Shown here in pieces: positions 1 through 64,000 of a DNA stretch of 64,000 nt. The notes below the pieces were generated by a model, which saw only the letters and a program-made list of their open reading frames with translations, ran no database searches and was not told where the DNA came from. A program made the position numbers and the translations under genes. How positions within the stretch are numbered: position 1 is the stretch's first letter; each line of letters starts with the position of its first letter. The DNA is from Elusimicrobiota bacterium (GTDB lineage Bacteria; Elusimicrobiota; Elusimicrobia; UBA1565). Location of the stretch: the NCBI GenBank assembly GCA_016212885.1, contig JACRDO010000132.1:28779-92778 (forward strand), given 5' to 3'.

Positions 1-3000
1 GGCGGCCAAGGCGGCGATGACGACAGCGCGCTACAGCTTGGCCGCGGCCGCGCTCAGCGGCAAGGTCTATGCGGTGGGAGGAATGGGCGGCACGCAGAAG
101 GAGAACGAGGAGTACGACCCGGCCGCCAACACCTGGGCCTCGAAGGCTCTGATGACTACGGCCAGGAACAGCCTGGCCGCGGCCGCGGTCGGAGGCAAGG
201 TGTACGCGGTGGGCGGAACGGGCGGCACCGAAAAAGAGAACGAGGAGTACGACCCGAACGTCAACACCTGGGCGTCGAAGACCGCGATGACCACGGCCCG
301 CTCCGGCCTGGCCGCCGCGGCTGTGGGGGGGAAGATCTACGCGGTTGGAGGCTCCGGGCCCTCGGGAGCCAACGAGGAGTACGACCCCGCAACCAACGGC
401 TGGACATCCAAGACCGCGTTGACCATAGCCCGCTCCGGCTTGGCCGCGGCGGCTGTAGGGGGGAAGATTTACGCGGTTGGAGGGACCAACGGAGTCGTCT
501 TGTCCTCCGCCGCGGAGTATGATCCGGGAAGCAATACCTGGTCCGCGAGAGCTCAGATGCCCACGGCCCGTCAGCAGCTGGCTTTGGCGGCGACGGGAGG
601 CAAGCTGTACGCGCTGGGGGGCATAGGCGGCGCGAACAATGAGAACAAGGAGTACGACCCGGGCTTCTCGCAGAAATTCACCGGGCTGACCCCGAACACG
701 CTCTATACCTTCAAGGCCAGGGGCCGCAACGCGAGCGGGGCCGAAACCCCCGAAACTCCGGCGATCTCGACCTATACCTTGGCGCTGGCGCCCGGAGGGC
801 TCGTGGCCGCGTCCTCTTTCACGAATGTCGCCTCTACCGGGGTGCGGGTGAACTGGTCATCTGGGACCCCTGCGGGCTACAATCCAATCGGGACATTGTA
901 CCGGCTCGAGCTGGCCACGGCCGCGAGCTTCACGACCCTGGCGGGGTCTTCCCAGACCTACAACACCTACGCCGGCCTGACGGGGCTGACCCCAAGCACC
1001 AAGCCTTATTTCGCGCGGGTCGAGGCGATCAGCGGCGCAGGCATTCCCACCTCCTGGCTCAGCCTCGGCTCCCTGTCCTCAGGGACCCTGCAGGTCACGA
1101 TCAGCACTTTCGCCGGGACCGCGGGCAACTCCTACGCCATCGCTTGGGGAGACTACGACAACGACGGCAATCCGGACCTGGCCGTCGCGAACTATGGACT
1201 GAACATCCTGCTCCTGCGCAACAACGGAAACGGGACCTTCGCCCAGTCCACCATCCTTGCCACCGCGGGCAACTATACCGGCATTGCTTGGGGGGACACC
1301 GACAACGACGGCCTCCTGGACCTGGCCGTGGCCGTCAACGTGGGGGATGAATTCATCCTGCACAACGACGGCGGCGGGGCGTTCACCCCCAATACCCTGA
1401 CCGGCTCCGGCGGCAATTCCTACGCCGTCGCCTGGGGAGACTATGACAACGACGGCCGCCTGGACCTCGCGGTGGCCAACGACTTGGCCCAGGACGACTA
1501 TGTGGCGCGCAACAACGGCAACGGGACGTTCGCCATCGTCCCACTGACCCAGACGCTCGGCAATTCGAGGGGCATCGCCTGGGGGGATTACAACAACGAC
1601 GGCTACCTGGACCTGGCCATCGGCAACACGGACAAGGATGTCGTCATCGTGCGCAACAACAACGGCGTCAGCTTCTCGACCTTCGCCGTCACGGGCTCCG
1701 GCTTTGCCAATGGCGGCATAGCCTGGGGGGATTACGACAAGGACGGCTATCTGGACCTGGCCTTCGCGCTCAATACCGGCATCGTGGTCCTGCGCAACAA
1801 CGGCGGAGACGGCACGTTCGCCAAGAACACGATCTCGGCCCCCGGCAGCAACGCCGGCGTCGCCTGGACGGATTACAACGGCGACGGCAGGCTGGACCTG
1901 GCGGTCTCCCGCTCGGGCGGCCAGGCCCAGATCCTCCTGCGCAACGACGGCGGGGTGTCCTTTACGACTGTGACCTTCGCGGGGTCAGCGGGGGGCGCGG
2001 TTCGCGGGTTCTCCCTTGGGAACTTCGATTTGAGCGGGGGCCCGGATATCGCCCTGGCCAACGACGGCGGGAGCGACGAACTGCTGCTGCATAACGACGA
2101 CCAATTGGCCCATGCAGCCCCCGGCGCGCCCTCAGCCGGCTTCTCCGCGACGCTCCAGGAGTACAGTCTCTTTTCCAGCTCCGGAATCCTGGCCTTGAGC
2201 TGGGGCAACGGGACCGACGCGGAGACCTCGACAGCTGCTCTCCGGTACCTCCTCCGCATCGGGACCACGGTCGCCGGCAGCAGCACGACCTGCAAGATCC
2301 CGGCCAAGTTCGGGTTGGACGCGGGCGCAAGCGGCGGGTCCTTCCTCTATAGCACCAGGATATCCTCGGCTGCGGCCGGACTGCGCCTCATCCTGCAGAA
2401 GGAGACTACGGTTTATTGGGCCGTGATGACGCAGGACGGCGAGGGCCTGCGCAGCGCCGAGTCGGCCGAGCAGACGGCCTTTCTCGCCGCGCCTGGGCTT
2501 GTGACGGACCTGCGCGTGAGCGCGATCGTCTCCACGGGCCTTGGGGCGTCTTCCATGACCGTGACCCTGCAGTGGACCGCTCCCGGGGACAACGGCTACT
2601 CCGGGGCCATCACGAACGGCGCCTTCGAGATCCGCTGCTCCACGACAGAGGCCATCCTGAGCACCTCCGCCTACGCAGCTGCACAGGTCGCGGTCTCGCT
2701 GGCCACGTCGGTGGTCCCCGGCGCCCTGCAGACCCACAGCATCCCGTACCTGAACGCCGCGGCGACGCATTACTTCGCGCTCACCATGAAGGACGGCTTC
2801 GGGGCGCGTTCGGCCCTCTCCAACCCGGCGACGGCTCAGAGCTACGTCCTCCGGCTTCCAGCCAGCGCAGGGAACCTCTACGGGCTCGCCTGGGGGGATT
2901 ACGACGGCGACGGCCGGCCGGATATGGCCCTCTCGTACTACGGCGGGAGCGTGGTCCTCATGCATAACGACGGCAGCGGCGCCTTCACTCAGACGACCGT

Positions 3001-6000
3001 TCCGGGCACCTCGGGCAGCAATACGGGAGTCGCCTGGGGCGATTTCAACAGCGACGGACGGCTGGACCTCGCGGTGGCCGTGGACGGCTCAGACGAGTAC
3101 GTCCTGCGCAACAACGGCGACGGCACGTTCACCAATGTCCCGGTGACCGGCTCCGGCGGCAGGTCCTACGCGGTCGCCTGGGGGGATTACGACAACGACG
3201 GACTGCTGGACCTCGCGGTGGCCAACGAGACCGCTCAGGACGACCTTATCGCGCGCAACAACGGCAACGGGACCTTCACCCTCGTTCCTTTGACCCAGAC
3301 GATAGGCAACTCGAGGGGCGCGGCTTGGGGCGACTTCAACAACGACGGGTTCCTGGACCTGGCCATCGCCAACACGGATAAAGACGTGGTGCTCGCGCGC
3401 AACCTCGGCAACGGGACGTTCTCTACCGGCACCATCGGGGGCACGGGCGTCTCCACCGCGGCTGCGTGGGGAGACTACAACAACGACAATTATCTGGACC
3501 TGGCCGTGGCCAATTCCGACGGCGTCGCCCTCATGCGCAACAAAGGCGACGGCACGTTCGCCAAAGTCTGGATCGCAGGGACGGCCGGCAACAACGCAGG
3601 GCTCGCCTGGGCGGACTTCAACAACAACGGCTTCCTGGACCTCCTGGTGTCCCGCCCAGGAGGCTCGGCGCAGCTGCTGCTGCGCAACAACGGCGACGGG
3701 ACGTTTACGCAGACGCTTCTGCCCCTGCCCGGGAGCAACGTCGTCAACGTCTCCTGGGGCGATTTCGACGCTGACGGGGATTTGGACATCGCCGCCGGCA
3801 GCCGCGGCTGGATCGACGCGTTCATCTTCCGCAACGACGCGGCCCTGGCCCATAACGCCCCGGCTGCGCCGGTCTCCGGCTTCTCCGCCACGTTCCAGGA
3901 ATACGCCGCTTTTTCGAGCACAGGCGTGCTGACCCTGAGCTGGGGCGACGCCTCCGATGTGGAGACGCCGACCAGCGCGCTCAATTATCTCGTGCGCGCC
4001 GGCACGGTGGTCTCCGGCAGCAGCGCGACGCTCAAGATTCCCTTCAATTACGGCCTCGACGGCGCAGCGGGCGGGGGCTCCTTCCCCTACGGCACGAGGG
4101 TTTCCGCCCTCCAGCGCGGGCTAAAGTTCGCCGGCTTCAGCAAAGGAGCGACCATCTATTGGGCGGTCGCGGCCGAAGACGGAGAGGCCCTGCGCAGCGG
4201 CGAGTCCGCGGAGCAGACGGCGAATCTCACTCCGCCGGCAAGCGTCAACAACCTCGCGGCCGCGCAGGACGCCGCAGTCGAGACCTCCTCGGTTTCCTGG
4301 GTCAGGCTCACCTGGACGGTCCCGGGGGAGAACGGAACGAGCAATCCGCTTCTGCCCGGGGCCCGCTACGACCTCCGCTGGAGCACCGTCGCTCCCGTGG
4401 CCCTGGAGTCCGACTACAACAGGGCCCCGAACCAGAGCCTCATCCCTGCGGACGGGGAGAGCCCGGGCGCGACGCATACCCAGCTCCTAGCGGTGACTGC
4501 GGGCAAGACCTACTACTTCGCGATGACGACGCTGGACAGCTGCAATTCCCGCTCCGGCCTGTCGAACGCCGCGAACATCCCGATGACCGCCTGGCTCCAG
4601 GAAGTCATCACGGATGCGGCGCCGCCCGCGGCGCTCCAGGGCGACACTACGGCGTTCCTCAAGCTCCGCCTCTGGACCAACTTGGGCTCGCTGAGCTGGA
4701 CCAAGCTCCGCGTGCGCAAACTGGGGACCCTGCCGGACGCCGCGGTCAAGAATGTGGCGATCTACGGCGACGCGAATACCAACGGGATCTTCGACTCCGG
4801 GGACACGGCGGCGCTCTACAGCGGCGTGCCGGCCGTGTTCGCCTCCAGCGCCGTCACCCTGGCGGTCCAGACGGTGGGGCAGACGATCAGCAACTCGACC
4901 CGGACATATTTCCTGACCCTGCAGCTCGAGCCCTCCTATCTGCCGCAGGACGGCTCGACGGCGGCGCTCAAGCTCGACGGCGAGGCCTTCAGCGTCATAG
5001 GCGGCGGAGTGCTGGGGACGGACTTCCCGGGACTGCTGCTCGACGGGATAGACGACCGGGTTCGCGCGAGCGACTCGGCGGTCCTCGACCCCCCCAACCA
5101 GATCACGCTCGACGCCTGGGTTCGCACGACGGATCCCGGCCCCAACCGGTCCATCATCACCCATTCAAACGCCTCAGGCACCGACGGCTACCGGCTCTGG
5201 CTCAACGGCTCGACCTGCGGCGCAGGCGTTCCGACGCTCTTCATCGGCCCGAGCGTCCTCTGCGCCAACCGCGGCGGGAGCCCAGTCTCCATCGCAGACG
5301 ACCGCTGGCACCAGGTTTCGGCCGTGTACAGCATCGCCGGAGGACTCGGACAGCTGATGTTCATCGACGGGGAGATGCTCTCCACGGGGCCGGTGACGGG
5401 ATCGATAAGCGACTCCGCAAGCGAGCTCGGGGTCGGAGGCCCCAACAACTACGCCGGGAATTATCTCAACGGGAAGATCGACGAGGCGCGCATCTCGCAG
5501 ACCGCGCGCTACACGTCGTCCTTCATCCCTTGGCGCCGCAGCGACACGGACTACAACACGGTGCTCCAATACCATTTCGACGCGATGGACGGGACCGGCA
5601 CGGTGGTCACGGACGCCGCGGGGCAGGTGACGGGCATCCTGGACGGACAGGCCCGGGGCTACGGGCGGTCCACGGCGACGGTCGTCGTGGACGCGCAGGA
5701 CATGATGATGTCGAGCGCGACCAGCCTCCTGCCGGACACACTCTACCGGAACGCGGTCAACGTCCCGGTGCTGAAATTGCAGCTTTGGGCGAGTCAGGAC
5801 AACGTCATCATCAACCGCCTCTCGGTCGCGCAGACCGGCACAGGCGCATCCGCCGGAGTGGCGAACCTCCGCCTCTACCGCGACAACGGGGACGGATACT
5901 TTCAGCCCACGCTGGACCAAAGCCTCACGCTCGGGCAGGTCTTCTCCGTGAACAAGGCGACCTTCGACCTCCTAGGCGCCACACCGCCCGCGCCCCAGCA

Positions 6001-9000
6001 GGTCTGGTCCTCCACGAAGACCTACTTCGTCGTCTGGGACGTGACCGGCGGCGCGGAGACAGGGAAGAGCCTGGGCCTGGCGATCTCGACCGACGACTTC
6101 GTCCTGGCCGGCGCGACCGACGCCGTTTCGACCGCGGCCTTCCCGCTGCGCGCAAGTACGGTGCCCGTAGTGTCCGCCCGGGTCTACGTGACGCCCGAGA
6201 CCCCGCCGAGCGCTTGGGTCAACGTCTCCTCCCTCGTTTTCATAGGCGACTTCACGCTTGGGAACGTGGACCATTTCTATTATCTATTCGACCAAAACCC
6301 GGGGACCCAAATAAACGGCGGCGGGAGCGAGACGCTCTGGACCATCGGAAAAGCGACGGCTACGGCGACAGCGGACGGCAGCAGCTGGTATTTCCACGTG
6401 CGGGCCTTCGATTATCTGGGCCAGGGCGGGACCCAGACGGACTTCGGGCCGTACTTCGTGGACCGCACGCGGCCGACAGGGGCCTCGTTCGTCCACTTCA
6501 ACTCGACGGGCGGCGCGCTCGGTCAATCCCAGGTCAACGACCTGGCCCAGCCGGTGACGGCCCAGCTCAGCGTGCAGGACTCCGGCGCCGGGCTCAATGT
6601 CGTCGGCCCGGCCCCGCTCGCCCCCAGCCCCGGGACCGTCTCTCTCTGGCGCCTCGACGACACGAGCGGAGCCGTTTGGAAGGACTCCGGCCCCGCGAGC
6701 ATCAGCCTCTCCAGCGTGGGAGTGGTCTCGCGCGGCGCCGGCCGCTTCGGCTCAGGCGTGCTCCTGGCCGGGAGCGGGGATCTGCGCAGCGCCTCGCCTG
6801 CGGGCCTGCCGACAGGCGCCGTGCCCCGCGCCATAGAGGCTTGGATCAACCCGGTTTCGACCCAGGGGACATTGGGCCTCGTGAGCTGGGGCACCTCGGG
6901 CGCCGGCACGCTCATGCGGTTCTCCATGGTCTCCGGGCAGCTGGCCGCGGACATGGGCGGGATCACGGTTTCCGGAGGTCCCGTGCTCAGCACCGGGGTC
7001 TGGCAGCATGCGGCCTTCAGCTACGACGGCAGCGCCGCGCGCCTCTATCTCAACGGCGCGCTCGCAGCCAGCCAGAGCGTCGGCGCCCTGGCGACGGCGC
7101 TGGGGACGCTTTTTATCGGCGCGACCGAGTCCGGGGGGAGGTTCTGGGGCTCGATCGACGAGGTCCGCATCATGAACAGCGCCCTTGCCGATGGGCAGGT
7201 CTATGACGACTGCACCCGCGGCCACCCGTATTTCGTCGCCTTCTCCTCCTCCGCGGGCAGCTCCTGGCAGGTGGTCGTGGCCACGGGCGCAGGCGCGGGG
7301 GCCCGCGTCGGCTTGGACGGCGCCCATGGCTCGACGGGCCCGCAGACCCTCAAAGTCAAGGGGCTGCCCCTGAACGTCTCGACGAGCTCGGCCGCGGGCG
7401 CCCTCGCGACGAACCAGGTCATTTTCTACCAGACCGACAGGGCGGGGAACACGAATATTCTGGGCCCCTACGGCATCCTCGTGGATACGAACCCCCAGGT
7501 CGCTTATTCGACCCCGATCCTGCCCGGCGACGGCATGTATACCGGCGCCCGGCCATGGTTCGAATGGACCGGGCCGAGCACCGCGATCACGGCCGGCATG
7601 GGGGGCGCCAACGGCCTCGGGGGGAGCTTCTACCTGCAGGTCTCCTCGAACGACCCGACCTTCGCGGACCCCAATATCGTGCTCAGCATTTCGACGCCCG
7701 CCATCATGGGCGACAACACCCTGCCGAAGGTCTATGGGGTCTACCTCTCCACCCACTCGCTGGGCGAGGGAGCCACATACTATTGGCGCATACGCTCGAA
7801 GAGCTTCTTGGACGTCCTGGGCCCCTGGGGCCCCTGGAAGAGCTTCGTCGTGGACGCGAGCACGCCCGCCGCGGCCAACTACCGGATGTACAGCGCGACC
7901 GGCGGCGTGGTCCTGGAGGGCCAATACACGGACCTGATGCTGGGCGTGACGGCGCAGACGACGGTCACAGACAACCTGAGCGGCTTCTCAAAGAGCTTCC
8001 GCTTCGACCCTGCCGCCGGCACCGTGGCCCTGTGGCACTTCAGCGAGCGCGACGGCCTCGCGCCGAAGGACGCCAGCGGCAACAACAACACCGCCGCGCT
8101 CCTGGGCATCAGCGGCGGCCCGCCCGGCTACCGGACATCTCCATTCGGCGCAGGCCTTCGCTGCGGCGGATCCCACGTCTTCCGGACGTCGAACGCGCAG
8201 TTCGACTTCCCCGCGAACAGCAACATGACCTTCGAGGCGTGGGTGAACCCGGACGATGTCTCCGGCATCCAGGCCCTGGGCGGAGTGGGCAGCGTCACTT
8301 TCCCCGGGGGCAACTGGCTGCTGCGCATCAGCGACGGGAGGCTCTTCTTCTCGAACAACACCGGATTCATCAACAGTCCGGCCATGATGTCGGCGGGCGT
8401 CTGGCAGCACATCGCGATGACCCTGCGCGGGGCCAGGGTCGCCTTCTACATCAACGGGGTGCAGGTCGCGGCGGGCCTCTCTGGCTCCGGCGGAAACAGC
8501 GGCGGGCCTTCTGTCCAGCCGTTCACCCTGTGCGCCGCGGTCGACAACGACGGGGTCACCTATCAGTCTCCATATTCCGGCATGATCGACGAGGTCCGCG
8601 TCCTGAACTACGCCGCGGATCCGCTGCAGATCGCGGCCGACTACGCCGCGACCCTGTCGGGCATCTACGCCGTCGAGTACTCCACGACAGCTGGCGCGTC
8701 CTGGATCGTCGTGAGCGCCACGGCCCCTGCCTCCGGCTGGGCCCACCTGGAGCTGGGCGGGTCGGAAGGCAGCGTGGGCCCGGAGGCATGGTCCGTGCGC
8801 AACCTGCAGCTGGTGCACTCCACTTCCGCGGCCATCGGCTACCAGGCGACCAACCAGATACGCTTCAGCGTCCCGGACCGCGCGGGGAACACGCGCCTCA
8901 GCGGGCCCTACGCCGCGATCGTCGATACCACGGTCGCGGCCGCGGTCTCGACGCCCTCCTACCCGGCGAACGGCGCCTTCCTCACCCAGCAGCCCAATTT

Positions 9001-12000
9001 CCTCTGGAGCGGGCCGAGCACGAAGACAGCTTCCGGAATGGGCTTGGCGGCCTCCTATTTCCTCGAGGCCGCGGCCGATCCCGCCTTCGCCAGCCCGGTC
9101 ATCTCCATCTCCACGCCCGTGATCATTCAGAGCACCTTCGCGGCCGCGACGTTCGGAGCCTATCTCTCGACTTATACGCTGATGGATGCCACGACGTATT
9201 ATTGGCGGGTCCGCTCGCGCGATTTCCTCGGCCTGCTCTCGCCGCCCCTGAGCGTGTCCAGCTTCGTCACGGACCTGGGGGCGCCCGCGGGCTCCGCCTT
9301 CCGCAGCTTCAATTCGACCGGCGGCGCGACGGCGGAGGACCTCGTCAACAACCTGACCTCGAACGTCACGGCTTACGTCACCTTCCAGGACCCCGGCTCC
9401 GGGCTGAAGGTCTCCCCGGCCGCGGGCGCGATGCCCTTCGGCGTCATCTACTCGACGACCGGGGGCGCAGGCAATTCGGCCTGGGTCGATGGGGGCCGGA
9501 CAGCGGAAGGAGGCCTGCCGGAATCCTGGTGGGACCCCACGGTCGCCACGATCACGGCGCTGGCGACGTTCCAGAGCCGGCTCTACGCGGGCGCGGCGGG
9601 TCCCGGGAGGACGTTCGAATACGACGGGACCCAGTGGTCTCAGTCCGGAACGTTCCCCAGCGACGTCCTGACTCTGAAGGAGTTCCGGGGCAAGCTTTAC
9701 GCCGGGCTGTCCGGGGGCTCGGTCTACTCGTTCGATGGGATAAGCTGGAACTTGGCCGCGTCTCTTCCGGCGGCCCGGGTCAACGCCTTGGCGGAGCATA
9801 ACGGGCGGCTCTACGCCGCGACCGGAGCCGAGGGCCAGATTTTCGCGTTCGACCCGGACGCCGGCGGCTGGTATGAGGTCTTTCGGGCCACTGAGCCGGA
9901 GTTCTTCTCCCTTAAGTCCTACAATGGGCGGCTCTTCGCGGGAGCGGGCCCGGACATCTACTCCTTCGATGGGAGCACCTGGACCGTGACGAACTGGATC
10001 GGAGGGTCGGCCCGCGCCTTCGAGGTCTACCGGGGCCGCCTCTACGCGGGCACGAACATCTCCGGGTATATCTACGCCTATGACGGCAGCGTCTGGACGC
10101 GTCCCTTGGACATCAGCGAGGATTTCAACCGGGCTCTCGGCGTCTTCGGCGGCCGCCTCTACCTCGGCGCCAGCCTGCCGAGCAACGGCCGGATCTACAT
10201 GTACGACGGCAACACCGGCCCCGGCGGGCTGCTCGTCTATACCCTGCCGACCCCGGCCGACTCGATCTACGCCATCGCCAGCTACGGGAACCGGCTCTAC
10301 CTCGGCGGCACGAGCCCCTCCGGCGCGAAGGTCTACGTCTCCACGCCTCTGGCGGTCAGCCTCACGGGCTTAGACGGCGCCAAAACGCCGGAACAACTCA
10401 AGATCACGGGGCTTAATCCGATCCAGTCCGTCAACGCGAACATCTGCAATGGGAACTGGGCCTGCACGGCCACCAACCAGGTCCGCTTCACGGCTGCGGA
10501 CCAAGCGGGCAACATCGGCCAAGCTGGGCCCTTCGCGATCCTGGTCGATCCGTCGCTTTCGCCTCCCACGGCGCTCTATCCGCCTTCCGGCTCATTCGTC
10601 CGCTCCAGCAGCCCCACGTTCGTATGGGCGGAGTCGAGCGCGATGTCGATCCACAACGTGCAGGTCTCCAGCCAGGCGGCTTTCACGAACCTGAGCCTCG
10701 ACAGCATCGCGAACACGCCCGCCTACACTTCTCCGGTTGCGCTTGCGAACGCCACCACCTATTATTGGCAGGTGCGCAGCCGCAGCCCAAGCGGCATCTA
10801 CTCGGCCTTTTCGGCAGTCAACGCCTTCGTCATGGACCTCAGCCGGCCCACGACCTCGGTGTTCCTCCATTTCGGTTCGACCGGAGGCCCTCTCGCAGAG
10901 AGCCAGTTCGGGAATCTGGCCGCAGGGGTGACGGTCGAGATCACTCTCCAGGATATCGTCTCCGGCTTGGACCGCGGGCCGAGGCGCCAGCCGGTGAGCG
11001 GCGCCGCGGCGCTCTATCCCTTCGACGAGGGCTTCGGCATGTACGCCTCGGGTCTCGGCGGGGAATACCGCCTCGCCTTCAGCTCCGGCGCGTCGTGGGC
11101 TCCAGGCCTCATCAGCTCCGCGGTCTTGACCGGCGGAGCGACCTATCTCTACAACGCCTCTCCAAACTACAACCCGGCCTGGCCCGCGGTCGGCCTGCCG
11201 ATCGCGGGCGGGACGAGGACAATCGAGGCCTGGATCTACCCGCTGGACGGGCAAGGAGGCGGCATACTGCATTACAGCGACTTCCGGCTCCACATCAGCG
11301 GCAGCTGCTCCGGCCCCGTTCCCGGCAACAGCTATCTCTGCGTGAATGCAAGCCAGGGGGCCGCGTATACCTTCACCCCCAGCCAATGGCACCACGTCGC
11401 CTACACCTATGCCGGAGGGACGCATACCCTCTACGCCGACGGAATTTTGCTGGGCTCCTTCCAGCAGATGCTCAATACTCCGGGGGCCGGGCCGATCTTC
11501 GTCGGGACAGCGACCGACTGCGGCGCATTCCGCGGCCGCATCGACGAGCTGCGGATTCTCGCCAAGGCGCTCTCGGCCGCGGAGGTGGACTCGGGCTATC
11601 GGCTTTCGGGCGCCTTCCGCGTGTCCTACTCCTCCGACGGGGGCGCCAACTGGACGGTCGTGACCGCCACGGCGCCGGCCTGGGGCCCGCACCTGGTCTT
11701 GAGCGGCCCGCCGGGGAGCACGGCCCCGCAGACCCTGAGGCTCGAGAACTTCTCGCTGGCGCAATCGACGATCCTGGCGACCGGGGCGTACGGCACGAAC
11801 CAGGTGGTCTTCTCGGTCTCGGACCAGGCAGGCAACGAGGCGACGGCAGGCCCCTTCACTGTCCTGGTGCAGACGTCCGTTCCGCAGCCCATATTGACTT
11901 CCCTGACCCCGCGCTCGACGGAGTCCATCTTCGCGACCGCCATCGCGACCGACCCCCTGAGCGGAGTCATGGAATACCGCTTCGAGGCGTCCCCCAACAA

Positions 12001-15000
12001 GACCTTCGCCCCGCCGGTCTCCACCTCTCCATGGGTGGCGGTGTCGACCTATCTTCCCACGGCGCTGCTGGGCTGGGCGTCCGCTTCCTCCTACACCTTC
12101 ACCGGGCTCGCCAGCGCGACGACTTATTACGTCCGCGTCACGGTCCACGACAACTTGTCGAACCTCTCGCCTCCCTCGGATGTGGGGAAAGTGGCGGGTT
12201 TCGCGGTGGACGCCGCCACCTCGACCTACGGGAGCGTGTTCTTCTCCACCAAGAGCGTCGCGCCGGCTTCAGCCCTGCAGAATACCGACGTGGCGATGCT
12301 GAAGTTCATGCTCGCCACGCCCCTCGGCTCCAGCTCACAGTTCTACTCGCTGACCGTGCGCAAGACCGGCACGGCTCCGGATGCGGCGATGCAGAAAGCC
12401 CTCATCGCAATAGACAACAACGGCGACGGGATCTACACCAAGGGCGTGGACGCGGTGCTGGCCGAGGCGCCGTTCACGAACTCGGTGGCGACCCTCAGCC
12501 TGGCCGCGGCCGGCAACTCCGAGAATCTGGGGCCGGCCCTGAAGACGTTCTTCATCGCCTACCGGGTGACGACGGACGCCCAGCCCGGCCTCACCGTGGG
12601 AGTCGACAACATCACGGAGGCGGATTTCGGCCTCCAGTTCCCCTCGCGCGCGGAAGGCCCATTCCCCACCAATGTCCCGCTGATCCCGATCGCCGACGGG
12701 CCCAACGCGCTGACCGTGACGGCCTTCAACCTCGCCCCGGCCGAGGTCCAGCCCAACACCCTGAACGTCGCGCTCCTGCGCCTGAGCGCCGCGACGGACA
12801 CCGGCACGAGCATCATCTCGACCATGACGTGGCGGCTGCAGGCGAGCCAGCCCTTCAACCAGCTCACGGGCCTCACGCTCTGGCGCGACAAGAACGGCAA
12901 CGGGCTCTTCGAGCCGGGCATCGACGAGAGGGTGACCAGCGGCAACGACTCCTTCACGAACGGATACTCGACGATGGCCCTGACCACCCCGGAGATATCT
13001 TCGCGGACGGTGAAGACGTCCGCGGTCAACTACTTCCTGAGCGCGAACGTGAGCGCGAGCGCCCCGCAGGGGACGACCTTCAGGATCGCGCTGTCCACTC
13101 CGCCGGACGTGCGTCTGGAGAACCCGCTCGATACCGTAAGCTTCACGCAGATCCCCATCATCACGAGCAGCTGCACCATCATACAGAACAACATCGTCTG
13201 GATCTCGACCACGGATCTCTCGCCGGGAGCGTACGGCCAGACTTACTTCCAGGGGAACCTCTATTCGGTGCTTCGCGCGACGCTGAGCGTGGACATCGGT
13301 TTCGCGGAGATCAACCAGGTCACGATGGACCGGACCGGCGACGCGCAGCAGGACGACGTCCAGTACGTGGCGGTTTACAGGGACCAGAATCTCGACGGCG
13401 GACCCCTGAACCCGGTGGTGGATGTGTTTCTCGGCTCTGCGATGTTCGATCCTCTTAAGAAGGCCACCATCGATATCACCACGGCGACGGTCGCCGCGGG
13501 CGCGACGACGGTGTTCTTCATCGCCTATCAGATCAACCCCGCAGCCAGCCCCGGCCGCACGCTCGGCGGCTCCATGACGAACTCGAGCTACTTCCATACG
13601 TCCAATCCCGCGAGCGTCGTTTCGTCGGTCACGATGGATGGGAGCTCCCTCTTTGAGATCAAGACGGCCACCGCGCAGATCGAGGCGACGCAGAACCAGA
13701 TGAAGATCCCGCTCGCGCAGTCCGCGGCCCCCGGCGCGATCGACCAGGTGGCCAACGACATCGGGATGCTGCGCGTCGACATGGTTTCCGACCGCAACAA
13801 CTTCAACTGGCTGAGCCTCATCGTGCGGAGCATCGGAACCGCGCTGGATTCCGACGTCCGGAACGTGCGCGTATTCCGGGACGACGGAAACGGCCTCTTC
13901 TCGGCGTCCTCGGACACCGCCATCAGCGACATCTCCCAGACCTTCACCGGGGGCCAGGTCAACATCCCGCTCTCCATCCCGCAGGCCGTCACCGGCTCGA
14001 CGCAGACCTACTTCGTGACGCTCAGCCTCAACCCCTCGGCCGTGCCGGGAAGGACCGTGGGGGTGGTGATCCCCTCGACGGCGAGCTTCAATGTTAGCTC
14101 GCCGAACAAGGTCTCCAGCCAGACCGCGCTCGGGCCGTTCGCGGGCGGCCCGGTGGCGATCAACCAATTCGCGAACACCATCGCGGTCTCTACCCGCGGC
14201 ATCACGCCCCCGCTCGGCGCGGTCCCGGGGGCGAGGAACGTCGGCCTGCTCGATCTGACGCTCAAGACCAATGTCTCGAACGCGGGCTGGGCGGGACTCA
14301 AGATCGACCAGGCCGGGAGCGCGTCGGACTCGGACATCACCGAGGTGAAGGTCTACTACGACCTCAACAACAGCGGCTTCTTCGACCCCGCAAACACCCA
14401 GCAGTATCTCCTGGTCAGCTCCACCGGGCAGCGCTTCGGGCAGGTCCAGGCCGGCAGCGTGGACATCGTCTTCCCGAGCACCCCCTCGCTGGGCCCGGCC
14501 CCGCAGAGGTATTTCGTAGCCGTGGACCTCGCCGACGACGCGACGCCGGGCAAGACGGTGGCCCTGCGCGCCATCAGCAAGGACTACTTCGTTCCGGTGG
14601 CGCCCAACCAATTCGGTCCGGTGAGCTTCAACTCCCAGCCGCCTATGGACCAGGTCGAGATCAAGGCTCCGCCGGCGCTGATGTACGTCCTTGGAACCAG
14701 CTCCGCGCCGGCCGAAGTCGCGCAGGGCACCGCGAACGTCGTGATGGCGGCGCTGAAGGTCTGGATGTCGAGCTACACGGGGCAATGGACCCAGCTCAGC
14801 GTGGACCGCTCCGGCGCGGGCATCGACTCGGACATCAGCGGGGTCAAGCTGTTCTACGACACCAACGGCAACGGCCGGCTCGACGTCATGACGGACGAGC
14901 GGATCAGCACGGCGAGCTTCATCGGGGGCACGGCCGCCCTGATGTTCTCGACCCAGACGATCACGACCAGCTCGAGGACCTACTACCTGACCTACGACCT

Positions 15001-17077
15001 CTCCATGACCGCGGTCGGAGACCACGCCGTGGGGGCCGCCATCAACGCCCCCGGCCTGCTGGCCGTGGCCATGCCCAACAGCGTATCGAGCGACAACTTC
15101 CCGTTCGCGTCGGCCGCCTCGAGGGTCGTCACCACACGCGCGGACCTCTTCGTCGTGGGCCAGAACAAGGCGCCGGGCATGCTGATACAGGGCGCCACGA
15201 ACCAGGTGATGCTCAGCCTTCAACTGAGCACGACGGAGCATGCCATCCTCTGGAGCGGGCTCACCGTGCGCTCCTTGGGCACGGCCGCGGACTCGGACAT
15301 CAGCAGCGTGCACATATGGAAGGACGTCAACGCAGACGGCTTCCTGGAGGCGGACATGGACCAGGACATGACCTCCGGGCTCAACGGATTCCTGGGCGGG
15401 TCCGCGGTTGTAAGCCTGATCACCGCGCAGACGATCAGCATGGCTCCCATGCGCTACCTCGTGACGGTGGACGTGGCCAGCTGCGCCTCGCCCTCCGCGA
15501 GCTTCGGGCTTACGCTGGCAGCGACGAACGCCTTCTCCGTGAACGCCCCCAACACGGTCGTGGACTCAGGCTTCCCGATCTCGTCGGTCGTCGTCTCGCT
15601 CAAGAAGAGGGCGGAGCAGCTTCTCGTTTCGCCCTCGGACCTCGTGCCGGCGACCGGGATCAACCAGGGACTCGAGGCCTCCGTCGCCAAGCTCGCCTTG
15701 AGAGCCTCGCGCAACAAGGTGGGCTGGACCCAGGTGAGGCTCGCCCGGATCGGGACCCTCAGCGATTCGGACATCGAGGAGGTCCGCCTCTATCGCGACG
15801 AGGACGCTTCCGGGGCCCTCAGCCCCGCGGATATCCTCATCGGCGCCGGAACCTACAACTCGGGCTCGGCGTCCATCGTGTTCGCCCCCGCCTTCGTGCA
15901 GACGATCACCCTCTCGACCCAGACCTACCTCGTGTCCTACAAGATCAAGCCCTCGGCGACCGTCAATGCCGTCGTCGGGCTCACCGTGGCAGAGTTCACG
16001 GTCGACAACCCGGACAGCGTCTCGCTGACGGGCCTTCCGTTCTCGACTTCGCTCGCGAAGATCCTCGATTCCCGAACGCCGAGCCGGCCCGTCGTGACGG
16101 TGGCTGACGGCGCGTTCAGCAGCAAGTCCGAATACCTGCAGTTCAACTGGCAGTCGAGCGTAGTGCTCGGGTATCTGGCGGGCGCCTTCTACGCGATCGG
16201 AACCACCACGGGAGGGACCGACTTGACGAATGGCTTCAAGCCGATCCGGGTCTCTGAGCTCTCCGTCCGAGCGACGGGCTTTGTCTTGCAAGACCAAACG
16301 ATGTACTACGTCTCCGTGAAGACCCAGTCGAACGAAGGCTGGTTCAGCCCCGTAGGCACCTCGAACGGGGTCTTCATGGACTTCGTCATCCCGCCGACCC
16401 CCGCGGCCAAGATCCACCCCCCCGGGGAGAGCACGCTTCGGGTCAGCTGGGGCTCGGTGACCGGCGGGCTCTCGGGCATCGCCGGCTACCGCATCGAGTA
16501 CCGCCGGGCGCAGAGCCCCGTGTGGTACAACGCGAAGACCAAGCAGCCGATTTCTGAAACCGGAGTCTCGGCAGCCGGAATGGGCGGGAAGGGGCTGCGC
16601 GCCGCGGCTGTCTCGCCCGATGAGCTCGTCACCGGAGTCTCGTACCAGGCCACCGACATGCCAAGCGGAACATTGTACGTGCGCATGCGCGCGTTTTCAA
16701 CCGCGGGCCTGGCCAGCGCGCCGACCGACCCGGAGAAGGTCCAGATGGGGCCGCCGGGGACGGCGGCCATCAGCCAGATATCCTGCGCTCCCAACCCGTT
16801 CGACTCTCGAACAAAGCATGGGTGCATCGTGTACACCCTCAGCCAGGATGCCGACGTGACCATCAGCATCTTCAATGTCTTCGGCGGCCTAATTAAGACC
16901 ATGTCGTATTCGGCCGGGTCCGCCGGCGGGCAGAAGGGGACCACAGATATCACGGCCTGTCCGGTGTTCTGGGACGGGACCGACGAGTCGGGACAGAAGG
17001 TCTCCAAGGGCATCTATCTGGCGGTCATCCAGTCCGGCGGGGCCAAGGAAATCCTGAAGATCGGCGTCATCCACTAG
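1..17077 (+). CDS. Giant cell-surface repeat protein (adhesin-like), 5'-partial (>5686 aa). Domain order: Kelch repeats; FN3; two tandem FG-GAP + ASPIC/UnbV-like blocks each followed by FN3; four LamG (ConA-like lectin) domains; a YDG-type beta-propeller; about 12 tandem Ca-loop beta-sandwich repeats; FN3; T9SS-type / FlgD-Ig-like C-terminal sorting domain.
   Basis: Single uninterrupted ORF 17..17077 in frame 2. The first Met is inside a Kelch repeat unit (MTTARySLAAAA-GKVYAVGG recurs 5 times), so the gene continues upstream of the window. Recurrent AWGDYDNDGxLDLAV motifs (FG-GAP/VCBS-like), W(Q/H)HxAxTY..LY.NG motifs (LamG), a GRLYAG...IYxYDG propeller, and LGTxxDSDI...Y.D.N.NG.xD repeats. 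C-terminus is APNPF...WDGTDESGQKVSKGIYLAVIQ...KEILKIGVIH, typical of the T9SS CTD / FlgD Ig-like fold. Confidence 0.9.
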   Translation, partial: AAKAAMTTARYSLAAAALSGKVYAVGGMGGTQKENEEYDPAANTWASKALMTTARNSLAAAAVGGKVYAVGGTGGTEKENEEYDPNVNTWASKTAMTTARSGLAAAAVGGKIYAVGGSGPSGANEEYDPATNGWTSKTALTIARSGLAAAAVGGKIYAVGGTNGVVLSSAAEYDPGSNTWSARAQMPTARQQLALAATGGKLYALGGIGGANNENKEYDPGFSQKFTGLTPNTLYTFKARGRNASGAETPETPAISTYTLALAPGGLVAASSFTNVASTGVRVNWSSGTPAGYNPIGTLYRLELATAASFTTLAGSSQTYNTYAGLTGLTPSTKPYFARVEAISGAGIPTSWLSLGSLSSGTLQVTISTFAGTAGNSYAIAWGDYDNDGNPDLAVANYGLNILLLRNNGNGTFAQSTILATAGNYTGIAWGDTDNDGLLDLAVAVNVGDEFILHNDGGGAFTPNTLTGSGGNSYAVAWGDYDNDGRLDLAVANDLAQDDYVARNNGNGTFAIVPLTQTLGNSRGIAWGDYNNDGYLDLAIGNTDKDVVIVRNNNGVSFSTFAVTGSGFANGGIAWGDYDKDGYLDLAFALNTGIVVLRNNGGDGTFAKNTISAPGSNAGVAWTDYNGDGRLDLAVSRSGGQAQILLRNDGGVSFTTVTFAGSAGGAVRGFSLGNFDLSGGPDIALANDGGSDELLLHNDDQLAHAAPGAPSAGFSATLQEYSLFSSSGILALSWGNGTDAETSTAALRYLLRIGTTVAGSSTTCKIPAKFGLDAGASGGSFLYSTRISSAAAGLRLILQKETTVYWAVMTQDGEGLRSAESAEQTAFLAAPGLVTDLRVSAIVSTGLGASSMTVTLQWTAPGDNGYSGAITNGAFEIRCSTTEAILSTSAYAAAQVAVSLATSVVPGALQTHSIPYLNAAATHYFALTMKDGFGARSALSNPATAQSYVLRLPASAGNLYGLAWGDYDGDGRPDMALSYYGGSVVLMHNDGSGAFTQTTVPGTSGSNTGVAWGDFNSDGRLDLAVAVDGSDEYVLRNNGDGTFTNVPVTGSGGRSYAVAWGDYDNDGLLDLAVANETAQDDLIARNNGNGTFTLVPLTQTIGNSRGAAWGDFNNDGFLDLAIANTDKDVVLARNLGNGTFSTGTIGGTGVSTAAAWGDYNNDNYLDLAVANSDGVALMRNKGDGTFAKVWIAGTAGNNAGLAWADFNNNGFLDLLVSRPGGSAQLLLRNNGDGTFTQTLLPLPGSNVVNVSWGDFDADGDLDIAAGSRGWIDAFIFRNDAALAHNAPAAPVSGFSATFQEYAAFSSTGVLTLSWGDASDVETPTSALNYLVRAGTVVSGSSATLKIPFNYGLDGAAGGGSFPYGTRVSALQRGLKFAGFSKGATIYWAVAAEDGEALRSGESAEQTANLTPPASVNNLAAAQDAAVETSSVSWVRLTWTVPGENGTSNPLLPGARYDLRWSTVAPVALESDYNRAPNQSLIPADGESPGATHTQLLAVTAGKTYYFAMTTLDSCNSRSGLSNAANIPMTAWLQEVITDAAPPAALQGDTTAFLKLRLWTNLGSLSWTKLRVRKLGTLPDAAVKNVAIYGDANTNGIFDSGDTAALYSGVPAVFASSAVTLAVQTVGQTISNSTRTYFLTLQLEPSYLPQDGSTAALKLDGEAFSVIGGGVLGTDFPGLLLDGIDDRVRASDSAVLDPPNQITLDAWVRTTDPGPNRSIITHSNASGTDGYRLWLNGSTCGAGVPTLFIGPSVLCANRGGSPVSIADDRWHQVSAVYSIAGGLGQLMFIDGEMLSTGPVTGSISDSASELGVGGPNNYAGNYLNGKIDEARISQTARYTSSFIPWRRSDTDYNTVLQYHFDAMDGTGTVVTDAAGQVTGILDGQARGYGRSTATVVVDAQDMMMSSATSLLPDTLYRNAVNVPVLKLQLWASQDNVIINRLSVAQTGTGASAGVANLRLYRDNGDGYFQPTLDQSLTLGQVFSVNKATFDLLGATPPAPQQVWSSTKTYFVVWDVTGGAETGKSLGLAISTDDFVLAGATDAVSTAAFPLRASTVPVVSARVYVTPETPPSAWVNVSSLVFIGDFTLGNVDHFYYLFDQNPGTQINGGGSETLWTIGKATATATADGSSWYFHVRAFDYLGQGGTQTDFGPYFVDRTRPTGASFVHFNSTGGALGQSQVNDLAQPVTAQLSVQDSGAGLNVVGPAPLAPSPGTVSLWRLDDTSGAVWKDSGPASISLSSVGVVSRGAGRFGSGVLLAGSGDLRSASPAGLPTGAVPRAIEAWINPVSTQGTLGLVSWGTSGAGTLMRFSMVSGQLAADMGGITVSGGPVLSTGVWQHAAFSYDGSAARLYLNGALAASQSVGALATALGTLFIGATESGGRFWGSIDEVRIMNSALADGQVYDDCTRGHPYFVAFSSSAGSSWQVVVATGAGAGARVGLDGAHGSTGPQTLKVKGLPLNVSTSSAAGALATNQVIFYQTDRAGNTNILGPYGILVDTNPQVAYSTPILPGDGMYTGARPWFEWTGPSTAITAGMGGANGLGGSFYLQVSSNDPTFADPNIVLSISTPAIMGDNTLPKVYGVYLSTHSLGEGATYYWRIRSKSFLDVLGPWGPWKSFVVDASTPAAANYRMYSATGGVVLEGQYTDLMLGVTAQTTVTDNLSGFSKSFRFDPAAGTVALWHFSERDGLAPKDASGNNNTAALLGISGGPPGYRTSPFGAGLRCGGSHVFRTSNAQFDFPANSNMTFEAWVNPDDVSGIQALGGVGSVTFPGGNWLLRISDGRLFFSNNTGFINSPAMMSAGVWQHIAMTLRGARVAFYINGVQVAAGLSGSGGNSGGPSVQPFTLCAAVDNDGVTYQSPYSGMIDEVRVLNYAADPLQIAADYAATLSGIYAVEYSTTAGASWIVVSATAPASGWAHLELGGSEGSVGPEAWSVRNLQLVHSTSAAIGYQATNQIRFSVPDRAGNTRLSGPYAAIVDTTVAAAVSTPSYPANGAFLTQQPNFLWSGPSTKTASGMGLAASYFLEAAADPAFASPVISISTPVIIQSTFAAATFGAYLSTYTLMDATTYYWRVRSRDFLGLLSPPLSVSSFVTDLGAPAGSAFRSFNSTGGATAEDLVNNLTSNVTAYVTFQDPGSGLKVSPAAGAMPFGVIYSTTGGAGNSAWVDGGRTAEGGLPESWWDPTVATITALATFQSRLYAGAAGPGRTFEYDGTQWSQSGTFPSDVLTLKEFRGKLYAGLSGGSVYSFDGISWNLAASLPAARVNALAEHNGRLYAATGAEGQIFAFDPDAGGWYEVFRATEPEFFSLKSYNGRLFAGAGPDIYSFDGSTWTVTNWIGGSARAFEVYRGRLYAGTNISGYIYAYDGSVWTRPLDISEDFNRALGVFGGRLYLGASLPSNGRIYMYDGNTGPGGLLVYTLPTPADSIYAIASYGNRLYLGGTSPSGAKVYVSTPLAVSLTGLDGAKTPEQLKITGLNPIQSVNANICNGNWACTATNQVRFTAADQAGNIGQAGPFAILVDPSLSPPTALYPPSGSFVRSSSPTFVWAESSAMSIHNVQVSSQAAFTNLSLDSIANTPAYTSPVALANATTYYWQVRSRSPSGIYSAFSAVNAFVMDLSRPTTSVFLHFGSTGGPLAESQFGNLAAGVTVEITLQDIVSGLDRGPRRQPVSGAAALYPFDEGFGMYASGLGGEYRLAFSSGASWAPGLISSAVLTGGATYLYNASPNYNPAWPAVGLPIAGGTRTIEAWIYPLDGQGGGILHYSDFRLHISGSCSGPVPGNSYLCVNASQGAAYTFTPSQWHHVAYTYAGGTHTLYADGILLGSFQQMLNTPGAGPIFVGTATDCGAFRGRIDELRILAKALSAAEVDSGYRLSGAFRVSYSSDGGANWTVVTATAPAWGPHLVLSGPPGSTAPQTLRLENFSLAQSTILATGAYGTNQVVFSVSDQAGNEATAGPFTVLVQTSVPQPILTSLTPRSTESIFATAIATDPLSGVMEYRFEASPNKTFAPPVSTSPWVAVSTYLPTALLGWASASSYTFTGLASATTYYVRVTVHDNLSNLSPPSDVGKVAGFAVDAATSTYGSVFFSTKSVAPASALQNTDVAMLKFMLATPLGSSSQFYSLTVRKTGTAPDAAMQKALIAIDNNGDGIYTKGVDAVLAEAPFTNSVATLSLAAAGNSENLGPALKTFFIAYRVTTDAQPGLTVGVDNITEADFGLQFPSRAEGPFPTNVPLIPIADGPNALTVTAFNLAPAEVQPNTLNVALLRLSAATDTGTSIISTMTWRLQASQPFNQLTGLTLWRDKNGNGLFEPGIDERVTSGNDSFTNGYSTMALTTPEISSRTVKTSAVNYFLSANVSASAPQGTTFRIALSTPPDVRLENPLDTVSFTQIPIITSSCTIIQNNIVWISTTDLSPGAYGQTYFQGNLYSVLRATLSVDIGFAEINQVTMDRTGDAQQDDVQYVAVYRDQNLDGGPLNPVVDVFLGSAMFDPLKKATIDITTATVAAGATTVFFIAYQINPAASPGRTLGGSMTNSSYFHTSNPASVVSSVTMDGSSLFEIKTATAQIEATQNQMKIPLAQSAAPGAIDQVANDIGMLRVDMVSDRNNFNWLSLIVRSIGTALDSDVRNVRVFRDDGNGLFSASSDTAISDISQTFTGGQVNIPLSIPQAVTGSTQTYFVTLSLNPSAVPGRTVGVVIPSTASFNVSSPNKVSSQTALGPFAGGPVAINQFANTIAVSTRGITPPLGAVPGARNVGLLDLTLKTNVSNAGWAGLKIDQAGSASDSDITEVKVYYDLNNSGFFDPANTQQYLLVSSTGQRFGQVQAGSVDIVFPSTPSLGPAPQRYFVAVDLADDATPGKTVALRAISKDYFVPVAPNQFGPVSFNSQPPMDQVEIKAPPALMYVLGTSSAPAEVAQGTANVVMAALKVWMSSYTGQWTQLSVDRSGAGIDSDISGVKLFYDTNGNGRLDVMTDERISTASFIGGTAALMFSTQTITTSSRTYYLTYDLSMTAVGDHAVGAAINAPGLLAVAMPNSVSSDNFPFASAASRVVTTRADLFVVGQNKAPGMLIQGATNQVMLSLQLSTTEHAILWSGLTVRSLGTAADSDISSVHIWKDVNADGFLEADMDQDMTSGLNGFLGGSAVVSLITAQTISMAPMRYLVTVDVASCASPSASFGLTLAATNAFSVNAPNTVVDSGFPISSVVVSLKKRAEQLLVSPSDLVPATGINQGLEASVAKLALRASRNKVGWTQVRLARIGTLSDSDIEEVRLYRDEDASGALSPADILIGAGTYNSGSASIVFAPAFVQTITLSTQTYLVSYKIKPSATVNAVVGLTVAEFTVDNPDSVSLTGLPFSTSLAKILDSRTPSRPVVTVADGAFSSKSEYLQFNWQSSVVLGYLAGAFYAIGTTTGGTDLTNGFKPIRVSELSVRATGFVLQDQTMYYVSVKTQSNEGWFSPVGTSNGVFMDFVIPPTPAAKIHPPGESTLRVSWGSVTGGLSGIAGYRIEYRRAQSPVWYNAKTKQPISETGVSAAGMGGKGLRAAAVSPDELVTGVSYQATDMPSGTLYVRMRAFSTAGLASAPTDPEKVQMGPPGTAAISQISCAPNPFDSRTKHGCIVYTLSQDADVTISIFNVFGGLIKTMSYSAGSAGGQKGTTDITACPVFWDGTDESGQKVSKGIYLAVIQSGGAKEILKIGVIH
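1090..4600 (+). repeat. Internal tandem duplication inside the giant gene: two consecutive units of about 1.75 kb, each encoding about 10 FG-GAP repeats, an ASPIC/UnbV-like module and an FN3 domain.
   Basis: Near-colinear protein blocks. Example: AWGDYDNDGRLDLAVANDLAQDDYVARNNGNGTFAIVPLTQTLGNSRGIAWGDYNNDGYLDLAIGNTDKDVV compared with AWGDYDNDGLLDLAVANETAQDDLIARNNGNGTFTLVPLTQTIGNSRGAAWGDFNNDGFLDLAIANTDKDVV. The HNxxxAHxAPxAPxSGFSATxQEY...YWAV..DGEALRSxESAEQT module occurs at about nt 2090-2470 and again at about nt 3840-4210. Confidence 0.8.
12180..16060 (+). repeat. Array of about 12 tandem beta-sandwich repeats of about 110 aa inside the giant gene, each with a DxNxNGxxD calcium-binding-like loop (CARDB/Calx-like adhesin repeats).
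   Basis: Periodic recurrence of the motifs ...LS(V/L)xRSG(T/A)..DSDIxxVK(L/V)(F/Y)xDxNxNGxxD...TYY(L/V)T... Confidence 0.7.
16790..17077 (+). other. C-terminal sorting domain of the giant protein (T9SS type A CTD / FlgD Ig-like).
   Basis: Last ~95 aa: ISCAPNPFDSRTKHGCIVYTLSQDADVTISIFNVFGGLIKTMSYS...CPVFWDGTDESGQKVSKGIYLAVIQSGGAKEILKIGVIH. It carries the (Y/A)PNPF start, the WDGxDxxGxxVxxGxY core and a Lys-rich beta-strand end. Confidence 0.65.
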
Positions 17078-17168
17078 CACCCCTGAGAAGCGCTGAAATA
17101 TCCTGATTTTTTCGAGCCCCGGAATTCCGAAGTTTCCTCATGATTTCTTCGTGATTTAAGCCGATCCG

Positions 17169-17186
17169 CCGCTAAACTAATAGCGG
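17169..17186 (+). promoter_or_regulatory. Inverted repeat CCGCTA-aactaa-TAGCGG (6-bp stem, 6-nt loop) 10 nt upstream of the ATG of the PorV/PorQ-like gene. It overlaps the only purine-rich (GGGGA) candidate Shine-Dalgarno sequence and may control translation initiation.
   Basis: Read directly from the sequence ...tccgCCGCTAaactaaTAGCGGggacggactATG. It sits in a 118-bp AT-richer intergenic spacer after the giant gene. Confidence 0.3.
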
Positions 17187-17195
17187 GGACGGACT

Positions 17196-18773
17196 ATGTT
17201 CGCAAGGTTTATTCCATTGGCGCTTCTGGCTCTGGCGCTGCGGGCCTCGCCCGCGTGGGCCCAGGCGATCGGAGGCCAGCCCGGCGAGATATTCTCCTTC
17301 GGGGCCGGGGCCCGGGCGCTCGCCATGGGCTCGGCCTACACGGCCGTGGTCAACGACGTATCTTCGGTCTACTACAACCCCGCCGGGCTCGGGCTTCTGC
17401 CGGCGCGGGAGATCTCCCTCATGCGGGCGTTCCTCTACGGGGATGCGACCTACGACTACATCGCCTACGCGCAAAACAACCGCAAGAACGCCGGCGGCTG
17501 GGGCGCCGAGTTCATCCAGTTCAAGGTCGGCGGGGCGAGCGGGCGCGACCAGGACAACAACGAGACCGGGCAGTTCGGCTACTCTGAAAGAGCCTTCGGC
17601 CTCGCGGCAGCCTGGCGCGGGCTCCTGCACCCGCGGCTCTCCCTCGGCGCCAAGGTGAAGATGATGCAGCGCGGCTTCAGCGGCGCCGGCAACGCCGCCT
17701 CCGACAGGCTCTTTGGCATCGACTTCGGCGCGCAGATGGGGCCGTGGGTCGGCGAGCGCCTCATGCTCGGACTCATAGTGCAGAATGTGATGGGCTTCAA
17801 GCAGGGCGACACGGAGGATTCCCTCAAGCTGCTGCTGCGCCTCGGCGCGGCCTACAAGGTCATCGGGCCGCTCTCCGTCGCGGCCGATGTCTCCAACAAC
17901 AGGGAGTTCCGCGTGGGGACGGAGTACTCCATCGGGTTCCTGGCTCTCCGGGTCGGCCTCGCCCAGCAGGGCATGACCTTCGGCGGAGGGCTGCTCTTCA
18001 AGAACCGTTATTCCGTGGACCTGGCGATGCTCAACCATCCGACCCTCGGCATGTCGCAGAGGATCTCGCTCGGCTACCGGTTCGCCGGCGCCGCGGGCGC
18101 GGGCGAGAAGTCGAAGAAGATGCGGTTCTACGCCGAGGAGTTCCTCGCCAACGCCCAGGCCGAGCTGAAGAAGAGGAACTACCTCAAAGCCCTCAACGAC
18201 TTCTCCGCCGGCCTCGGCATCGACCCCAAGCGCGGGGCCGAGTGGCGCTCGAAGACCGACCGCCTGCGCCGGCTCCTCAAGCGGATGGGCCTCGAGGCCC
18301 ATCCGGAGGACAGCGCCACGCTCGCAGAGGACTCGCAGCCCGCCGTCGTAGCTTTCGCGGCCATAGAATCCTACATGGGCCGGGAGGAGGAGCGGGCGAT
18401 GACTCTGGCCCACGCGGCGGTCGGCCTGGATACCGCCAAGGGCGCCTTCGGACGGCTGCTCGACTCGCTGGCAGCGCTGACGGGACATGCGATCCAGCGC
18501 GACCAGCTCCTGCCGCCGCTGCGGCTGGCGGAGTTCAAGATGAAGCGGGCCATGGACGCCATCTATGCCCGCAGGTTCGAGGCGGCCGTGACCCTGCTTC
18601 GCGAAGCCCTCTGGCTCGACCCCGGCAACGTCATGGCCTGGACCCGGCTCGGCTCGGCCTTCTTCGCCTCCGGGGACCGCCCGAAGGCCGCGGAGGCGTA
18701 CCGAGAGGCGCTCCGGCTCAACCCGGCCGATGAGAAGCTGAGGCAGTTCGTCAGGTCCCAGGGGTTGGAGTAA
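17196..18773 (+). CDS. Outer-membrane PorV/PorQ-family-like beta-barrel protein with a C-terminal TPR repeat domain (525 aa).
   Basis: Signal peptide MFARFIPLALLALALRASPAWAQ. N-terminal hallmark GARALAMGSAYTAVVNDVSSVYYNPAGLG (the PorV/PorQ/FadL-like motif G.R.LAMGGAY.A..D.SA.YYNPAGL). Alternating beta-strand pattern to about residue 305. C-terminal ~220 aa is TPR-like (AWTRLGSAFFASGDRPKAAEAYREALRLNP). Lies directly 3' of a CTD-bearing giant protein. Confidence 0.6.
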   Translation: MFARFIPLALLALALRASPAWAQAIGGQPGEIFSFGAGARALAMGSAYTAVVNDVSSVYYNPAGLGLLPAREISLMRAFLYGDATYDYIAYAQNNRKNAGGWGAEFIQFKVGGASGRDQDNNETGQFGYSERAFGLAAAWRGLLHPRLSLGAKVKMMQRGFSGAGNAASDRLFGIDFGAQMGPWVGERLMLGLIVQNVMGFKQGDTEDSLKLLLRLGAAYKVIGPLSVAADVSNNREFRVGTEYSIGFLALRVGLAQQGMTFGGGLLFKNRYSVDLAMLNHPTLGMSQRISLGYRFAGAAGAGEKSKKMRFYAEEFLANAQAELKKRNYLKALNDFSAGLGIDPKRGAEWRSKTDRLRRLLKRMGLEAHPEDSATLAEDSQPAVVAFAAIESYMGREEERAMTLAHAAVGLDTAKGAFGRLLDSLAALTGHAIQRDQLLPPLRLAEFKMKRAMDAIYARRFEAAVTLLREALWLDPGNVMAWTRLGSAFFASGDRPKAAEAYREALRLNPADEKLRQFVRSQGLE

Positions 18774-18792
18774 CAAAAAGGCAATGAAAGCC

Positions 18793-18810
18793 CCGGCTTT
18801 TTCCTGCATA
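18793..18810 (+). terminator. Weak candidate intrinsic terminator or attenuator (short GC stem AAAGCC..GGCTTT followed by a T5 run) between the PorV-like gene and the histidine-kinase-FliG gene.
   Basis: gaAAGCCccGGCTTTTTcc, read from the sequence. The stem is short with a tight loop, so partial termination at most. Confidence 0.2.
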
Positions 18811-18811
18811 C

Positions 18812-21331
18812 TTGAGCGGTGACATGGACGCTGTCATCATCGTCCTGATCCCGGTGCTGTTCCTGACGCTGGCGGCCAGCATGCTGGTCGTCAGCCAGGT
18901 TTCCGGCTTCTTCCAGTCCAACAAGTACTCCCGCAAGCGCCAGCAGGACCGCATGGAGATCCAGCGGTTCATGGCCCAACTGGCCGGCGCGCAGAGCCAG
19001 GTCTTTGCGCGCAGCAAGGAGCTCGAGCGGCTCTCGGCGAACCTGCAGCTCAGCAACCAGGAGCTGGCCCGGCTCAACAGCATGAAGACGAAGTTCCTGT
19101 CGATGGTTGTCCACGATATGAGGACCCCGCTTGCCTCCATCAAGGGGTTCGGCGAAATGCTCAGCCGCCAGACGCTCCCGGCGCAGCAGACGAAGTATGT
19201 GAACTATATCGTCAGCGGCACGGACCAGATCAACCAGCTGATGGCCGACCTCACGGACCTCGCGGTCATCGAAGCAGGCAAGCTCAAAATGGAAAAGCAG
19301 CCATTCGCCTTGTCCGACATGGTCAATGACCTCGTGCCCGGGATTGGCCTGCAGGCGCAGAAGAAGGGCGTGATTTTCACGGCGCCGGAGCCGCCGCGGG
19401 GGATCACCGTAATCGGGGACAGCTTCCGTCTGCGCCAAGCGCTCCAGAACTTCCTCACCAACGCGGTCAAATTCACCCCCGCGGGGGGAAAAGTCGAGCT
19501 GAGGGTCAGCGTGGGCCCGCGGGGCGCGCTGTTCCAGGTCAAGGACACGGGCCCGGGCATCCACGCCTCCGAGCGCAAGCGCATCTTCGAGAAGTTTTAC
19601 CAGTCGCAGTTCGGGGACCCGAAGGCGCGCCAGAAGGGCTGGGGGCTCGGCCTCTCGATCGCGCAGGAGATCATCCGCTCGCACCAGGGGGAGATGGGGG
19701 TGGATTCCGCCGGGCTCGGCAAGGGCGCCACCTTCTGGTACCGCATCCCGCTCAAGCCCTCCAGGATGGCGGCCTACGCGCTCGCAAAGACCGCGGCGGC
19801 CGTCCTCCTGCTGGCCCTGCTCCTGCCGGGGGCCCGGGCCCAGCAGACGCTCCCGATCGAGGAGAAGGCGAAGTTCGAGAAATCCCTCGAGGACCGCGCC
19901 AACACGATCCTGCTCCACATCCTGGGGCCCAACCGCGGGCGTGTCGTAGTCGACGCCACGCTCGACTTCACCCGCATCGAGAAGTTCGACGTCAAGAGCG
20001 GAGCCGTATCGCCTGACCGGGAGACCCTCTACCTCTGGGAGAAGGTGGGAGCCCAATCGGGCGGCCAGGACCTGCTCCCGGGCATCCCGCCCCAGGAGCA
20101 GCTGCCGAACGCGAACCTGGCGCGCTCCTACGAGCGGCAAAACTCCTTCCCGACGGCCTTTATCAAGAGACTCAAGGTGACGGTTATCTTGGACGGCGCT
20201 GTCGGCGCCGACCAACGCAAGATCATCACGGATGCCCTGACGGAGGCTCTCGACCTCAAGAAAGATCGGGGAGTGGATGCAAACGGCTTCACGCTCAAAG
20301 ACGAAATGCTGATCGTTCCCGCCACCTTCGCCCCCGCATGGAAGACGGTCTGGTACACCCCGGAATCCGCAAGCCTCCTCTTCAAATACGCGCTCATCAG
20401 CCTGATGACGCTGATCACCCTCATCGTCGTCGCGGCCTGCTTCCTGAAGCTCGCGGAGGCGATGGACTCGATGGCGCAGGCGCAGGCCCATCAGCTCCAG
20501 ATGGACTTCGGCCAGCAGGGCGCCGACCTCGCCGGGAAGGAAGAGGAGGAGAAGAAGAAGAAGGAGGAGGAGGCCAAAGCCGAGAGCGCGGAGGCCGCCT
20601 CCACCAAGATCGTCTTCAACGTCAAGGTGGAGCAGATCGAGACGCTCATCGAGATGGTGCGCAGCCAGGACGCGGAGAACATCTCCCTCATCGCCGCGCA
20701 CCTCCCGCCCGACGTCAAGAAGGCGTTCCTGGCCAAGCTCCCGCCGAGCGTCTACAGCGAGGTGATCTTCTATCTCGGCCGCGTGCGCTTCATCGACCAG
20801 GAGGTTGTCTCCACCGTCAAGGACGAGCTGGAGCGGCGCCTGGAGAGCGCGGTCGGCGGCCGGTCGAACCTCCTCGGCATGATCGAGGCCTCGGACCTCA
20901 AGTCCAAGCGCGAGCTCCTCAAGCTGCTCGAGGAGCGCGACCCCGACCTTGCGCGGCAGCTGCGCGAGCAAATCCTGCTCTTCGAGGACCTCTCGGACCT
21001 CGAGGAGAAGGACTGGTCCTTGGTCTTCTCGGTCGTCACGCTCGAGGAATGGGCCTTCGCGCTCTACGATGCCCCGGAGGATCTGGTCGAGGCGCTCAAG
21101 AGCCAGATGCTTCCGAAGACCTGGGCCATCCTGTCCCAGATGATGCAGGTGGGCCGTCCCTCGGAAAGGGCCATCGAGGAGGCGCACGAGCGCATCGTCA
21201 ACTCGGTCTGGAAGCTGGTTCAGGACGGCCGCATCACCAACCCCATCACCCGCCGCATCGAGCGCATGGCCGCCCGGCCGAAGGAAGAGGGCCCTCCCCC
21301 CTTGGTCGAGGGCGCCGCGGAGCTGGGCTAG
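18812..21331 (+). CDS. Fusion protein (839 aa): N-terminal TM helix + sensor-less histidine kinase (HisKA + HATPase_c) - TM helix - ~180-aa periplasmic domain - TM helix - acidic/Lys-rich linker - FliG middle and C-terminal (motor torque) domains. Overall FliF-FliG-like topology.
   Basis: H-box SMVVHDMRTPLASIKGFGEML. N/G boxes FLTNAVKFTPAGGKVELRV...DTGPGI...GWGLGLSIAQEII. Hydrophobic helix AAAVLLLALLLPGARA. Periplasmic segment with KVTVILDGAVGADQRKIITDALTEAL. Second TM LLFKYALISLMTLITLIVVAACFL. EEEEKKKKEEEAKAE linker. FliG_M-like ENISLIAAHLPPDVKKAFLAKLPPSVYSEVIFYLGRV. FliG_C-like LLFEDLSDLEEKDWSLVFSVVTLEEWAFALYDAPEDLVEALKSQMLPKTWAILSQMMQVGRPSERAIEEAHERIVNSVWKLVQDGRI (compare FliG ...FEDI..LDDR.IQ..LREVD...LALALK....EL.EK...NMS.RA...L.ED.E.LGPVRLKDVEEAQQKIIN..R.LEE.GEI). 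No stop codon separates the kinase and FliG parts. The ATG at 18824 is an alternative start. Confidence 0.75.
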   Translation: MSGDMDAVIIVLIPVLFLTLAASMLVVSQVSGFFQSNKYSRKRQQDRMEIQRFMAQLAGAQSQVFARSKELERLSANLQLSNQELARLNSMKTKFLSMVVHDMRTPLASIKGFGEMLSRQTLPAQQTKYVNYIVSGTDQINQLMADLTDLAVIEAGKLKMEKQPFALSDMVNDLVPGIGLQAQKKGVIFTAPEPPRGITVIGDSFRLRQALQNFLTNAVKFTPAGGKVELRVSVGPRGALFQVKDTGPGIHASERKRIFEKFYQSQFGDPKARQKGWGLGLSIAQEIIRSHQGEMGVDSAGLGKGATFWYRIPLKPSRMAAYALAKTAAAVLLLALLLPGARAQQTLPIEEKAKFEKSLEDRANTILLHILGPNRGRVVVDATLDFTRIEKFDVKSGAVSPDRETLYLWEKVGAQSGGQDLLPGIPPQEQLPNANLARSYERQNSFPTAFIKRLKVTVILDGAVGADQRKIITDALTEALDLKKDRGVDANGFTLKDEMLIVPATFAPAWKTVWYTPESASLLFKYALISLMTLITLIVVAACFLKLAEAMDSMAQAQAHQLQMDFGQQGADLAGKEEEEKKKKEEEAKAESAEAASTKIVFNVKVEQIETLIEMVRSQDAENISLIAAHLPPDVKKAFLAKLPPSVYSEVIFYLGRVRFIDQEVVSTVKDELERRLESAVGGRSNLLGMIEASDLKSKRELLKLLEERDPDLARQLREQILLFEDLSDLEEKDWSLVFSVVTLEEWAFALYDAPEDLVEALKSQMLPKTWAILSQMMQVGRPSERAIEEAHERIVNSVWKLVQDGRITNPITRRIERMAARPKEEGPPPLVEGAAELG

Positions 21332-21334
21332 GCT

Positions 21335-22459
21335 ATGGCGGAGAAAGTCGACTTCCTTCTCGCCTCCCTGCGCGGCCAGCCACCGCCCGAGGCCCCGCCG
21401 TCCGTCGAGGCCCAGGCGGCTGCGGCCGCCTCGGAAGAGCAGCTCGCCCCTCTGCGCTCGAAGGTCGAGGAGCTCGAGCGCAAGCTCGCCGAGCTCTCGG
21501 CGCCGCCCGCCCCGCCGGAAGGCGCGGAGGCTCCGGCGGAGCCGCCCAAGCCGCCGACCGAACTGATGATGTTCCTGCACACGCGCATGGAGCTTCTCGA
21601 GCGCCGCCTGGAGCTCGCCCAGCAGGAGGCCCTGCGGGCCAACCTGGTCCTCCGCGAGCGCGAGGAAGCGCAGAAGAAGGCCCAGGGCGAGGTCGAGGAG
21701 CTCTTCCGCTCGATCCGCGAGCAGGAGCGCTCGGCCCGCTTCGACCGGAGGCTGCGCGAGCAGTACTCCGCGACCCACTCCCGCGTGGAGGAGCTGGAGG
21801 CCCGGCTGGCCATGGCCCAGCTGCGCATGGTCCCCGCCGACGAGGTTCTCCGGTCTATCGAGAGGGAGGAGGGCTTGGGCGAGCTCCGTTCCCGGCTGAA
21901 GGAGCAGCTTTCAAGGATGTCCGGGGGGGAGCCGTCCGTCGGCGCCCCGGCGCCGGCCCCGCCCCCAGCGCCTCCGGCAGGGGCCCCGGACCGGCCCGAG
22001 GGACCCGCACGGCCCGCGCAGGACGCCCCGTTCAACTATAGCGAGCTTCCGCCCCTTTCCATCGTGACGGCCAAGATCGCCGATCTTGAGCTTCGGCTCG
22101 CGGAGGCCGAGAAAGCCCGCGAGAAGGAGCGCCAAAGCCGCCTCCTCTGGGAGAACAACGTCCTTCAGGCGCTCCGGCAGTCCTCCGGCCGCTGGCAGAA
22201 AGCCGGCGGAGCCGGGCTTCTGGTGGAGGCGACTTTGGAGAGTATGGTAGAGTTGCTCAAGAAGAGGGACCTCCTCGCCGGGGAGACGGCTCAGATCCTG
22301 GACAGGCTCCGGTCCGAGCCGCCGGGCTCGGGGGAGGAGCCCCTCCTGCGGGCGCGGCTCGCGGAGCTGCGCAAGAGCATCGAAGAGCTCCAGGGCGAGC
22401 TCGACAAGAAGATGGCGATCGTCAACGCCTGGACCGAGCGGAATAAAGGCAAGGATTAA
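21335..22459 (+). CDS. Coiled-coil protein with Pro/Ala-rich low-complexity segments (374 aa). Possibly a FliH-like or scaffold component of the adjacent motor genes.
   Basis: ORF starts 3 nt after the FliG-fusion stop and ends 1 nt before motA (TAAATG). Heptad-rich segments (LRSKVEELERKLAELS, LELAQQEALRANLVLREREEAQKKAQGEVEEL, IADLELRLAEAEKAREKERQ). No recognizable catalytic motif. Confidence 0.5.
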   Translation: MAEKVDFLLASLRGQPPPEAPPSVEAQAAAAASEEQLAPLRSKVEELERKLAELSAPPAPPEGAEAPAEPPKPPTELMMFLHTRMELLERRLELAQQEALRANLVLREREEAQKKAQGEVEELFRSIREQERSARFDRRLREQYSATHSRVEELEARLAMAQLRMVPADEVLRSIEREEGLGELRSRLKEQLSRMSGGEPSVGAPAPAPPPAPPAGAPDRPEGPARPAQDAPFNYSELPPLSIVTAKIADLELRLAEAEKAREKERQSRLLWENNVLQALRQSSGRWQKAGGAGLLVEATLESMVELLKKRDLLAGETAQILDRLRSEPPGSGEEPLLRARLAELRKSIEELQGELDKKMAIVNAWTERNKGKD

Positions 22460-23197
22460 ATGGACATTACGACACTCTCCGGCATCGTCGGCGTCTTAGC
22501 CATGGTGCTCATCGGGGGCTTCACCGGCGAGCTCTCCGCGGTCTTCCTGAACGCGCACGGCATCGTGATCGTCTTCGGCGGGACCGCCGTCGCCATGCTC
22601 ATCAATACGCCGCTGCGCTATGTTCGGGAGACGCTCCTGGCGTTGGCGGAGCTCTTTCGGGGAGACCGCTTCAGCGACCCGGGCGAGCTGATCCCGGTGC
22701 TGGTGCGCCTTTCCGAGCAGGTCCAGGCGCACGGACTCGGGGCCCTGCGGGGCATCGACGAAAGGGCCGCGGGCGGCTTCCTCGGCCAGGCCGCCACCAC
22801 TGCGATGGAGTACAACAACCCCGACTTCGTCCGGCGCGTGCTGGAGACCGAGGTCAACAACAGGGTGGACCGGGCCAACGAGGTCATCAACGTGGTCCGC
22901 ACCATGGGCGTTGTCGCACCGATGTTCGGCCTGCTCGGCACCCTCATCGGCATCGTGCGGGTCATGGCCGTGCTCACCGACCCGGTGAAGGTCGCCCCGG
23001 CCATGGCTGTCGCCATCACCACGGCCTTCTACGGCATCGCCTTGGCCAACCTGGTGGCGGTCCCCATGGCCGGCAAGATGCGCTTCAGGCTGTGGGAGGA
23101 GATCAAGGTCCGGGCGATGGTCATTGAGGGCGTCATCGGCATGATGCAGGGCACGGTCCCCCTGGTGCTCGAGCGCCGCCTGCAGGCTTTCAAATAG
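22460..23197 (+). CDS. motA: MotA/PomA-family stator proton-channel subunit (MotA/TolQ/ExbB superfamily), 245 aa.
   Basis: Four-TM architecture with a large cytoplasmic loop between TM2 and TM3. C-terminal signature TTAFYGIALANLVAVPMAGKM. N-terminus MDITTLSGIVGVLAMVLIGG typical of MotA. Confidence 0.85.
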   Translation: MDITTLSGIVGVLAMVLIGGFTGELSAVFLNAHGIVIVFGGTAVAMLINTPLRYVRETLLALAELFRGDRFSDPGELIPVLVRLSEQVQAHGLGALRGIDERAAGGFLGQAATTAMEYNNPDFVRRVLETEVNNRVDRANEVINVVRTMGVVAPMFGLLGTLIGIVRVMAVLTDPVKVAPAMAVAITTAFYGIALANLVAVPMAGKMRFRLWEEIKVRAMVIEGVIGMMQGTVPLVLERRLQAFK

Positions 23198-23200
23198 ATC

Positions 23201-23881
23201 ATGGCCGTCTACCGCTTCAGGAAGGAGGAGCTCGAGGGACATCTCAACAGGAACGCCCTCTGGGCGATCGTCTACGGGGACATGATGAGCTACCTCATGA
23301 TCCTCTTCCTCCTCCTGCTCTCCACCGCGCTCATGAAGAACGTCAAGAAGGAGGATAGGCCGGAGGTCGAGAAGTCCCTCATGGAGATCCAGGTGGTCTT
23401 CGGCGGCAAGGTGGACAAGGCGTACGAGGAGAAGAGGTCGCGCGACGAGAAATTCTTCAAGATCTCCGAGGCGCTGAAGGGGATGCAGAGCGCCAACGTC
23501 AGCGTCATCGCCACCGAGAAGCTCGTCCGCGTGCAGCTCGGGGAGGGCGTTCTCTTCGACTCCGGCAGCGCGGAGCTCAAGGAGAGCGCCGCGCCGCTGC
23601 TGGAGCCTATCGCCAAGCAGATGCTCGTCCCCGACAACCAGATCCGCGTCGAAGGCCACACCGACACCGTCCCTATCCGAAAAGGCAAGTACAAGTCCAA
23701 CTGGGAGCTCTCCATGGCCCGCGCCTATTCGGTCGTCCGGACGCTCGAGGGGATGGGCGTCAAGCCGGAGCGGCTCTCCGGCATCGGCTACGGCGAGTAC
23801 CGCCCGGTCGCCGCCAACGACACCCCTGAGAACAAGGCCAAGAATCGCCGCATCGAGATCAACCTGCTGCGGTCGGAATAG
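23201..23881 (+). CDS. motB: MotB-family stator subunit with a C-terminal OmpA-like peptidoglycan-binding domain, 226 aa.
   Basis: Single TM helix carrying the conserved protonatable Asp (WAIVYGDMMSYLMILFLLLL). OmpA domain GHTDTVPI...NWELSMARAYSVVRTLEGMGVKPERLSGIGYGEYRPVAANDTPENKAKNRRIEI. Confidence 0.85.
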   Translation: MAVYRFRKEELEGHLNRNALWAIVYGDMMSYLMILFLLLLSTALMKNVKKEDRPEVEKSLMEIQVVFGGKVDKAYEEKRSRDEKFFKISEALKGMQSANVSVIATEKLVRVQLGEGVLFDSGSAELKESAAPLLEPIAKQMLVPDNQIRVEGHTDTVPIRKGKYKSNWELSMARAYSVVRTLEGMGVKPERLSGIGYGEYRPVAANDTPENKAKNRRIEINLLRSE

Positions 23882-23897
23882 TATAATCTGCCGGCCC

Positions 23898-24593
23898 GTG
23901 CGCGCGCTCATCCTAACGGCGGATAACGCCTTTGCCCTCAGGCTGACGGGCCTGCTGAGAGGCCTGGGCTTGTCTGTCGATGTCCTCCACAGCCTCTCCT
24001 CGGCCGCGGCCAGGACCCGCTGCGAGCTGGCGGTGGTGGATTGGGACGCGGTCCGCTCCGGGCCGGCCCAGGCCCTCCCGCGCCTGCGCGGCTTGGCGTG
24101 GAGGGTGGTCCTCCTGGCAGGGGCCGATGTCGTCTATGGGCCGCAGATGGCCGAAGCGCTCGCCTGGGGGGTCTGCGACGTCGTCTTGAAGACCCTCAAG
24201 GATCCGGCCCTGGCGGGCCGGATCGCGGCTCAGCTTAAGTCCCGGCGCTACTCGGCGATCGAGCCGCGAGGCTGCGGATTGCGGCTGGACAAGGCGGCCC
24301 GGCGGGTGTGGGCGCGCCGCGGACGCGGCTGGAAGGAGATCCCCGCCCTGCCGCCCAAGGAATTCGATCTCCTGTGCGCCTTCTTGGAGCACCCGGGGGC
24401 GGCGCTCCGGCGCGCGGCCCTCCTGGAGCGCTTCTGGCCCGGGAGATCCGGCGACGTCAACCCGGAGACCGTGGACCGGCACGTCCAGCGGCTCAGGCGC
24501 CGGCTCGGGGCCGTCGGGTGGCTGATCGTTTCGGTGCGCGGCGTCGGCTACCGCTTCAGTTTAGGAGAGAGTCCCCATGACAAACGCGGATGA
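23898..24593 (+). CDS. OmpR/PhoB-type winged-helix transcriptional regulator with an atypical (possibly pseudo-) receiver domain. GTG start.
   Basis: C-terminal Trans_reg_C motif LPPKEFDLLCAFLEHPGAALRRAALLERFWPG...VDRHVQRLRRRLG...VSVRGVGYRF. The N-terminal receiver-like fold keeps a candidate phospho-Asp (LAVVDWD) and a Lys (VVLKTLKD) but lacks the N-terminal acidic DD pair. Confidence 0.7.
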   Translation: MRALILTADNAFALRLTGLLRGLGLSVDVLHSLSSAAARTRCELAVVDWDAVRSGPAQALPRLRGLAWRVVLLAGADVVYGPQMAEALAWGVCDVVLKTLKDPALAGRIAAQLKSRRYSAIEPRGCGLRLDKAARRVWARRGRGWKEIPALPPKEFDLLCAFLEHPGAALRRAALLERFWPGRSGDVNPETVDRHVQRLRRRLGAVGWLIVSVRGVGYRFSLGESPHDKRG

Positions 24594-25938
24594 GACGAAG
24601 AAGGAGCTGGGCCTCAAGGAGTCGATCAAGATCCTTTTCCAGGCCTCCAAGGGCTTCTGGCTCGTGAACATGGTCAATTTCGGCGACGGCATCGCCTATT
24701 TCGGGATTCTGACCCTGCTCACGCTCTTTCTGGGCAAGGAGCGGCTCGGCATGAGCGATCATGCCGCCGGCCTGTCGGTCTCCGCGTTCACGGGCTTGGT
24801 CACCCTGTTCATGTTCGGCGGCGGGTTCATCTCGGACAAGCTCGGCGTGCGGCGGGCGCTCACCCTCTGCCTGATCCTCTGCTTGGGGGGCCGCGTGCTC
24901 CTCTCGGGCTCGCCGTCTTTCGGCGGCGGCGCGCACTTCGCGGCCTGGCTGGGCCTCCTCGTCCTCTCCTTCGGCGAGGGCGTCATCCAGCCGGCCCTCT
25001 ACGCGGGGGTCAAGGAATACACGGACTCCAGGACCGCGACCATGGGCTACGGCATACTCTATGCCATCATGAACCTCGGCATCGTAGCCGAGAACTTCAT
25101 CTCCCCTTTCGTGCGCACGGACAAGGAATTCATTCTCGGGGTCAAAGGCCTGGGCCTGGGCTTCGACGGGGTCTTCTGGATGTGCACCGGCATCACGCTG
25201 ATCATGCTCGCGGTGCACCTGGGCCTCTTCACCAAGAAGGTCGAGGAGACCGACCGGGTGGCCGTGGACGCGCCCAAGACCGAGGAGCCCCAGAAATCCC
25301 TCCTGGAGAAGATCCGGGAGCTCCCCTTCCTGGACCCGCGGTTCATGTTCTTCATCTTCATCCTCCTGCCGGTGCGCACCCTTTTCGCGCACCAGTTCCT
25401 GACCATGCCGGACTACGTGTTCCGGGCCTACGCGCCGGAGGTGAGCGCCAAGTTCGAGTGGATCGCCGGCTTGAATCCCTTCATCATCGTGATCTTCGTG
25501 CCGGCCATCGCGGCCATGACGCGCAAGGTCAACATCATCACCATGATGATCATCGGGACCAGCATCTCGGCCCTCACCACCTTCATCCTCGTGCCGGGGC
25601 CGGACCTGACGCGGCTGATCCTCTACACGCTCCTGTTCTCCCTGGGAGAGGCGGTCTGGTCCTCGCGCTTCCTGGAGTACGTGGCGGACCTGGCGCCGCA
25701 AGGCAAGGTGGGCGCCTACATGGGCCTGGCCGGCATCCCCTGGTTCCTGGCCAAGTTCACGACCGGCCTCTATTCCGGCCGGATGCTCGAGATCTTCGTC
25801 CCCAAGGGCGGGGCCCTGAACACGAGCACGCTTTGGCTGATCTACGCCCTCATCGCCTGCATCAGCCCGCTGGGCCTGCTGCTCGCCAGGAGCTGGCTCC
25901 TAGGCCACAAGAAAGCGATGTCTGGAGGCGCGTCATGA
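24577..25938 (+). CDS. Major facilitator superfamily (MFS) transporter, 453 aa.
   Basis: 12 predicted TM helices. Good RBS (AGGAGAGAG) 6 nt upstream of the ATG. MFS-like loop motif [13 protein letters not shown]. Overlaps the regulator stop by 17 nt. Confidence 0.8.
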
Positions 25939-26132
25939 CGGACTGCCCGAAGAAAGACGAGAACCTCAAGGACTGCAACTGCACCTATTCCTGCTCCAAG
26001 AAGGGGCGGTGCTGCGAATGCGTGGCCTACCACCGGAGCCAAGGCGAGTTCCCGGCCTGCTTCTTCACGGCCCAGGGCGAGCGGACCTACGACCGCTCCT
26101 TCGCCGCGCTGCAGAAGTACCATAGGAGCTAG
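25935..26132 (+). CDS. Small Cys-rich protein (65 aa), putative metal-binding, function unknown.
   Basis: ATG overlaps the MFS stop (ATGA). GGAGG RBS 7 nt upstream. Sequence [44 protein letters not shown] has 8 Cys in 41 residues (C-x9-C-x-C-x3-C-x4-CC-x-C-x12-C). Confidence 0.4.
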
Positions 26133-26138
26133 CCGAAG

Positions 26139-26612
26139 ATGAAGGGATTCTCCCTCCTCTGCGCGATCCTCTTGGCCGCGTCGGCTGGGGCGGGCGGATG
26201 GAAGGCCCGCCGGTTCGAGAGGACCTATGAGAATGGCCGGCTGAGGATCGAGGTCAAAGTCCCCGGGGACTGGAAGCTTAAGGAGAACCCATCCTCCCTC
26301 ATCTGGACAATGCCGGAGCGGGAGGGGGAGGCTTTCGCGATCCATTGGCTGAACCCGGACCGCATCTACGACGTCGAATCCATCTGCCGCTCCGGGATGT
26401 GCGTCGACGAGGCGGCCTTGAAGGACGCTTCGGGCTCCAGGATCCGGATCGCCAGGCCCACGCCGGAACGCCAAAGCGCCATGGGCCTCTCCAAGGATTT
26501 CCTTTTCGCGGAGCCAATCAATTCGAAGGACCGGATCACCCTCTGGTTCACCACGGACCATCTGCCCAGCGCGATGTTCAGGAAAGTCCTTTCCACGCTG
26601 AAACATCGCTGA
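26139..26612 (+). CDS. Secreted hypothetical protein (157 aa).
   Basis: Signal peptide MKGFSLLCAILLAASAGAGG. AGGAG RBS upstream. No recognizable domain. Confidence 0.5.
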   Translation: MKGFSLLCAILLAASAGAGGWKARRFERTYENGRLRIEVKVPGDWKLKENPSSLIWTMPEREGEAFAIHWLNPDRIYDVESICRSGMCVDEAALKDASGSRIRIARPTPERQSAMGLSKDFLFAEPINSKDRITLWFTTDHLPSAMFRKVLSTLKHR

Positions 26613-26648
26613 AACAGCGGCGGGCCATACCCTCGGATAGGCCGTCGG

Positions 26649-28004
26649 TCAGCCGAGCATCTCCACGAGGCGCCCGCTGAGGTAATGCGGCAGCGTCACC
26701 AGGGGAACCTTGCGCGGCGTCCCGGCGTTGGCGATTCTCGCCTCATGAGCGGCGTCGCGTCGCGGCGGCTCCTTGCTCATTTTGACGAGGCACCCCACTT
26801 CTCTCTCGAAGACGGCGCAGCTGTCGAGGGAGCGCGCGTCCCCCCGCGTGGATTTCACGTCGATCGCCGCGAACAGGGGCGACCTGAGGATGAATTCGAC
26901 CTGCGCCCCGCGGCTGGATTTCCAGTAAAAGAGATCGTCGCGCGTCGGCAGGGTCGCGATGATCTCGTTTCCGACCGCGGTCTCGTACTGGACGGCCAGA
27001 TGCGCGTCGGTGATCCTGCCGCGGAGGATGTCGGAGCCGTTGAGGAGATAGTTCAAGACGCCGGCGTCGAAGATGATGTATTTCGAGAGGTCGATTCCGG
27101 ACTCGTAGAGCCGGATCTTGTGCGCGACGCGCGCGCCGACCGTCTTGTTGACCAGCCGCTTCGCCTCTCCCCGGCTCGCGTGCCGCACCTGGAGCCGTGA
27201 GAACTTGAGGGTATCCATGGAGAGAAGCGCGAGCCTCCTGAGCACGTCCTCGTATTCGTAGAGCGCCGTCTTCTCGCCTAGGACGGACTTGACGTTCTCC
27301 TCGATCGAGCCGGCGAGGTCCGCAACGAGCTGCGGCAGGGTCTCTTTCCCGGGCGCGTCAATGAAGGCGTCGAGTATGCGCGGCATTCCGCCCAGCCTGA
27401 GGTAGAGGCCGAAGAGATCGTTTAGTTCCTGGTGGCGCATCTGCGAGCAGGTCCTATCCTCCAGCGAAATCCCATCGAGATAGGCCAGTTCCGGCTGCTT
27501 GCCGTAGGCGCGGAGGAACTCCCGGAAGGTGACTGGGTAGAGGTCGAGGTGCCGCTTTCGGCCTGTGGCGGCGTTCTTGACCGCGATGTTCTCCAGGTTC
27601 GAGCCGGTGTAGACGGCTTTGAGCCTGTCGGAGAGCCCCGCCATGGTCTGGATCGTCTCAAGCGAGACCGGATGCCTGTCCGCTTCGTCAATGAAGATGA
27701 TCGCGGGCGCGCTCAACCGCTCGATGGGGCCGAGGGTGAGGGAGATGTTGCGCAGGAGTTGAGAGGCATCCTCCGCGGCGCCGAAGAAATCGCGGCCGAA
27801 GTAGTCGACACCATCGATAATGCCGCGACGCTGCAAGGACAGGTTGATCCTGATCTGCGGGTGGCTTGCGAGGTCCTTGAGCGCATTGAGGACAAAAGAC
27901 GTCTTGCCGACCTGCCTTGCCCCCCTGACCACGAGGACCTGCGATTTCAGGCGCTTGACTGATTGAAGGAAGTCCTTCTTTTTGTTCGCTCGCTCGATCC
28001 ACAT
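26649..28004 (-). CDS. AAA-family ATPase with C-terminal DUF4143-type domain (451 aa).
   Basis: Walker A VVRGARQVGKTSF. Walker B-like IIFIDEADR. The overall layout resembles the AAA_14/DUF4143 'ATPase' family. Confidence 0.75.
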   Translation of the reverse strand: MWIERANKKKDFLQSVKRLKSQVLVVRGARQVGKTSFVLNALKDLASHPQIRINLSLQRRGIIDGVDYFGRDFFGAAEDASQLLRNISLTLGPIERLSAPAIIFIDEADRHPVSLETIQTMAGLSDRLKAVYTGSNLENIAVKNAATGRKRHLDLYPVTFREFLRAYGKQPELAYLDGISLEDRTCSQMRHQELNDLFGLYLRLGGMPRILDAFIDAPGKETLPQLVADLAGSIEENVKSVLGEKTALYEYEDVLRRLALLSMDTLKFSRLQVRHASRGEAKRLVNKTVGARVAHKIRLYESGIDLSKYIIFDAGVLNYLLNGSDILRGRITDAHLAVQYETAVGNEIIATLPTRDDLFYWKSSRGAQVEFILRSPLFAAIDVKSTRGDARSLDSCAVFEREVGCLVKMSKEPPRRDAAHEARIANAGTPRKVPLVTLPHYLSGRLVEMLG

Positions 28005-28179
28005 GCCGCAATTATACCATTATATGCGTCAGTTTGGGGGCATTATCGTCAAAAGTGACGTAACTATTGACATCATTGACTCGGGCCTGAATTCCCAATT
28101 CCGCGTAGGCCCAGAGGCCGAGCGCCGAAGGCCGAGCGGCCCCTGCCCGGCCCTGAAACTGCCGCCATAATATCAGGCG

Positions 28180-29028
28180 ATGACTCGTTCTCCGCCTTGG
28201 GCGCTCGCGCTGGCGTTGTTGCCGCTTTTTATGTCCGGGGCTCGTGCGCAGACCTTGGACCAGCTCCGGCGCATGGCGCCGGACTCCGGCGCTTTGACCG
28301 CCCCGGTCATCTCCGCGGAGGGGCCGGCGCTGGACAGCGTCCCTCCCAAGGCCTACCGTCCCCCTGTGCGGCCGCTCGGACAAGCCCAGCCGCCCGGGGT
28401 CCCGGACGCGACGGTGGCGCTCGCTGATGTCCGCAATCGGCACTGGAAGACGACGGACGGCTTCGGCGCGGGAGATGACCGGATCCATCTCAGCGCGCAT
28501 TTCGACCTGGAAGGGAACGCCTACCTGTCCGTGATGGCCGCCTCCTGGGAGCTGCCGTACTTCTACCTCTTCAAGCGCGGCATGAGCGGCTGCTGGGAGA
28601 GCCGCGGCGCGCGCTATCACATGCGCCTGGACGTGAGCATCTGGCGCGCGCGCACGAGCAACATCGTCGAGATCTACCGGGAAGGGGAGAATCATCCAAC
28701 GTATGCCGCCAGGATCATCGACATCCTCGCCAAGGCCTACGAGACCGGCAGGGAGATCCGGCTCGGGAAGAGGGCCTACCGGCTGTTCTATTCCTGCAGC
28801 GTGGACGGCTCCAAGACCCCGGCCGAGGCCGACACCCGGCGCATGGGCATCGCCCTAGTGGAGGATGTCGGCAAGCGGGGCGAGCACGATTTCAATCCCT
28901 ACATCTTCCCGGCCGCGGACATCGGGAAGGCGAAGCTCTCCCGCTATCAGCTCGCCAACGGGCAGACGGTCGGCTTGAAGCTCTCGCAGGACGGGGCGTC
29001 CCTTCTGATCTACGGCTTGAGCGATTAA
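28180..29028 (+). CDS. Secreted hypothetical protein (282 aa).
   Basis: Signal peptide MTRSPPWALALALLPLFMSGARAQ. No recognizable domain. Confidence 0.5.
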   Translation: MTRSPPWALALALLPLFMSGARAQTLDQLRRMAPDSGALTAPVISAEGPALDSVPPKAYRPPVRPLGQAQPPGVPDATVALADVRNRHWKTTDGFGAGDDRIHLSAHFDLEGNAYLSVMAASWELPYFYLFKRGMSGCWESRGARYHMRLDVSIWRARTSNIVEIYREGENHPTYAARIIDILAKAYETGREIRLGKRAYRLFYSCSVDGSKTPAEADTRRMGIALVEDVGKRGEHDFNPYIFPAADIGKAKLSRYQLANGQTVGLKLSQDGASLLIYGLSD

Positions 29029-30467
29029 CGATGGGCTCCCGTGCCCTTGATCTCGGGCGCCGTCTTGCGGTGCTCGGCGAACAGCATCGAGAGCTTCTGC
29101 ACGGCGGCCATGATCTTCTCGGGCTTGCTCCCGTCCCGGAAGGGGAGGACCCGGCCGCCCTCTTTGAGCACCCGGCCGCGCGCGACCACGGCATCGATCT
29201 CGCTGCCGTCCGCGGCCCAGATGATGTTCTCCATCAGGTTGTCCAAGCGCGTGGGCACCAGGTTGGGCCGTTCGAGCCCGAGCAGGATCCAATCGGCCCG
29301 GCGTCCCGGCTTGAGCTCGCCCTGATCCTGGCGCAGGATGCGGGCCGGCACGCTCGTGATCATCTCGAGCAGCTGCTGGGATCTTAGCACGGTCGCGTCC
29401 TGGCGCCTCGCCTTCTGGTACTGGGCGGCCAGCCGCGCCGCGGCGATGATGTTCTGGTTGTCGGCCGAGCCGGAGCCATCGGTGGAGATGGCCACCGGCA
29501 CCCCCGCCTCCAGCATCTCGATGACGGGAGGCATCCCTGAGCCCAGGATGGCGTTGGCCAGGGGGTTGTGGACCACCTTGGCGCCGGTCCTGGCCAGGAT
29601 ATCGACGTCGCGCGGCCCGCAGTTGACCTGGTGGGCGATCACGGTGTCCTGGTCGAGAACGCCGAGCGATTCCATGAACTCGACCTCGCTTAAGCCCGGC
29701 TCGATCTCCCGGGTGAACCAGCGCGTGGTCGTGGGCTCCTCCGCGCTGTGGATGTGGAAGAGCGTGCCGTGCTCGCGCGCCCATTTCTTAAGCGGGGCCA
29801 GCATCTTCCCGCTGTTGGAGAAGACCTGGTCCGGCCCCGGGCAGAAGCTGGTCCGCTTGAGCCCCTTGATCGAAAGGGCGTCGTCTAAACGCTTGAGCGC
29901 GTCCTTGGGCCGGTCCAGCACCTCTTTGACGTAGTGTCGGTCCTGAGCGCCGACCGCTACGATCATGGTGGTTCCGGCGGATTCGTTGGCTTGCGCGATC
30001 TCTTCGAGGTGGTACTTGTTGAAGTTGCAGTGGTGGACCATGCAGGCCGTGATGCCGTAGTGGATGTCGCAGAGCCGGGCCATCCGGTAGGTGATGAGTT
30101 GGGGGGAGTCGCCCAACTCCCGGCGGAGCCGGTCGTGCTCCTTGTTGATGAACCCGGTGAAGGGGTTGACCGCGTGGTCGAGCCAGGCGGTCAGGGGCTC
30201 GTCCTTGGCGATGCCGATGAGCGGCTGTTCGTGGTCGTGGCCGTGCGCCTTGACGAAGGCCGGCAGCAGGATGGCGTTGGGATAAGTCATGATCCGCAGG
30301 GAGGAGCCGTGCTTCTTCCTGGCCCGCTTCTCCGCTTCGGGAGAGTAGCGGCCGACCTCTTTTATCGTCTCGCCCTCGGAAAGGACGCAGCCGTCCTCGA
30401 TGCGCACCCCGCGGTCCGGCTCGGCCAGCGGCAGAAGGTATTTGGCGCGGCAGAAGATGGCGTTCAT
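29025..30467 (-). CDS. Amidohydrolase-superfamily metal-dependent deaminase/chlorohydrolase (MtaD/SsnA-like), 480 aa.
   Basis: Metal-ligand motifs HGHDH (N-terminal His pair), HIHSAEE, ISTDGSGSADN (the Asp of the TIM-barrel amidohydrolase fold). Confidence 0.8.
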   Translation of the reverse strand: MNAIFCRAKYLLPLAEPDRGVRIEDGCVLSEGETIKEVGRYSPEAEKRARKKHGSSLRIMTYPNAILLPAFVKAHGHDHEQPLIGIAKDEPLTAWLDHAVNPFTGFINKEHDRLRRELGDSPQLITYRMARLCDIHYGITACMVHHCNFNKYHLEEIAQANESAGTTMIVAVGAQDRHYVKEVLDRPKDALKRLDDALSIKGLKRTSFCPGPDQVFSNSGKMLAPLKKWAREHGTLFHIHSAEEPTTTRWFTREIEPGLSEVEFMESLGVLDQDTVIAHQVNCGPRDVDILARTGAKVVHNPLANAILGSGMPPVIEMLEAGVPVAISTDGSGSADNQNIIAAARLAAQYQKARRQDATVLRSQQLLEMITSVPARILRQDQGELKPGRRADWILLGLERPNLVPTRLDNLMENIIWAADGSEIDAVVARGRVLKEGGRVLPFRDGSKPEKIMAAVQKLSMLFAEHRKTAPEIKGTGAHR

Positions 30468-30526
30468 GGCGATATGATGGAAAATACTCTCGGCAGGGGC
30501 AAGCTGCGGCGGAGGTCCGGAAGCGT

Positions 30527-33160
30527 TCAGCGAGAGGCGGGCGCGGCGCTTCCAACGTACACGTGCATGATGGGCGACTTTGCGATCCTCCCAGCAGCGT
30601 CCTCAGCCTCGATGTAATAGTCGACCAGGACGTCGGAGCCGGGGCTCACGCGGGCGTGGGCCATGGGGGGAAGCTCCTTGATGCGGTCGCTCTGCGGAAG
30701 GTTGCCCCATTCCGCCTGCGCGATGGGGTCTTTGAGCTCCATCTTGGCCGAGTCCCAGCTCCCGTCGTAGCGCAGATTTTCGTCCAAAGGAGAGGTCCGG
30801 CCGTCCGTGGAAGCGCGCCACTTAAGTTCCACGCGCTTCAAGCCCGCCGCGGAGTAGACGAAGCCGTACGCGTCGAACTCTGGGCCGTAGGTGTGCGAGC
30901 GCCACCCGTAGACCTCGCCGCGGTTCTCGCCGCCCGGGTTCCACGGGAAGCGGGTCGGGCCCCAGATCGTCGGCGGGGCCTTGGGAGCCTGCTCTCCTAG
31001 GATGGCCTTCGCGGCTTCAAAAGCGGCTTTCGCCGCGAGCAGGGGGATCTGCACGAAGTCCTGCTCGGGCGAGTAGTAGACGTGGCCGGAATCGAATGCG
31101 CGAAGGACCGTTTGAATGGCCTTCTCCAGCGGGCCGGCGCTCGGGTCCGTATCGGCCTTCAGGACCTTGGCCATGTCCAGCTCCCAGCCCGGGGTCTTCG
31201 CCTTGAGAGCCGCTTCGCCTTGTAGGAGCCAATGCACCGCCATGGTGAGGAGCGCGTGGAACTGCAGCTTGAAGTTCCAGGCCGACGGGTCGAAAGCGGG
31301 CTTCGGGACCCCGACGGTCTTCATTGGGGGCCAGAGCCAGCGGCTGAGCTGGGGCGTGCCCCAGTCCGCGTTGGGCCAGGCGCCGGGCTCGACCCAGTCC
31401 AGGACGTCGTCCTGCGGCACCGGATAGCGGGTCAGGTACTCCTGGATGGTGCCGAAGTGGTGGCCGTTGGAGTCCATCCAATGCGCCAGCCTGGGCATGG
31501 CCTCCATGTAGCTGCTGTAGCCGCCGCCCCAGGCATTGTCCCCGTCCGTGTCGAGCCCCAGCACCAGGGGGCGCCCCTGCGCGGCGTACTTCGCGATGTC
31601 CTGAACGATCTCGTTCGGGAAATCCTGGTAGCCCGCGACGTAGGAGGGGCCGCCCGTCATGGGGAAGACGATGATCCGGTACTCCTTGCCGTCAGCCGGG
31701 TCCGTGTAGCGCAGCCAGTGGGGCAGGAGGGAATAGGGAAGGACGTCCTTGGTGTTGCGGCCGTCCTTGCCGGAGGTGTAGTAGTCCATCTGCTGAGGGG
31801 ACGCGTTCCTCTGGTCCGCCTTGTTGGGCGGGGGAAGGTTGGGCATGCCGCTTGCGTCATAGCCTTTGATGGCCCGGCTGATGTGGTGGCTGTCCACGAT
31901 CACGACTTGGACCCCGGCCTTGACCAAGGAGGGGACCATCTCGGGGCTGAAGCCGACCTCCGGGGGCCGGAAGATCTTCAGCTGGCCGGGCGCAGGCTCG
32001 CCCCAGAACTCCTTGTTCAGGAGCTCGTGGTACTTGACGTTCCAGCGGATCAAGGCATCGGCCGAAGCGCCCCAGGGAAGGAGTCCATAAAGGAAGTGGA
32101 AGCCGGTGAGCAGCATCTCCATGCGCGGGGCGCCGCTCTTGGTGCGCCAGTTGATGGCTTCCCGCCAGCGCGCGATCCAGCCGGTGCCCCAGAGCTTGCG
32201 CGCGATCTCCATCAAGGCCGGCGTAAACGAGATCGAGAGGCCCGCGGGGTTCTCCGCGGTCCAGCCCGTGCGGTTGAGGATCTCGCGCAAGGCTCCTACC
32301 GGGTGCTCGCCGTTGGCGGCCTTGATCTTGTCGTCGCTCGCCATGTCGCCGACGATATGGTCCCAGCTGCGGTAGGGATAGTGCAGATGGAGGATGCGGA
32401 CCCCGTAGGCTGAGCCGAACTGCGCGACGGCTTCGGCGACCCTGCTGTAGAGCGCCGCGACCTGCCGGCCGATGCTTTGGACCGCCGCGAAGGCCGTGCC
32501 GAGCAGGGAGGCGGCCGGGCGGGGGCTCAAAGGCTTCCCAGCGATCGGCGCGTTCCGGCGGAGCCGCCCTATATTATGGAAGGAAGGGGACAAGAAGCTC
32601 GGGGTCGCGCCTTCCGGCATGTCCGCTTCGACGGCTGGGATTGAGCCGCCGGCCTGGGGCTTCTCCGCGCCGAGGACAGCATCCATCACGGATTCGCCCG
32701 CTGTCCGGGCTTCTCCAGCTTCCATCTTCGAGACCCGCTCCCCTGCTGGGATATCCACCCCGTTGACCGCCAGCTTGCCGTCCTGACGGCTGACTTCTAG
32801 ACCCGCCGCGGCCAAGGGCTCGAGCTTGCCGGCTGGGAGCGCCGGCGCATGCGTGATGGCCGCTGCTTCGGCATGCGGGGCTTCGATCAGCGGCGAAACG
32901 AGCGGCGCGGCGGGACTTGCGCTCCGCGCGCTTGGGAGAGTCAGAGCCGGGAGGCTGGGGGAGCCCTTCGGGGCGATGTCCGCCGCATTGAGGCCTAGAT
33001 CGAGACCCGCCCCCGGGGACTGAGAGATCTTGACCGCGGCTGGGAGCGCGCCCGGCGAAGCGGCCCCTGCGGCGTTGAAGCCTACGGTTTGAGCCAAGGC
33101 TGAGCCGGGAGCGGCCCACGCCAGAGCCAGGGCCAGGATGGATGCCAATGATTTCCGCAT
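30527..33160 (-). CDS. Secreted glycoside hydrolase family 57-like protein, with a ~270-aa Ala/Pro/Ser-rich low-complexity region after the signal peptide.
   Basis: Signal peptide MRKSLASILALALAWAAPGSALA (internal Met chosen as start; the ORF track extends to 33283). GH57-like regions GQLKIF (compare GQLEIV), FSPEMVP (compare WxPEMA, nucleophile Glu), GLDTDGDNAWGG (compare HDDGEKFG, acid/base Asp). Confidence 0.5.
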   Translation of the reverse strand: MRKSLASILALALAWAAPGSALAQTVGFNAAGAASPGALPAAVKISQSPGAGLDLGLNAADIAPKGSPSLPALTLPSARSASPAAPLVSPLIEAPHAEAAAITHAPALPAGKLEPLAAAGLEVSRQDGKLAVNGVDIPAGERVSKMEAGEARTAGESVMDAVLGAEKPQAGGSIPAVEADMPEGATPSFLSPSFHNIGRLRRNAPIAGKPLSPRPAASLLGTAFAAVQSIGRQVAALYSRVAEAVAQFGSAYGVRILHLHYPYRSWDHIVGDMASDDKIKAANGEHPVGALREILNRTGWTAENPAGLSISFTPALMEIARKLWGTGWIARWREAINWRTKSGAPRMEMLLTGFHFLYGLLPWGASADALIRWNVKYHELLNKEFWGEPAPGQLKIFRPPEVGFSPEMVPSLVKAGVQVVIVDSHHISRAIKGYDASGMPNLPPPNKADQRNASPQQMDYYTSGKDGRNTKDVLPYSLLPHWLRYTDPADGKEYRIIVFPMTGGPSYVAGYQDFPNEIVQDIAKYAAQGRPLVLGLDTDGDNAWGGGYSSYMEAMPRLAHWMDSNGHHFGTIQEYLTRYPVPQDDVLDWVEPGAWPNADWGTPQLSRWLWPPMKTVGVPKPAFDPSAWNFKLQFHALLTMAVHWLLQGEAALKAKTPGWELDMAKVLKADTDPSAGPLEKAIQTVLRAFDSGHVYYSPEQDFVQIPLLAAKAAFEAAKAILGEQAPKAPPTIWGPTRFPWNPGGENRGEVYGWRSHTYGPEFDAYGFVYSAAGLKRVELKWRASTDGRTSPLDENLRYDGSWDSAKMELKDPIAQAEWGNLPQSDRIKELPPMAHARVSPGSDVLVDYYIEAEDAAGRIAKSPIMHVYVGSAAPASR

Positions 33161-33347
33161 CTGCGATGATAGGATAGCGCGGGCGGGGTTCGGGCGCCTG
33201 GGCCGTTCATCCGAATATCGGGGTTCTATTGGGCTAGATTCCGGTAGGACCAAAGACTTCGGCGTTTTGCCGTTTAGACCCAAGGTGTTTTCGCCCGCCG
33301 CGTGTACAATGGATTCTTGAAGGGGCCGACACCCGGAGGTGCGGGCA

Positions 33348-34217
33348 ATGCTGAGAACGATCCTCGCCGCGATGCTGGCCGCCGTGTGCGCGAAGGCGCA
33401 AGCTCAGGTCGTCGTTAGCGACGCGCAGTTCGCATCCGAGCTGGGCAAGGTCTTCGCCCAAAGCGTCTCCGCGGGCCGCTCCTTCGAGCAGGCCGCGCCG
33501 GTCCGGCTCCTCGACCGGGTGATGATCGCCATGTACGACGCGCCCGGCACGGGCGAGATGATCGTGCAGTGGCTCAGGGACAACAGGGCCGTCGTGGAGT
33601 TCAGCGACCTCGTCATGGAGGGCCGCAGCGCCCACGCCTGGCTCGGCGACTTCGTGCCGGAGCCCAGGAAGCCGGCGGTCTACATCACCCCGCTCCTGCT
33701 CAAGCCGCCCGTGTCCTACCGCCTGCTCGGCGCGCTCATCGCCAAGGAAGGCTCCGAGCTCATGCTCAAGGACTTCCCGGAATCGGCCGAGAAGCGCTAC
33801 ATCACGGCCAGCCGCATGGCCGAGACCTATTTCGAGCTGGGCGGCACGCGCATCGCCCTGCCGGACTTCGACGGGACCATCGATGAGGACGCCGCGGACA
33901 CGATCCGCATCTGGATCGAGAACGCCCCGGACTCAGGCGTGCAGGTCCTAAAAGAGCGCGGCTTCAAGACCCTCAAGGAAGCGCAGGCCGACCTGCTCTC
34001 GGAGGAGGCCCGCCTGGCGAACCTCCATCAGGCCATCGAGCAGATGATCTCCGTTCACGGGCCGGATGAGGAGTCGCTGCGCGCGGAGCTGGCTTGCGTG
34101 GAGAAGGAGTCGGCGCGGACCGCCCGCAAGCTGGACGCGGCCAAGAAGGCCGAGGACGAGTTCAAGCGGTTCAAGGAATACGAGACGGACTGGCTGATGT
34201 CGCACAGACCTTCCTAG
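33348..34217 (+). CDS. Secreted hypothetical protein (about 290 aa).
   Basis: GGAGG RBS 10 nt upstream of ATG 33348 (the ORF track uses GTG 33339). Signal peptide MLRTILAAMLAAVCAKAQAQ. C-terminal coiled-coil. Confidence 0.5.
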   Translation: MLRTILAAMLAAVCAKAQAQVVVSDAQFASELGKVFAQSVSAGRSFEQAAPVRLLDRVMIAMYDAPGTGEMIVQWLRDNRAVVEFSDLVMEGRSAHAWLGDFVPEPRKPAVYITPLLLKPPVSYRLLGALIAKEGSELMLKDFPESAEKRYITASRMAETYFELGGTRIALPDFDGTIDEDAADTIRIWIENAPDSGVQVLKERGFKTLKEAQADLLSEEARLANLHQAIEQMISVHGPDEESLRAELACVEKESARTARKLDAAKKAEDEFKRFKEYETDWLMSHRPS

Positions 34218-34222
34218 GAGTT

Positions 34223-34864
34223 CTACCGCTCCAAGAAGCCCGGCACCTCCCGGATGTCGTCTAGGACCGGGACACCGCTCCTCACCAGCCGGTGCTTGGC
34301 CTGATAGCCGCGCGCGATGAGCGCGCAGCCCACTCCCATGGCCCGCGCGGTCTCCAAGTCATGCACGGTATCGCCGATCAGGATGATCTTCTCCGGCTCT
34401 ATGCCGCAGGAGCGGATCCAGCTCGCGCCCAGCTCCACCTTGCTGCCGGCGTGGTAGTCCCCCAAGCCGAGGACCGGGTCGAAATAGTCCCGGATATTGA
34501 AATGGACCAGCGCTTTTTCGAGCATCTCGTGCTTGTAAGCCGATAGGATGCCCTGCTGAATTCCCTTGCCGCGGAGCGTCTCCAGAACGTCCGCGGCGCC
34601 CTCGTGGAGGCGGCCTTCGGCCCAGATGCGCTCATGGTAGAGCCCCGCCCATTCGTTCGCGGGGACGTCGAAAGGCTCCACGCTGAAGTCGAAGCCGATC
34701 TTCCGGTAGAACTCGATGACGGGGAAGTCGAAGTTCTCGAGGTAGTACTCCAGGGGGACCTCGGGCATGGAGCGGCGCCGGCGCATCGCGTTGAGGCACT
34801 CGAGGCAGAGCCGGGCGTCGTCGAGGAGCGTGCCGTTGAAGTCCCAGATGACGCGCCGGATCAC
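34223..34864 (-). CDS. HAD-superfamily hydrolase (phosphoglycolate phosphatase-like), about 213 aa.
   Basis: Motif I VIWDFNGTLLDD. Motif IV IGDTVHDLETARAMGV. GTG start overlapping the stop of the upstream GGDEF gene (GTGA). The Arg/Pro-rich upstream part of the 462-aa ORF is treated as non-coding. Confidence 0.75.
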   Translation of the reverse strand: MIRRVIWDFNGTLLDDARLCLECLNAMRRRRSMPEVPLEYYLENFDFPVIEFYRKIGFDFSVEPFDVPANEWAGLYHERIWAEGRLHEGAADVLETLRGKGIQQGILSAYKHEMLEKALVHFNIRDYFDPVLGLGDYHAGSKVELGASWIRSCGIEPEKIILIGDTVHDLETARAMGVGCALIARGYQAKHRLVRSGVPVLDDIREVPGFLER

Positions 34865-35826
34865 TTGTCGCCGCGGCGGTCGATGACGAAGCGGGAGCCC
34901 GGCCCGTCCTGCTGCTTGGCGAACTCCTTGAGCTCGGCGCAGATCTGGCTGACCTGACCGTAGGAGACCAGGCGCCTCTGGCGGTTGTGGCAGACGCCGA
35001 TCGCGATGGAGAGCAGGGGATGCTCGATGAGCCGGCCTTGGCGGTCGTTGGCCAGGATACCCCCGCGGGCGCGGTCTTCCTCCGGGTAGAAGGAAGGGGA
35101 GAGCCGGTCGAAGCCCTCGACCACGCGGCGGCAGAGGGCCTCCATGCTGTCCGGGTGGGTCACGATGATGAAGTCGTCGCCGCCGATGTGGCCGAGGAAG
35201 TCCGTCCCCGTCCCCGCTTCCCGGACCACCTCCACCAGCAGCTTGGCGGTCGCCCGAATGACGCGGTCCCCGGCGTCGTAGCCGTAGTGGTCGTTGTACG
35301 CCTTGAAGTCGTTGAGGTCGAGATAGAGCACGGCGAAGGGCCGAGCGGAGGCGACCGCTTCGGCGATGCGGTTTTCGATCATCACGTTGCCCGGCAGGCG
35401 GGTCAGGGGGTTCGCGTCGAGCCCCTGGCGCGTGCGGCGCAGGATCATGCGGATGCGGGCCAGCAGCTCGCCCAGGTTGAAGGGCTTGGTGAGGAAGTCG
35501 TCTGCGCCGCTTTCGAGGCCCTCGATGCGGTTCTCGACTTCCCGGCCAGCTGCCGAAAGGATGATGATGGGCAGGTGCTGGAACCCGGGGTCCGCCTTCA
35601 GCTCCCGGCACACGCTGAAGCCGTCCTTGAGCGGCATCCAGAGGTCCACGACGGCGATGTCGGGCACCTCGGCCCGGATGGCCGCCAAGGCCTGCTCGCC
35701 GTCCATGGCAATGCGCACCTCATAGCCTTCCTGCTCCAAGGCGCCTTTCATCAGCGCCAGCAGGTCCGGCTCATCATCGGCGACCAAGAGCCGCGCTTTC
35801 TTGACAGGAGAAGATTCGGGGCCCAC
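34861..35826 (-). CDS. Response-regulator receiver + GGDEF (diguanylate cyclase-like) protein with a noncanonical GGDDF active-site motif. PleD/WspR-like.
   Basis: Receiver ARLLVADDEPDLLALMKGALEQEGYEV...VDLWMPLKDGFSVCRELK. GGDEF domain FAVLYLDLNDFKAYNDHYGYDAGDRVIRATAKLL...GHIGGDDFIIV. Start placed at the in-frame GTG (VGPESSPVKKARLL). The ORF-track start at 36216 would run antisense through atpZ. Confidence 0.8.
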   Translation of the reverse strand: MGPESSPVKKARLLVADDEPDLLALMKGALEQEGYEVRIAMDGEQALAAIRAEVPDIAVVDLWMPLKDGFSVCRELKADPGFQHLPIIILSAAGREVENRIEGLESGADDFLTKPFNLGELLARIRMILRRTRQGLDANPLTRLPGNVMIENRIAEAVASARPFAVLYLDLNDFKAYNDHYGYDAGDRVIRATAKLLVEVVREAGTGTDFLGHIGGDDFIIVTHPDSMEALCRRVVEGFDRLSPSFYPEEDRARGGILANDRQGRLIEHPLLSIAIGVCHNRQRRLVSYGQVSQICAELKEFAKQQDGPGSRFVIDRRGDK

Positions 35827-35853
35827 GCGGGAAGGGTAGCATATTTGCTTAAA

Positions 35854-35883
35854 TTGACAGGCTTTTTCGGTTATTTGTAGAAT
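35854..35883 (+). promoter_or_regulatory. Sigma70-like promoter for the atp operon: TTGACA, 18-nt spacer, TAGAAT.
   Basis: aaaTTGACAggctttttcggttatttgTAGAATtg, read directly. Lies in the AT-richer gap between the divergent GGDEF gene and atpZ, about 20 nt upstream of the atpZ ATG. Confidence 0.5.
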
Positions 35884-35904
35884 TGTTTCGCTTTGTTTTT
35901 TGCC

Positions 35905-36129
35905 ATGAACGATGCCCGACAGCCGCCCCGCCGCAGCGCATGGACCGCTTTTGGGGCCGGAACCGAACTGGTCGTTTTCGCCCTGGCGGGTTTTTTCGCG
36001 GGCCGCTGGGCGGACAGCCGGTTCGGAACGCAGCCCTGGCTGCTTTTGGCGGGCACGCTTCTGGGCATCTGCCTTGGACTCTATCAGTTCATCCGAGAGA
36101 CGGTTATCGCTAAGGACCGCGCTCCGTAG
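35905..36129 (+). CDS. AtpZ/AtpI-like small membrane protein preceding the ATP synthase genes (about 74 aa).
   Basis: MNDARQPPRRSAWTAFGAGTELVVFALAGFFAGRWADSRFGTQPWLLLAGTLLGICLGLYQFIRE fits the AtpZ pattern (W..G.EL......G...D..FGT.PW..L....LG...G.Y..IR). The TTG at 35893 is an alternative start. Confidence 0.5.
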   Translation: MNDARQPPRRSAWTAFGAGTELVVFALAGFFAGRWADSRFGTQPWLLLAGTLLGICLGLYQFIRETVIAKDRAP

Positions 36130-36460
36130 CGCGGGCGAAGCGACAGCGGCGTCTTTGGCGGTAGCGGCCGCGCTGTGGGCCGCGCTGCCCCGCGGGGCCG
36201 CCGGCCAGGCGCTCATGGGACTGGGCGCGGCATGGGCCGTCTCGGCGGCCTGCGTGGCCGCGCTATTGGCCGCGCAGGGCCGTTCGATGAAGACGTTCCT
36301 GTGGGTCTACGGCGGGGGATTGGCCGCGCGCGCCTTTGTCCTCGCCGGACTGATGGCCGCGGTGTGGGGCCTGCCCAGCGGCGCCCAGGCCGCGCGGCTT
36401 CTGGCGTATGTCTTTGGCGTGCTGTTCCTGTTGCTGCTCGAGATCAGGCATCTGAGATGA
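36070..36460 (+). CDS. AtpI-like ATP synthase accessory membrane protein. Start uncertain.
   Basis: Reading frame ending at the ATGA overlap with atpB. Hydrophobic helices AASLAVAAALWAAL, AAWAVSAACVAALLAA, LAARAFVLAGLMAAVWGL, LLAYVFGVLFLLLL. No in-frame ATG before the first helix. Candidate TTG/ATG starts at 36070, 36155 or later. Confidence 0.4.
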
Positions 36461-37221
36461 ACTTCGAGGAAGTCGTCGGCCACCATCTGCTCGACCACGC
36501 GATCGGGCCCTTCGCCGCGGTCGGGGGGATCCGCTTCGGCTTGAGCAAGCACCTGCTGATGATGTGGATCAACGGCAGCCTGCTCCTCGTCGGGATCTCC
36601 TGGCTCTCCCGCGGCCGGTCCAAGGCGGCGCAGCTCGCCCGCATGGCCGTGGAGATGGTCGTCCTCTTCATCCGCGACGACATCGTCGAGCCCATCCTCG
36701 GGCATGCCGGCCGCCCGTACCTGCATTATTTCCTGACGCTGTTCTTCTTCATCCTCCTCTGCAACCTCGCGGGCCTGGTGCCCTACGGGGCCACGGCGAC
36801 CGGCAACATCGCCGTGACAGCTGCCCTGGCGAGCTGCACCTTCGCTCTGATCGTGCTCGGCGGCATCCGCGAGCAGGGGCTCTCCGGCTTCCTCAAGCAC
36901 ATCGTCCCGGGCGGGCTGCCCTGGTGGATCCTGCCGATCATGTTCGTCGTCGAGATTTCGGGGCTTTTCGCGAAGTGCTTCGCCCTCACGATCCGTCTTT
37001 TTGCGAACATGATCGCCGGCCACATCGTGGCCCTGGGGTTTCTGTCCCTGATCTTCACCTTCGGGGCCGCCAGCCGGCTGGCCGGGCTCGCCGCGGCGCC
37101 CTTTTCAGTGGCCGTGGTGGTGTTCGTCAACGCGCTGGAGGTGCTCGTCTGCCTTCTGCAGGCTTACATCTTCACGATGCTGACGGCAGTTTTCGTAGGC
37201 GGGGCTCTGCACCCGCACTGA
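36457..37221 (+). CDS. atpB: F0F1 ATP synthase subunit a.
   Basis: Conserved C-terminal region ILPIMFVVEISGLFAKCFALTIRLFANMIAGHIVAL including the essential Arg. Multi-TM. Start MNFEEVVGHHLLDH chosen inside the longer ORF-track ORF. Confidence 0.9.
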   Translation: MNFEEVVGHHLLDHAIGPFAAVGGIRFGLSKHLLMMWINGSLLLVGISWLSRGRSKAAQLARMAVEMVVLFIRDDIVEPILGHAGRPYLHYFLTLFFFILLCNLAGLVPYGATATGNIAVTAALASCTFALIVLGGIREQGLSGFLKHIVPGGLPWWILPIMFVVEISGLFAKCFALTIRLFANMIAGHIVALGFLSLIFTFGAASRLAGLAAAPFSVAVVVFVNALEVLVCLLQAYIFTMLTAVFVGGALHPH

Positions 37222-37277
37222 CAAAGCGGCCCCGTGAGCGTGAGGCGGCGGGCCGGAGGCCGCAAACGGAGGGTAGA

Positions 37278-37568
37278 ATGCTGAACATCGGACTTGGCTA
37301 CATAGGCGTCGGGATCGCCATAGGGGCGGGCCTTTTCGGCGCCGCGGCGGGCATCGGGAAGCTGGCGAGCGCGGCTCTTGAGGGGACGGCCCGGCAGCCG
37401 GAGGCGACGGGTTCGCTCCAGACCATGATGATCATCGCGGCCGCGCTGATCGAAGGGCTCGGGCTCTTTGCGCTCGTCATCGCCTTCCTGGCGGTCAATA
37501 CGCTCAACAAGAGCCTGCAGACAGGAGCGACGGCGGCGCCGGCGGCGGTGGAGGCGGGCCCGCGCTGA
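37278..37568 (+). CDS. atpE: F0F1 ATP synthase subunit c.
   Basis: GLGYIGVGIAIGAGLFGAAAGIGKLASAALEGTARQPEATGSLQTMMIIAAALIEGLGLFALVIAFL. Hairpin with the conserved carboxylate (E in AALIEG). GGAGGG RBS upstream of the ATG. A-rich C-terminal extension. Confidence 0.9.
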   Translation: MLNIGLGYIGVGIAIGAGLFGAAAGIGKLASAALEGTARQPEATGSLQTMMIIAAALIEGLGLFALVIAFLAVNTLNKSLQTGATAAPAAVEAGPR

Positions 37569-37578
37569 GCGGCGAACG

Positions 37579-38103
37579 ATGGAGACTCTGCTGAGCCCGG
37601 ATCCGGGCCTGTATATCTGGACCATCGTCAGCTTCCTCGTCCTGGTGGGCCTGCTGAAGGCTTTCGCCTGGGGCCCGCTCCTGCGCGCGGTGGAGGAGCG
37701 GGAGTCCGCCATGCGCTCCGAGCGCGAGAAGGCGGAGGCCGCGCGGCGGGAGGCGGAGGGCATCCAGCGCAGTCTCGCCGAGCAGCTCAAGGGCGTCGAC
37801 GCGCAGGCCCAGGAGATCCTCTCTAAGGCCGCTCGCGAAGGAGAGGCTCTGCGCGAGCGGCTCAAGAAGGACGCCGAGGAGGAGTCCAAGCGGCTCCTCG
37901 AGAGATCGCGCGAGCAGCTCGTGGAGGAGAAGGCGCGCCTCGTCGTCGAGCTGCGCGGGGAGGTCGCCGCGCTCTCCGTCCAGGCGGCGGAGCGGCTCCT
38001 CAAGAAGAGCTTAGACCCCGGCGTCAAGAAGGAAGCGCTCTCGGAGTTCCTCGGCCAGCTCGACGCGCGGGGCGGCGGCAAGGGCCCCGGAGGCGGCGCT
38101 TGA
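37579..38103 (+). CDS. atpF: F0F1 ATP synthase subunit b.
   Basis: N-terminal TM helix IWTIVSFLVLVGLLKAFAWGPL followed by a long charged helix (REAEGIQRSLAEQLKGVDAQAQEIL...). Confidence 0.85.
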   Translation: METLLSPDPGLYIWTIVSFLVLVGLLKAFAWGPLLRAVEERESAMRSEREKAEAARREAEGIQRSLAEQLKGVDAQAQEILSKAAREGEALRERLKKDAEEESKRLLERSREQLVEEKARLVVELRGEVAALSVQAAERLLKKSLDPGVKKEALSEFLGQLDARGGGKGPGGGA

Positions 38104-38636
38104 ATCTGTCCGAGCGCGTCCTCGCGCGGCGCTATGCCGCGGCGTTCGTCCTGGCGGCCTCGGCCGCTGAGGAAGGCGCCGAGACGGCCGTCTTGGAGCT
38201 GGAGCGGGCGGGAGGGGCGCTGCGCGGGGAGATGTCCCTGTTCCGCCATCCGCGGCTTTCCGCGGGCGAGAAGAAGGCCCTGCTCGCGAAGGCCGTGGGA
38301 AAATCCGCTTCCAGGACGGCGCTCCGCTTCTTGGAGATCCTCGTAGACAAGAAGCGCTTCGGCCTGCTGCCGCTGATCGTCCTAGACGCCGGCAAGGTCT
38401 TAGACGAGAGCAAGGGCCTGCTCCGGGCGCTTGCCCGCTCGGCGCAGCCCCTGACGCCGCAGGAAGCGGAGGCGCTGAAGGCCCGCCTGAGCCGGTTCAG
38501 CGGCAAGCTCGTGGAGCTCGACGCCCAAGTCGACGAGAGCCTGCTGGCCGGCGTGTCCGTGCGGCTCGGCGACTGGGTGCTCGACGGGAGCCTGCGGGGG
38601 CGCCTGCGCCGGATGGGAGATTATTTGACGGCATAA
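38100..38636 (+). CDS. atpH: F0F1 ATP synthase subunit delta (OSCP). TTG start overlapping the atpF stop.
   Basis: Size (178 aa), its position between atpF and atpA, and the C-terminal [16 protein letters not shown]-like sequence. Confidence 0.8.
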
Positions 38637-38641
38637 AACCC

Positions 38642-40156
38642 ATGGCTATACGACCAGAAGAGATCACCGGCGTCATCAAGGACCGGATTTCGGGCTACGA
38701 GGGCGCGGCCGACATCGCGGAGGAAGGGTTCGTCCTCCAGGTCGGCGACGGCATCGCCCGCGTCTACGGGCTGGAGAACGCGATGGCGGGGGAGCTGCTG
38801 GAGTTCCCGCACGGCGTCTTCGGGATGGCGCTCAACCTCGAGAAGGAGAACGTGGGCTGCGTGCTCTTCGGCCGCGGCGAGCTCATCGGCGAGGGCGACC
38901 CGGTGCGCCGGACGGGACGCATCATGCAGGTCCCGGTCGGAGAGGCCCTCGTCGGCCGGGTCGTGGACCCGCTCGGCCAGCCGATCGACGGGAGGGGCCC
39001 GATCAAGGCTTCGGGCACCCGGCCGGTCGAGGTCATCGCCCCGGGCGTGGTCGCGCGAGCGCCGGTCAGCTTCCCCCTGCAGACGGGCCTGAAGGCCATC
39101 GACTCCATGATCCCCATCGGCCGGGGCCAGCGGGAGCTGATCATCGGCGACCGGCAGACCGGAAAGACCGCGATCGTCATCGACGCGATCATCAACCAGA
39201 AGAATGCGCCCAAGCGCCCGGTCTGCATCTACGTCGCCGTGGGACAGAAGCAGTCCACGGTCGCGGGGGTCGTCAAGACGCTGGAGGAGTTCGGCGCGAT
39301 GGAGTACACCATCGTCGTCAGCGCGACGGCCTCGGACGCGGCCCCCCTGCTCTACCTCGCCCCGTATTCCGGCTGCGCCATGGGAGAGGAGTTCCTCTGG
39401 GCGGGCAAGGACGTGCTGGTCGTCTACGACGACCTCTCCAAGCACGCGCAGGCCTATCGCCAGCTCTCCCTGCTGCTGCGCCGGCCGCCGGGCCGCGAGG
39501 CGTATCCCGGCGACGTCTTCTACCTGCACTCGAGGCTTCTGGAGCGCGCCTGCAGGCTCTCGGATGAGAACGGCGGTGGCTCCCTGACTGCCCTGCCGAT
39601 CATCGAGACGCAGGCCGGGGACGTCTCCGCGTACATCCCGACCAACGTCATCTCGATCACGGACGGGCAGATCTACCTGGAGTCGAGCCTCTTCTACAGC
39701 GGCATCCGCCCGGCGCTGAACATCGGGATCTCGGTCTCCCGCGTGGGCGGCGCGGCCCAGATCAAGGCGGTCCGCCAGGTGGCGGGCAAGCTCAGGCTGG
39801 ACCTCGCGCAGTACAACGAGCTGGCGGCCTTCGCACAGTTCGGCTCGGACCTCGACAAGACCTCCCAGCAGCAGATCGCCCGCGGCCAGCGGATGGTCGA
39901 GCTGCTCAAGCAGGACCAGTATCGGCCGATGCCGGTGGAGGAGCAGGCGGCGTGCCTCTTCGCGGGCGTCAGCGGCTTCATCGACGACCTCCCGGTCGAG
40001 TCGATCCGCCGCTTCGAGGCCGGGTTCCTCAAGGCCCTGGCGCAGCGCCGGCCGGGCCTCCTGCGGGAGATCGCCGAGAAGCAGATCCTAGACGACGACT
40101 TGAAGGCCGGGCTCACGGAAGCCTGCTCCGAATTCCGGAAGGAGTTCAAGCCATGA
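38642..40156 (+). CDS. atpA: F0F1 ATP synthase subunit alpha.
   Basis: 504 aa. Walker [19 protein letters not shown]. Typical alpha-subunit N-terminus [16 protein letters not shown]. Confidence 0.95.
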
Positions 40157-40593
40157 AGACAGCGTTGTTGGCGGCGTCGTTGGCGGTTTCGCTTGCCTTG
40201 CCCGCGGCCGCGCAGGAAGCCGTTCCGATGGGGCAGGTCATCAATCTGAGCCTCGTGGAGGCCCTCGTCGCCGTCGAGCATGCGGACCTGTCCGGCATCT
40301 TCGGCTTCGTGCCGGAGGAGGCGGCCGGCTTCGCGCTGGCCGACTTCCTGATGCGCGACCACAAATCCCTCAAGCGCTTCATCCAGAAGTGCGAGAAGGA
40401 CTACAAGCAGGCTCATGGCACCAGCCTTTGGGACAAGCAGGTCCTGCTCCACCTCGTCACCATCAACGCGTCCGGAGCGGCGCCGATGGGCGTGAAGCGG
40501 ATCCCGGCGAAGCTGATGGACAGGGTCAATACGCTGAGCCTGGTGGATGGACTGCCCCTGGAGGTCGTGGTGCAGCGTCGCGGAGGGAAGTAG
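40153..40593 (+). CDS. Small secreted hypothetical protein (146 aa) inserted between atpA and atpG.
   Basis: ATG overlaps the atpA stop (ATGA). Signal peptide [21 protein letters not shown]. No recognizable domain. Confidence 0.5.
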
Positions 40594-41519
40594 TGAAGCG
40601 CGCCCTGGTCACCGGCGCGGCCGGCTTCATCGGGTCGAACCTCGCGCTCGAGCTGGAGCGCTTGGGCTGGCAAGTGGCGGCGCTCGACGACTTCAGCTCC
40701 GGGCACTTCGAGAACCTCCGGGGCTTCACCGGAGAGGTCATCGCCGCGGACGTCTCCCGCCCCCAGGACTGGGAGGGCCGGGTCGGGCGGGTCTGCGCCG
40801 TCTTCCACCAGGCGGCGATCACGGACACGACCGTCAGCGACCCGATGCGGATGATGCGGGTCAACGTGGAGGGCTTTCGCGACGTCCTCGGCTTCGCGCT
40901 GAGGGCCAGGGCCCGCTCCGTCGTCTACGCCTCCTCCGCCGGGGTCTACGGCCCCGGCCCCTGCCCGATGCGCGAGACCCAGGCGCCGAATCCCTTGAAC
41001 ATCTACGGATTCTCGAAGACGGCGATGGAGCGGGTCGCGGCCGGCTTCGCCGCGGCGCACCGCGGCGTGCAGGTGACCGGGCTGCGGTATTTCAACGTCT
41101 ACGGGCCGCGGGAGGCCCACAAGAAGAAGGCCGCGAGCATGATCTGGCAGCTTTATGAGCAGATGCGCCGGGGGCGGCGGCCCCGCATCTTCAAGCGCGG
41201 GGAGCAGTACCGGGACCAGATCTACGTCCGCGACATCGTGAGCGCGAATCTGAAGGCCCTGGCAGCCGGGAAGAACGGCGTCTTCAACGTCTGCACCGGG
41301 CGGGGGACGGACTTCAATACCATCGTCAAGGCGCTCAACGGCGTCTTGGGGACATCCCGGCAGCCCGAGTATTTCGACAACCCGTACCCGTTCTACCAGG
41401 ACCAGACCCTCGGGGACCCGGCGGCCGCGAAGAAAGCCCTGGGATTCGCCGCCCGCTGGAGCTTTTCGGAAGGCGTGAAGGACTACCTTGGAGGCCGCGC
41501 GGCCAAATGGCTTCCCTAA
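40593..41519 (+). CDS. hldD: ADP-L-glycero-D-manno-heptose 6-epimerase-like NAD(P)-dependent epimerase (HldD/RfaD family). GTG start.
   Basis: Rossmann motif VTGAAGFIGSNL. Catalytic YxxxK (NIYGFSK). HldD-specific regions RYFNVYGPREAHKKKAASM and YQDQTLGDPAAAKKALGF...EGVKDY. Confidence 0.7.
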   Translation: MKRALVTGAAGFIGSNLALELERLGWQVAALDDFSSGHFENLRGFTGEVIAADVSRPQDWEGRVGRVCAVFHQAAITDTTVSDPMRMMRVNVEGFRDVLGFALRARARSVVYASSAGVYGPGPCPMRETQAPNPLNIYGFSKTAMERVAAGFAAAHRGVQVTGLRYFNVYGPREAHKKKAASMIWQLYEQMRRGRRPRIFKRGEQYRDQIYVRDIVSANLKALAAGKNGVFNVCTGRGTDFNTIVKALNGVLGTSRQPEYFDNPYPFYQDQTLGDPAAAKKALGFAARWSFSEGVKDYLGGRAAKWLP

Positions 41520-42487
41520 GGGAGATCCGGCGCAAGATCAAGTCGGTGCGGTCCACCGAGCAGATCACCAAGGCGATGAAGATGATCGCGGCCGCCCGGA
41601 TGCGCCGCGCGCAGGCTTCGATCCTCGCTTCGCGCCCCTTCGCGGAGAAGATGGAGGAGGTCGTCTGTGGCCTCGCGGCCCTGGAGCGGGAGTCGCTCGA
41701 TCACCCGTTCTTCAAGCCCGCGTCGGCCGCCACCATGGCCTCGGAGGCGGGCCGCCCCTCGACGGCATCCCGAAGCGGCATTCCCTCGCCGGAAGGCTCG
41801 GTCACACTTCCTCGGGTTGGCCCTCGGTCGCCCGCGGCCCGTCCGGATTGCGGGGCCGGCCTCATCCTTGTGGCGGCCGACAAGGGCCTCTGCGGGGCCT
41901 TCAACGCGAACACCCTGCGCTCGGCCGTGGAGTGGATACGGGGCCGGCAGGAACGACCGGTCCGCCTGGCGGCCGTCGGCCGCAAGGCCCGCGATTTCGC
42001 CCTGCGCCTCCAAGGGGCTTCGATCGTCTACGAGATGGCCGGCATCTTCCCGAAGGTGTCCTTCGCCCACGCCGAGCTCCTCGGGCAGGCCGTCATCTCG
42101 GCCTATCTGGAAGGCCGGGTCTGCTCCGTCACGGCGATCTACAACGAGTTCCGTTCGGTGGTGTCCCAGAGGGTCGTCAAGCAGGAGCTGCTGCCGATCC
42201 CCATCCACAAGGAGAACGTGCGGGCCATGGATTTCAGGTTCGAGCCGGAGCGGCGCCGGGTGCTGGCCGCCCTGCTCCCGCGCTACCTGAAAGCCCAGCT
42301 CTACCGGATCCTGCTGGAGTCGCAGGCCGCGGAGCTGGCCGCCCGGATGAACGCGATGGACGCGGCGTCCAAGAACGCCGGGGAGCTGATCGATTCTCTG
42401 ACCTTGTCGCTCAATAGGACGCGGCAGAGCCTTATCACGAGGGAGATCGCCGAGCTGGTCGGCGGCGCGGAGGCCTTGGCCGCATAG
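41507..42487 (+). CDS. atpG: F0F1 ATP synthase subunit gamma, carrying a ~45-aa Pro/Ser/Ala-rich insertion before the DKGLCGAFN motif.
   Basis: N-terminus MASLREIRRKIKSVRSTEQITKAMKMIAAARMRRAQ. Motif DKGLCGAFNAN. C-terminus LSLNRTRQSLITREIAELVGGAEA. GGAGG RBS upstream. Overlaps hldD by 13 nt. Confidence 0.85.
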   Translation: MASLREIRRKIKSVRSTEQITKAMKMIAAARMRRAQASILASRPFAEKMEEVVCGLAALERESLDHPFFKPASAATMASEAGRPSTASRSGIPSPEGSVTLPRVGPRSPAARPDCGAGLILVAADKGLCGAFNANTLRSAVEWIRGRQERPVRLAAVGRKARDFALRLQGASIVYEMAGIFPKVSFAHAELLGQAVISAYLEGRVCSVTAIYNEFRSVVSQRVVKQELLPIPIHKENVRAMDFRFEPERRRVLAALLPRYLKAQLYRILLESQAAELAARMNAMDAASKNAGELIDSLTLSLNRTRQSLITREIAELVGGAEALAA

Positions 42488-42509
42488 ATCGGCGGATCTT
42501 GGGAGACAA

Positions 42510-44716
<2,207 letters not shown>

Positions 44717-44720
<4 letters not shown>

Positions 44721-46006
44721 CGCCCCAAACATCCGAAATGCGCATCGTCGCAGCGTTAGCCGCGCTCCTCCTCCTGCCCCGCGCCGCGCAGGGAGCCGAG
44801 GGCGCGTCCTGCGCCGTCATCCGCGGCCTGGCCGGAAGCCTTAAACCGGAGTGGAAGCCTTCGACGCCCAACCCGATCAACTGCTTCTTCCGCGGCGGGG
44901 AATCCTCCAACTACGTCCTGCCCACCCAGCCCTCGGCTTCAGCCGAGGTCCACATCATCAGCGTCCGGGAGGGGCGTTTCGGCGGCGAAGAAGCGGCGAA
45001 GGCGCGCGGCGCTACGGGCTCGGTCCGCGTGGTCCTGCATAAGACCCGCAAGCCTGCCATCCTGGTCTTGAACGCTCAGAAGCCCACCCGTTGGGAGCTG
45101 ACCGTCACGCAGGAGGCCGAGCTTCGGATGATCATCCTCCAGGGCCGGGGAGAGCAGGCCCTCAAAGGCGCGCCCAGCGGCATCCCCGTGCAAAGAAGGG
45201 CCGCGGAACAGGCGTGCGCGTTCGCCGAGCAATGGGAGGCGTTTGCGCAGGCCGATCCTCGGGCCGCCGCGGCGCGCGGGAAGCTGAACTCCGACTTCCG
45301 GGCCATGGCGCAGGGAATCCGCTGCCTGACCGGGCTTCGGGAAGCGTCGTTCCAGGGCTGCGGCTTGGGGCTTGTCTTCGAGGTGCCCCACTATCACCCG
45401 GACGCCAAGGGGCTGGACGCGGACGAGATCGCGCCCGTCTGTCCGGGCGGCCTTTCCTCTCCGGAAACCTCGGCCGCCGCGCCCCAGGCTTCAGAATCGC
45501 CGGAGGGCGCCGCTGTGCAGGCGAGGGCTCCGGAGGGCCCGAAGTCGCCCAAGAGAGAGGGGCCCGAAGCGGAAATAGAGAACAAGACGCAAAAGCCGAA
45601 AAAGCCCCAGGAGACCCTCTCCTCTTCCCCCGGCATCCCGATGCGGGACTATATCTCCGTGCGGGCCGAAGCCATCCTCATGAAGGGGGACAGGACCCTG
45701 CTCACCCATGACGCGGTGCCGGACCTCGTGCTCGTCCTGGAAAGGGGGGACGCGAGGCTGCGCTCCCGGGCCGCGGACGCCCTGGGACAGCTCGGAGCGG
45801 AGGGCGCGGACGCCGTGGCCGCGCTCATGCGGACCCTGGCGAAGGACGAGAGCCCCCGCGCACGTTCGAGCGCGGCCCTGGCGCTCGGGAACATCGGTCC
45901 CGCGGCGAAGGAAGCCGTTCCCCTCCTCAAGCGCGCGGCCAAGAGCAGGAACCCGGACCTACGCCTGAGCGCCAAGACGGCGCTCGAGCGGCTCGGGGCC
46001 GATTAA
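44717..46006 (+). CDS. Secreted hypothetical protein with C-terminal HEAT/PBS-lyase-like repeats (429 aa).
   Basis: Signal peptide MRIVAALAALLLLPRAAQGAEG. Repeats ...LRSRAADALGQLGAEGADAV...ARSSAALALGNIGPAAKEAVPLL... Confidence 0.5.
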
Positions 46007-46902
46007 TCCTTCCCGACGATCTCCAGGAAGCGCGGATCATCCCGCAGGGAATCGAACTCGAGCGCTTTGCGCGCCTCGGCCATATAGGCCTTGTCGAGCT
46101 TGATCGCGGCGCGGATGTCCTCCAGGGCCTCGTCGAAGCGCCCGAGCGCCGCGAGCAGGATCGCGTGATGATATCGGCCGGAGGCGTACTCGGGGTCCAT
46201 CCGCGCGGCTATTGCGAGCTCCGCCTCGCCGGCTTCGGGGTCCGAGGCCTTGCCGTAGAGCAGGACCCCGTTGGCGGCGTGCCCCTCGGCGCGCCGGCGC
46301 CGGGCATTGGTGTTGCGCAGCCGGATGAGCGCGAAGCGGTAGAGGGCCGTCTCCGGGCCGCCGCGCGTCTTGAAGACGAGCAGGGAGCAGGTGATGAGGG
46401 GATGGTAATGCACGCGGGAGAGGCGGAAGGAGGCCGGCGGCCAGTCCGGAGAGCCGGCGGCCTTGAAGGACGGCGTTGTCGTAAGGAGCTCGACAAGGCC
46501 TGGCTGCGACCCCATGGCCCCCTCGCGGACGTCCTCCACGTAGCCTTTGATGGAATAGTCCTTCGCGAGAGCCTCTGAGACCTGCTGGGCCTGCTGGCTG
46601 CTCCAGAACTCATCCTTGCGGGAATTGAGGATCCAGTCAGCTTCGGGCCGGACCGCGCCCGCCGGGATCGTCAATGTCCCGAACTGCCAGGACTTCGGCT
46701 CCCCTAGCATCGTCTTCCCGAAAGGGGGGTAGCTCACCTTGCTCACAGCGGCCGAGCAGGACGGCCCCCAGCCGATGAACGAGAACTCGTCGTGGGCCTG
46801 CTGGCGCTGGATCGTGGTCGCGCCGCCGATAACCTTGACGTGGGCCGCGCGGGCCGGCGAAGCCGGAATGAAAAAGAGGAAGGCGATCATCCATTGGGAC
46901 AT
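46003..46902 (-). CDS. Secreted hypothetical protein with C-terminal TPR-like repeats (299 aa).
   Basis: N-terminal hydrophobic signal MSQWMIAFLFFIPASPARAAH. TPR-like YHHAILLAALGRFDEALEDIRAAIKLD. Confidence 0.5.
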   Translation of the reverse strand: MSQWMIAFLFFIPASPARAAHVKVIGGATTIQRQQAHDEFSFIGWGPSCSAAVSKVSYPPFGKTMLGEPKSWQFGTLTIPAGAVRPEADWILNSRKDEFWSSQQAQQVSEALAKDYSIKGYVEDVREGAMGSQPGLVELLTTTPSFKAAGSPDWPPASFRLSRVHYHPLITCSLLVFKTRGGPETALYRFALIRLRNTNARRRRAEGHAANGVLLYGKASDPEAGEAELAIAARMDPEYASGRYHHAILLAALGRFDEALEDIRAAIKLDKAYMAEARKALEFDSLRDDPRFLEIVGKD

Positions 46903-46938
46903 GGGACCGTTCCAGTATATCGGCTCGATGAAGGGTTG

Positions 46939-46989
46939 TCCAGGCCTGGGCCGCCGAAAACGATATAGGCCCTAGGGCCCAGGCCTGAA
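46939..46989. promoter_or_regulatory. Candidate operator in the divergent intergenic region: 12-bp perfect palindrome GGCCCTAGGGCC (46968-46979) flanked by the direct repeat CCAGGCCTG (46940-46948 and 46979-46987).
   Basis: Read directly from ...tCCAGGCCTGggccgccgaaaacgatataGGCCCTAGGGCCCAGGCCTGaat... between the divergent TPR-protein and nuclease genes. Confidence 0.3.
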
Positions 46990-47043
46990 TAGTCCTATGG
47001 CCCAGCCCAAAGGGGGCCTATTGCATTATACTCATGCAGACCC

Positions 47044-48219
47044 GTGATTGAGAGACGAAATAAGATTTTCTTCATAGCAGGCCTGGGGCTCCTCTTCTCC
47101 CCGGCCTTCTCGTTTGCCTCGGATTCCCTGATCTCCCTGGAAGTCCTGGGGACCCTCCAGCAGGGCCTCATCACGGCTGTCCGCGAGCGCTCCGGCAGGC
47201 GCGAAGAGATCGCGGGCCGTGCGGTCGCCTCCGCCTCCCGGATCACCCTCAACAAGGACTACATCCACGTCCTGGACGGAGATACCCTTTTCTACGGCCC
47301 CAAGAGGGGCAGGAAGCTGAACGTGCGCATCCTTGGCATCGACACCCCGGAGGTCCATCACTACGCGGCCGGCAAGTTCGAGGACCAGGAGTACGGGCAG
47401 AAGGTGAAAGAGTATGTGCGCGGGGTCATCTACCGCGCCGACAAAGTCGAAGCCCTGCTCTGCGGTGAGGACATCTACGACCGGACACTGGCACACATCT
47501 ACGTGGACGGCCGTCTTCTTTCCGTGAAGGTCTTGAAGAAGGGCTACGCCTACGAGACGATCACATATTACGGAGACAACGGGCAGCCCGAGCTCGCCTC
47601 TGAGATCCTCGAGGCGGCGAAGACCGGCCCGAGGCCGCCTTTCGAGAACCCCTACCGGTGGCGCAAGAGGATGTGGTCCGAGGAGAAGGAGCAGGCGGAA
47701 CTCCGCAAGGACCTCGCGACCCCCCGCATCCCGGTCGACAAGTCGCAGATGTTCTTCCAGGACGGCGACACCGTCTACTTCGGAAAGGAGGAAGTCCGCA
47801 TCCTCGGCGTGGACACCCCTGAGATCGCCCATCCGGAGCACGACAAGCCAGAGGGGCAGGAGTACGGGCCTGAAGCCGCTGAGTTCACCAAGCAGGCCCT
47901 GCTCGGGGCGAAGAAGGTCGAGTACATCCTCGGCCCCGGCAGCACCTATGGGCGGTCATTGGCGCACGTGTTCGTGGACGGCGAGCTCTTGTCCCTGCGC
48001 CTCATCCAGGCCCGCCTCGCCTACGAGACGGTTTCCAGGTACGGGGCCGGCGGCTTCCCCGGCTACGCCCGCCAGCTCTTGGACGCTTTCCATTCCGTTG
48101 AGACCCCGCCGTTCCAGAACCCGCAGTACTGGCGCTGGGAGCATTGGGGCCAGCCCAAGCCGGAGCCCGTCGACGCGGAGATCGCGCCCCCAGCGCTTCG
48201 GAGCCTGCTCGCTTATTGA
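47044..48219 (+). CDS. Secreted nuclease with two tandem SNase (staphylococcal/micrococcal nuclease-like) domains (391 aa).
   Basis: Signal peptide-like N-terminus IERRNKIFFIAGLGLLFSPAFSFA. Two copies of the SNase core: DGDTLFYGP...VRILGIDTPEV...GQKVKEYV...DRTLAHIYVDGRLLSVKVLKKGYAY, and DGDTVYFGKEEVRILGVDTPEI...GPEAAEFTKQAL...GRSLAHVFVDGELLSLRLIQARLAYE. Confidence 0.8.
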   Translation: MIERRNKIFFIAGLGLLFSPAFSFASDSLISLEVLGTLQQGLITAVRERSGRREEIAGRAVASASRITLNKDYIHVLDGDTLFYGPKRGRKLNVRILGIDTPEVHHYAAGKFEDQEYGQKVKEYVRGVIYRADKVEALLCGEDIYDRTLAHIYVDGRLLSVKVLKKGYAYETITYYGDNGQPELASEILEAAKTGPRPPFENPYRWRKRMWSEEKEQAELRKDLATPRIPVDKSQMFFQDGDTVYFGKEEVRILGVDTPEIAHPEHDKPEGQEYGPEAAEFTKQALLGAKKVEYILGPGSTYGRSLAHVFVDGELLSLRLIQARLAYETVSRYGAGGFPGYARQLLDAFHSVETPPFQNPQYWRWEHWGQPKPEPVDAEIAPPALRSLLAY

Positions 48220-48225
48220 TTGCGC

Positions 48226-49518
48226 CTATTTCCCTTTAGCCAGCATGCTGGGATAAACCAGCATGCAGGTGGGCCACCAGTCCCACGTGGCGCGCTTCTG
48301 GCCGTTGATGACGAAGCTGCTCTTGAGGTTCTCATGCACGGCGCTGATGGCGGTGATCCCTGCCGCTTGAACCGCTCGCAGCTCCTGGGGCTCGGTCTTC
48401 CCGTTGCGGTTGTCGTCCACCCAGACCATCAGCCCCTCGAGCTCCTTGCCTTCGACCACGCCGTTTTGGTCCTTGTCGTAGCGCAGGCCGAGCTTCTGGT
48501 AGCCGTCCACGAACCCGATCGGGTTGCCGAAGAGCTCGTTGCCGCCCTTGACCCCCCCGTCCTTCACCGGCGCCGCAAGCAGGCCGTCGTTGCGGCCGAT
48601 CCATTCGGAGATCTCCTTGAAGCCGTCGCCGTTGATGTCGAAGGCCAGGGCCTTGCTCTTGTTGAAGCGGGCCGGATGGGGCAGCCACTGCCCCTGGTCC
48701 ACGTCCGGCTTGCCGTTGTCGTCCAAGTCCAGGATGATGGGGGAGGTCATCATCCAGCCCACGATCTCGTACGATGCTCCGTCGATGTTGATCGCCGCGC
48801 CGCCGCTGAACACCTTGCTGAGGTCGCCCGAGCCCCAGGGGTTGCCCAGGTAGGAGAGGCCGGGGATCCCGCCTCCGAAATAGAGCGCCCAGCTGTCCAG
48901 CTTTCCCAGCACGTTGCCGGCCTCGTCGATGACGTCCGTGGTCCCGCCGGTATGGGCCTGATGGAAGGCCTCGGCGCTGGGCGGCCAGGTCTTCACGGCG
49001 TCCGCATATTCGCGGTAGTTGGCCAGGCTCTCCTCCGTGGTCCGGAACCGGCTGTCATTGTACACCCCGGCGATGTGCCGCTCCACGTACGGCATGAGGA
49101 GGTCCACGAGGCCCGCGACGGTCGGCCAGGAGATGTAGAGGCTTCCGTTGAGGAAGACCCGGCCCTTGGTCAAGGTGATCGTCTTGCTGGAGGAGACCGC
49201 TGCCCCGCTGCAGTTGATGCCCCGGAGGGTGTAGGTGATCTTCCCTTTGCCGGACGGCTTGATTTGGATGCTCTCGCCCGCCACCTCCCCGATCCCGTCG
49301 ATGGCGAGGTTGGCGACGTTGTCTGCGACCCAGGTCAGGGTGATCAGATCCTCGGTCCGGGCCGTGTTGGGCCCCTGGAGCAAGAGCCTGGACGAGGGAC
49401 ATTCCACGACGCCGACTTTCACGCTGCGCTTCGATGACTGCGAAACGGCCGACAGATGCAGCAGGCACAGGGCGCCAACGGCCAAGATCACCGGTACGAC
49501 AAGACGCAGATATTTCAT
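48226..49518 (-). CDS. Secreted protein with multiple EF-hand/dockerin-like calcium-binding loops (430 aa).
   Basis: Strong RBS (AAGGAG). Signal peptide MKYLRLVVPVILAVGALCLL. Loops DLDDNGKPD, DINGDGFKE, DKDQNGVVEGKELE, DDNRNGKTEPQEL (Dx[DN]xNGxxxxxE pattern). Confidence 0.6.
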   Translation of the reverse strand: MKYLRLVVPVILAVGALCLLHLSAVSQSSKRSVKVGVVECPSSRLLLQGPNTARTEDLITLTWVADNVANLAIDGIGEVAGESIQIKPSGKGKITYTLRGINCSGAAVSSSKTITLTKGRVFLNGSLYISWPTVAGLVDLLMPYVERHIAGVYNDSRFRTTEESLANYREYADAVKTWPPSAEAFHQAHTGGTTDVIDEAGNVLGKLDSWALYFGGGIPGLSYLGNPWGSGDLSKVFSGGAAINIDGASYEIVGWMMTSPIILDLDDNGKPDVDQGQWLPHPARFNKSKALAFDINGDGFKEISEWIGRNDGLLAAPVKDGGVKGGNELFGNPIGFVDGYQKLGLRYDKDQNGVVEGKELEGLMVWVDDNRNGKTEPQELRAVQAAGITAISAVHENLKSSFVINGQKRATWDWWPTCMLVYPSMLAKGK

Positions 49519-49642
49519 GCTTTCTCCTTGAGCGGTGAATCTATTATATTTACGTGCGGGCGGCGAAAGAGTTACTGGGAATGTTTATATGGGCGCGTTT
49601 TCTATATATCATTGGCTTCTGACTCCCGCGATGGAGGTTTCC

Positions 49643-50218
49643 ATGGGGATCCGAACGGCTTTGCTTGCGGCGATGCTGTCCCTCCCGGCTTCGGCGCGGG
49701 CGCAGAGCGGGGAGGAGAAGCTCCCGCCGCTGGATCTCCCCGAGATGCTTGGAGTCTGGAGCGGCCAGCAGATGTGCACGAGCGGGAGCGCGGGCCTGCG
49801 CGTCTCGATTTCCACGACCTCCAAGGGCTTCCTCATCGAGTACGCCATCCGGCAGCGCATGAAGGGGAGCAGGGCGCTCCAGACCGCCAAGGGAAGGGTC
49901 CCGGCCTTTCCAGTTGCGAAGAAGCCGGGGGTCTATTCCCTGCAGTTCGAGCTGCCGTCCTGGACCATCTTCAGGCTCCCCAAGGTGCCTGCCAGCCTGC
50001 GCTTCGACCCTAAGAAGGAGTCGGTCTCCGGCCAGCTGGAGCTGGGAATGCTGGGCCCATTGGCCAGCGGCGGGGGGAGCGGCCGCCTGAGCGAGAAGCG
50101 CGGCAAGCTCTCCTACAAGCTCTCTTCCTCCATGGGTCCTCTGAGGGATATCTGCACCGGGACACTCAGGCGCGAGAAGCGGGCGGCGAAGCAGAAGAAC
50201 CCCGCCCCCGCCGAATAG
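49643..50218 (+). CDS. Secreted hypothetical protein (about 191 aa).
   Basis: GGAGG RBS 5 nt upstream of the internal ATG. Signal peptide MGIRTALLAAMLSLPASARAQ. No recognizable domain. Confidence 0.45.
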   Translation: MGIRTALLAAMLSLPASARAQSGEEKLPPLDLPEMLGVWSGQQMCTSGSAGLRVSISTTSKGFLIEYAIRQRMKGSRALQTAKGRVPAFPVAKKPGVYSLQFELPSWTIFRLPKVPASLRFDPKKESVSGQLELGMLGPLASGGGSGRLSEKRGKLSYKLSSSMGPLRDICTGTLRREKRAAKQKNPAPAE

Positions 50219-50489
50219 CTTAGGGTCTCGGGATCGATGCAGGCGCGTCGCGGAAGTCAGAGAGGCGCTCCGGCTCGATGGAGACGCGCGGAGCGTTCGA
50301 GCCGGGGGTGAGCCTGCGGGGGCCCGTCAGGATGAACGAGGGGCCGATGACGAGGGCCACGAATAGGATCACGATCCAGTAGACCGACCATTTCCCGTTC
50401 ATACGGATAGCATAGCGCTTGCGGGCAGGGTTTGGATGGGCCTTCCAGCGCCCATCCGGCTGGAAATCGGCCCAAGCGGCAATGGGCCA

Positions 50490-52610
50490 CTAGGCCAGGT
50501 CGATGGTCCTGAGGTTCTTCTCATAGCGCCGGTACAGCTTGCGGTTGAGCGGGAGGTTCTCTTCAGCCAGCAGCTTTGGGTCCTTGCTGAGGAGCTCTTC
50601 GGCGTCCTCCCGCGCACCGGCCAGGAGGTCGCAGTCGCGCAGGAGGTCCGCGGTTTTCAGCGAGATGTCCCCGTGCTGCTCGACTCCGAGGATCTCGCCC
50701 GGGCCCCGGAGCTTGAGGTCCTCCTCGCTGATGCGGAAGCCGTCGGTCGTTTCGCAGAGGGTCGCGATGCGGTGGCGGGCTTGGGGGGTGGAGGGGTCCG
50801 CGATCAGGAAGCAGCGCGACTCGGCCGCGCCGCGGCCGATGCGGCCCCGCAGCTGGTGGAGGCTTGCCAGGCCGAAGCGGTCCGCGTTCTGGACGATCAT
50901 GACCGTCGCGTTTGGCACGTCCACGCCCACCTCGATGACCGGCGTGGCCACGAGCACGTTGCAGCGGCCTTTGGCGAACTCCTCCATGGCCCCGACCTTC
51001 TTCTTGGGCGGCATGCGGCCGTGGACTAAGGCCACCTTGAACTCCGGGAACACCCGGGTCTTGATGCGCTCGTACTCCAGCATGGCCGCCTTGAGGTCGA
51101 GCTTGGCGGACTCCTCGATGATGGGGTAGACGATGTAGACCTGGCGCCCGGCCGCGGCCTCGCGGCGGGCCGCTTCGAAGGCTTCCTGCTCCTGGACGTG
51201 GTTCGTGGAGGGGTAGCGTCGGCCGGGGGGCATCTCGTCGATGGTGGATACGTCGAGGTCCCCGTAGAGGGCCAGGCTCAAGGTCCTGGGGATGGGGGTG
51301 GCTGTCATGAGGAGGAGGTCTAAAGGCGGGCCCTTGCGCCGCAGGGTGGTCCTCTGCCGGACTCCGAAGCGGTGCTGCTCGTCGATGACCGCCAGCCGCA
51401 GGTTCTTGAAGAGGACGTCGCCCTCGAGCAGGGCGTGGGTGCCGATGACGATGTCCGCCTCCCCGGAGCGCACCCGCTCCAGCGCCTGCTTGCGCTCCTT
51501 GGCCGCGATGCGCGAGCTCAAGAGCTCCATGCGCACCGGCAGGCCTTTGAGGAACTGGTTGAATGTCCAGAGGTGCTGCTCGGCGAGGATCTCGGTCGGG
51601 GCCATGAAGGCTCCCTGGTAGCCGTTCTCCACCGCAAGCAGGAGGGCCGCCAGGGCCACGACGGTCTTCCCCGAGCCCACGTCGCCCTGCAGGAGGCGCG
51701 TCATGGGGTTGGGGCCGCGCATGTCCTCGAAAATCTCGTTGATCACCCGCTTCTGGGCCGGGGTGAACTCGAAGCCGAGCCGGGCCTTGAGCGGGGTGAG
51801 CAGGGTCCGCTTGATCTCATAGCCGTAGGCTTTCAAGAGGGCCTTGGTCTGCCGGCGCTTGAAGGTCCAGGCCAGCTCGAGCAGGAGCAGCTCCTCGTAG
51901 GCCAGGCGGCGGCGCGCCTCCTCCAGCTCGGGATCGGAGCGCGGGAAATGGGCCGCGGGGAGGGCCTGAGGCAGGGCGAGGAGCCGGCGCTTCTGGAGCA
52001 GGCTGAGCGGCAGGACCTCGCGCAGCTGCGAGGCGCCCGCGTTCAAGGCGCCGGCCATTGCCTCGCGCATGCGCCTCTGGGTCAGCCCCTCCGTGAGAGG
52101 GTAAAGAGGGGTGATGCGGTCCACGTGCAGGGAGGCCTTGGGATCGGAGAAGAGGTAGTACTCCTCCACCCGGATCTTGCGGCTGCGCAATAGCCCCGGC
52201 TCGGCGCGGCCCACGATCCAGACGTCCGCGCCGGGGACCATGTCCTTCTTGATCCCAGCGAACACGTCGTAGGTGCGGCTGCGCCGCTTGAACCAGAGCG
52301 CCTCGATGTATTCCGGGCTGTCGTGCGGCTTGAGCGTGGCGATGAAGAGGAGCAGGTGCATCCCGGCGCGGATCTCCCCTGCCTTCATGACGCGGCCGCG
52401 CACGACCACGGGGCCGGTCACGGCCCCCGGGAAGGAGCCATCCTCCGGGCCCTGCTCGAAGGGGGTCGGCCTGCGGTTCTCCCAGGCGCGGGGCAGGTGG
52501 TGGAGGAGATCGCCCAGGGTGGCGATCCCAAGGCGGCTCAAGAGCTGGGCTCGCTTGGGGCCGATCCCCTTGAGGAACTGGACCGGGTTGTCGAGCGCGT
52601 TCTCCGGCAT
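50490..52610 (-). CDS. recG: ATP-dependent DNA helicase RecG.
   Basis: 706 aa. Wedge/OB N-terminal region. Walker A DVGSGKT. DEAH-like box AVIDEQHRFGV. Helicase C motifs. TRG-like C-terminus. Confidence 0.9.
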   Translation of the reverse strand: MPENALDNPVQFLKGIGPKRAQLLSRLGIATLGDLLHHLPRAWENRRPTPFEQGPEDGSFPGAVTGPVVVRGRVMKAGEIRAGMHLLLFIATLKPHDSPEYIEALWFKRRSRTYDVFAGIKKDMVPGADVWIVGRAEPGLLRSRKIRVEEYYLFSDPKASLHVDRITPLYPLTEGLTQRRMREAMAGALNAGASQLREVLPLSLLQKRRLLALPQALPAAHFPRSDPELEEARRRLAYEELLLLELAWTFKRRQTKALLKAYGYEIKRTLLTPLKARLGFEFTPAQKRVINEIFEDMRGPNPMTRLLQGDVGSGKTVVALAALLLAVENGYQGAFMAPTEILAEQHLWTFNQFLKGLPVRMELLSSRIAAKERKQALERVRSGEADIVIGTHALLEGDVLFKNLRLAVIDEQHRFGVRQRTTLRRKGPPLDLLLMTATPIPRTLSLALYGDLDVSTIDEMPPGRRYPSTNHVQEQEAFEAARREAAAGRQVYIVYPIIEESAKLDLKAAMLEYERIKTRVFPEFKVALVHGRMPPKKKVGAMEEFAKGRCNVLVATPVIEVGVDVPNATVMIVQNADRFGLASLHQLRGRIGRGAAESRCFLIADPSTPQARHRIATLCETTDGFRISEEDLKLRGPGEILGVEQHGDISLKTADLLRDCDLLAGAREDAEELLSKDPKLLAEENLPLNRKLYRRYEKNLRTIDLA

Positions 52611-52687
52611 GGCGGCTCATTGAAGCAAAGAAGGGTTTGCTGCGGCAATGGATTCCCCTGAGCCAAAACTGTTATCATGGCTCCACT

Positions 52688-52882
52688 ATGGCCTATCGGT
52701 GCGCGATCTGCGAGAAAAGGCCGGTTTCAGGCTTCAGCTACAGCCATTCAAATAGGGCGACCAAGCGCGTCTTCCGGCCGAATTTGCAGAAGCAGAGGGT
52801 GGTCCTTTGCGGCCGCACCCGGACCGTCTACGTCTGCTCCAACTGCATCAGATCCGGAAAGACAGTCCGTCCGAGCCGCTAG
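52688..52882 (+). CDS. rpmB: 50S ribosomal protein L28.
   Basis: MAYRCAICEKRPVSGFSYSHSNRATKRVFRPNLQKQRV matches the L28 signature (C..C.K.P..G...SHSN..TKR.F.PNLQ). Confidence 0.85.
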   Translation: MAYRCAICEKRPVSGFSYSHSNRATKRVFRPNLQKQRVVLCGRTRTVYVCSNCIRSGKTVRPSR

Positions 52883-52893
52883 GCCCCCGGCTG

Positions 52894-54567
52894 ATGGCTG
52901 TCCCGCGCTGGGCGCCTGCGGCTCTGCTATTGGCCTGCGCGGCGGCGGCGCTCTGCCTGCCGGTCCTCAATCCCGACGTCTTCTGGCACCTCAGCGCAGG
53001 GCGCTGGATGCTCGAGCATCGGGCTTTTCCGCATGCGGACTGGCTCTCCTTCACCATGGCGGGACGCCCATGGGTGGACTTCGAGTGGCTCACCCAACTG
53101 CTCTTCTACGCGGCCTTCTCCCTGGGCGGCTTGGGCGGGCTCTGGGCCCTGAAGCTCCTCGTCTTCACGGCCGGCGCGGCCCTGCTCTGGCCCTCCCTCG
53201 GCCTCTATGGGACCTCCGCCTCCGGCCGGGCCGTGGGCATGCTCGCCTGGGTGCTGGGCATCTCCACGGCGAACGACTTGAGGCCGGAGAACTTCTCGCT
53301 CGTCTTCTTCCTGGCTCTTTGGTTCTATCTTGAAAGGAGGAGGCTTAAGGGTCCGTCCTTGCACAAGGGCGCTTACGAGGTCATTGCTGTCGCGGCCTTT
53401 TTCGCGCTCTGGGCGAACCTGCACGCCGGCTTCGTCTACGGCTTGATCCTGCTTGGGATTTGCGCGCTGGCGGACTTCGCCAAACGCCGCGCATTGGGCC
53501 TGCCGGCTCTTCTGCCCATTGCAGCGGCCGCGGCCCTGCTCAATCCTTATGGGCCTGCGGTCTACCGCGTGCTCTGGGAGCATTACGGCGCGCTGGCGGA
53601 GCTCAAAACCTACATCTTTGAGTGGCAGGATCCCACGCTTCAGGCCTCCTGGCTCTGGCCGTTCTGGGCCATCCTGCTGAGCGCCTATCTCAGCGTCCTC
53701 GCGCGCTATCTCAAGTCGCGCGACGTACCGGCCGAGCATCTGGCCTGCATCTTCCTCTTCGGCCTTTCCGCCTCGGCGCACGCCAGGACGAGCGTGTATT
53801 TCCTCTCGATCGCGGTGCCGGTCACAGCGGCTGCGCTGAAGGGGCTGGCCGCAGGCAAGCCGCGCAGGCTCCTGCTCGGCGCAGCTGCCGCCTTTGAGCT
53901 GGCCTTCTTCGCTTGGAAAGTCGCGCCGGAACTCGCCCGCTTCGATGTGTTCCAGGAGCACTACGTCCCGGCTGGGCTCACGCGCTTCTTGGAAGGCGAG
54001 CGCGGGACCCTTGGAGGCAAGAGGGTCTTCAACCCCTGGCACTGGGGCGGGTATCTGGGATTCAAGCTCCATCCGGACATCCGAGTCTTCGTGGACGGGC
54101 GCTACCTCTTCCATGGCCTGCTCCCGCGCATGTACGCGGCTACGCGCACGCCGGAGGACTACCGCGTCTTCCTGGACAGCTACGGCATCGACATCGCTGT
54201 TTTGGAGAGGACACGCCAGCTCATTGCGATGCCGGCCGCGCTCAAGGGCGGGGGAAAGGGCATGCTCTGGCGGCCGTTCTACCTCTTCTTCCTTCCGAAG
54301 AAGGACTGGGCCCTGGTCTACTGGGACAGCCAGGCCATGGCCTTTGTCCACCGCTCAACCGTGCCTGAGCAGTGGCTCAAGACCCACGAATTTACAGCGT
54401 TCCGGCCGGAGGATCTCAAGGCCGCGCAGGAACTGCTCCACGAAGGCCTGCTCCCCAAGGGCCGGCTCGCCGCTGAAGTCGAACGTTTCGCCGCTCTCAG
54501 TCCCGACCCGGCGGATGCCGCCGCGTCCAGAGCCTGGCTCAAGGCTTTGACTGAGGGGCAGCCATGA
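52894..54567 (+). CDS. Polytopic membrane protein, putative GT-C-fold glycosyltransferase (paralog 1 of a tandem pair).
   Basis: Many TM helices. Conserved first periplasmic loop FWHLSAGRWMLEHRAFPHADWLSFTMAGRPWVDFEWL. C-terminal soluble domain (DGRYLFHGL...). Confidence 0.5.
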   Translation: MAVPRWAPAALLLACAAAALCLPVLNPDVFWHLSAGRWMLEHRAFPHADWLSFTMAGRPWVDFEWLTQLLFYAAFSLGGLGGLWALKLLVFTAGAALLWPSLGLYGTSASGRAVGMLAWVLGISTANDLRPENFSLVFFLALWFYLERRRLKGPSLHKGAYEVIAVAAFFALWANLHAGFVYGLILLGICALADFAKRRALGLPALLPIAAAAALLNPYGPAVYRVLWEHYGALAELKTYIFEWQDPTLQASWLWPFWAILLSAYLSVLARYLKSRDVPAEHLACIFLFGLSASAHARTSVYFLSIAVPVTAAALKGLAAGKPRRLLLGAAAAFELAFFAWKVAPELARFDVFQEHYVPAGLTRFLEGERGTLGGKRVFNPWHWGGYLGFKLHPDIRVFVDGRYLFHGLLPRMYAATRTPEDYRVFLDSYGIDIAVLERTRQLIAMPAALKGGGKGMLWRPFYLFFLPKKDWALVYWDSQAMAFVHRSTVPEQWLKTHEFTAFRPEDLKAAQELLHEGLLPKGRLAAEVERFAALSPDPADAAASRAWLKALTEGQP

Positions 54568-56192
54568 GGAAATACGGCTGGCAAGTCGTCGGGGCGGGTG
54601 TCGCGGCTTTGGTCGCCCTGTTCCCGATCGGGGACCCGGACCTCTGGTGGCACCTCTCAGCCGCCCGCTTCATCCTGGACCATGCGGCCCTGCCGCATGC
54701 CGACTGGCTCTCATATACGCTGGCCGGGCAAGCCTGGGCCGACTTCGAGTGGCTCGCCGAGGTATTCTTCTACGCGGTCTATCGAATAGGCGGCTTGCCG
54801 GCCCTGTGGGCCCTCAAGGCCGCGCTCTTCTCGCTCGCGGCCGCGCTCGTGTGGGCTCTGCTCAAGCGCATGGGCTTCGACCGCGCCTCTTGCGCGGCCG
54901 GGGCCGCGGCCTGGGCCGTGTGCCTGATCCCGCGCTCGGAGATCCGAATCGAGCTGTTCTCGAACAGCGCTTTCGCGGCCCTGCTGATCGCGGTCCACTG
55001 GATCCGAGCCGGCCCGTTCGGCCAAAAGGAGCAAGCTCCGCGAAAGGCCCTGCTGGCCGTCGCAGCAGGCTTCGCGCTATGGGCGAACCTGCACGCGGGA
55101 TTCGCCGCTGGGCTCCTGCTCCTGGGCCTTCACGCGGCGGGGGATCAGCTGGACTCCATGCGCGCAGCGGCCCCCCAAGCCGGTCCGCGGGCGGCTTTCT
55201 TCACAGCGGCGGCTCTGGCAGGGCTCGCTGGAACGGTATTGAACCCCTACGGATTCGGGATTCATTCCGCCTTGTGGGCCCATGCCGCGGACAGCTCGAA
55301 GATCGCGGGGCTCATCCAGGAGTGGGGAAGCCTGCGCGTGGGCCGGTCGGTCCACTGGCCGGCCTTCCTGCTCCTGATCGCGACAGGGACGGCATTCATA
55401 AAGAGCCGGCGCAAAGGGCCGCTGCAGGCCGGGCCTTGGCTCGCCGCGGCCGTGTTCGGCCTGCTCTGCCTGCGCCACGCGCGCCTCATCCCGTATTTCG
55501 CGACCGCGGCCATCCCGCTGGCCTTGGGGCTTCTGGAGGATCTCAAGCCCGAGTTCGCGGCCCGGGCCTGCGCAGGGGTCGCCCTCGCCTGCGCGGTCTT
55601 CGCGGCGGATCAGGCCGTCGGCGCCGGGCTGTTGCGAAACACTTGGCAGGACCGCTTCGTTCCGCGCGAAGCGGCGGCCTTCCTTGATAAGCATCCTGAC
55701 CTGCTCGAACGGAGGATGTACCATGCCTGGGGCTGGGGGGGATATCTGGGGTTCAGGTTCGCTCCGAAGCTGAAGGTCTTCCAGGATGGGCGCTACATCT
55801 TCCATCCGCTGTTCTCCGAGGCGGCGGAAGCCGCGCGCGAGCCGGGTACTTGGCGGGAGTTCTTGGCTAAGTACGGAGTGGAAGCGGCGGTGGTGGAGAA
55901 CCTGCCGTTCAGAGTCAAGATGCCGCGCATCTATCCGGACGGGACCAGCCGGGACTTCATGAGGCCGTACTATGCGGCGTTTTTCCCTAAGGAGGCGTGG
56001 GCGCTGCTGCACTTCGACGAGAAGGCGCTGGTGCTGGCGCGGCGCTCAGGGTTCAAGCCCGCTGAGCTGGAGCCGTTGGAGTACCGGCTATTGAGGCCGG
56101 GGGACGAGGAGGCGCTGGAGGACGCGCTCAAGAGGGGGGAGGTGGATCTGAAGCGGCTCGAGGACGAGAGGAGACGGCATGGGGGGGGGTAG
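54564..56192 (+). CDS. Polytopic membrane protein, putative GT-C-fold glycosyltransferase (paralog 2). ATGA overlap with paralog 1.
   Basis: Same architecture and loop motif as paralog 1: LWWHLSAARFILDHAALPHADWLSYTLAGQAWADFEWL. C-terminal DGRYIFHPL. Confidence 0.5.
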   Translation: MRKYGWQVVGAGVAALVALFPIGDPDLWWHLSAARFILDHAALPHADWLSYTLAGQAWADFEWLAEVFFYAVYRIGGLPALWALKAALFSLAAALVWALLKRMGFDRASCAAGAAAWAVCLIPRSEIRIELFSNSAFAALLIAVHWIRAGPFGQKEQAPRKALLAVAAGFALWANLHAGFAAGLLLLGLHAAGDQLDSMRAAAPQAGPRAAFFTAAALAGLAGTVLNPYGFGIHSALWAHAADSSKIAGLIQEWGSLRVGRSVHWPAFLLLIATGTAFIKSRRKGPLQAGPWLAAAVFGLLCLRHARLIPYFATAAIPLALGLLEDLKPEFAARACAGVALACAVFAADQAVGAGLLRNTWQDRFVPREAAAFLDKHPDLLERRMYHAWGWGGYLGFRFAPKLKVFQDGRYIFHPLFSEAAEAAREPGTWREFLAKYGVEAAVVENLPFRVKMPRIYPDGTSRDFMRPYYAAFFPKEAWALLHFDEKALVLARRSGFKPAELEPLEYRLLRPGDEEALEDALKRGEVDLKRLEDERRRHGGG

Positions 56193-56239
56193 GATTTGGA
56201 CGGGGCCAATTATCCCCTTTGGCTCTGTTGTTCTGCCAC

Positions 56240-56396
56240 TGAAAGGGAATCGTTCGCGGTTGCGTTTGACCGTTTTGTTGAGATTGAAGGTCTCCACGCC
56301 ATAAAGCACAGCTAGGTCGCGGTCCAGCATGACCTTATGTCCCCGGATGAGATAGATTCGCCGCTCGATGTGCTCGATGGGTATCAGAGAGTCCAT
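56240..56396 (-). pseudogene. Remnant of an ORF6N/KilA-N-type (phage anti-repressor-like) gene. Only the first ~50 codons are intact.
   Basis: MDSLIPIEHIERRIYLIRGHKVMLDRDLAVLYGVETFNLNKTVKRNRERFP matches the ORF6N N-terminal motif (IRGQKVMLD.DLA.LYGVET..LNQAVKRN.ERFP). Homology is then lost and the frame runs antisense into the upstream membrane-protein gene. Confidence 0.35.
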
Positions 56397-56449
56397 ATGC
56401 CTAATAATACGAGTGAGGACGGAAAAAGTTCCGCGCGACGGTGAAGGCG

Positions 56450-56935
56450 TTATCCCGCCGGCTTGTCGCCGGAAGGCTGGGCCGGGGCCGGCTGTGCGGG
56501 GGTAGCGGCCGCCTGCTTGGGCTTGGGCGAGCGCGCCTCGATGAGGGCGAGGGTCCGGGCTTTGAGATCAGGGTCCTTCTCTAGCAGGCTGGAGAAAGCT
56601 TCCTGCGGGATTACGAAGATCAGGGACTCGGGCGCCGAGCCCTTGATCGTGGCCCCCGCGGTGGTGAACTCCAGGATGGAGCGCTCGCCGAAGATGTCGC
56701 CCGAGCCGAGCTCGGCCGCCTTGACCCATTCCTTGTTCTTGTCCGGGCGGACGAAGACCGCGACCTTGCCGGTCGCGATCACGTGCAGGCCCTCGACCGT
56801 GACTCCCTTGAAGATGACGGTCTGGCCCTGCTTGACATGCTTCTGCTGAACGGCCTGGGCGAGGGCCCGGGCCCCCTCCTGCGTCAGCCCCTGCAGGAAG
56901 GGGACGTGGTTCTGCAGGAATTCGGTAATGGTCAT
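56450..56935 (-). CDS. Cyclic-nucleotide-binding domain protein (161 aa).
   Basis: cNMP-binding beta-roll: KQGQTVIFKGVTVEGLHVIATGKVAV...ELGSGDIFGERSILE. Confidence 0.8.
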   Translation of the reverse strand: MTITEFLQNHVPFLQGLTQEGARALAQAVQQKHVKQGQTVIFKGVTVEGLHVIATGKVAVFVRPDKNKEWVKAAELGSGDIFGERSILEFTTAGATIKGSAPESLIFVIPQEAFSSLLEKDPDLKARTLALIEARSPKPKQAAATPAQPAPAQPSGDKPAG

Positions 56936-56949
56936 GGAGCTTGTCTATT

Positions 56950-58377
56950 CTACGCGACGATGCCCTTCTCCCGCAAGTAGCTGCGGATCTTCGATCTCGC
57001 CCGCGCCGTCTTGACGAGCCTCAGCCAGTCCCTCTTCGGGACCGAGCCCTTGCGCGTGAGAATCTCGCAGATGTCGCCGGACTTGAGCTCGTAGTCGAGC
57101 GAGACCATCTTGTTGTTGACTTTCGCGCCCACGCAGGCCATGCCGATGTCCGTGTGCACGGCGAAGGCGAAGTCGAGCGGCATCGAGCCGGCCGGCAGGG
57201 CCTTGACCTCGCCCATCGGGGTGAAGATGAAGACCTGGTGGAGCTCCAGGTCGGTCTTGAGGCTCTCGAGGAACTCCCTGGGGCTCTTTAAGTCCTGCAG
57301 CCACTCCAGCCACTGCCTCAGCCAGTTGAGCTTCTCTTCCAGGTGCGCGTCGGTGGCGTGCTCGCCGCTCTTGTAGCGCCAGTGCGCGGCGATGCCGTAT
57401 TCCGCGGTCCGGTGCATCTCCTCGGTGCGCAGCTGGACCTCCACCAGCTCGCCGCCCGGGCCGACGACCGTGGTGTGCAGGCTCTGATAGAGGTTGATCT
57501 TCGGGATGGAGATGTAGTCCGTGAAGGAGCCCGCCACGGGCTTGAACTCCGAGTGGATGAGCCCGAGCAGGGCGTAGCAGTTGGCCACCGTGTCGGTGAG
57601 GATGCGCACGCCGAGGGAGTCCTGGATTTCGGGGTAGGGCTTCTTCTGGCGCTGCATCTTCGAATAAATGGAGTAGAGGCTCTTTGAGCGGGCGAGGATT
57701 CGGTGGGGGAGGCCGGACGCCTCGATCTTCCTGCCGAGGACCGCCTTGAAGTTCGAGAGCGTCTTCTCCCGGCTGCTGGTCAGGGCGTGCACCTCGCGCT
57801 CGAGCTCCGCGTGCTCCTGCGGATGGAGGTGCTTGAAAGCCAGGTCCTCGAGCTCGCTCTTAAGCTGGAACATCCCAAGGCGCTGCGCGAGCGGGGCGTA
57901 GAGCGTTAAGGTCTCGTGGGCGATGCGCTGCCGGCGCACCTCCTCGAGGAAATTCAGGGTGCGCATGTTGTTGAGGCGGTCGGCCAGCTTGATGATGATG
58001 ACCCGGATGTCCTGGGCCGTCGCCAGCAGCATCCTCCGCCAGTTGGCGGCCTGCGCTTCGTCGCGCGAGGTGAACTTCAGGGTGTCCAGCTTCGTCACCC
58101 CCTCGACGAGCTGGGTAATCTCGACGCCGAACTCCTTCTTCATCTGGGCCGCGGTGACCGGTGTGTCCTCGATGACGTCGTGCAGGAGCCCAGCGCAGAC
58201 CGTGGGCAGGTCCAGCTTGAACTCCAGCAGGGTCCGCGCGACGGCCTCGCAATGCACGAAGTAGTCCTCTCCGGAGGCCCGCGCCTGGGAGGCGTGGGCC
58301 GATTCCGAGAACTCGAAGGCCTTCTCCAGGATGGAGGCGTCCAAGTGCGGGGAGTACTCTAGAAAGCGCGCCTTCAT
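56950..58377 (-). CDS. Short RelA/SpoT-homolog (p)ppGpp synthetase/hydrolase (HD + synthetase + TGS domains, no ACT domain), about 475 aa.
   Basis: HD motif LLHDVIEDT. Synthetase region DSLGVRILTDTVANCYALLGLIHSEF...RTEEMHRTAEYGIAAHWRYK. TGS IFTPMGEVKALPAGSMPLDFAFAVHTDIG. Start at the internal ATG (MKARFLEY). The upstream part of the 627-aa ORF is Arg/Gly-rich and overlaps the ZIP gene. Confidence 0.85.
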   Translation of the reverse strand: MKARFLEYSPHLDASILEKAFEFSESAHASQARASGEDYFVHCEAVARTLLEFKLDLPTVCAGLLHDVIEDTPVTAAQMKKEFGVEITQLVEGVTKLDTLKFTSRDEAQAANWRRMLLATAQDIRVIIIKLADRLNNMRTLNFLEEVRRQRIAHETLTLYAPLAQRLGMFQLKSELEDLAFKHLHPQEHAELEREVHALTSSREKTLSNFKAVLGRKIEASGLPHRILARSKSLYSIYSKMQRQKKPYPEIQDSLGVRILTDTVANCYALLGLIHSEFKPVAGSFTDYISIPKINLYQSLHTTVVGPGGELVEVQLRTEEMHRTAEYGIAAHWRYKSGEHATDAHLEEKLNWLRQWLEWLQDLKSPREFLESLKTDLELHQVFIFTPMGEVKALPAGSMPLDFAFAVHTDIGMACVGAKVNNKMVSLDYELKSGDICEILTRKGSVPKRDWLRLVKTARARSKIRSYLREKGIVA

Positions 58378-58388
58378 CTCTTCGGAGG

Positions 58389-59111
58389 TCACAGCCAGCC
58401 CCGCATCGCGGCGATAGCCGCGGCCCCCGCGATGAAGAAGGCCAGGCTCCAGGGGTCCTTCTTCTTGTGGGTCCGGGCGAAGGCCGCGGAGGCCGCGATG
58501 TAGAGCAGGGAGCCGCCCGAGAAGGCCAGCAAGGCCGCGGTGAGCCCCGGCGCCAGGCCCCGCAGGCCGAGGAAGCTGAGGGCGCTTCCCAAGGGGGTGG
58601 CCAGGGTGATGATCGCAAGCGACGCGAGCACCGAGCCGCGCGGGTAGCCGCCCTCCTCCAGGAGCGAGGTCAGCGTGAAGCCGTCGGCCAGCTTGTGGAG
58701 GAGCAGCGCGACCCCTCCGGCCGTGCCGAGCGCCTGTCCGGCCGCGAACGCCGCGCTGAGGTTGAAACCGTCGAGAAAGGAGTGCAGGAACAGCGCAGCC
58801 AGGGCCCAGGGACCCAGGCGATGGGCGTGGCACTCATCGACGAACTCGCAGCAGGTGTCGGGGATCGAGGCGCTTTCGATCGCGAAGAGGGCGAGGAAGG
58901 CGGCCAAGGCTCCCACGCCGGCCAGGGTCTCGTTGAGGCGCGCGGCCTCCGGCAGGATGCCTACCAGCGCCACGCTGAGCAGGATGCCGGAGCGCAGGGC
59001 GAACATCCGGCCGATGGCCGCGCGCGAGAGCGCGCTGCGGACCGCCGGGACGAGCCCTCCGAGCAGGGTCATCCCCACGGCCGCGCAGTTGAACGCCGTC
59101 AGGCGGGTCAC
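58389..59111 (-). CDS. ZIP-family (ZupT-like) divalent metal transporter.
   Basis: LLHSFLDGFNLSAAFAAG and LLHKLADGFTLTSLL metal-binding TM motifs. GTG start overlapping the stop of the upstream ABC transporter gene (GTGA). Confidence 0.75.
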   Translation of the reverse strand: MTRLTAFNCAAVGMTLLGGLVPAVRSALSRAAIGRMFALRSGILLSVALVGILPEAARLNETLAGVGALAAFLALFAIESASIPDTCCEFVDECHAHRLGPWALAALFLHSFLDGFNLSAAFAAGQALGTAGGVALLLHKLADGFTLTSLLEEGGYPRGSVLASLAIITLATPLGSALSFLGLRGLAPGLTAALLAFSGGSLLYIAASAAFARTHKKKDPWSLAFFIAGAAAIAAMRGWL

Positions 59112-60868
59112 GAAGCGGGAGCGACCGGGTCCGGGCGCTGCGGGGGTTCCGCCTTCTGGATCTCGTAGAGGCGCCGGTAGACCCCGTCGCGCTCGATGAG
59201 CTGGGCGTGCGTGCCGCACTCCGCGACGGTTCCTTCCCGGAGGACGTAGATGCGGTCAGCTGAGCGCACGGTCGAGAGCCGGTGGGCGATCACGAGCGTC
59301 GTGCGCCCCTCCATCAGCCGCTCCAGGGCCGATTGGACCTCACCCTCGCTTGTGGAGTCGAGGTTGCTCGTGGCCTCATCGAGCACCAGGAGGGAGGGGT
59401 TCTTGAGAACCGCGCGGGCGATGGCGAGGCGCTGGCGCTGGCCCCCCGAGAGCTTCATGCCCCTGTCCCCGAGCTGGGTCTGGTAGCCCTGCGGCAGCGA
59501 CTCGATAAAGTCGTGGGCGTCGGCGATGCGGCAGGCCCGGGCCACATCCTCCGGGCTCGCGGAGCGCCGGCCGATGGCCACGTTCTGGAAGACCGTTTCG
59601 TTGAAGAGCACCGTCTCCTGGGTGACCAGGCCGACCTGGCCGCGCACGGACCGCAGGTCGAGCTCGCGCAGGTCCGCGTTGTCGAGGAGGATGCGGCCTC
59701 CCGCGGGGTCGTAGAGCCGCAGCAGCAAATAGACCAGGGTCGATTTCCCGGACCCGGAGGGGCCGACGATCGCCACGCGCTCGCCGCGGTGGACCTCGAT
59801 GGCCACGTCCCGGAGCGCGTGCTGCTCGCGCGAGGGATAGCGGAAGCTGACTCGGTCGAAGCGGATCAGGGATTTGAGACCCGTGAATGGCGCGGAGTCC
59901 GGACGCTCCAGGACCGTGGGGCGCTCGTCTAGGAGCTGGAACATCCTCTCCCCGGAGGCCAGCCCGCGCTGGAGCTCGGAGTTGAGGCGGGCGAGGTTCT
60001 TGGTCGGGGAGTAGGCCGCGAAGAAGGCGGCGAGGAAGGCGAAGAAATCGCCGGTGGTCATCCGGCCGACGATGATCTCCCGCCCGCCGTAGTAGAGCAG
60101 GACCGAGAGGATCAGGGCCCCGCAGAGCTCCATCAGGGGGCCGGAGAGCGCGGTCGCGCGGAGGTAGCGCATCGTCTGGACGAAGAAGGAGAGATTCTCC
60201 CCGCGGAACTTCTCGACGGCGCCTTCCTCGTAGTTGAACGCCTTGATGAGCAGCATGCCCTGCAGGCTCTCCTGGAAGCGGTGGTAGATTTGCCCCATGA
60301 TGACCTGGCTCTGCATGCTGGAGTCGCGCATCTTCCGGCCCAGGATCACGAGCGCCACTGAGGCGACCGGGATGGAAAGGAGGGCGATGAAGGCGAAGCG
60401 CCAGTTGAGGTAGAAGAGCACGGTCATGAGGGCGAAAATCGTCAGGGTGTCGCGGATGAGGTAGAGGGGCAGGAACTGCAGGGAGGACTGGACGTTGCTC
60501 AAATCGTTGGTGACCCGCGCGAGGACCTCGGCGGATTTGTTCTCCGCATAGTAGTCGAGGGAGAGGGTGTGGAGGTGGCGGAAGAGCTCCTCGCGCAGGG
60601 TCTGGGTCGCGCGCTGGCCGATCCAGCTCATGAGGTAGTTCTGCACGTAGCCCGCGGCGGTCTTCAGCGCGATCAAGGCCGGGACCCCGACGATCGCCAG
60701 CCAGAGCCACCGGAAGTCCTTGGAGATGAGGGCCTGGTCGATGATGGGCTTGAGCAGGTAGACAGTGGCGCCGTTGACCGCGGCTACGACGACCATCGCG
60801 GCCGCGGCCTGGATGAAGCGCAGCCGGTAGGGCCGCACGTAGGGGAGCAGGCGCCGGGCGACGTTCAT
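59108..60868 (-). CDS. msbA: ABC transporter, fused permease/ATPase, MsbA-like (lipid A flippase family), 586 aa.
   Basis: Six-TM N-terminal domain. Walker A GPSGSGKST. ABC signature LSGGQRQR. Walker B LLVLDEATS. H-loop IAHRLST. Immediately downstream of lpxB. Start at the internal MNVARRLLPYV, not at 62221. Confidence 0.8.
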   Translation of the reverse strand: MNVARRLLPYVRPYRLRFIQAAAAMVVVAAVNGATVYLLKPIIDQALISKDFRWLWLAIVGVPALIALKTAAGYVQNYLMSWIGQRATQTLREELFRHLHTLSLDYYAENKSAEVLARVTNDLSNVQSSLQFLPLYLIRDTLTIFALMTVLFYLNWRFAFIALLSIPVASVALVILGRKMRDSSMQSQVIMGQIYHRFQESLQGMLLIKAFNYEEGAVEKFRGENLSFFVQTMRYLRATALSGPLMELCGALILSVLLYYGGREIIVGRMTTGDFFAFLAAFFAAYSPTKNLARLNSELQRGLASGERMFQLLDERPTVLERPDSAPFTGLKSLIRFDRVSFRYPSREQHALRDVAIEVHRGERVAIVGPSGSGKSTLVYLLLRLYDPAGGRILLDNADLRELDLRSVRGQVGLVTQETVLFNETVFQNVAIGRRSASPEDVARACRIADAHDFIESLPQGYQTQLGDRGMKLSGGQRQRLAIARAVLKNPSLLVLDEATSNLDSTSEGEVQSALERLMEGRTTLVIAHRLSTVRSADRIYVLREGTVAECGTHAQLIERDGVYRRLYEIQKAEPPQRPDPVAPAS

Positions 60869-62019
60869 GCGCGAACCTCCTCGCGGCGGCGCGAGGCTTC
60901 CGAAAGCAGGATGTCCGCGGCGCGGCCGGTGGCGCCCGGTCCCCCGAGCTTCCTGCGCAGGGACAAGAGGTCCTTGCGCAGGGCGCAAAGGCGTCTTTGG
61001 TCCGCGAGCATGGTGAGCGCCGCCCGCGCGATCTTCTCCGGCGTCGCGTCGCGCTGGATGAGCTCCGGGACCATGTCCCGGCCGGCCAGGATGTTCGCCA
61101 TCGCGATATGCTTGACGCGGATCATGGCCCGGGCGAGCGCGTAGGTCGGCCAGGAATGCCGGTAAAACACGACCATCGGGACCCCGAGCAAGGCGTTCTC
61201 CACCGTCGCCGTGCCCGAAGAGGTAAGGGCGAAGTCGAGCTGAGCGCGCTCCGCGTAGTCGGCTTCCCGCACCAGGCGCATGCGGCGGCGCGAGGAGGAC
61301 ATCCACTGGGCGATCAAGTCCCGGTACGCGGCGTCGGGTGCCTGGGCGGTCGCGAAGACCGAGAACTCCGCCTCCGGGCGCTCCTGGAGGATGATCGACG
61401 CGGCGCAGAGCAGGATCGGCAGGTGCCGCTCGATCTCCGAGGGGCGGCTGCCCGGCAGGAGGCCGATGCGCAGCCGGTCCCCCTCCCGCATCGGGGCCCC
61501 CGGGCTGGGCAGCATGTCCAGCAGGGGATGTCCCACCCAGGCGACCGGCACGCCGGCCTCGCGGTAGAGCTTCTCCTCGAAGGGGAAGATGACGAGCATT
61601 CGGTCCACCAAGCGCTGGATGGTGCGCAGGCGGCCCGGCCGGGTCGCCCAGACCTGGGGGCTGATGTAGTAGAACGCCGGCACGCCGGACCCTTTCGCGG
61701 CCGCGAGGACATGGCGGTGGAAGCCGTAGTAGTCGATGCAGACCGCGGCGTCGGGGCGCTCCAGGCGCATCAAGGTCGCCAGGTCCGCGTGCAGGCGGAT
61801 GAGGGTGGGCACGCGCCGGAGCGGCTCGATGAAGCCGGTGATGCCCAGGCCGGCCAAGTCGAAGAGGAACTCGCAGCCGGTCTGGGCCGCGGCGCGCTTC
61901 ATCTGCGCGCCTCCGACCGCGTCCACGCGCAGCGAGGGCTCGCGGGCCTTCAGGGCGCGGATCAGCAGGGCGCCGTAGTTGTCGCCGGAAGGGTCCCCGG
62001 CGCAGATCAGGAAGCGCAA
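60865..62019 (-). CDS. lpxB: Lipid-A-disaccharide synthase.
   Basis: MRFLICAGDPSGDNYGALLIRALK N-terminus and GT-B layout typical of LpxB. ATGA overlap with msbA. Confidence 0.85.
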   Translation of the reverse strand: MRFLICAGDPSGDNYGALLIRALKAREPSLRVDAVGGAQMKRAAAQTGCEFLFDLAGLGITGFIEPLRRVPTLIRLHADLATLMRLERPDAAVCIDYYGFHRHVLAAAKGSGVPAFYYISPQVWATRPGRLRTIQRLVDRMLVIFPFEEKLYREAGVPVAWVGHPLLDMLPSPGAPMREGDRLRIGLLPGSRPSEIERHLPILLCAASIILQERPEAEFSVFATAQAPDAAYRDLIAQWMSSSRRRMRLVREADYAERAQLDFALTSSGTATVENALLGVPMVVFYRHSWPTYALARAMIRVKHIAMANILAGRDMVPELIQRDATPEKIARAALTMLADQRRLCALRKDLLSLRRKLGGPGATGRAADILLSEASRRREEVRA

Positions 62020-62022
62020 AGC

Positions 62023-63063
62023 TCAGCCTCCGAGCACGGACTTCGATACCGACTGCGCGATCTTGCCGAGGTCCCCGACCCAATTGGGGAGGAATGCGCG
62101 CGACTGCTGATGGCCCGCGAGCTCGTACTTCTCGAGCTCGTCGGTGATCTGGAGCGCGAGCCTGAGGGCTTCCATTCCGTGCTCGCCGGAAGGCCAGGGC
62201 TTGCGCCCGTGGCGGATGCACTCGATGAAGTGGTCGATCTCGCTGCGCAGGGGCTCCATCTTCGGCAGCTTCGGCTCATGCACCTCGACGTCCGCCAGGG
62301 TCCGGATGACCGGGACTTTTTTCCGGCAGACCTTCAGGGACGCGTTCGCGTAGTCCAAGGAGATATAGCTGCTCTCCTGGAAGATGCGGACCTTCCGGCA
62401 GCGCTTGAGCGATATCCGGCTGGCCGTGAGGTCCGCGATGCAGCCGGCCTTGAACCTCACCCGGACGTTGGCGATGTCCTCGTGCTTGGAGAACAGGCTC
62501 GCGCCGACGGCTTCCAGGCTCTCGATCTCCGAGCCCACGAGGGTGAGCAGGATGTCGAGGTCGTGGATCATCAGGTCCATGACGACGCCGATGTCCGAGA
62601 CGCGGGGATCGTAGGGGCCGAGACGCTCGACGCTCACGAAGCGCGGGTGGCGGATGTACTCGATGGCCTTGAGCACGGCCGGATTGAAGCGCTCGACGTG
62701 GCCGACCTGCAGAACGGTGCCGCTCTTCTCGGAGACGGCCAGCAGCTCCTTGGCCTGCTCGACGTCGGCGGCGAGGGGCTTCTCGATGAGGCAGTGGATG
62801 CCTTTCTGCATCGCGGCCAGGCCCACCTCGTGATGCTTGTCGGTGGGGACCGCGACGACGGCGGCGTCGATGCGGTCGAGAATCTGGCGGTAGTCGCGGT
62901 AGGCCAGCGCCCCGGTCCTCCAGGCGAGGACCTGGGCCCGCCAGACGTTGGGATCGCAGACCCCGACGAGCTCCGCATCGGGGTGGCGGCCGATGATGCG
63001 TGCGTGATGGGCGCCGATGCGGCCTGCGCCGATGACGGCGAACCGGAGTTTGTTGGGCTTCAT
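62023..63063 (-). CDS. Gfo/Idh/MocA-family NAD-dependent oxidoreductase (candidate GnnA-like UDP-GlcNAc 3-dehydrogenase in the lipid A cluster).
   Basis: Rossmann N-terminus MKPNKLRFAVIGAGRIGAHHAR. EKP motif (LIEKPLAAD). Sits between lpxB and lpxI. Start at the internal ATG 63063, not 63444. Confidence 0.75.
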   Translation of the reverse strand: MKPNKLRFAVIGAGRIGAHHARIIGRHPDAELVGVCDPNVWRAQVLAWRTGALAYRDYRQILDRIDAAVVAVPTDKHHEVGLAAMQKGIHCLIEKPLAADVEQAKELLAVSEKSGTVLQVGHVERFNPAVLKAIEYIRHPRFVSVERLGPYDPRVSDIGVVMDLMIHDLDILLTLVGSEIESLEAVGASLFSKHEDIANVRVRFKAGCIADLTASRISLKRCRKVRIFQESSYISLDYANASLKVCRKKVPVIRTLADVEVHEPKLPKMEPLRSEIDHFIECIRHGRKPWPSGEHGMEALRLALQITDELEKYELAGHQQSRAFLPNWVGDLGKIAQSVSKSVLGG

Positions 63064-63911
63064 TTTCGCTGCCCCTTCGCAACGGATTCTTCCGAAACGA
63101 CGATGACGGCGAGGCCCAGGGCGTCCGCGCGGCGGATGAATTCGTCTTTGTCGAAGACCAGCGTCTTGCCGGCCTCCAGCGCCAGGACCGAGGCGCCGGC
63201 CTTCTCCAGGGTCGGCAGGGTATCGAGGCCGAGGACCGGCAGGTCGAAGCGGAAATCCTGGCAGGGCTTGGCGACTTTGACGACGACGAGCCTCGGCTTG
63301 CGTCCGTGGCTGCGGGCGATCTCGCCCGCGCGCGCGACAGCGGAATCCGTCCCCTCCATCGCCTCGACGGCGACGATGGCTCCGCCCTGCGCGACCACGG
63401 CCTGCCCGATGTCGAAGCCGGCCACGGCTTTGGCCGCCCGCCAACCCAGCTCGACGTCCGCAAGCTCTTCCTTCGTGGGGGCCCGGCGCGAGAGGACCCC
63501 CTCGGATGGCATGAGATGGGTCAGATAGGCCGAGGAGGACAGCAGTTCGATGCCCTCCTTGGAGAATTCATCCGCCACCGCGGAAAGGATGGTGTCGGGC
63601 CGCCGGTCCTTCAAGCCGGCGAACAGCTTCAAAGCCCGGAGGTCGGGCATCAGGCCGCCGAAGACGGAGGCGTGCTGGACCTTGCCCGCCATGACGGCTT
63701 TGCGGACCCCGTGTTCCTTGAAGTAGCGCAGGGGGGCCTCGATCTGGCCGAGCTTGAAGTACTGGATCTTGAACACCTTCGGCTCAAGGGCCGGATCCGT
63801 CACGCCGGGGATGGCCAGCGCGACGACCTCGACGCCTTTGCGGCGGGCCTCCTCCGCCACCAGGACGGGAAATCGGCCGGAGCCGGCGATGAGGCCGAGG
63901 CGTTCAGCCAT
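63060..63911 (-). CDS. lpxI: UDP-2,3-diacylglucosamine pyrophosphatase LpxI (DUF1009 family).
   Basis: N-terminus MAERLGLIAGSGRFPVLVAEEARRKG. C-terminal GQAVVAQGGAIVAVEAMEGTD motif characteristic of LpxI. Confidence 0.75.
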   Translation of the reverse strand: MAERLGLIAGSGRFPVLVAEEARRKGVEVVALAIPGVTDPALEPKVFKIQYFKLGQIEAPLRYFKEHGVRKAVMAGKVQHASVFGGLMPDLRALKLFAGLKDRRPDTILSAVADEFSKEGIELLSSSAYLTHLMPSEGVLSRRAPTKEELADVELGWRAAKAVAGFDIGQAVVAQGGAIVAVEAMEGTDSAVARAGEIARSHGRKPRLVVVKVAKPCQDFRFDLPVLGLDTLPTLEKAGASVLALEAGKTLVFDKDEFIRRADALGLAVIVVSEESVAKGQRK

Positions 63912-64000
63912 CTAGAGGGTGACCTCCTCTTCGGCCAAGGCGCCGGTCTCCGCGCGCATGATGCCGCGCTTGCCCGCGCCCTCGATGAAGGCGACCAGCT
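63912..64000 (-). CDS. 3'-end of a gene running off the window. Possibly lpxA (acyltransferase C-terminal helical region).
   Basis: Translates to ...LVAFIEGAGKRGIMRAETGALAEEEVTL*. The ..FIEgs.RGI.. ending resembles LpxA C-termini, and the gene lies in an lpx cluster. Confidence 0.3.
   Translation of the reverse strand, partial: LVAFIEGAGKRGIMRAETGALAEEEVTL

Follow-up and report, generated by a model that had tools for sequence, protein, structure and literature searches.

Few gene orders in bacteria are as stable as that of the genes encoding the F1 part of the ATP synthase, and an operon in which two genes foreign to the enzyme stand between those for subunits alpha and gamma raises the question of whether such newcomers act on the ATP synthase, are regulated together with it, or simply travel with it. 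Such an operon is found in the window (the whole stretch of 64,000 nucleotides analysed here, from a metagenome-assembled genome of Elusimicrobiota). The genes for subunits a, c, b, delta, alpha, gamma, beta and epsilon are all present, co-oriented and contiguous, which identifies an F-type ATP-synthase operon, and the overall order is atpI, a small membrane ORF, atpB, E, F, H, A, X, epimerase, atpG, PilZ, atpD, atpC and a HEAT-repeat ORF, where X denotes a small exported protein. The features are as follows.

34861..35820, minus strand: divergent gene for a response regulator with a GGDEF-family domain (motif GGDDF; PF00072 and PF00990 in orthologues)
35854..35883, plus strand: sigma-70-like promoter candidate 5' of atpI, a consensus match (TTGACA, 18 nt, TAGAAT)
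35893..36129, plus strand: atpI-like gene, 78 aa (PF09527 ATPase_gene1, 1.6e-15)
36155..36460, plus strand: small membrane ORF in the atpI/atpB slot, start uncertain (36074, 36155 or 36215)
36457..37221, plus strand: atpB, subunit a, 254 aa; start codon shared with the preceding stop in ATGA; homologues with PF00119
37278..37568, plus strand: atpE, subunit c (96 aa), ending in a tail of about 22 aa
37579..38103, plus strand: atpF, subunit b
38100..38636, plus strand: atpH, subunit delta, 4-nt overlap with the atpF stop
38642..40156, plus strand: atpA, subunit alpha, 504 aa, three ATP-synt_ab domains (PF02874, PF00006, PF00306)
40153..40593, plus strand: X, predicted exported protein, 146 aa (signal peptide residues 1-20; all-alpha domain about 30-146)
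40593..41519, plus strand: HldD-type extended-SDR epimerase, 308 aa (GxxGxxG residues 8-14; S115, Y138, K142, K177)
41507..42487, plus strand: atpG, subunit gamma, 326 aa (PF00231, 1e-84), 13-nt overlap with the epimerase gene
42510..42857, plus strand: PilZ-domain protein, 115 aa, RxxxR (R12, R16) and DxSxxG (D41, S43, G46)
42854..44275, plus strand: atpD, subunit beta, 473 aa, 4-nt overlap with the PilZ stop
44268..44720, plus strand: atpC, subunit epsilon, start probably TTG at 44268
44717..46006, plus strand: exported HEAT-repeat protein, 429 aa, 4-nt overlap with the atpC stop; ends the co-oriented block

The initial annotation of this DNA had described the two extra genes between atpA and atpG, the signal peptide of the one, the HldD-like identity of the other and their overlapping stop and start codons, all of which proved real and exact to the base. 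In the raw sequence the atpA stop and the X start share the ATGA at 40153-40156, the X stop (TAG, 40591-40593) and the GTG start of the epimerase (40593) together form TAGTG at 40591-40595, and the epimerase ends with TAA at 41517-41519, beyond the atpG ATG at 41507. An AGGAG motif lies 8 nt 5' of the X ATG, within atpA. These junctions are tighter than some of those between genuine atp genes, and they are kept in relatives: the atpA to X spacing is -4 or -1 nt in 20 of 23 loci, that from X to the epimerase is -4 in 17 of 24, and that from the epimerase to atpG lies between -13 and +6 in all loci of the 23-locus comparison. The initial annotation did not include the third inserted gene, that for the PilZ protein between atpG and atpD. 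As for the remaining peculiarities of the operon, the small membrane ORF has no Pfam match, an unannotated ORF of 49-131 aa occupies the same atpI/atpB slot in several relatives, homologues of the HEAT-repeat protein are also encoded 3' of atpC at loci L002 and L006, and atpG carries an insert of about 35 aa specific to the window copy.

It had also been proposed that an enzyme of the LPS core is co-expressed with the ATP synthase. The first half of this proposal is plausible: all coding-strand gaps are of 56 nt or less, the promoter candidate upstream of atpI (11 of 12 consensus matches) is the sole plus-strand site between 35500 and 46500, we found no convincing internal promoter or terminator within the operon, and 40153-41519 contains no terminator-like site on the plus strand. 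X and the epimerase may thus plausibly be expressed with the atp genes. A search of the window for Rfam RNA families returned none, and no riboswitch or regulatory site was found. The LPS-core part of the proposal, on the other hand, derives from family membership, to which we return below.

Compared with the canonical order atpIBEFHAGDC, as in the unc operon of E. coli, the operon has the same eight subunit genes plus atpI, in the same order and on a single strand, but its delta-alpha-gamma segment is split by two non-atp genes, a PilZ gene lies between gamma and beta, and a HEAT-repeat gene is coupled to atpC. The delta-alpha-gamma segment is one of three blocks that usually remain intact according to Koumandou and Kossida (2014, PMC4154653), who also note that the order of atp genes can change and mark, in a figure, hypothetical intervening ORFs in some lineages. 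The breaks described in the parts of that paper available to us are mostly relocations, for instance at the gamma/beta junction, and those parts mention neither Elusimicrobia nor any case of an enzyme gene that lies between alpha and gamma and is coupled to them in translation. A survey of Elusimicrobia genomes (bioRxiv 10.1101/765248) does not discuss the layout, and our full-text literature search turned up no account of genes at the atpA/atpG junction, of hldD in atp operons or of PilZ proteins with the ATP synthase. In 67 of the 71 metagenomic atp loci that contain both genes, atpA and atpG are adjacent, with a gap of 10-169 nt. The interruption is, as the initial annotation held, unusual among bacteria and rare in general.

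Since the source is a metagenome-assembled genome, an artefact had to be considered, be it a chimeric contig, an annotation artefact or, in the same vein, a recently acquired mobile insertion. The initial annotation had itself reckoned with mis-assembly at 40150 or 41520. Against this, an independent Logan assembly of SRR12113407 (L001, 1940 bp) spans all three junctions, from the end of atpA through X and the epimerase to the start of atpG, with 100% protein identity, and the layout recurs at more than 30 further loci of Elusimicrobia that come from different samples and were built with different assemblers. The order atpA, X, epimerase, atpG is found at every locus with enough flanking sequence, in a comparison that covered 20 GTDB species representatives (all Elusimicrobia), loci from JGI, ENA and NCBI, and a closed 3.8-Mb genome. 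The insert also resembles its neighbours in composition (GC3 of 0.88 for X and 0.93 for the epimerase, as against 0.86-0.94 for the atp genes), with no compositional shift and no flanking repeats, the repeats found being short and imperfect, and its divergence follows that of the atp genes, which together rule out a recent horizontal insertion or mobile element. We therefore give practically no credence to an artefact or a recent event.

The tempo of divergence is informative in another respect. The matrices of pairwise identity for the epimerase and for atpA correlate at r = 0.92 (none of 2000 permutations gave a value as high), the corresponding correlations of the atp genes among themselves are 0.91-0.95, and the divergence of the epimerase likewise follows that of atpG and atpD. 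The interruption is not a one-off but an old, vertically inherited and lineage-wide architecture in a group of uncultured Elusimicrobia, present in the 20 species representatives and in further loci. The initial annotation would have counted a lineage-wide feature served by a separate promoter against its reading; lineage-wide it is, but no separate promoter was found. Two further lineages carry the epimerase alone in the same slot, namely Elusimicrobia bacterium RIFCSPLOWO2_01_FULL_54_10 (L034, 55% GC) and a 37%-GC contig (L036), and because of these X appears to have been added after the epimerase; the latter is apparently the older and more widespread of the two, which would have arrived separately.

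What, then, are these proteins? The epimerase ORF matches PF01370 (Epimerase) at 2e-46, and its best NCBIfam match is TIGR02197 (ADP-glyceromanno-heptose 6-epimerase) with 261.6 bits, below the cut-off of 274.6, which three of eight same-slot orthologues reach (range 255-307 bits). GalE or another SDR identity was considered and rejected, GalE scoring 109.5 bits, a margin of about 150 bits in favour of the heptose-epimerase model. The Rossmann motif VTGAAGFIGSN aligns with VTGGAGFIGSN of E. coli, as expected of a dinucleotide-binding protein. In E. coli HldD, S116, Y140 and K144 are the SDR catalytic Ser/Tyr/Lys and K178 is the second catalytic base; all four are conserved, aligning in the 1eq2 alignment with S115, Y138, K142 and K177. 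The closest comparisons are with HldD of H. pylori (HP0859, PDB 3SXP; 5e-59) and HldD/RfaD of E. coli (PDB 1EQ2; 7e-37), both of which agree with it in length, fold family, the GxxGxxG motif, the triad and the second Lys. The window protein differs from them in its genomic setting, an atp operon instead of heptose or LPS genes, and in a score just under the NCBIfam equivalog cut-off. No gmhA, hldE, gmhB, heptosyltransferase or other LPS gene occurs in the 64-kb window, no other heptose-pathway or heptosyltransferase gene in the annotated flanks of relatives, and no second copy of the epimerase, X or PilZ gene in the window. The putative role in the LPS core is an inference from family membership.

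X is a different matter, being an orphan. It matches no Pfam family even at E values up to 5, no NCBIfam family and no fold, and a profile search of 1.84 billion proteins retrieved its own family only, 59 cluster representatives. It is known from one place alone, the slot between atpA and the epimerase gene in these operons. Its N-terminus reads MK, 14 residues and AAA|QE, with a positively charged start, a hydrophobic core and small residues at -3/-1, a pattern typical of Sec export which we judged by rule-based inspection instead of a trained predictor and which recurs in 12 of 12 aligned homologues and in 33 of the 34 representatives that could be scored. Starting at Met26 instead would remove the signal peptide, a possibility rejected because homologues lack that Met and yet keep the hydrophobic N-terminus. 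X would represent a new exported protein family without a recognisable fold.

The gene at the atpG/atpD junction, where it sits in most of these operons, encodes a PilZ domain (PF07238, 8e-15) whose R12, R16, D41, S43 and G46 are invariant in 27 sequences, so that the protein is predicted to be a canonical c-di-GMP receptor. It is absent from loci L002, L004/L005, L015 and L025, where X and the epimerase are still present. YcgR is a PilZ protein that acts as a brake on the flagellar motor, and several homologues of the operon protein are labelled YcgR-like by JGI. The likeness consists in the RxxxR and DxSxxG motifs; the operon protein differs in being a single domain of about 115 aa that lacks the N-terminal domain of YcgR, and in being encoded between rotor (gamma) and stator (beta) genes of another rotary machine. 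In the window and most relatives the operon is preceded by the divergent response-regulator/GGDEF gene, whose GHIGGDDF motif is conserved in the window and in 19 further loci. A c-di-GMP receptor within the F1 block, next to such a regulator, is a hint of regulation aimed at the ATP synthase. Two other peculiarities deserve mention: the tail of about 22 aa on subunit c, predicted to be periplasmic, is found only in operons that bear the epimerase, and in the L034 operon atpD is separated from atpC by genes for a histidine kinase and a double-receiver protein.

We think it rather probable that X and the epimerase are entrenched hitchhikers, co-translated with the atp genes, and that neither is part of the ATP synthase. 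According to this reading, an HldD-type epimerase gene would have entered the atpA/atpG junction in an early ancestor of free-living Elusimicrobia, the X gene would later have been inserted at the atpA/epimerase junction in a high-GC sub-clade, and most of that sub-clade would have gained the PilZ gene at atpG/atpD. All these genes would be transcribed as one polycistron from the promoter 5' of atpI, and translated in coupling with the adjoining atp genes by way of stop and start codons that overlap or abut, with Shine-Dalgarno motifs within the preceding gene. As its family suggests, the epimerase has most likely kept its activity and supplies ADP-L-glycero-D-manno-heptose for lipopolysaccharide or some other glycan of the envelope, and X probably works in the periplasm; their placement would give them constitutive, growth-linked expression. 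The arrangement would have become entrenched because excision would disturb the translation of essential neighbours. The additional captures (PilZ, the HEAT-repeat gene, and the kinase and receiver of L034) fit this view of the operon as an expression platform. The anatomy, conservation and vertical inheritance of the locus are the parts of this reading that the data establish.

Several observations run counter to it. The epimerase lacks heptose-pathway neighbours, its score and those of several orthologues fall just below the curated HldD cut-off, its mean pairwise identity (0.67) slightly exceeds that of atpG (0.65), and the inserted junctions are tighter than some between genuine atp genes; the confinement of X to the atp slot counts against a pure hitchhiker of independent function, which might be expected elsewhere too, and the hint of regulation given by PilZ and the neighbouring GGDEF regulator counts against it as well. 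A rival reading is adaptive co-regulation, in which the genes would not be parts of the enzyme but their placement was selected. It would tie the output of the ATP synthase to the supply of envelope glycan, through the epimerase, and to a periplasmic factor, X, with all of them under a c-di-GMP/two-component circuit formed by the divergent regulator and PilZ. The conserved GHIGGDDF regulator, the invariant binding motifs of PilZ, the kinase and receiver of L034 and the tight coupling maintained throughout the clade speak for this; however, the sequence yielded neither a regulatory site nor a riboswitch or RNA family, GGDDF is a variant motif of putative activity, PilZ is missing at the loci listed above despite X and the epimerase, and conservation by itself cannot tell selected co-regulation from entrenchment. 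We consider co-regulation unlikely, if worth keeping in mind.

More doubtful still is the idea that at least one of the SDR protein, X and PilZ acts directly on the ATP synthase as a lineage-specific partner, binding F1Fo as a subunit, assembly factor or regulator. The possibilities would include a nucleotide-binding SDR protein attached to F1, X located on the periplasmic side of Fo close to the c-ring and its tails, and PilZ as a c-di-GMP-dependent brake, which could make the rotary enzyme c-di-GMP-responsive much as YcgR does the flagellar motor. NDUFA9 is an SDR-fold subunit of complex I, and it offers, with YcgR, a precedent; the restriction of X to this slot, the strictly conserved position within the delta-alpha-gamma block, the conservation of the epimerase at the level of gamma and the c tail seen only alongside the epimerase all point the same way. 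Yet the epimerase retains the catalytic residues of a functional HldD, which argues against a purely structural subunit, since the latter would not need them; X joined the operon long after the epimerase did, and several genomes do without PilZ; common descent confounds the co-occurrences; and no sign that X or the epimerase binds F1Fo, or is homologous to any recognised subunit or chaperone, came to light.

We regard the layout as a real, undescribed and probably harmless variant of a very conserved operon. In a deep lineage, the F1 gene order has been opened at least three times and then refrozen by translational coupling. If X and the epimerase are hitchhikers, the locus is a clean natural example of unrelated genes becoming entrenched in an essential operon, and the layout would also be a useful marker for the classification of Elusimicrobia lineages. 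If, on the contrary, any of the inserted proteins acts on the enzyme, PilZ being the most suggestive, a rotary ATP synthase would be seen to be regulated in a new way, and c-di-GMP would for the first time be linked to F-ATPases.

The ATP synthase genes of the window, which is from an uncultured Elusimicrobia bacterium and has a GC content of 66.6%, form part of a run of fourteen plus-strand genes from 35893 to 46006 with intergenic gaps of at most 56 nt. Between atpA and atpG this run holds a small ORF, here called X (NCBI locus tag HY922_13040), and an HldD-type epimerase gene.

35893-36129, + strand: atpI-like gene (PF09527)
about 36155-36460, + strand: small membrane ORF, start uncertain
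36457-37221, + strand: atpB
37278-37568, + strand: atpE
37579-38103, + strand: atpF
38100-38636, + strand: atpH
38642-40156, + strand: atpA
40153-40593, + strand: X, 146 aa
40593-41519, + strand: epimerase, 308 aa
41507-42487, + strand: atpG
42510-42857, + strand: PilZ-domain gene (c-di-GMP receptor type), 115 aa
42854-44275, + strand: atpD
about 44268-44720, + strand: atpC
44717-46006, + strand: exported HEAT-repeat protein, 429 aa

The overlaps described in the initial annotation are exact (ATGA at 40153-40156 between atpA and X, TAGTG at 40591-40595 between X and the epimerase); the epimerase and atpG overlap by 13 nt, and AGGAG-type motifs stand 5-12 nt 5' of the starts of X, the epimerase and atpG, each within the preceding gene. 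A separate promoter for the inserted genes, which the initial annotation had considered, was not found: a simple scan gave one strong sigma-70-like candidate site, at 35854-35883 directly 5' of atpI (11/12 matches), with no coding-strand promoter-like site within the operon and no plus-strand terminator-like site in 40153-41519. Rfam families had no match across the whole window. The gamma subunit encoded by atpG carries some 35 extra residues of low complexity (about 41720-41845), missing in seven relatives, one of them 83% identical; this insert is flanked by the arms of an inverted repeat (18 nt, 89% complementary, 41716-41733 / 41870-41887).

The arrangement is not an artefact of mis-assembly, since an independent 1940-bp contig (Logan assembly of run SRR12113407) crosses the junctions from the end of atpA through X and the epimerase to the start of atpG, with 100% protein identity. 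Nor is it restricted to the window: comparison of relatives' operons shows the order atpA, X, epimerase, atpG to be lineage-wide. It was found for all four X homologues (42-74% identity) whose context was looked up, in the closed 3.8-Mb genome CP096137.1, at every locus with enough flank in a tblastn map reaching down to 71% atpA identity, and at two loci reached via PilZ, including a 57%-GC lineage, where small ORFs match the X profile (3e-41 and 5e-25). The tight spacing is also shared: with each start placed at the start codon closest to the preceding stop, which biases gaps downward, 20 of the 23 non-redundant loci have atpA and X -4 or -1 nt apart; X and the epimerase are -4 nt apart in 17/24, and the epimerase and atpG -13 to +6 at all loci.

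Metagenomes scanned with an atpG alignment as the seed gave 80 loci (L-numbers designate loci here and below), 71 of which contain both atpA and atpG; in 67 of these the two genes are 10-169 nt apart, the exceptions being L033, which belongs to the clade, the unrelated L084, and L034 and L036. L034 (55% GC), whose proteins are identical to those of Elusimicrobia bacterium RIFCSPLOWO2_01_FULL_54_10, has the epimerase alone in the slot, 51% identical to that of the window and with junctions of 0-1 nt; the slot of L036 (37% GC, no taxon label) is likewise epimerase-only. Because these two loci carry the epimerase alone in the same slot, its insertion is, judging from gene content, the older and more widespread, X having presumably been added later in the high-GC clade. 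In L036, the 362 nt at 6889-7250, between atpG and atpD, contain no plus-strand ORF of at least 50 aa; in L084, a 65%-GC metagenomic locus with the only other atpA-atpG interruption among the 71, about 500 nt separate these two genes and include a 79-aa ORF (5664-5903).

Across 20 loci the pairwise-identity matrices of the epimerase and atpA correlate at r = 0.92 (reached by 0 of 2000 permutations), the atp genes among themselves at 0.91-0.95; this correlation supports one ancient epimerase insertion followed by vertical descent. Mean pairwise identity is 0.83 for atpD, 0.79 for atpA, 0.67 for the epimerase and 0.65 for atpG. A recent insertion was considered and rejected: GC3 is 0.88 in X and 0.93 in the epimerase against 0.86 to 0.94 in the atp genes, with no composition step at the inserted segment and no meaningful repeats flanking it.

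The epimerase belongs to the extended-SDR epimerase/dehydratase family of Pfam, and in NCBIfam it scores far higher with TIGR02197, the model for ADP-glyceromanno-heptose 6-epimerase, than with any other (261.6 bits; GalE reaches 109.5); the curated cut-off lies higher, at 274.6. Eight same-slot orthologues score 255-307 bits and three of them pass, so that the cut-off runs through the orthologous group. Among solved structures H. pylori HldD comes nearest (3sxp, 5e-59); E. coli HldD (1eq2) matches at 7e-37, its S116, Y140, K144 and K178 aligning with S115, Y138, K142 and K177. The best 120 database relatives are each at least 60% identical, come from Elusimicrobia where named, and are in many cases annotated as ADP-glyceromanno-heptose 6-epimerase. 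We conclude that the predicted protein belongs to the HldD family of enzymes and keeps its active site intact. The label "LPS-core sugar enzyme" given initially holds for family identity, by TIGR02197 and the matching active-site residues; which substrate the enzyme uses, and any part it may have in the LPS core, we infer from this kinship. No second epimerase copy was found within the window, and no gmhA, hldE, gmhB or heptosyltransferase gene either there or in the relatives' annotated flanks.

X homologues were found in Elusimicrobia only; when each GTDB species was scanned through one genome, X turned up in 20 of these representatives, every one labelled Elusimicrobia or Elusimicrobiota. 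All aligned homologues share a Sec-type signal peptide recognised by inspection (consensus MKxxLLxAxLAAxAxPAAAQ), a variable linker rich in Pro/Ala/Gln, and a conserved domain, some 115 aa long, that contains the motif L[AS]GIFGFVPE; a signal-peptide-like N-terminus is present in 33 of 34 scorable family representatives. Since only 59 members came back when 1.84 billion cluster representatives were searched with a profile, and X has no family match in Pfam or NCBIfam even at E up to 5, X is by these searches a new, narrowly distributed, putatively exported protein, seen in this operon slot only.

These operons have clearly taken in foreign genes repeatedly. PilZ lies between atpG and atpD in most X-bearing operons of the tblastn map (absent from L002, L004/L005, L015 and L025), and in the window its last 4 nt are shared with the start of atpD. 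Conservation is good across the family, whose members are about 115 aa long, and the c-di-GMP-binding motifs RxxxR and DxSxxG are invariant in 27 sequences; PilZ homologues are all from Elusimicrobia where the source names the organism, and both whose context was looked up occupy the same slot. L034 has, between atpD and atpC (7241-9326), a 441-aa sensor histidine kinase and a two-receiver-domain protein of 250 aa, the gene of the latter overlapping the atpC start. In the window, as in the relatives closest to it (L002 and L006 among them), atpC is followed by the gene for an exported HEAT-repeat protein; the two genes share 4 nt at the atpC stop in the window and, judged by coordinates, in L002 and L006 too. 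Divergent from the operon, a response-regulator/GGDEF gene (34861-35820, minus strand), likewise upstream in most loci, has the active-site motif GGDDF (GHIGGDDFI), with GHIGGDDF kept in the window and 19 further fetched loci.

Elsewhere in the window, a single plus-strand ORF of more than 5,691 codons (2-17077, GC3 0.89) leaves the window at its left end and looks like a giant protein gene. An 847-aa open frame (18788-21331, plus strand) matches HisKA/HATPase_c and FliG middle/C-terminal domains, as a fused protein or two adjacent genes, and is followed on the same strand, to 23881, by an unannotated ORF and MotA/ExbB-like and MotB/OmpA-like genes.

In the reading that we think fairly probable, the epimerase and X have become entrenched as hitchhikers: they would share a transcript with the atp genes and be translationally coupled to them, the epimerase acting in envelope glycan synthesis and X in the periplasm, and the interleaving of their translation signals with those of essential neighbours would hold them where they are. 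That co-expression is itself adaptive, tied to the c-di-GMP and two-component genes, seems to us unlikely. One or more of the epimerase, X and PilZ might instead act directly on the F1Fo complex. This would fit the confinement of X to this slot, an epimerase conservation equal to that of gamma, and the position of a c-di-GMP receptor gene between rotor and stator genes. It would also fit the C-terminal tail of the c subunit (atpE, about 37494-37565), some 22 residues that are rich in Ala, Pro and Ser and lie on the periplasmic side; this tail is present in every epimerase-bearing operon, L034 and L036 included, and in none of five outgroup operons. Against it stand the intact active site of the epimerase, the stepwise gain of the genes, the loss of PilZ in some genomes, and the shared ancestry that confounds all the co-occurrences; we regard direct action as distinctly improbable.

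In the text of Koumandou and Kossida (PMC4154653), delta-alpha-gamma is one of three usually conserved blocks, and Elusimicrobia are not mentioned there; neither a full-text literature search nor an Elusimicrobia genome survey (bioRxiv 10.1101/765248) yielded anything on this arrangement. The arrangement is of moderate interest for comparative genomics, and would be of more if a link of PilZ or X to the enzyme proves real.
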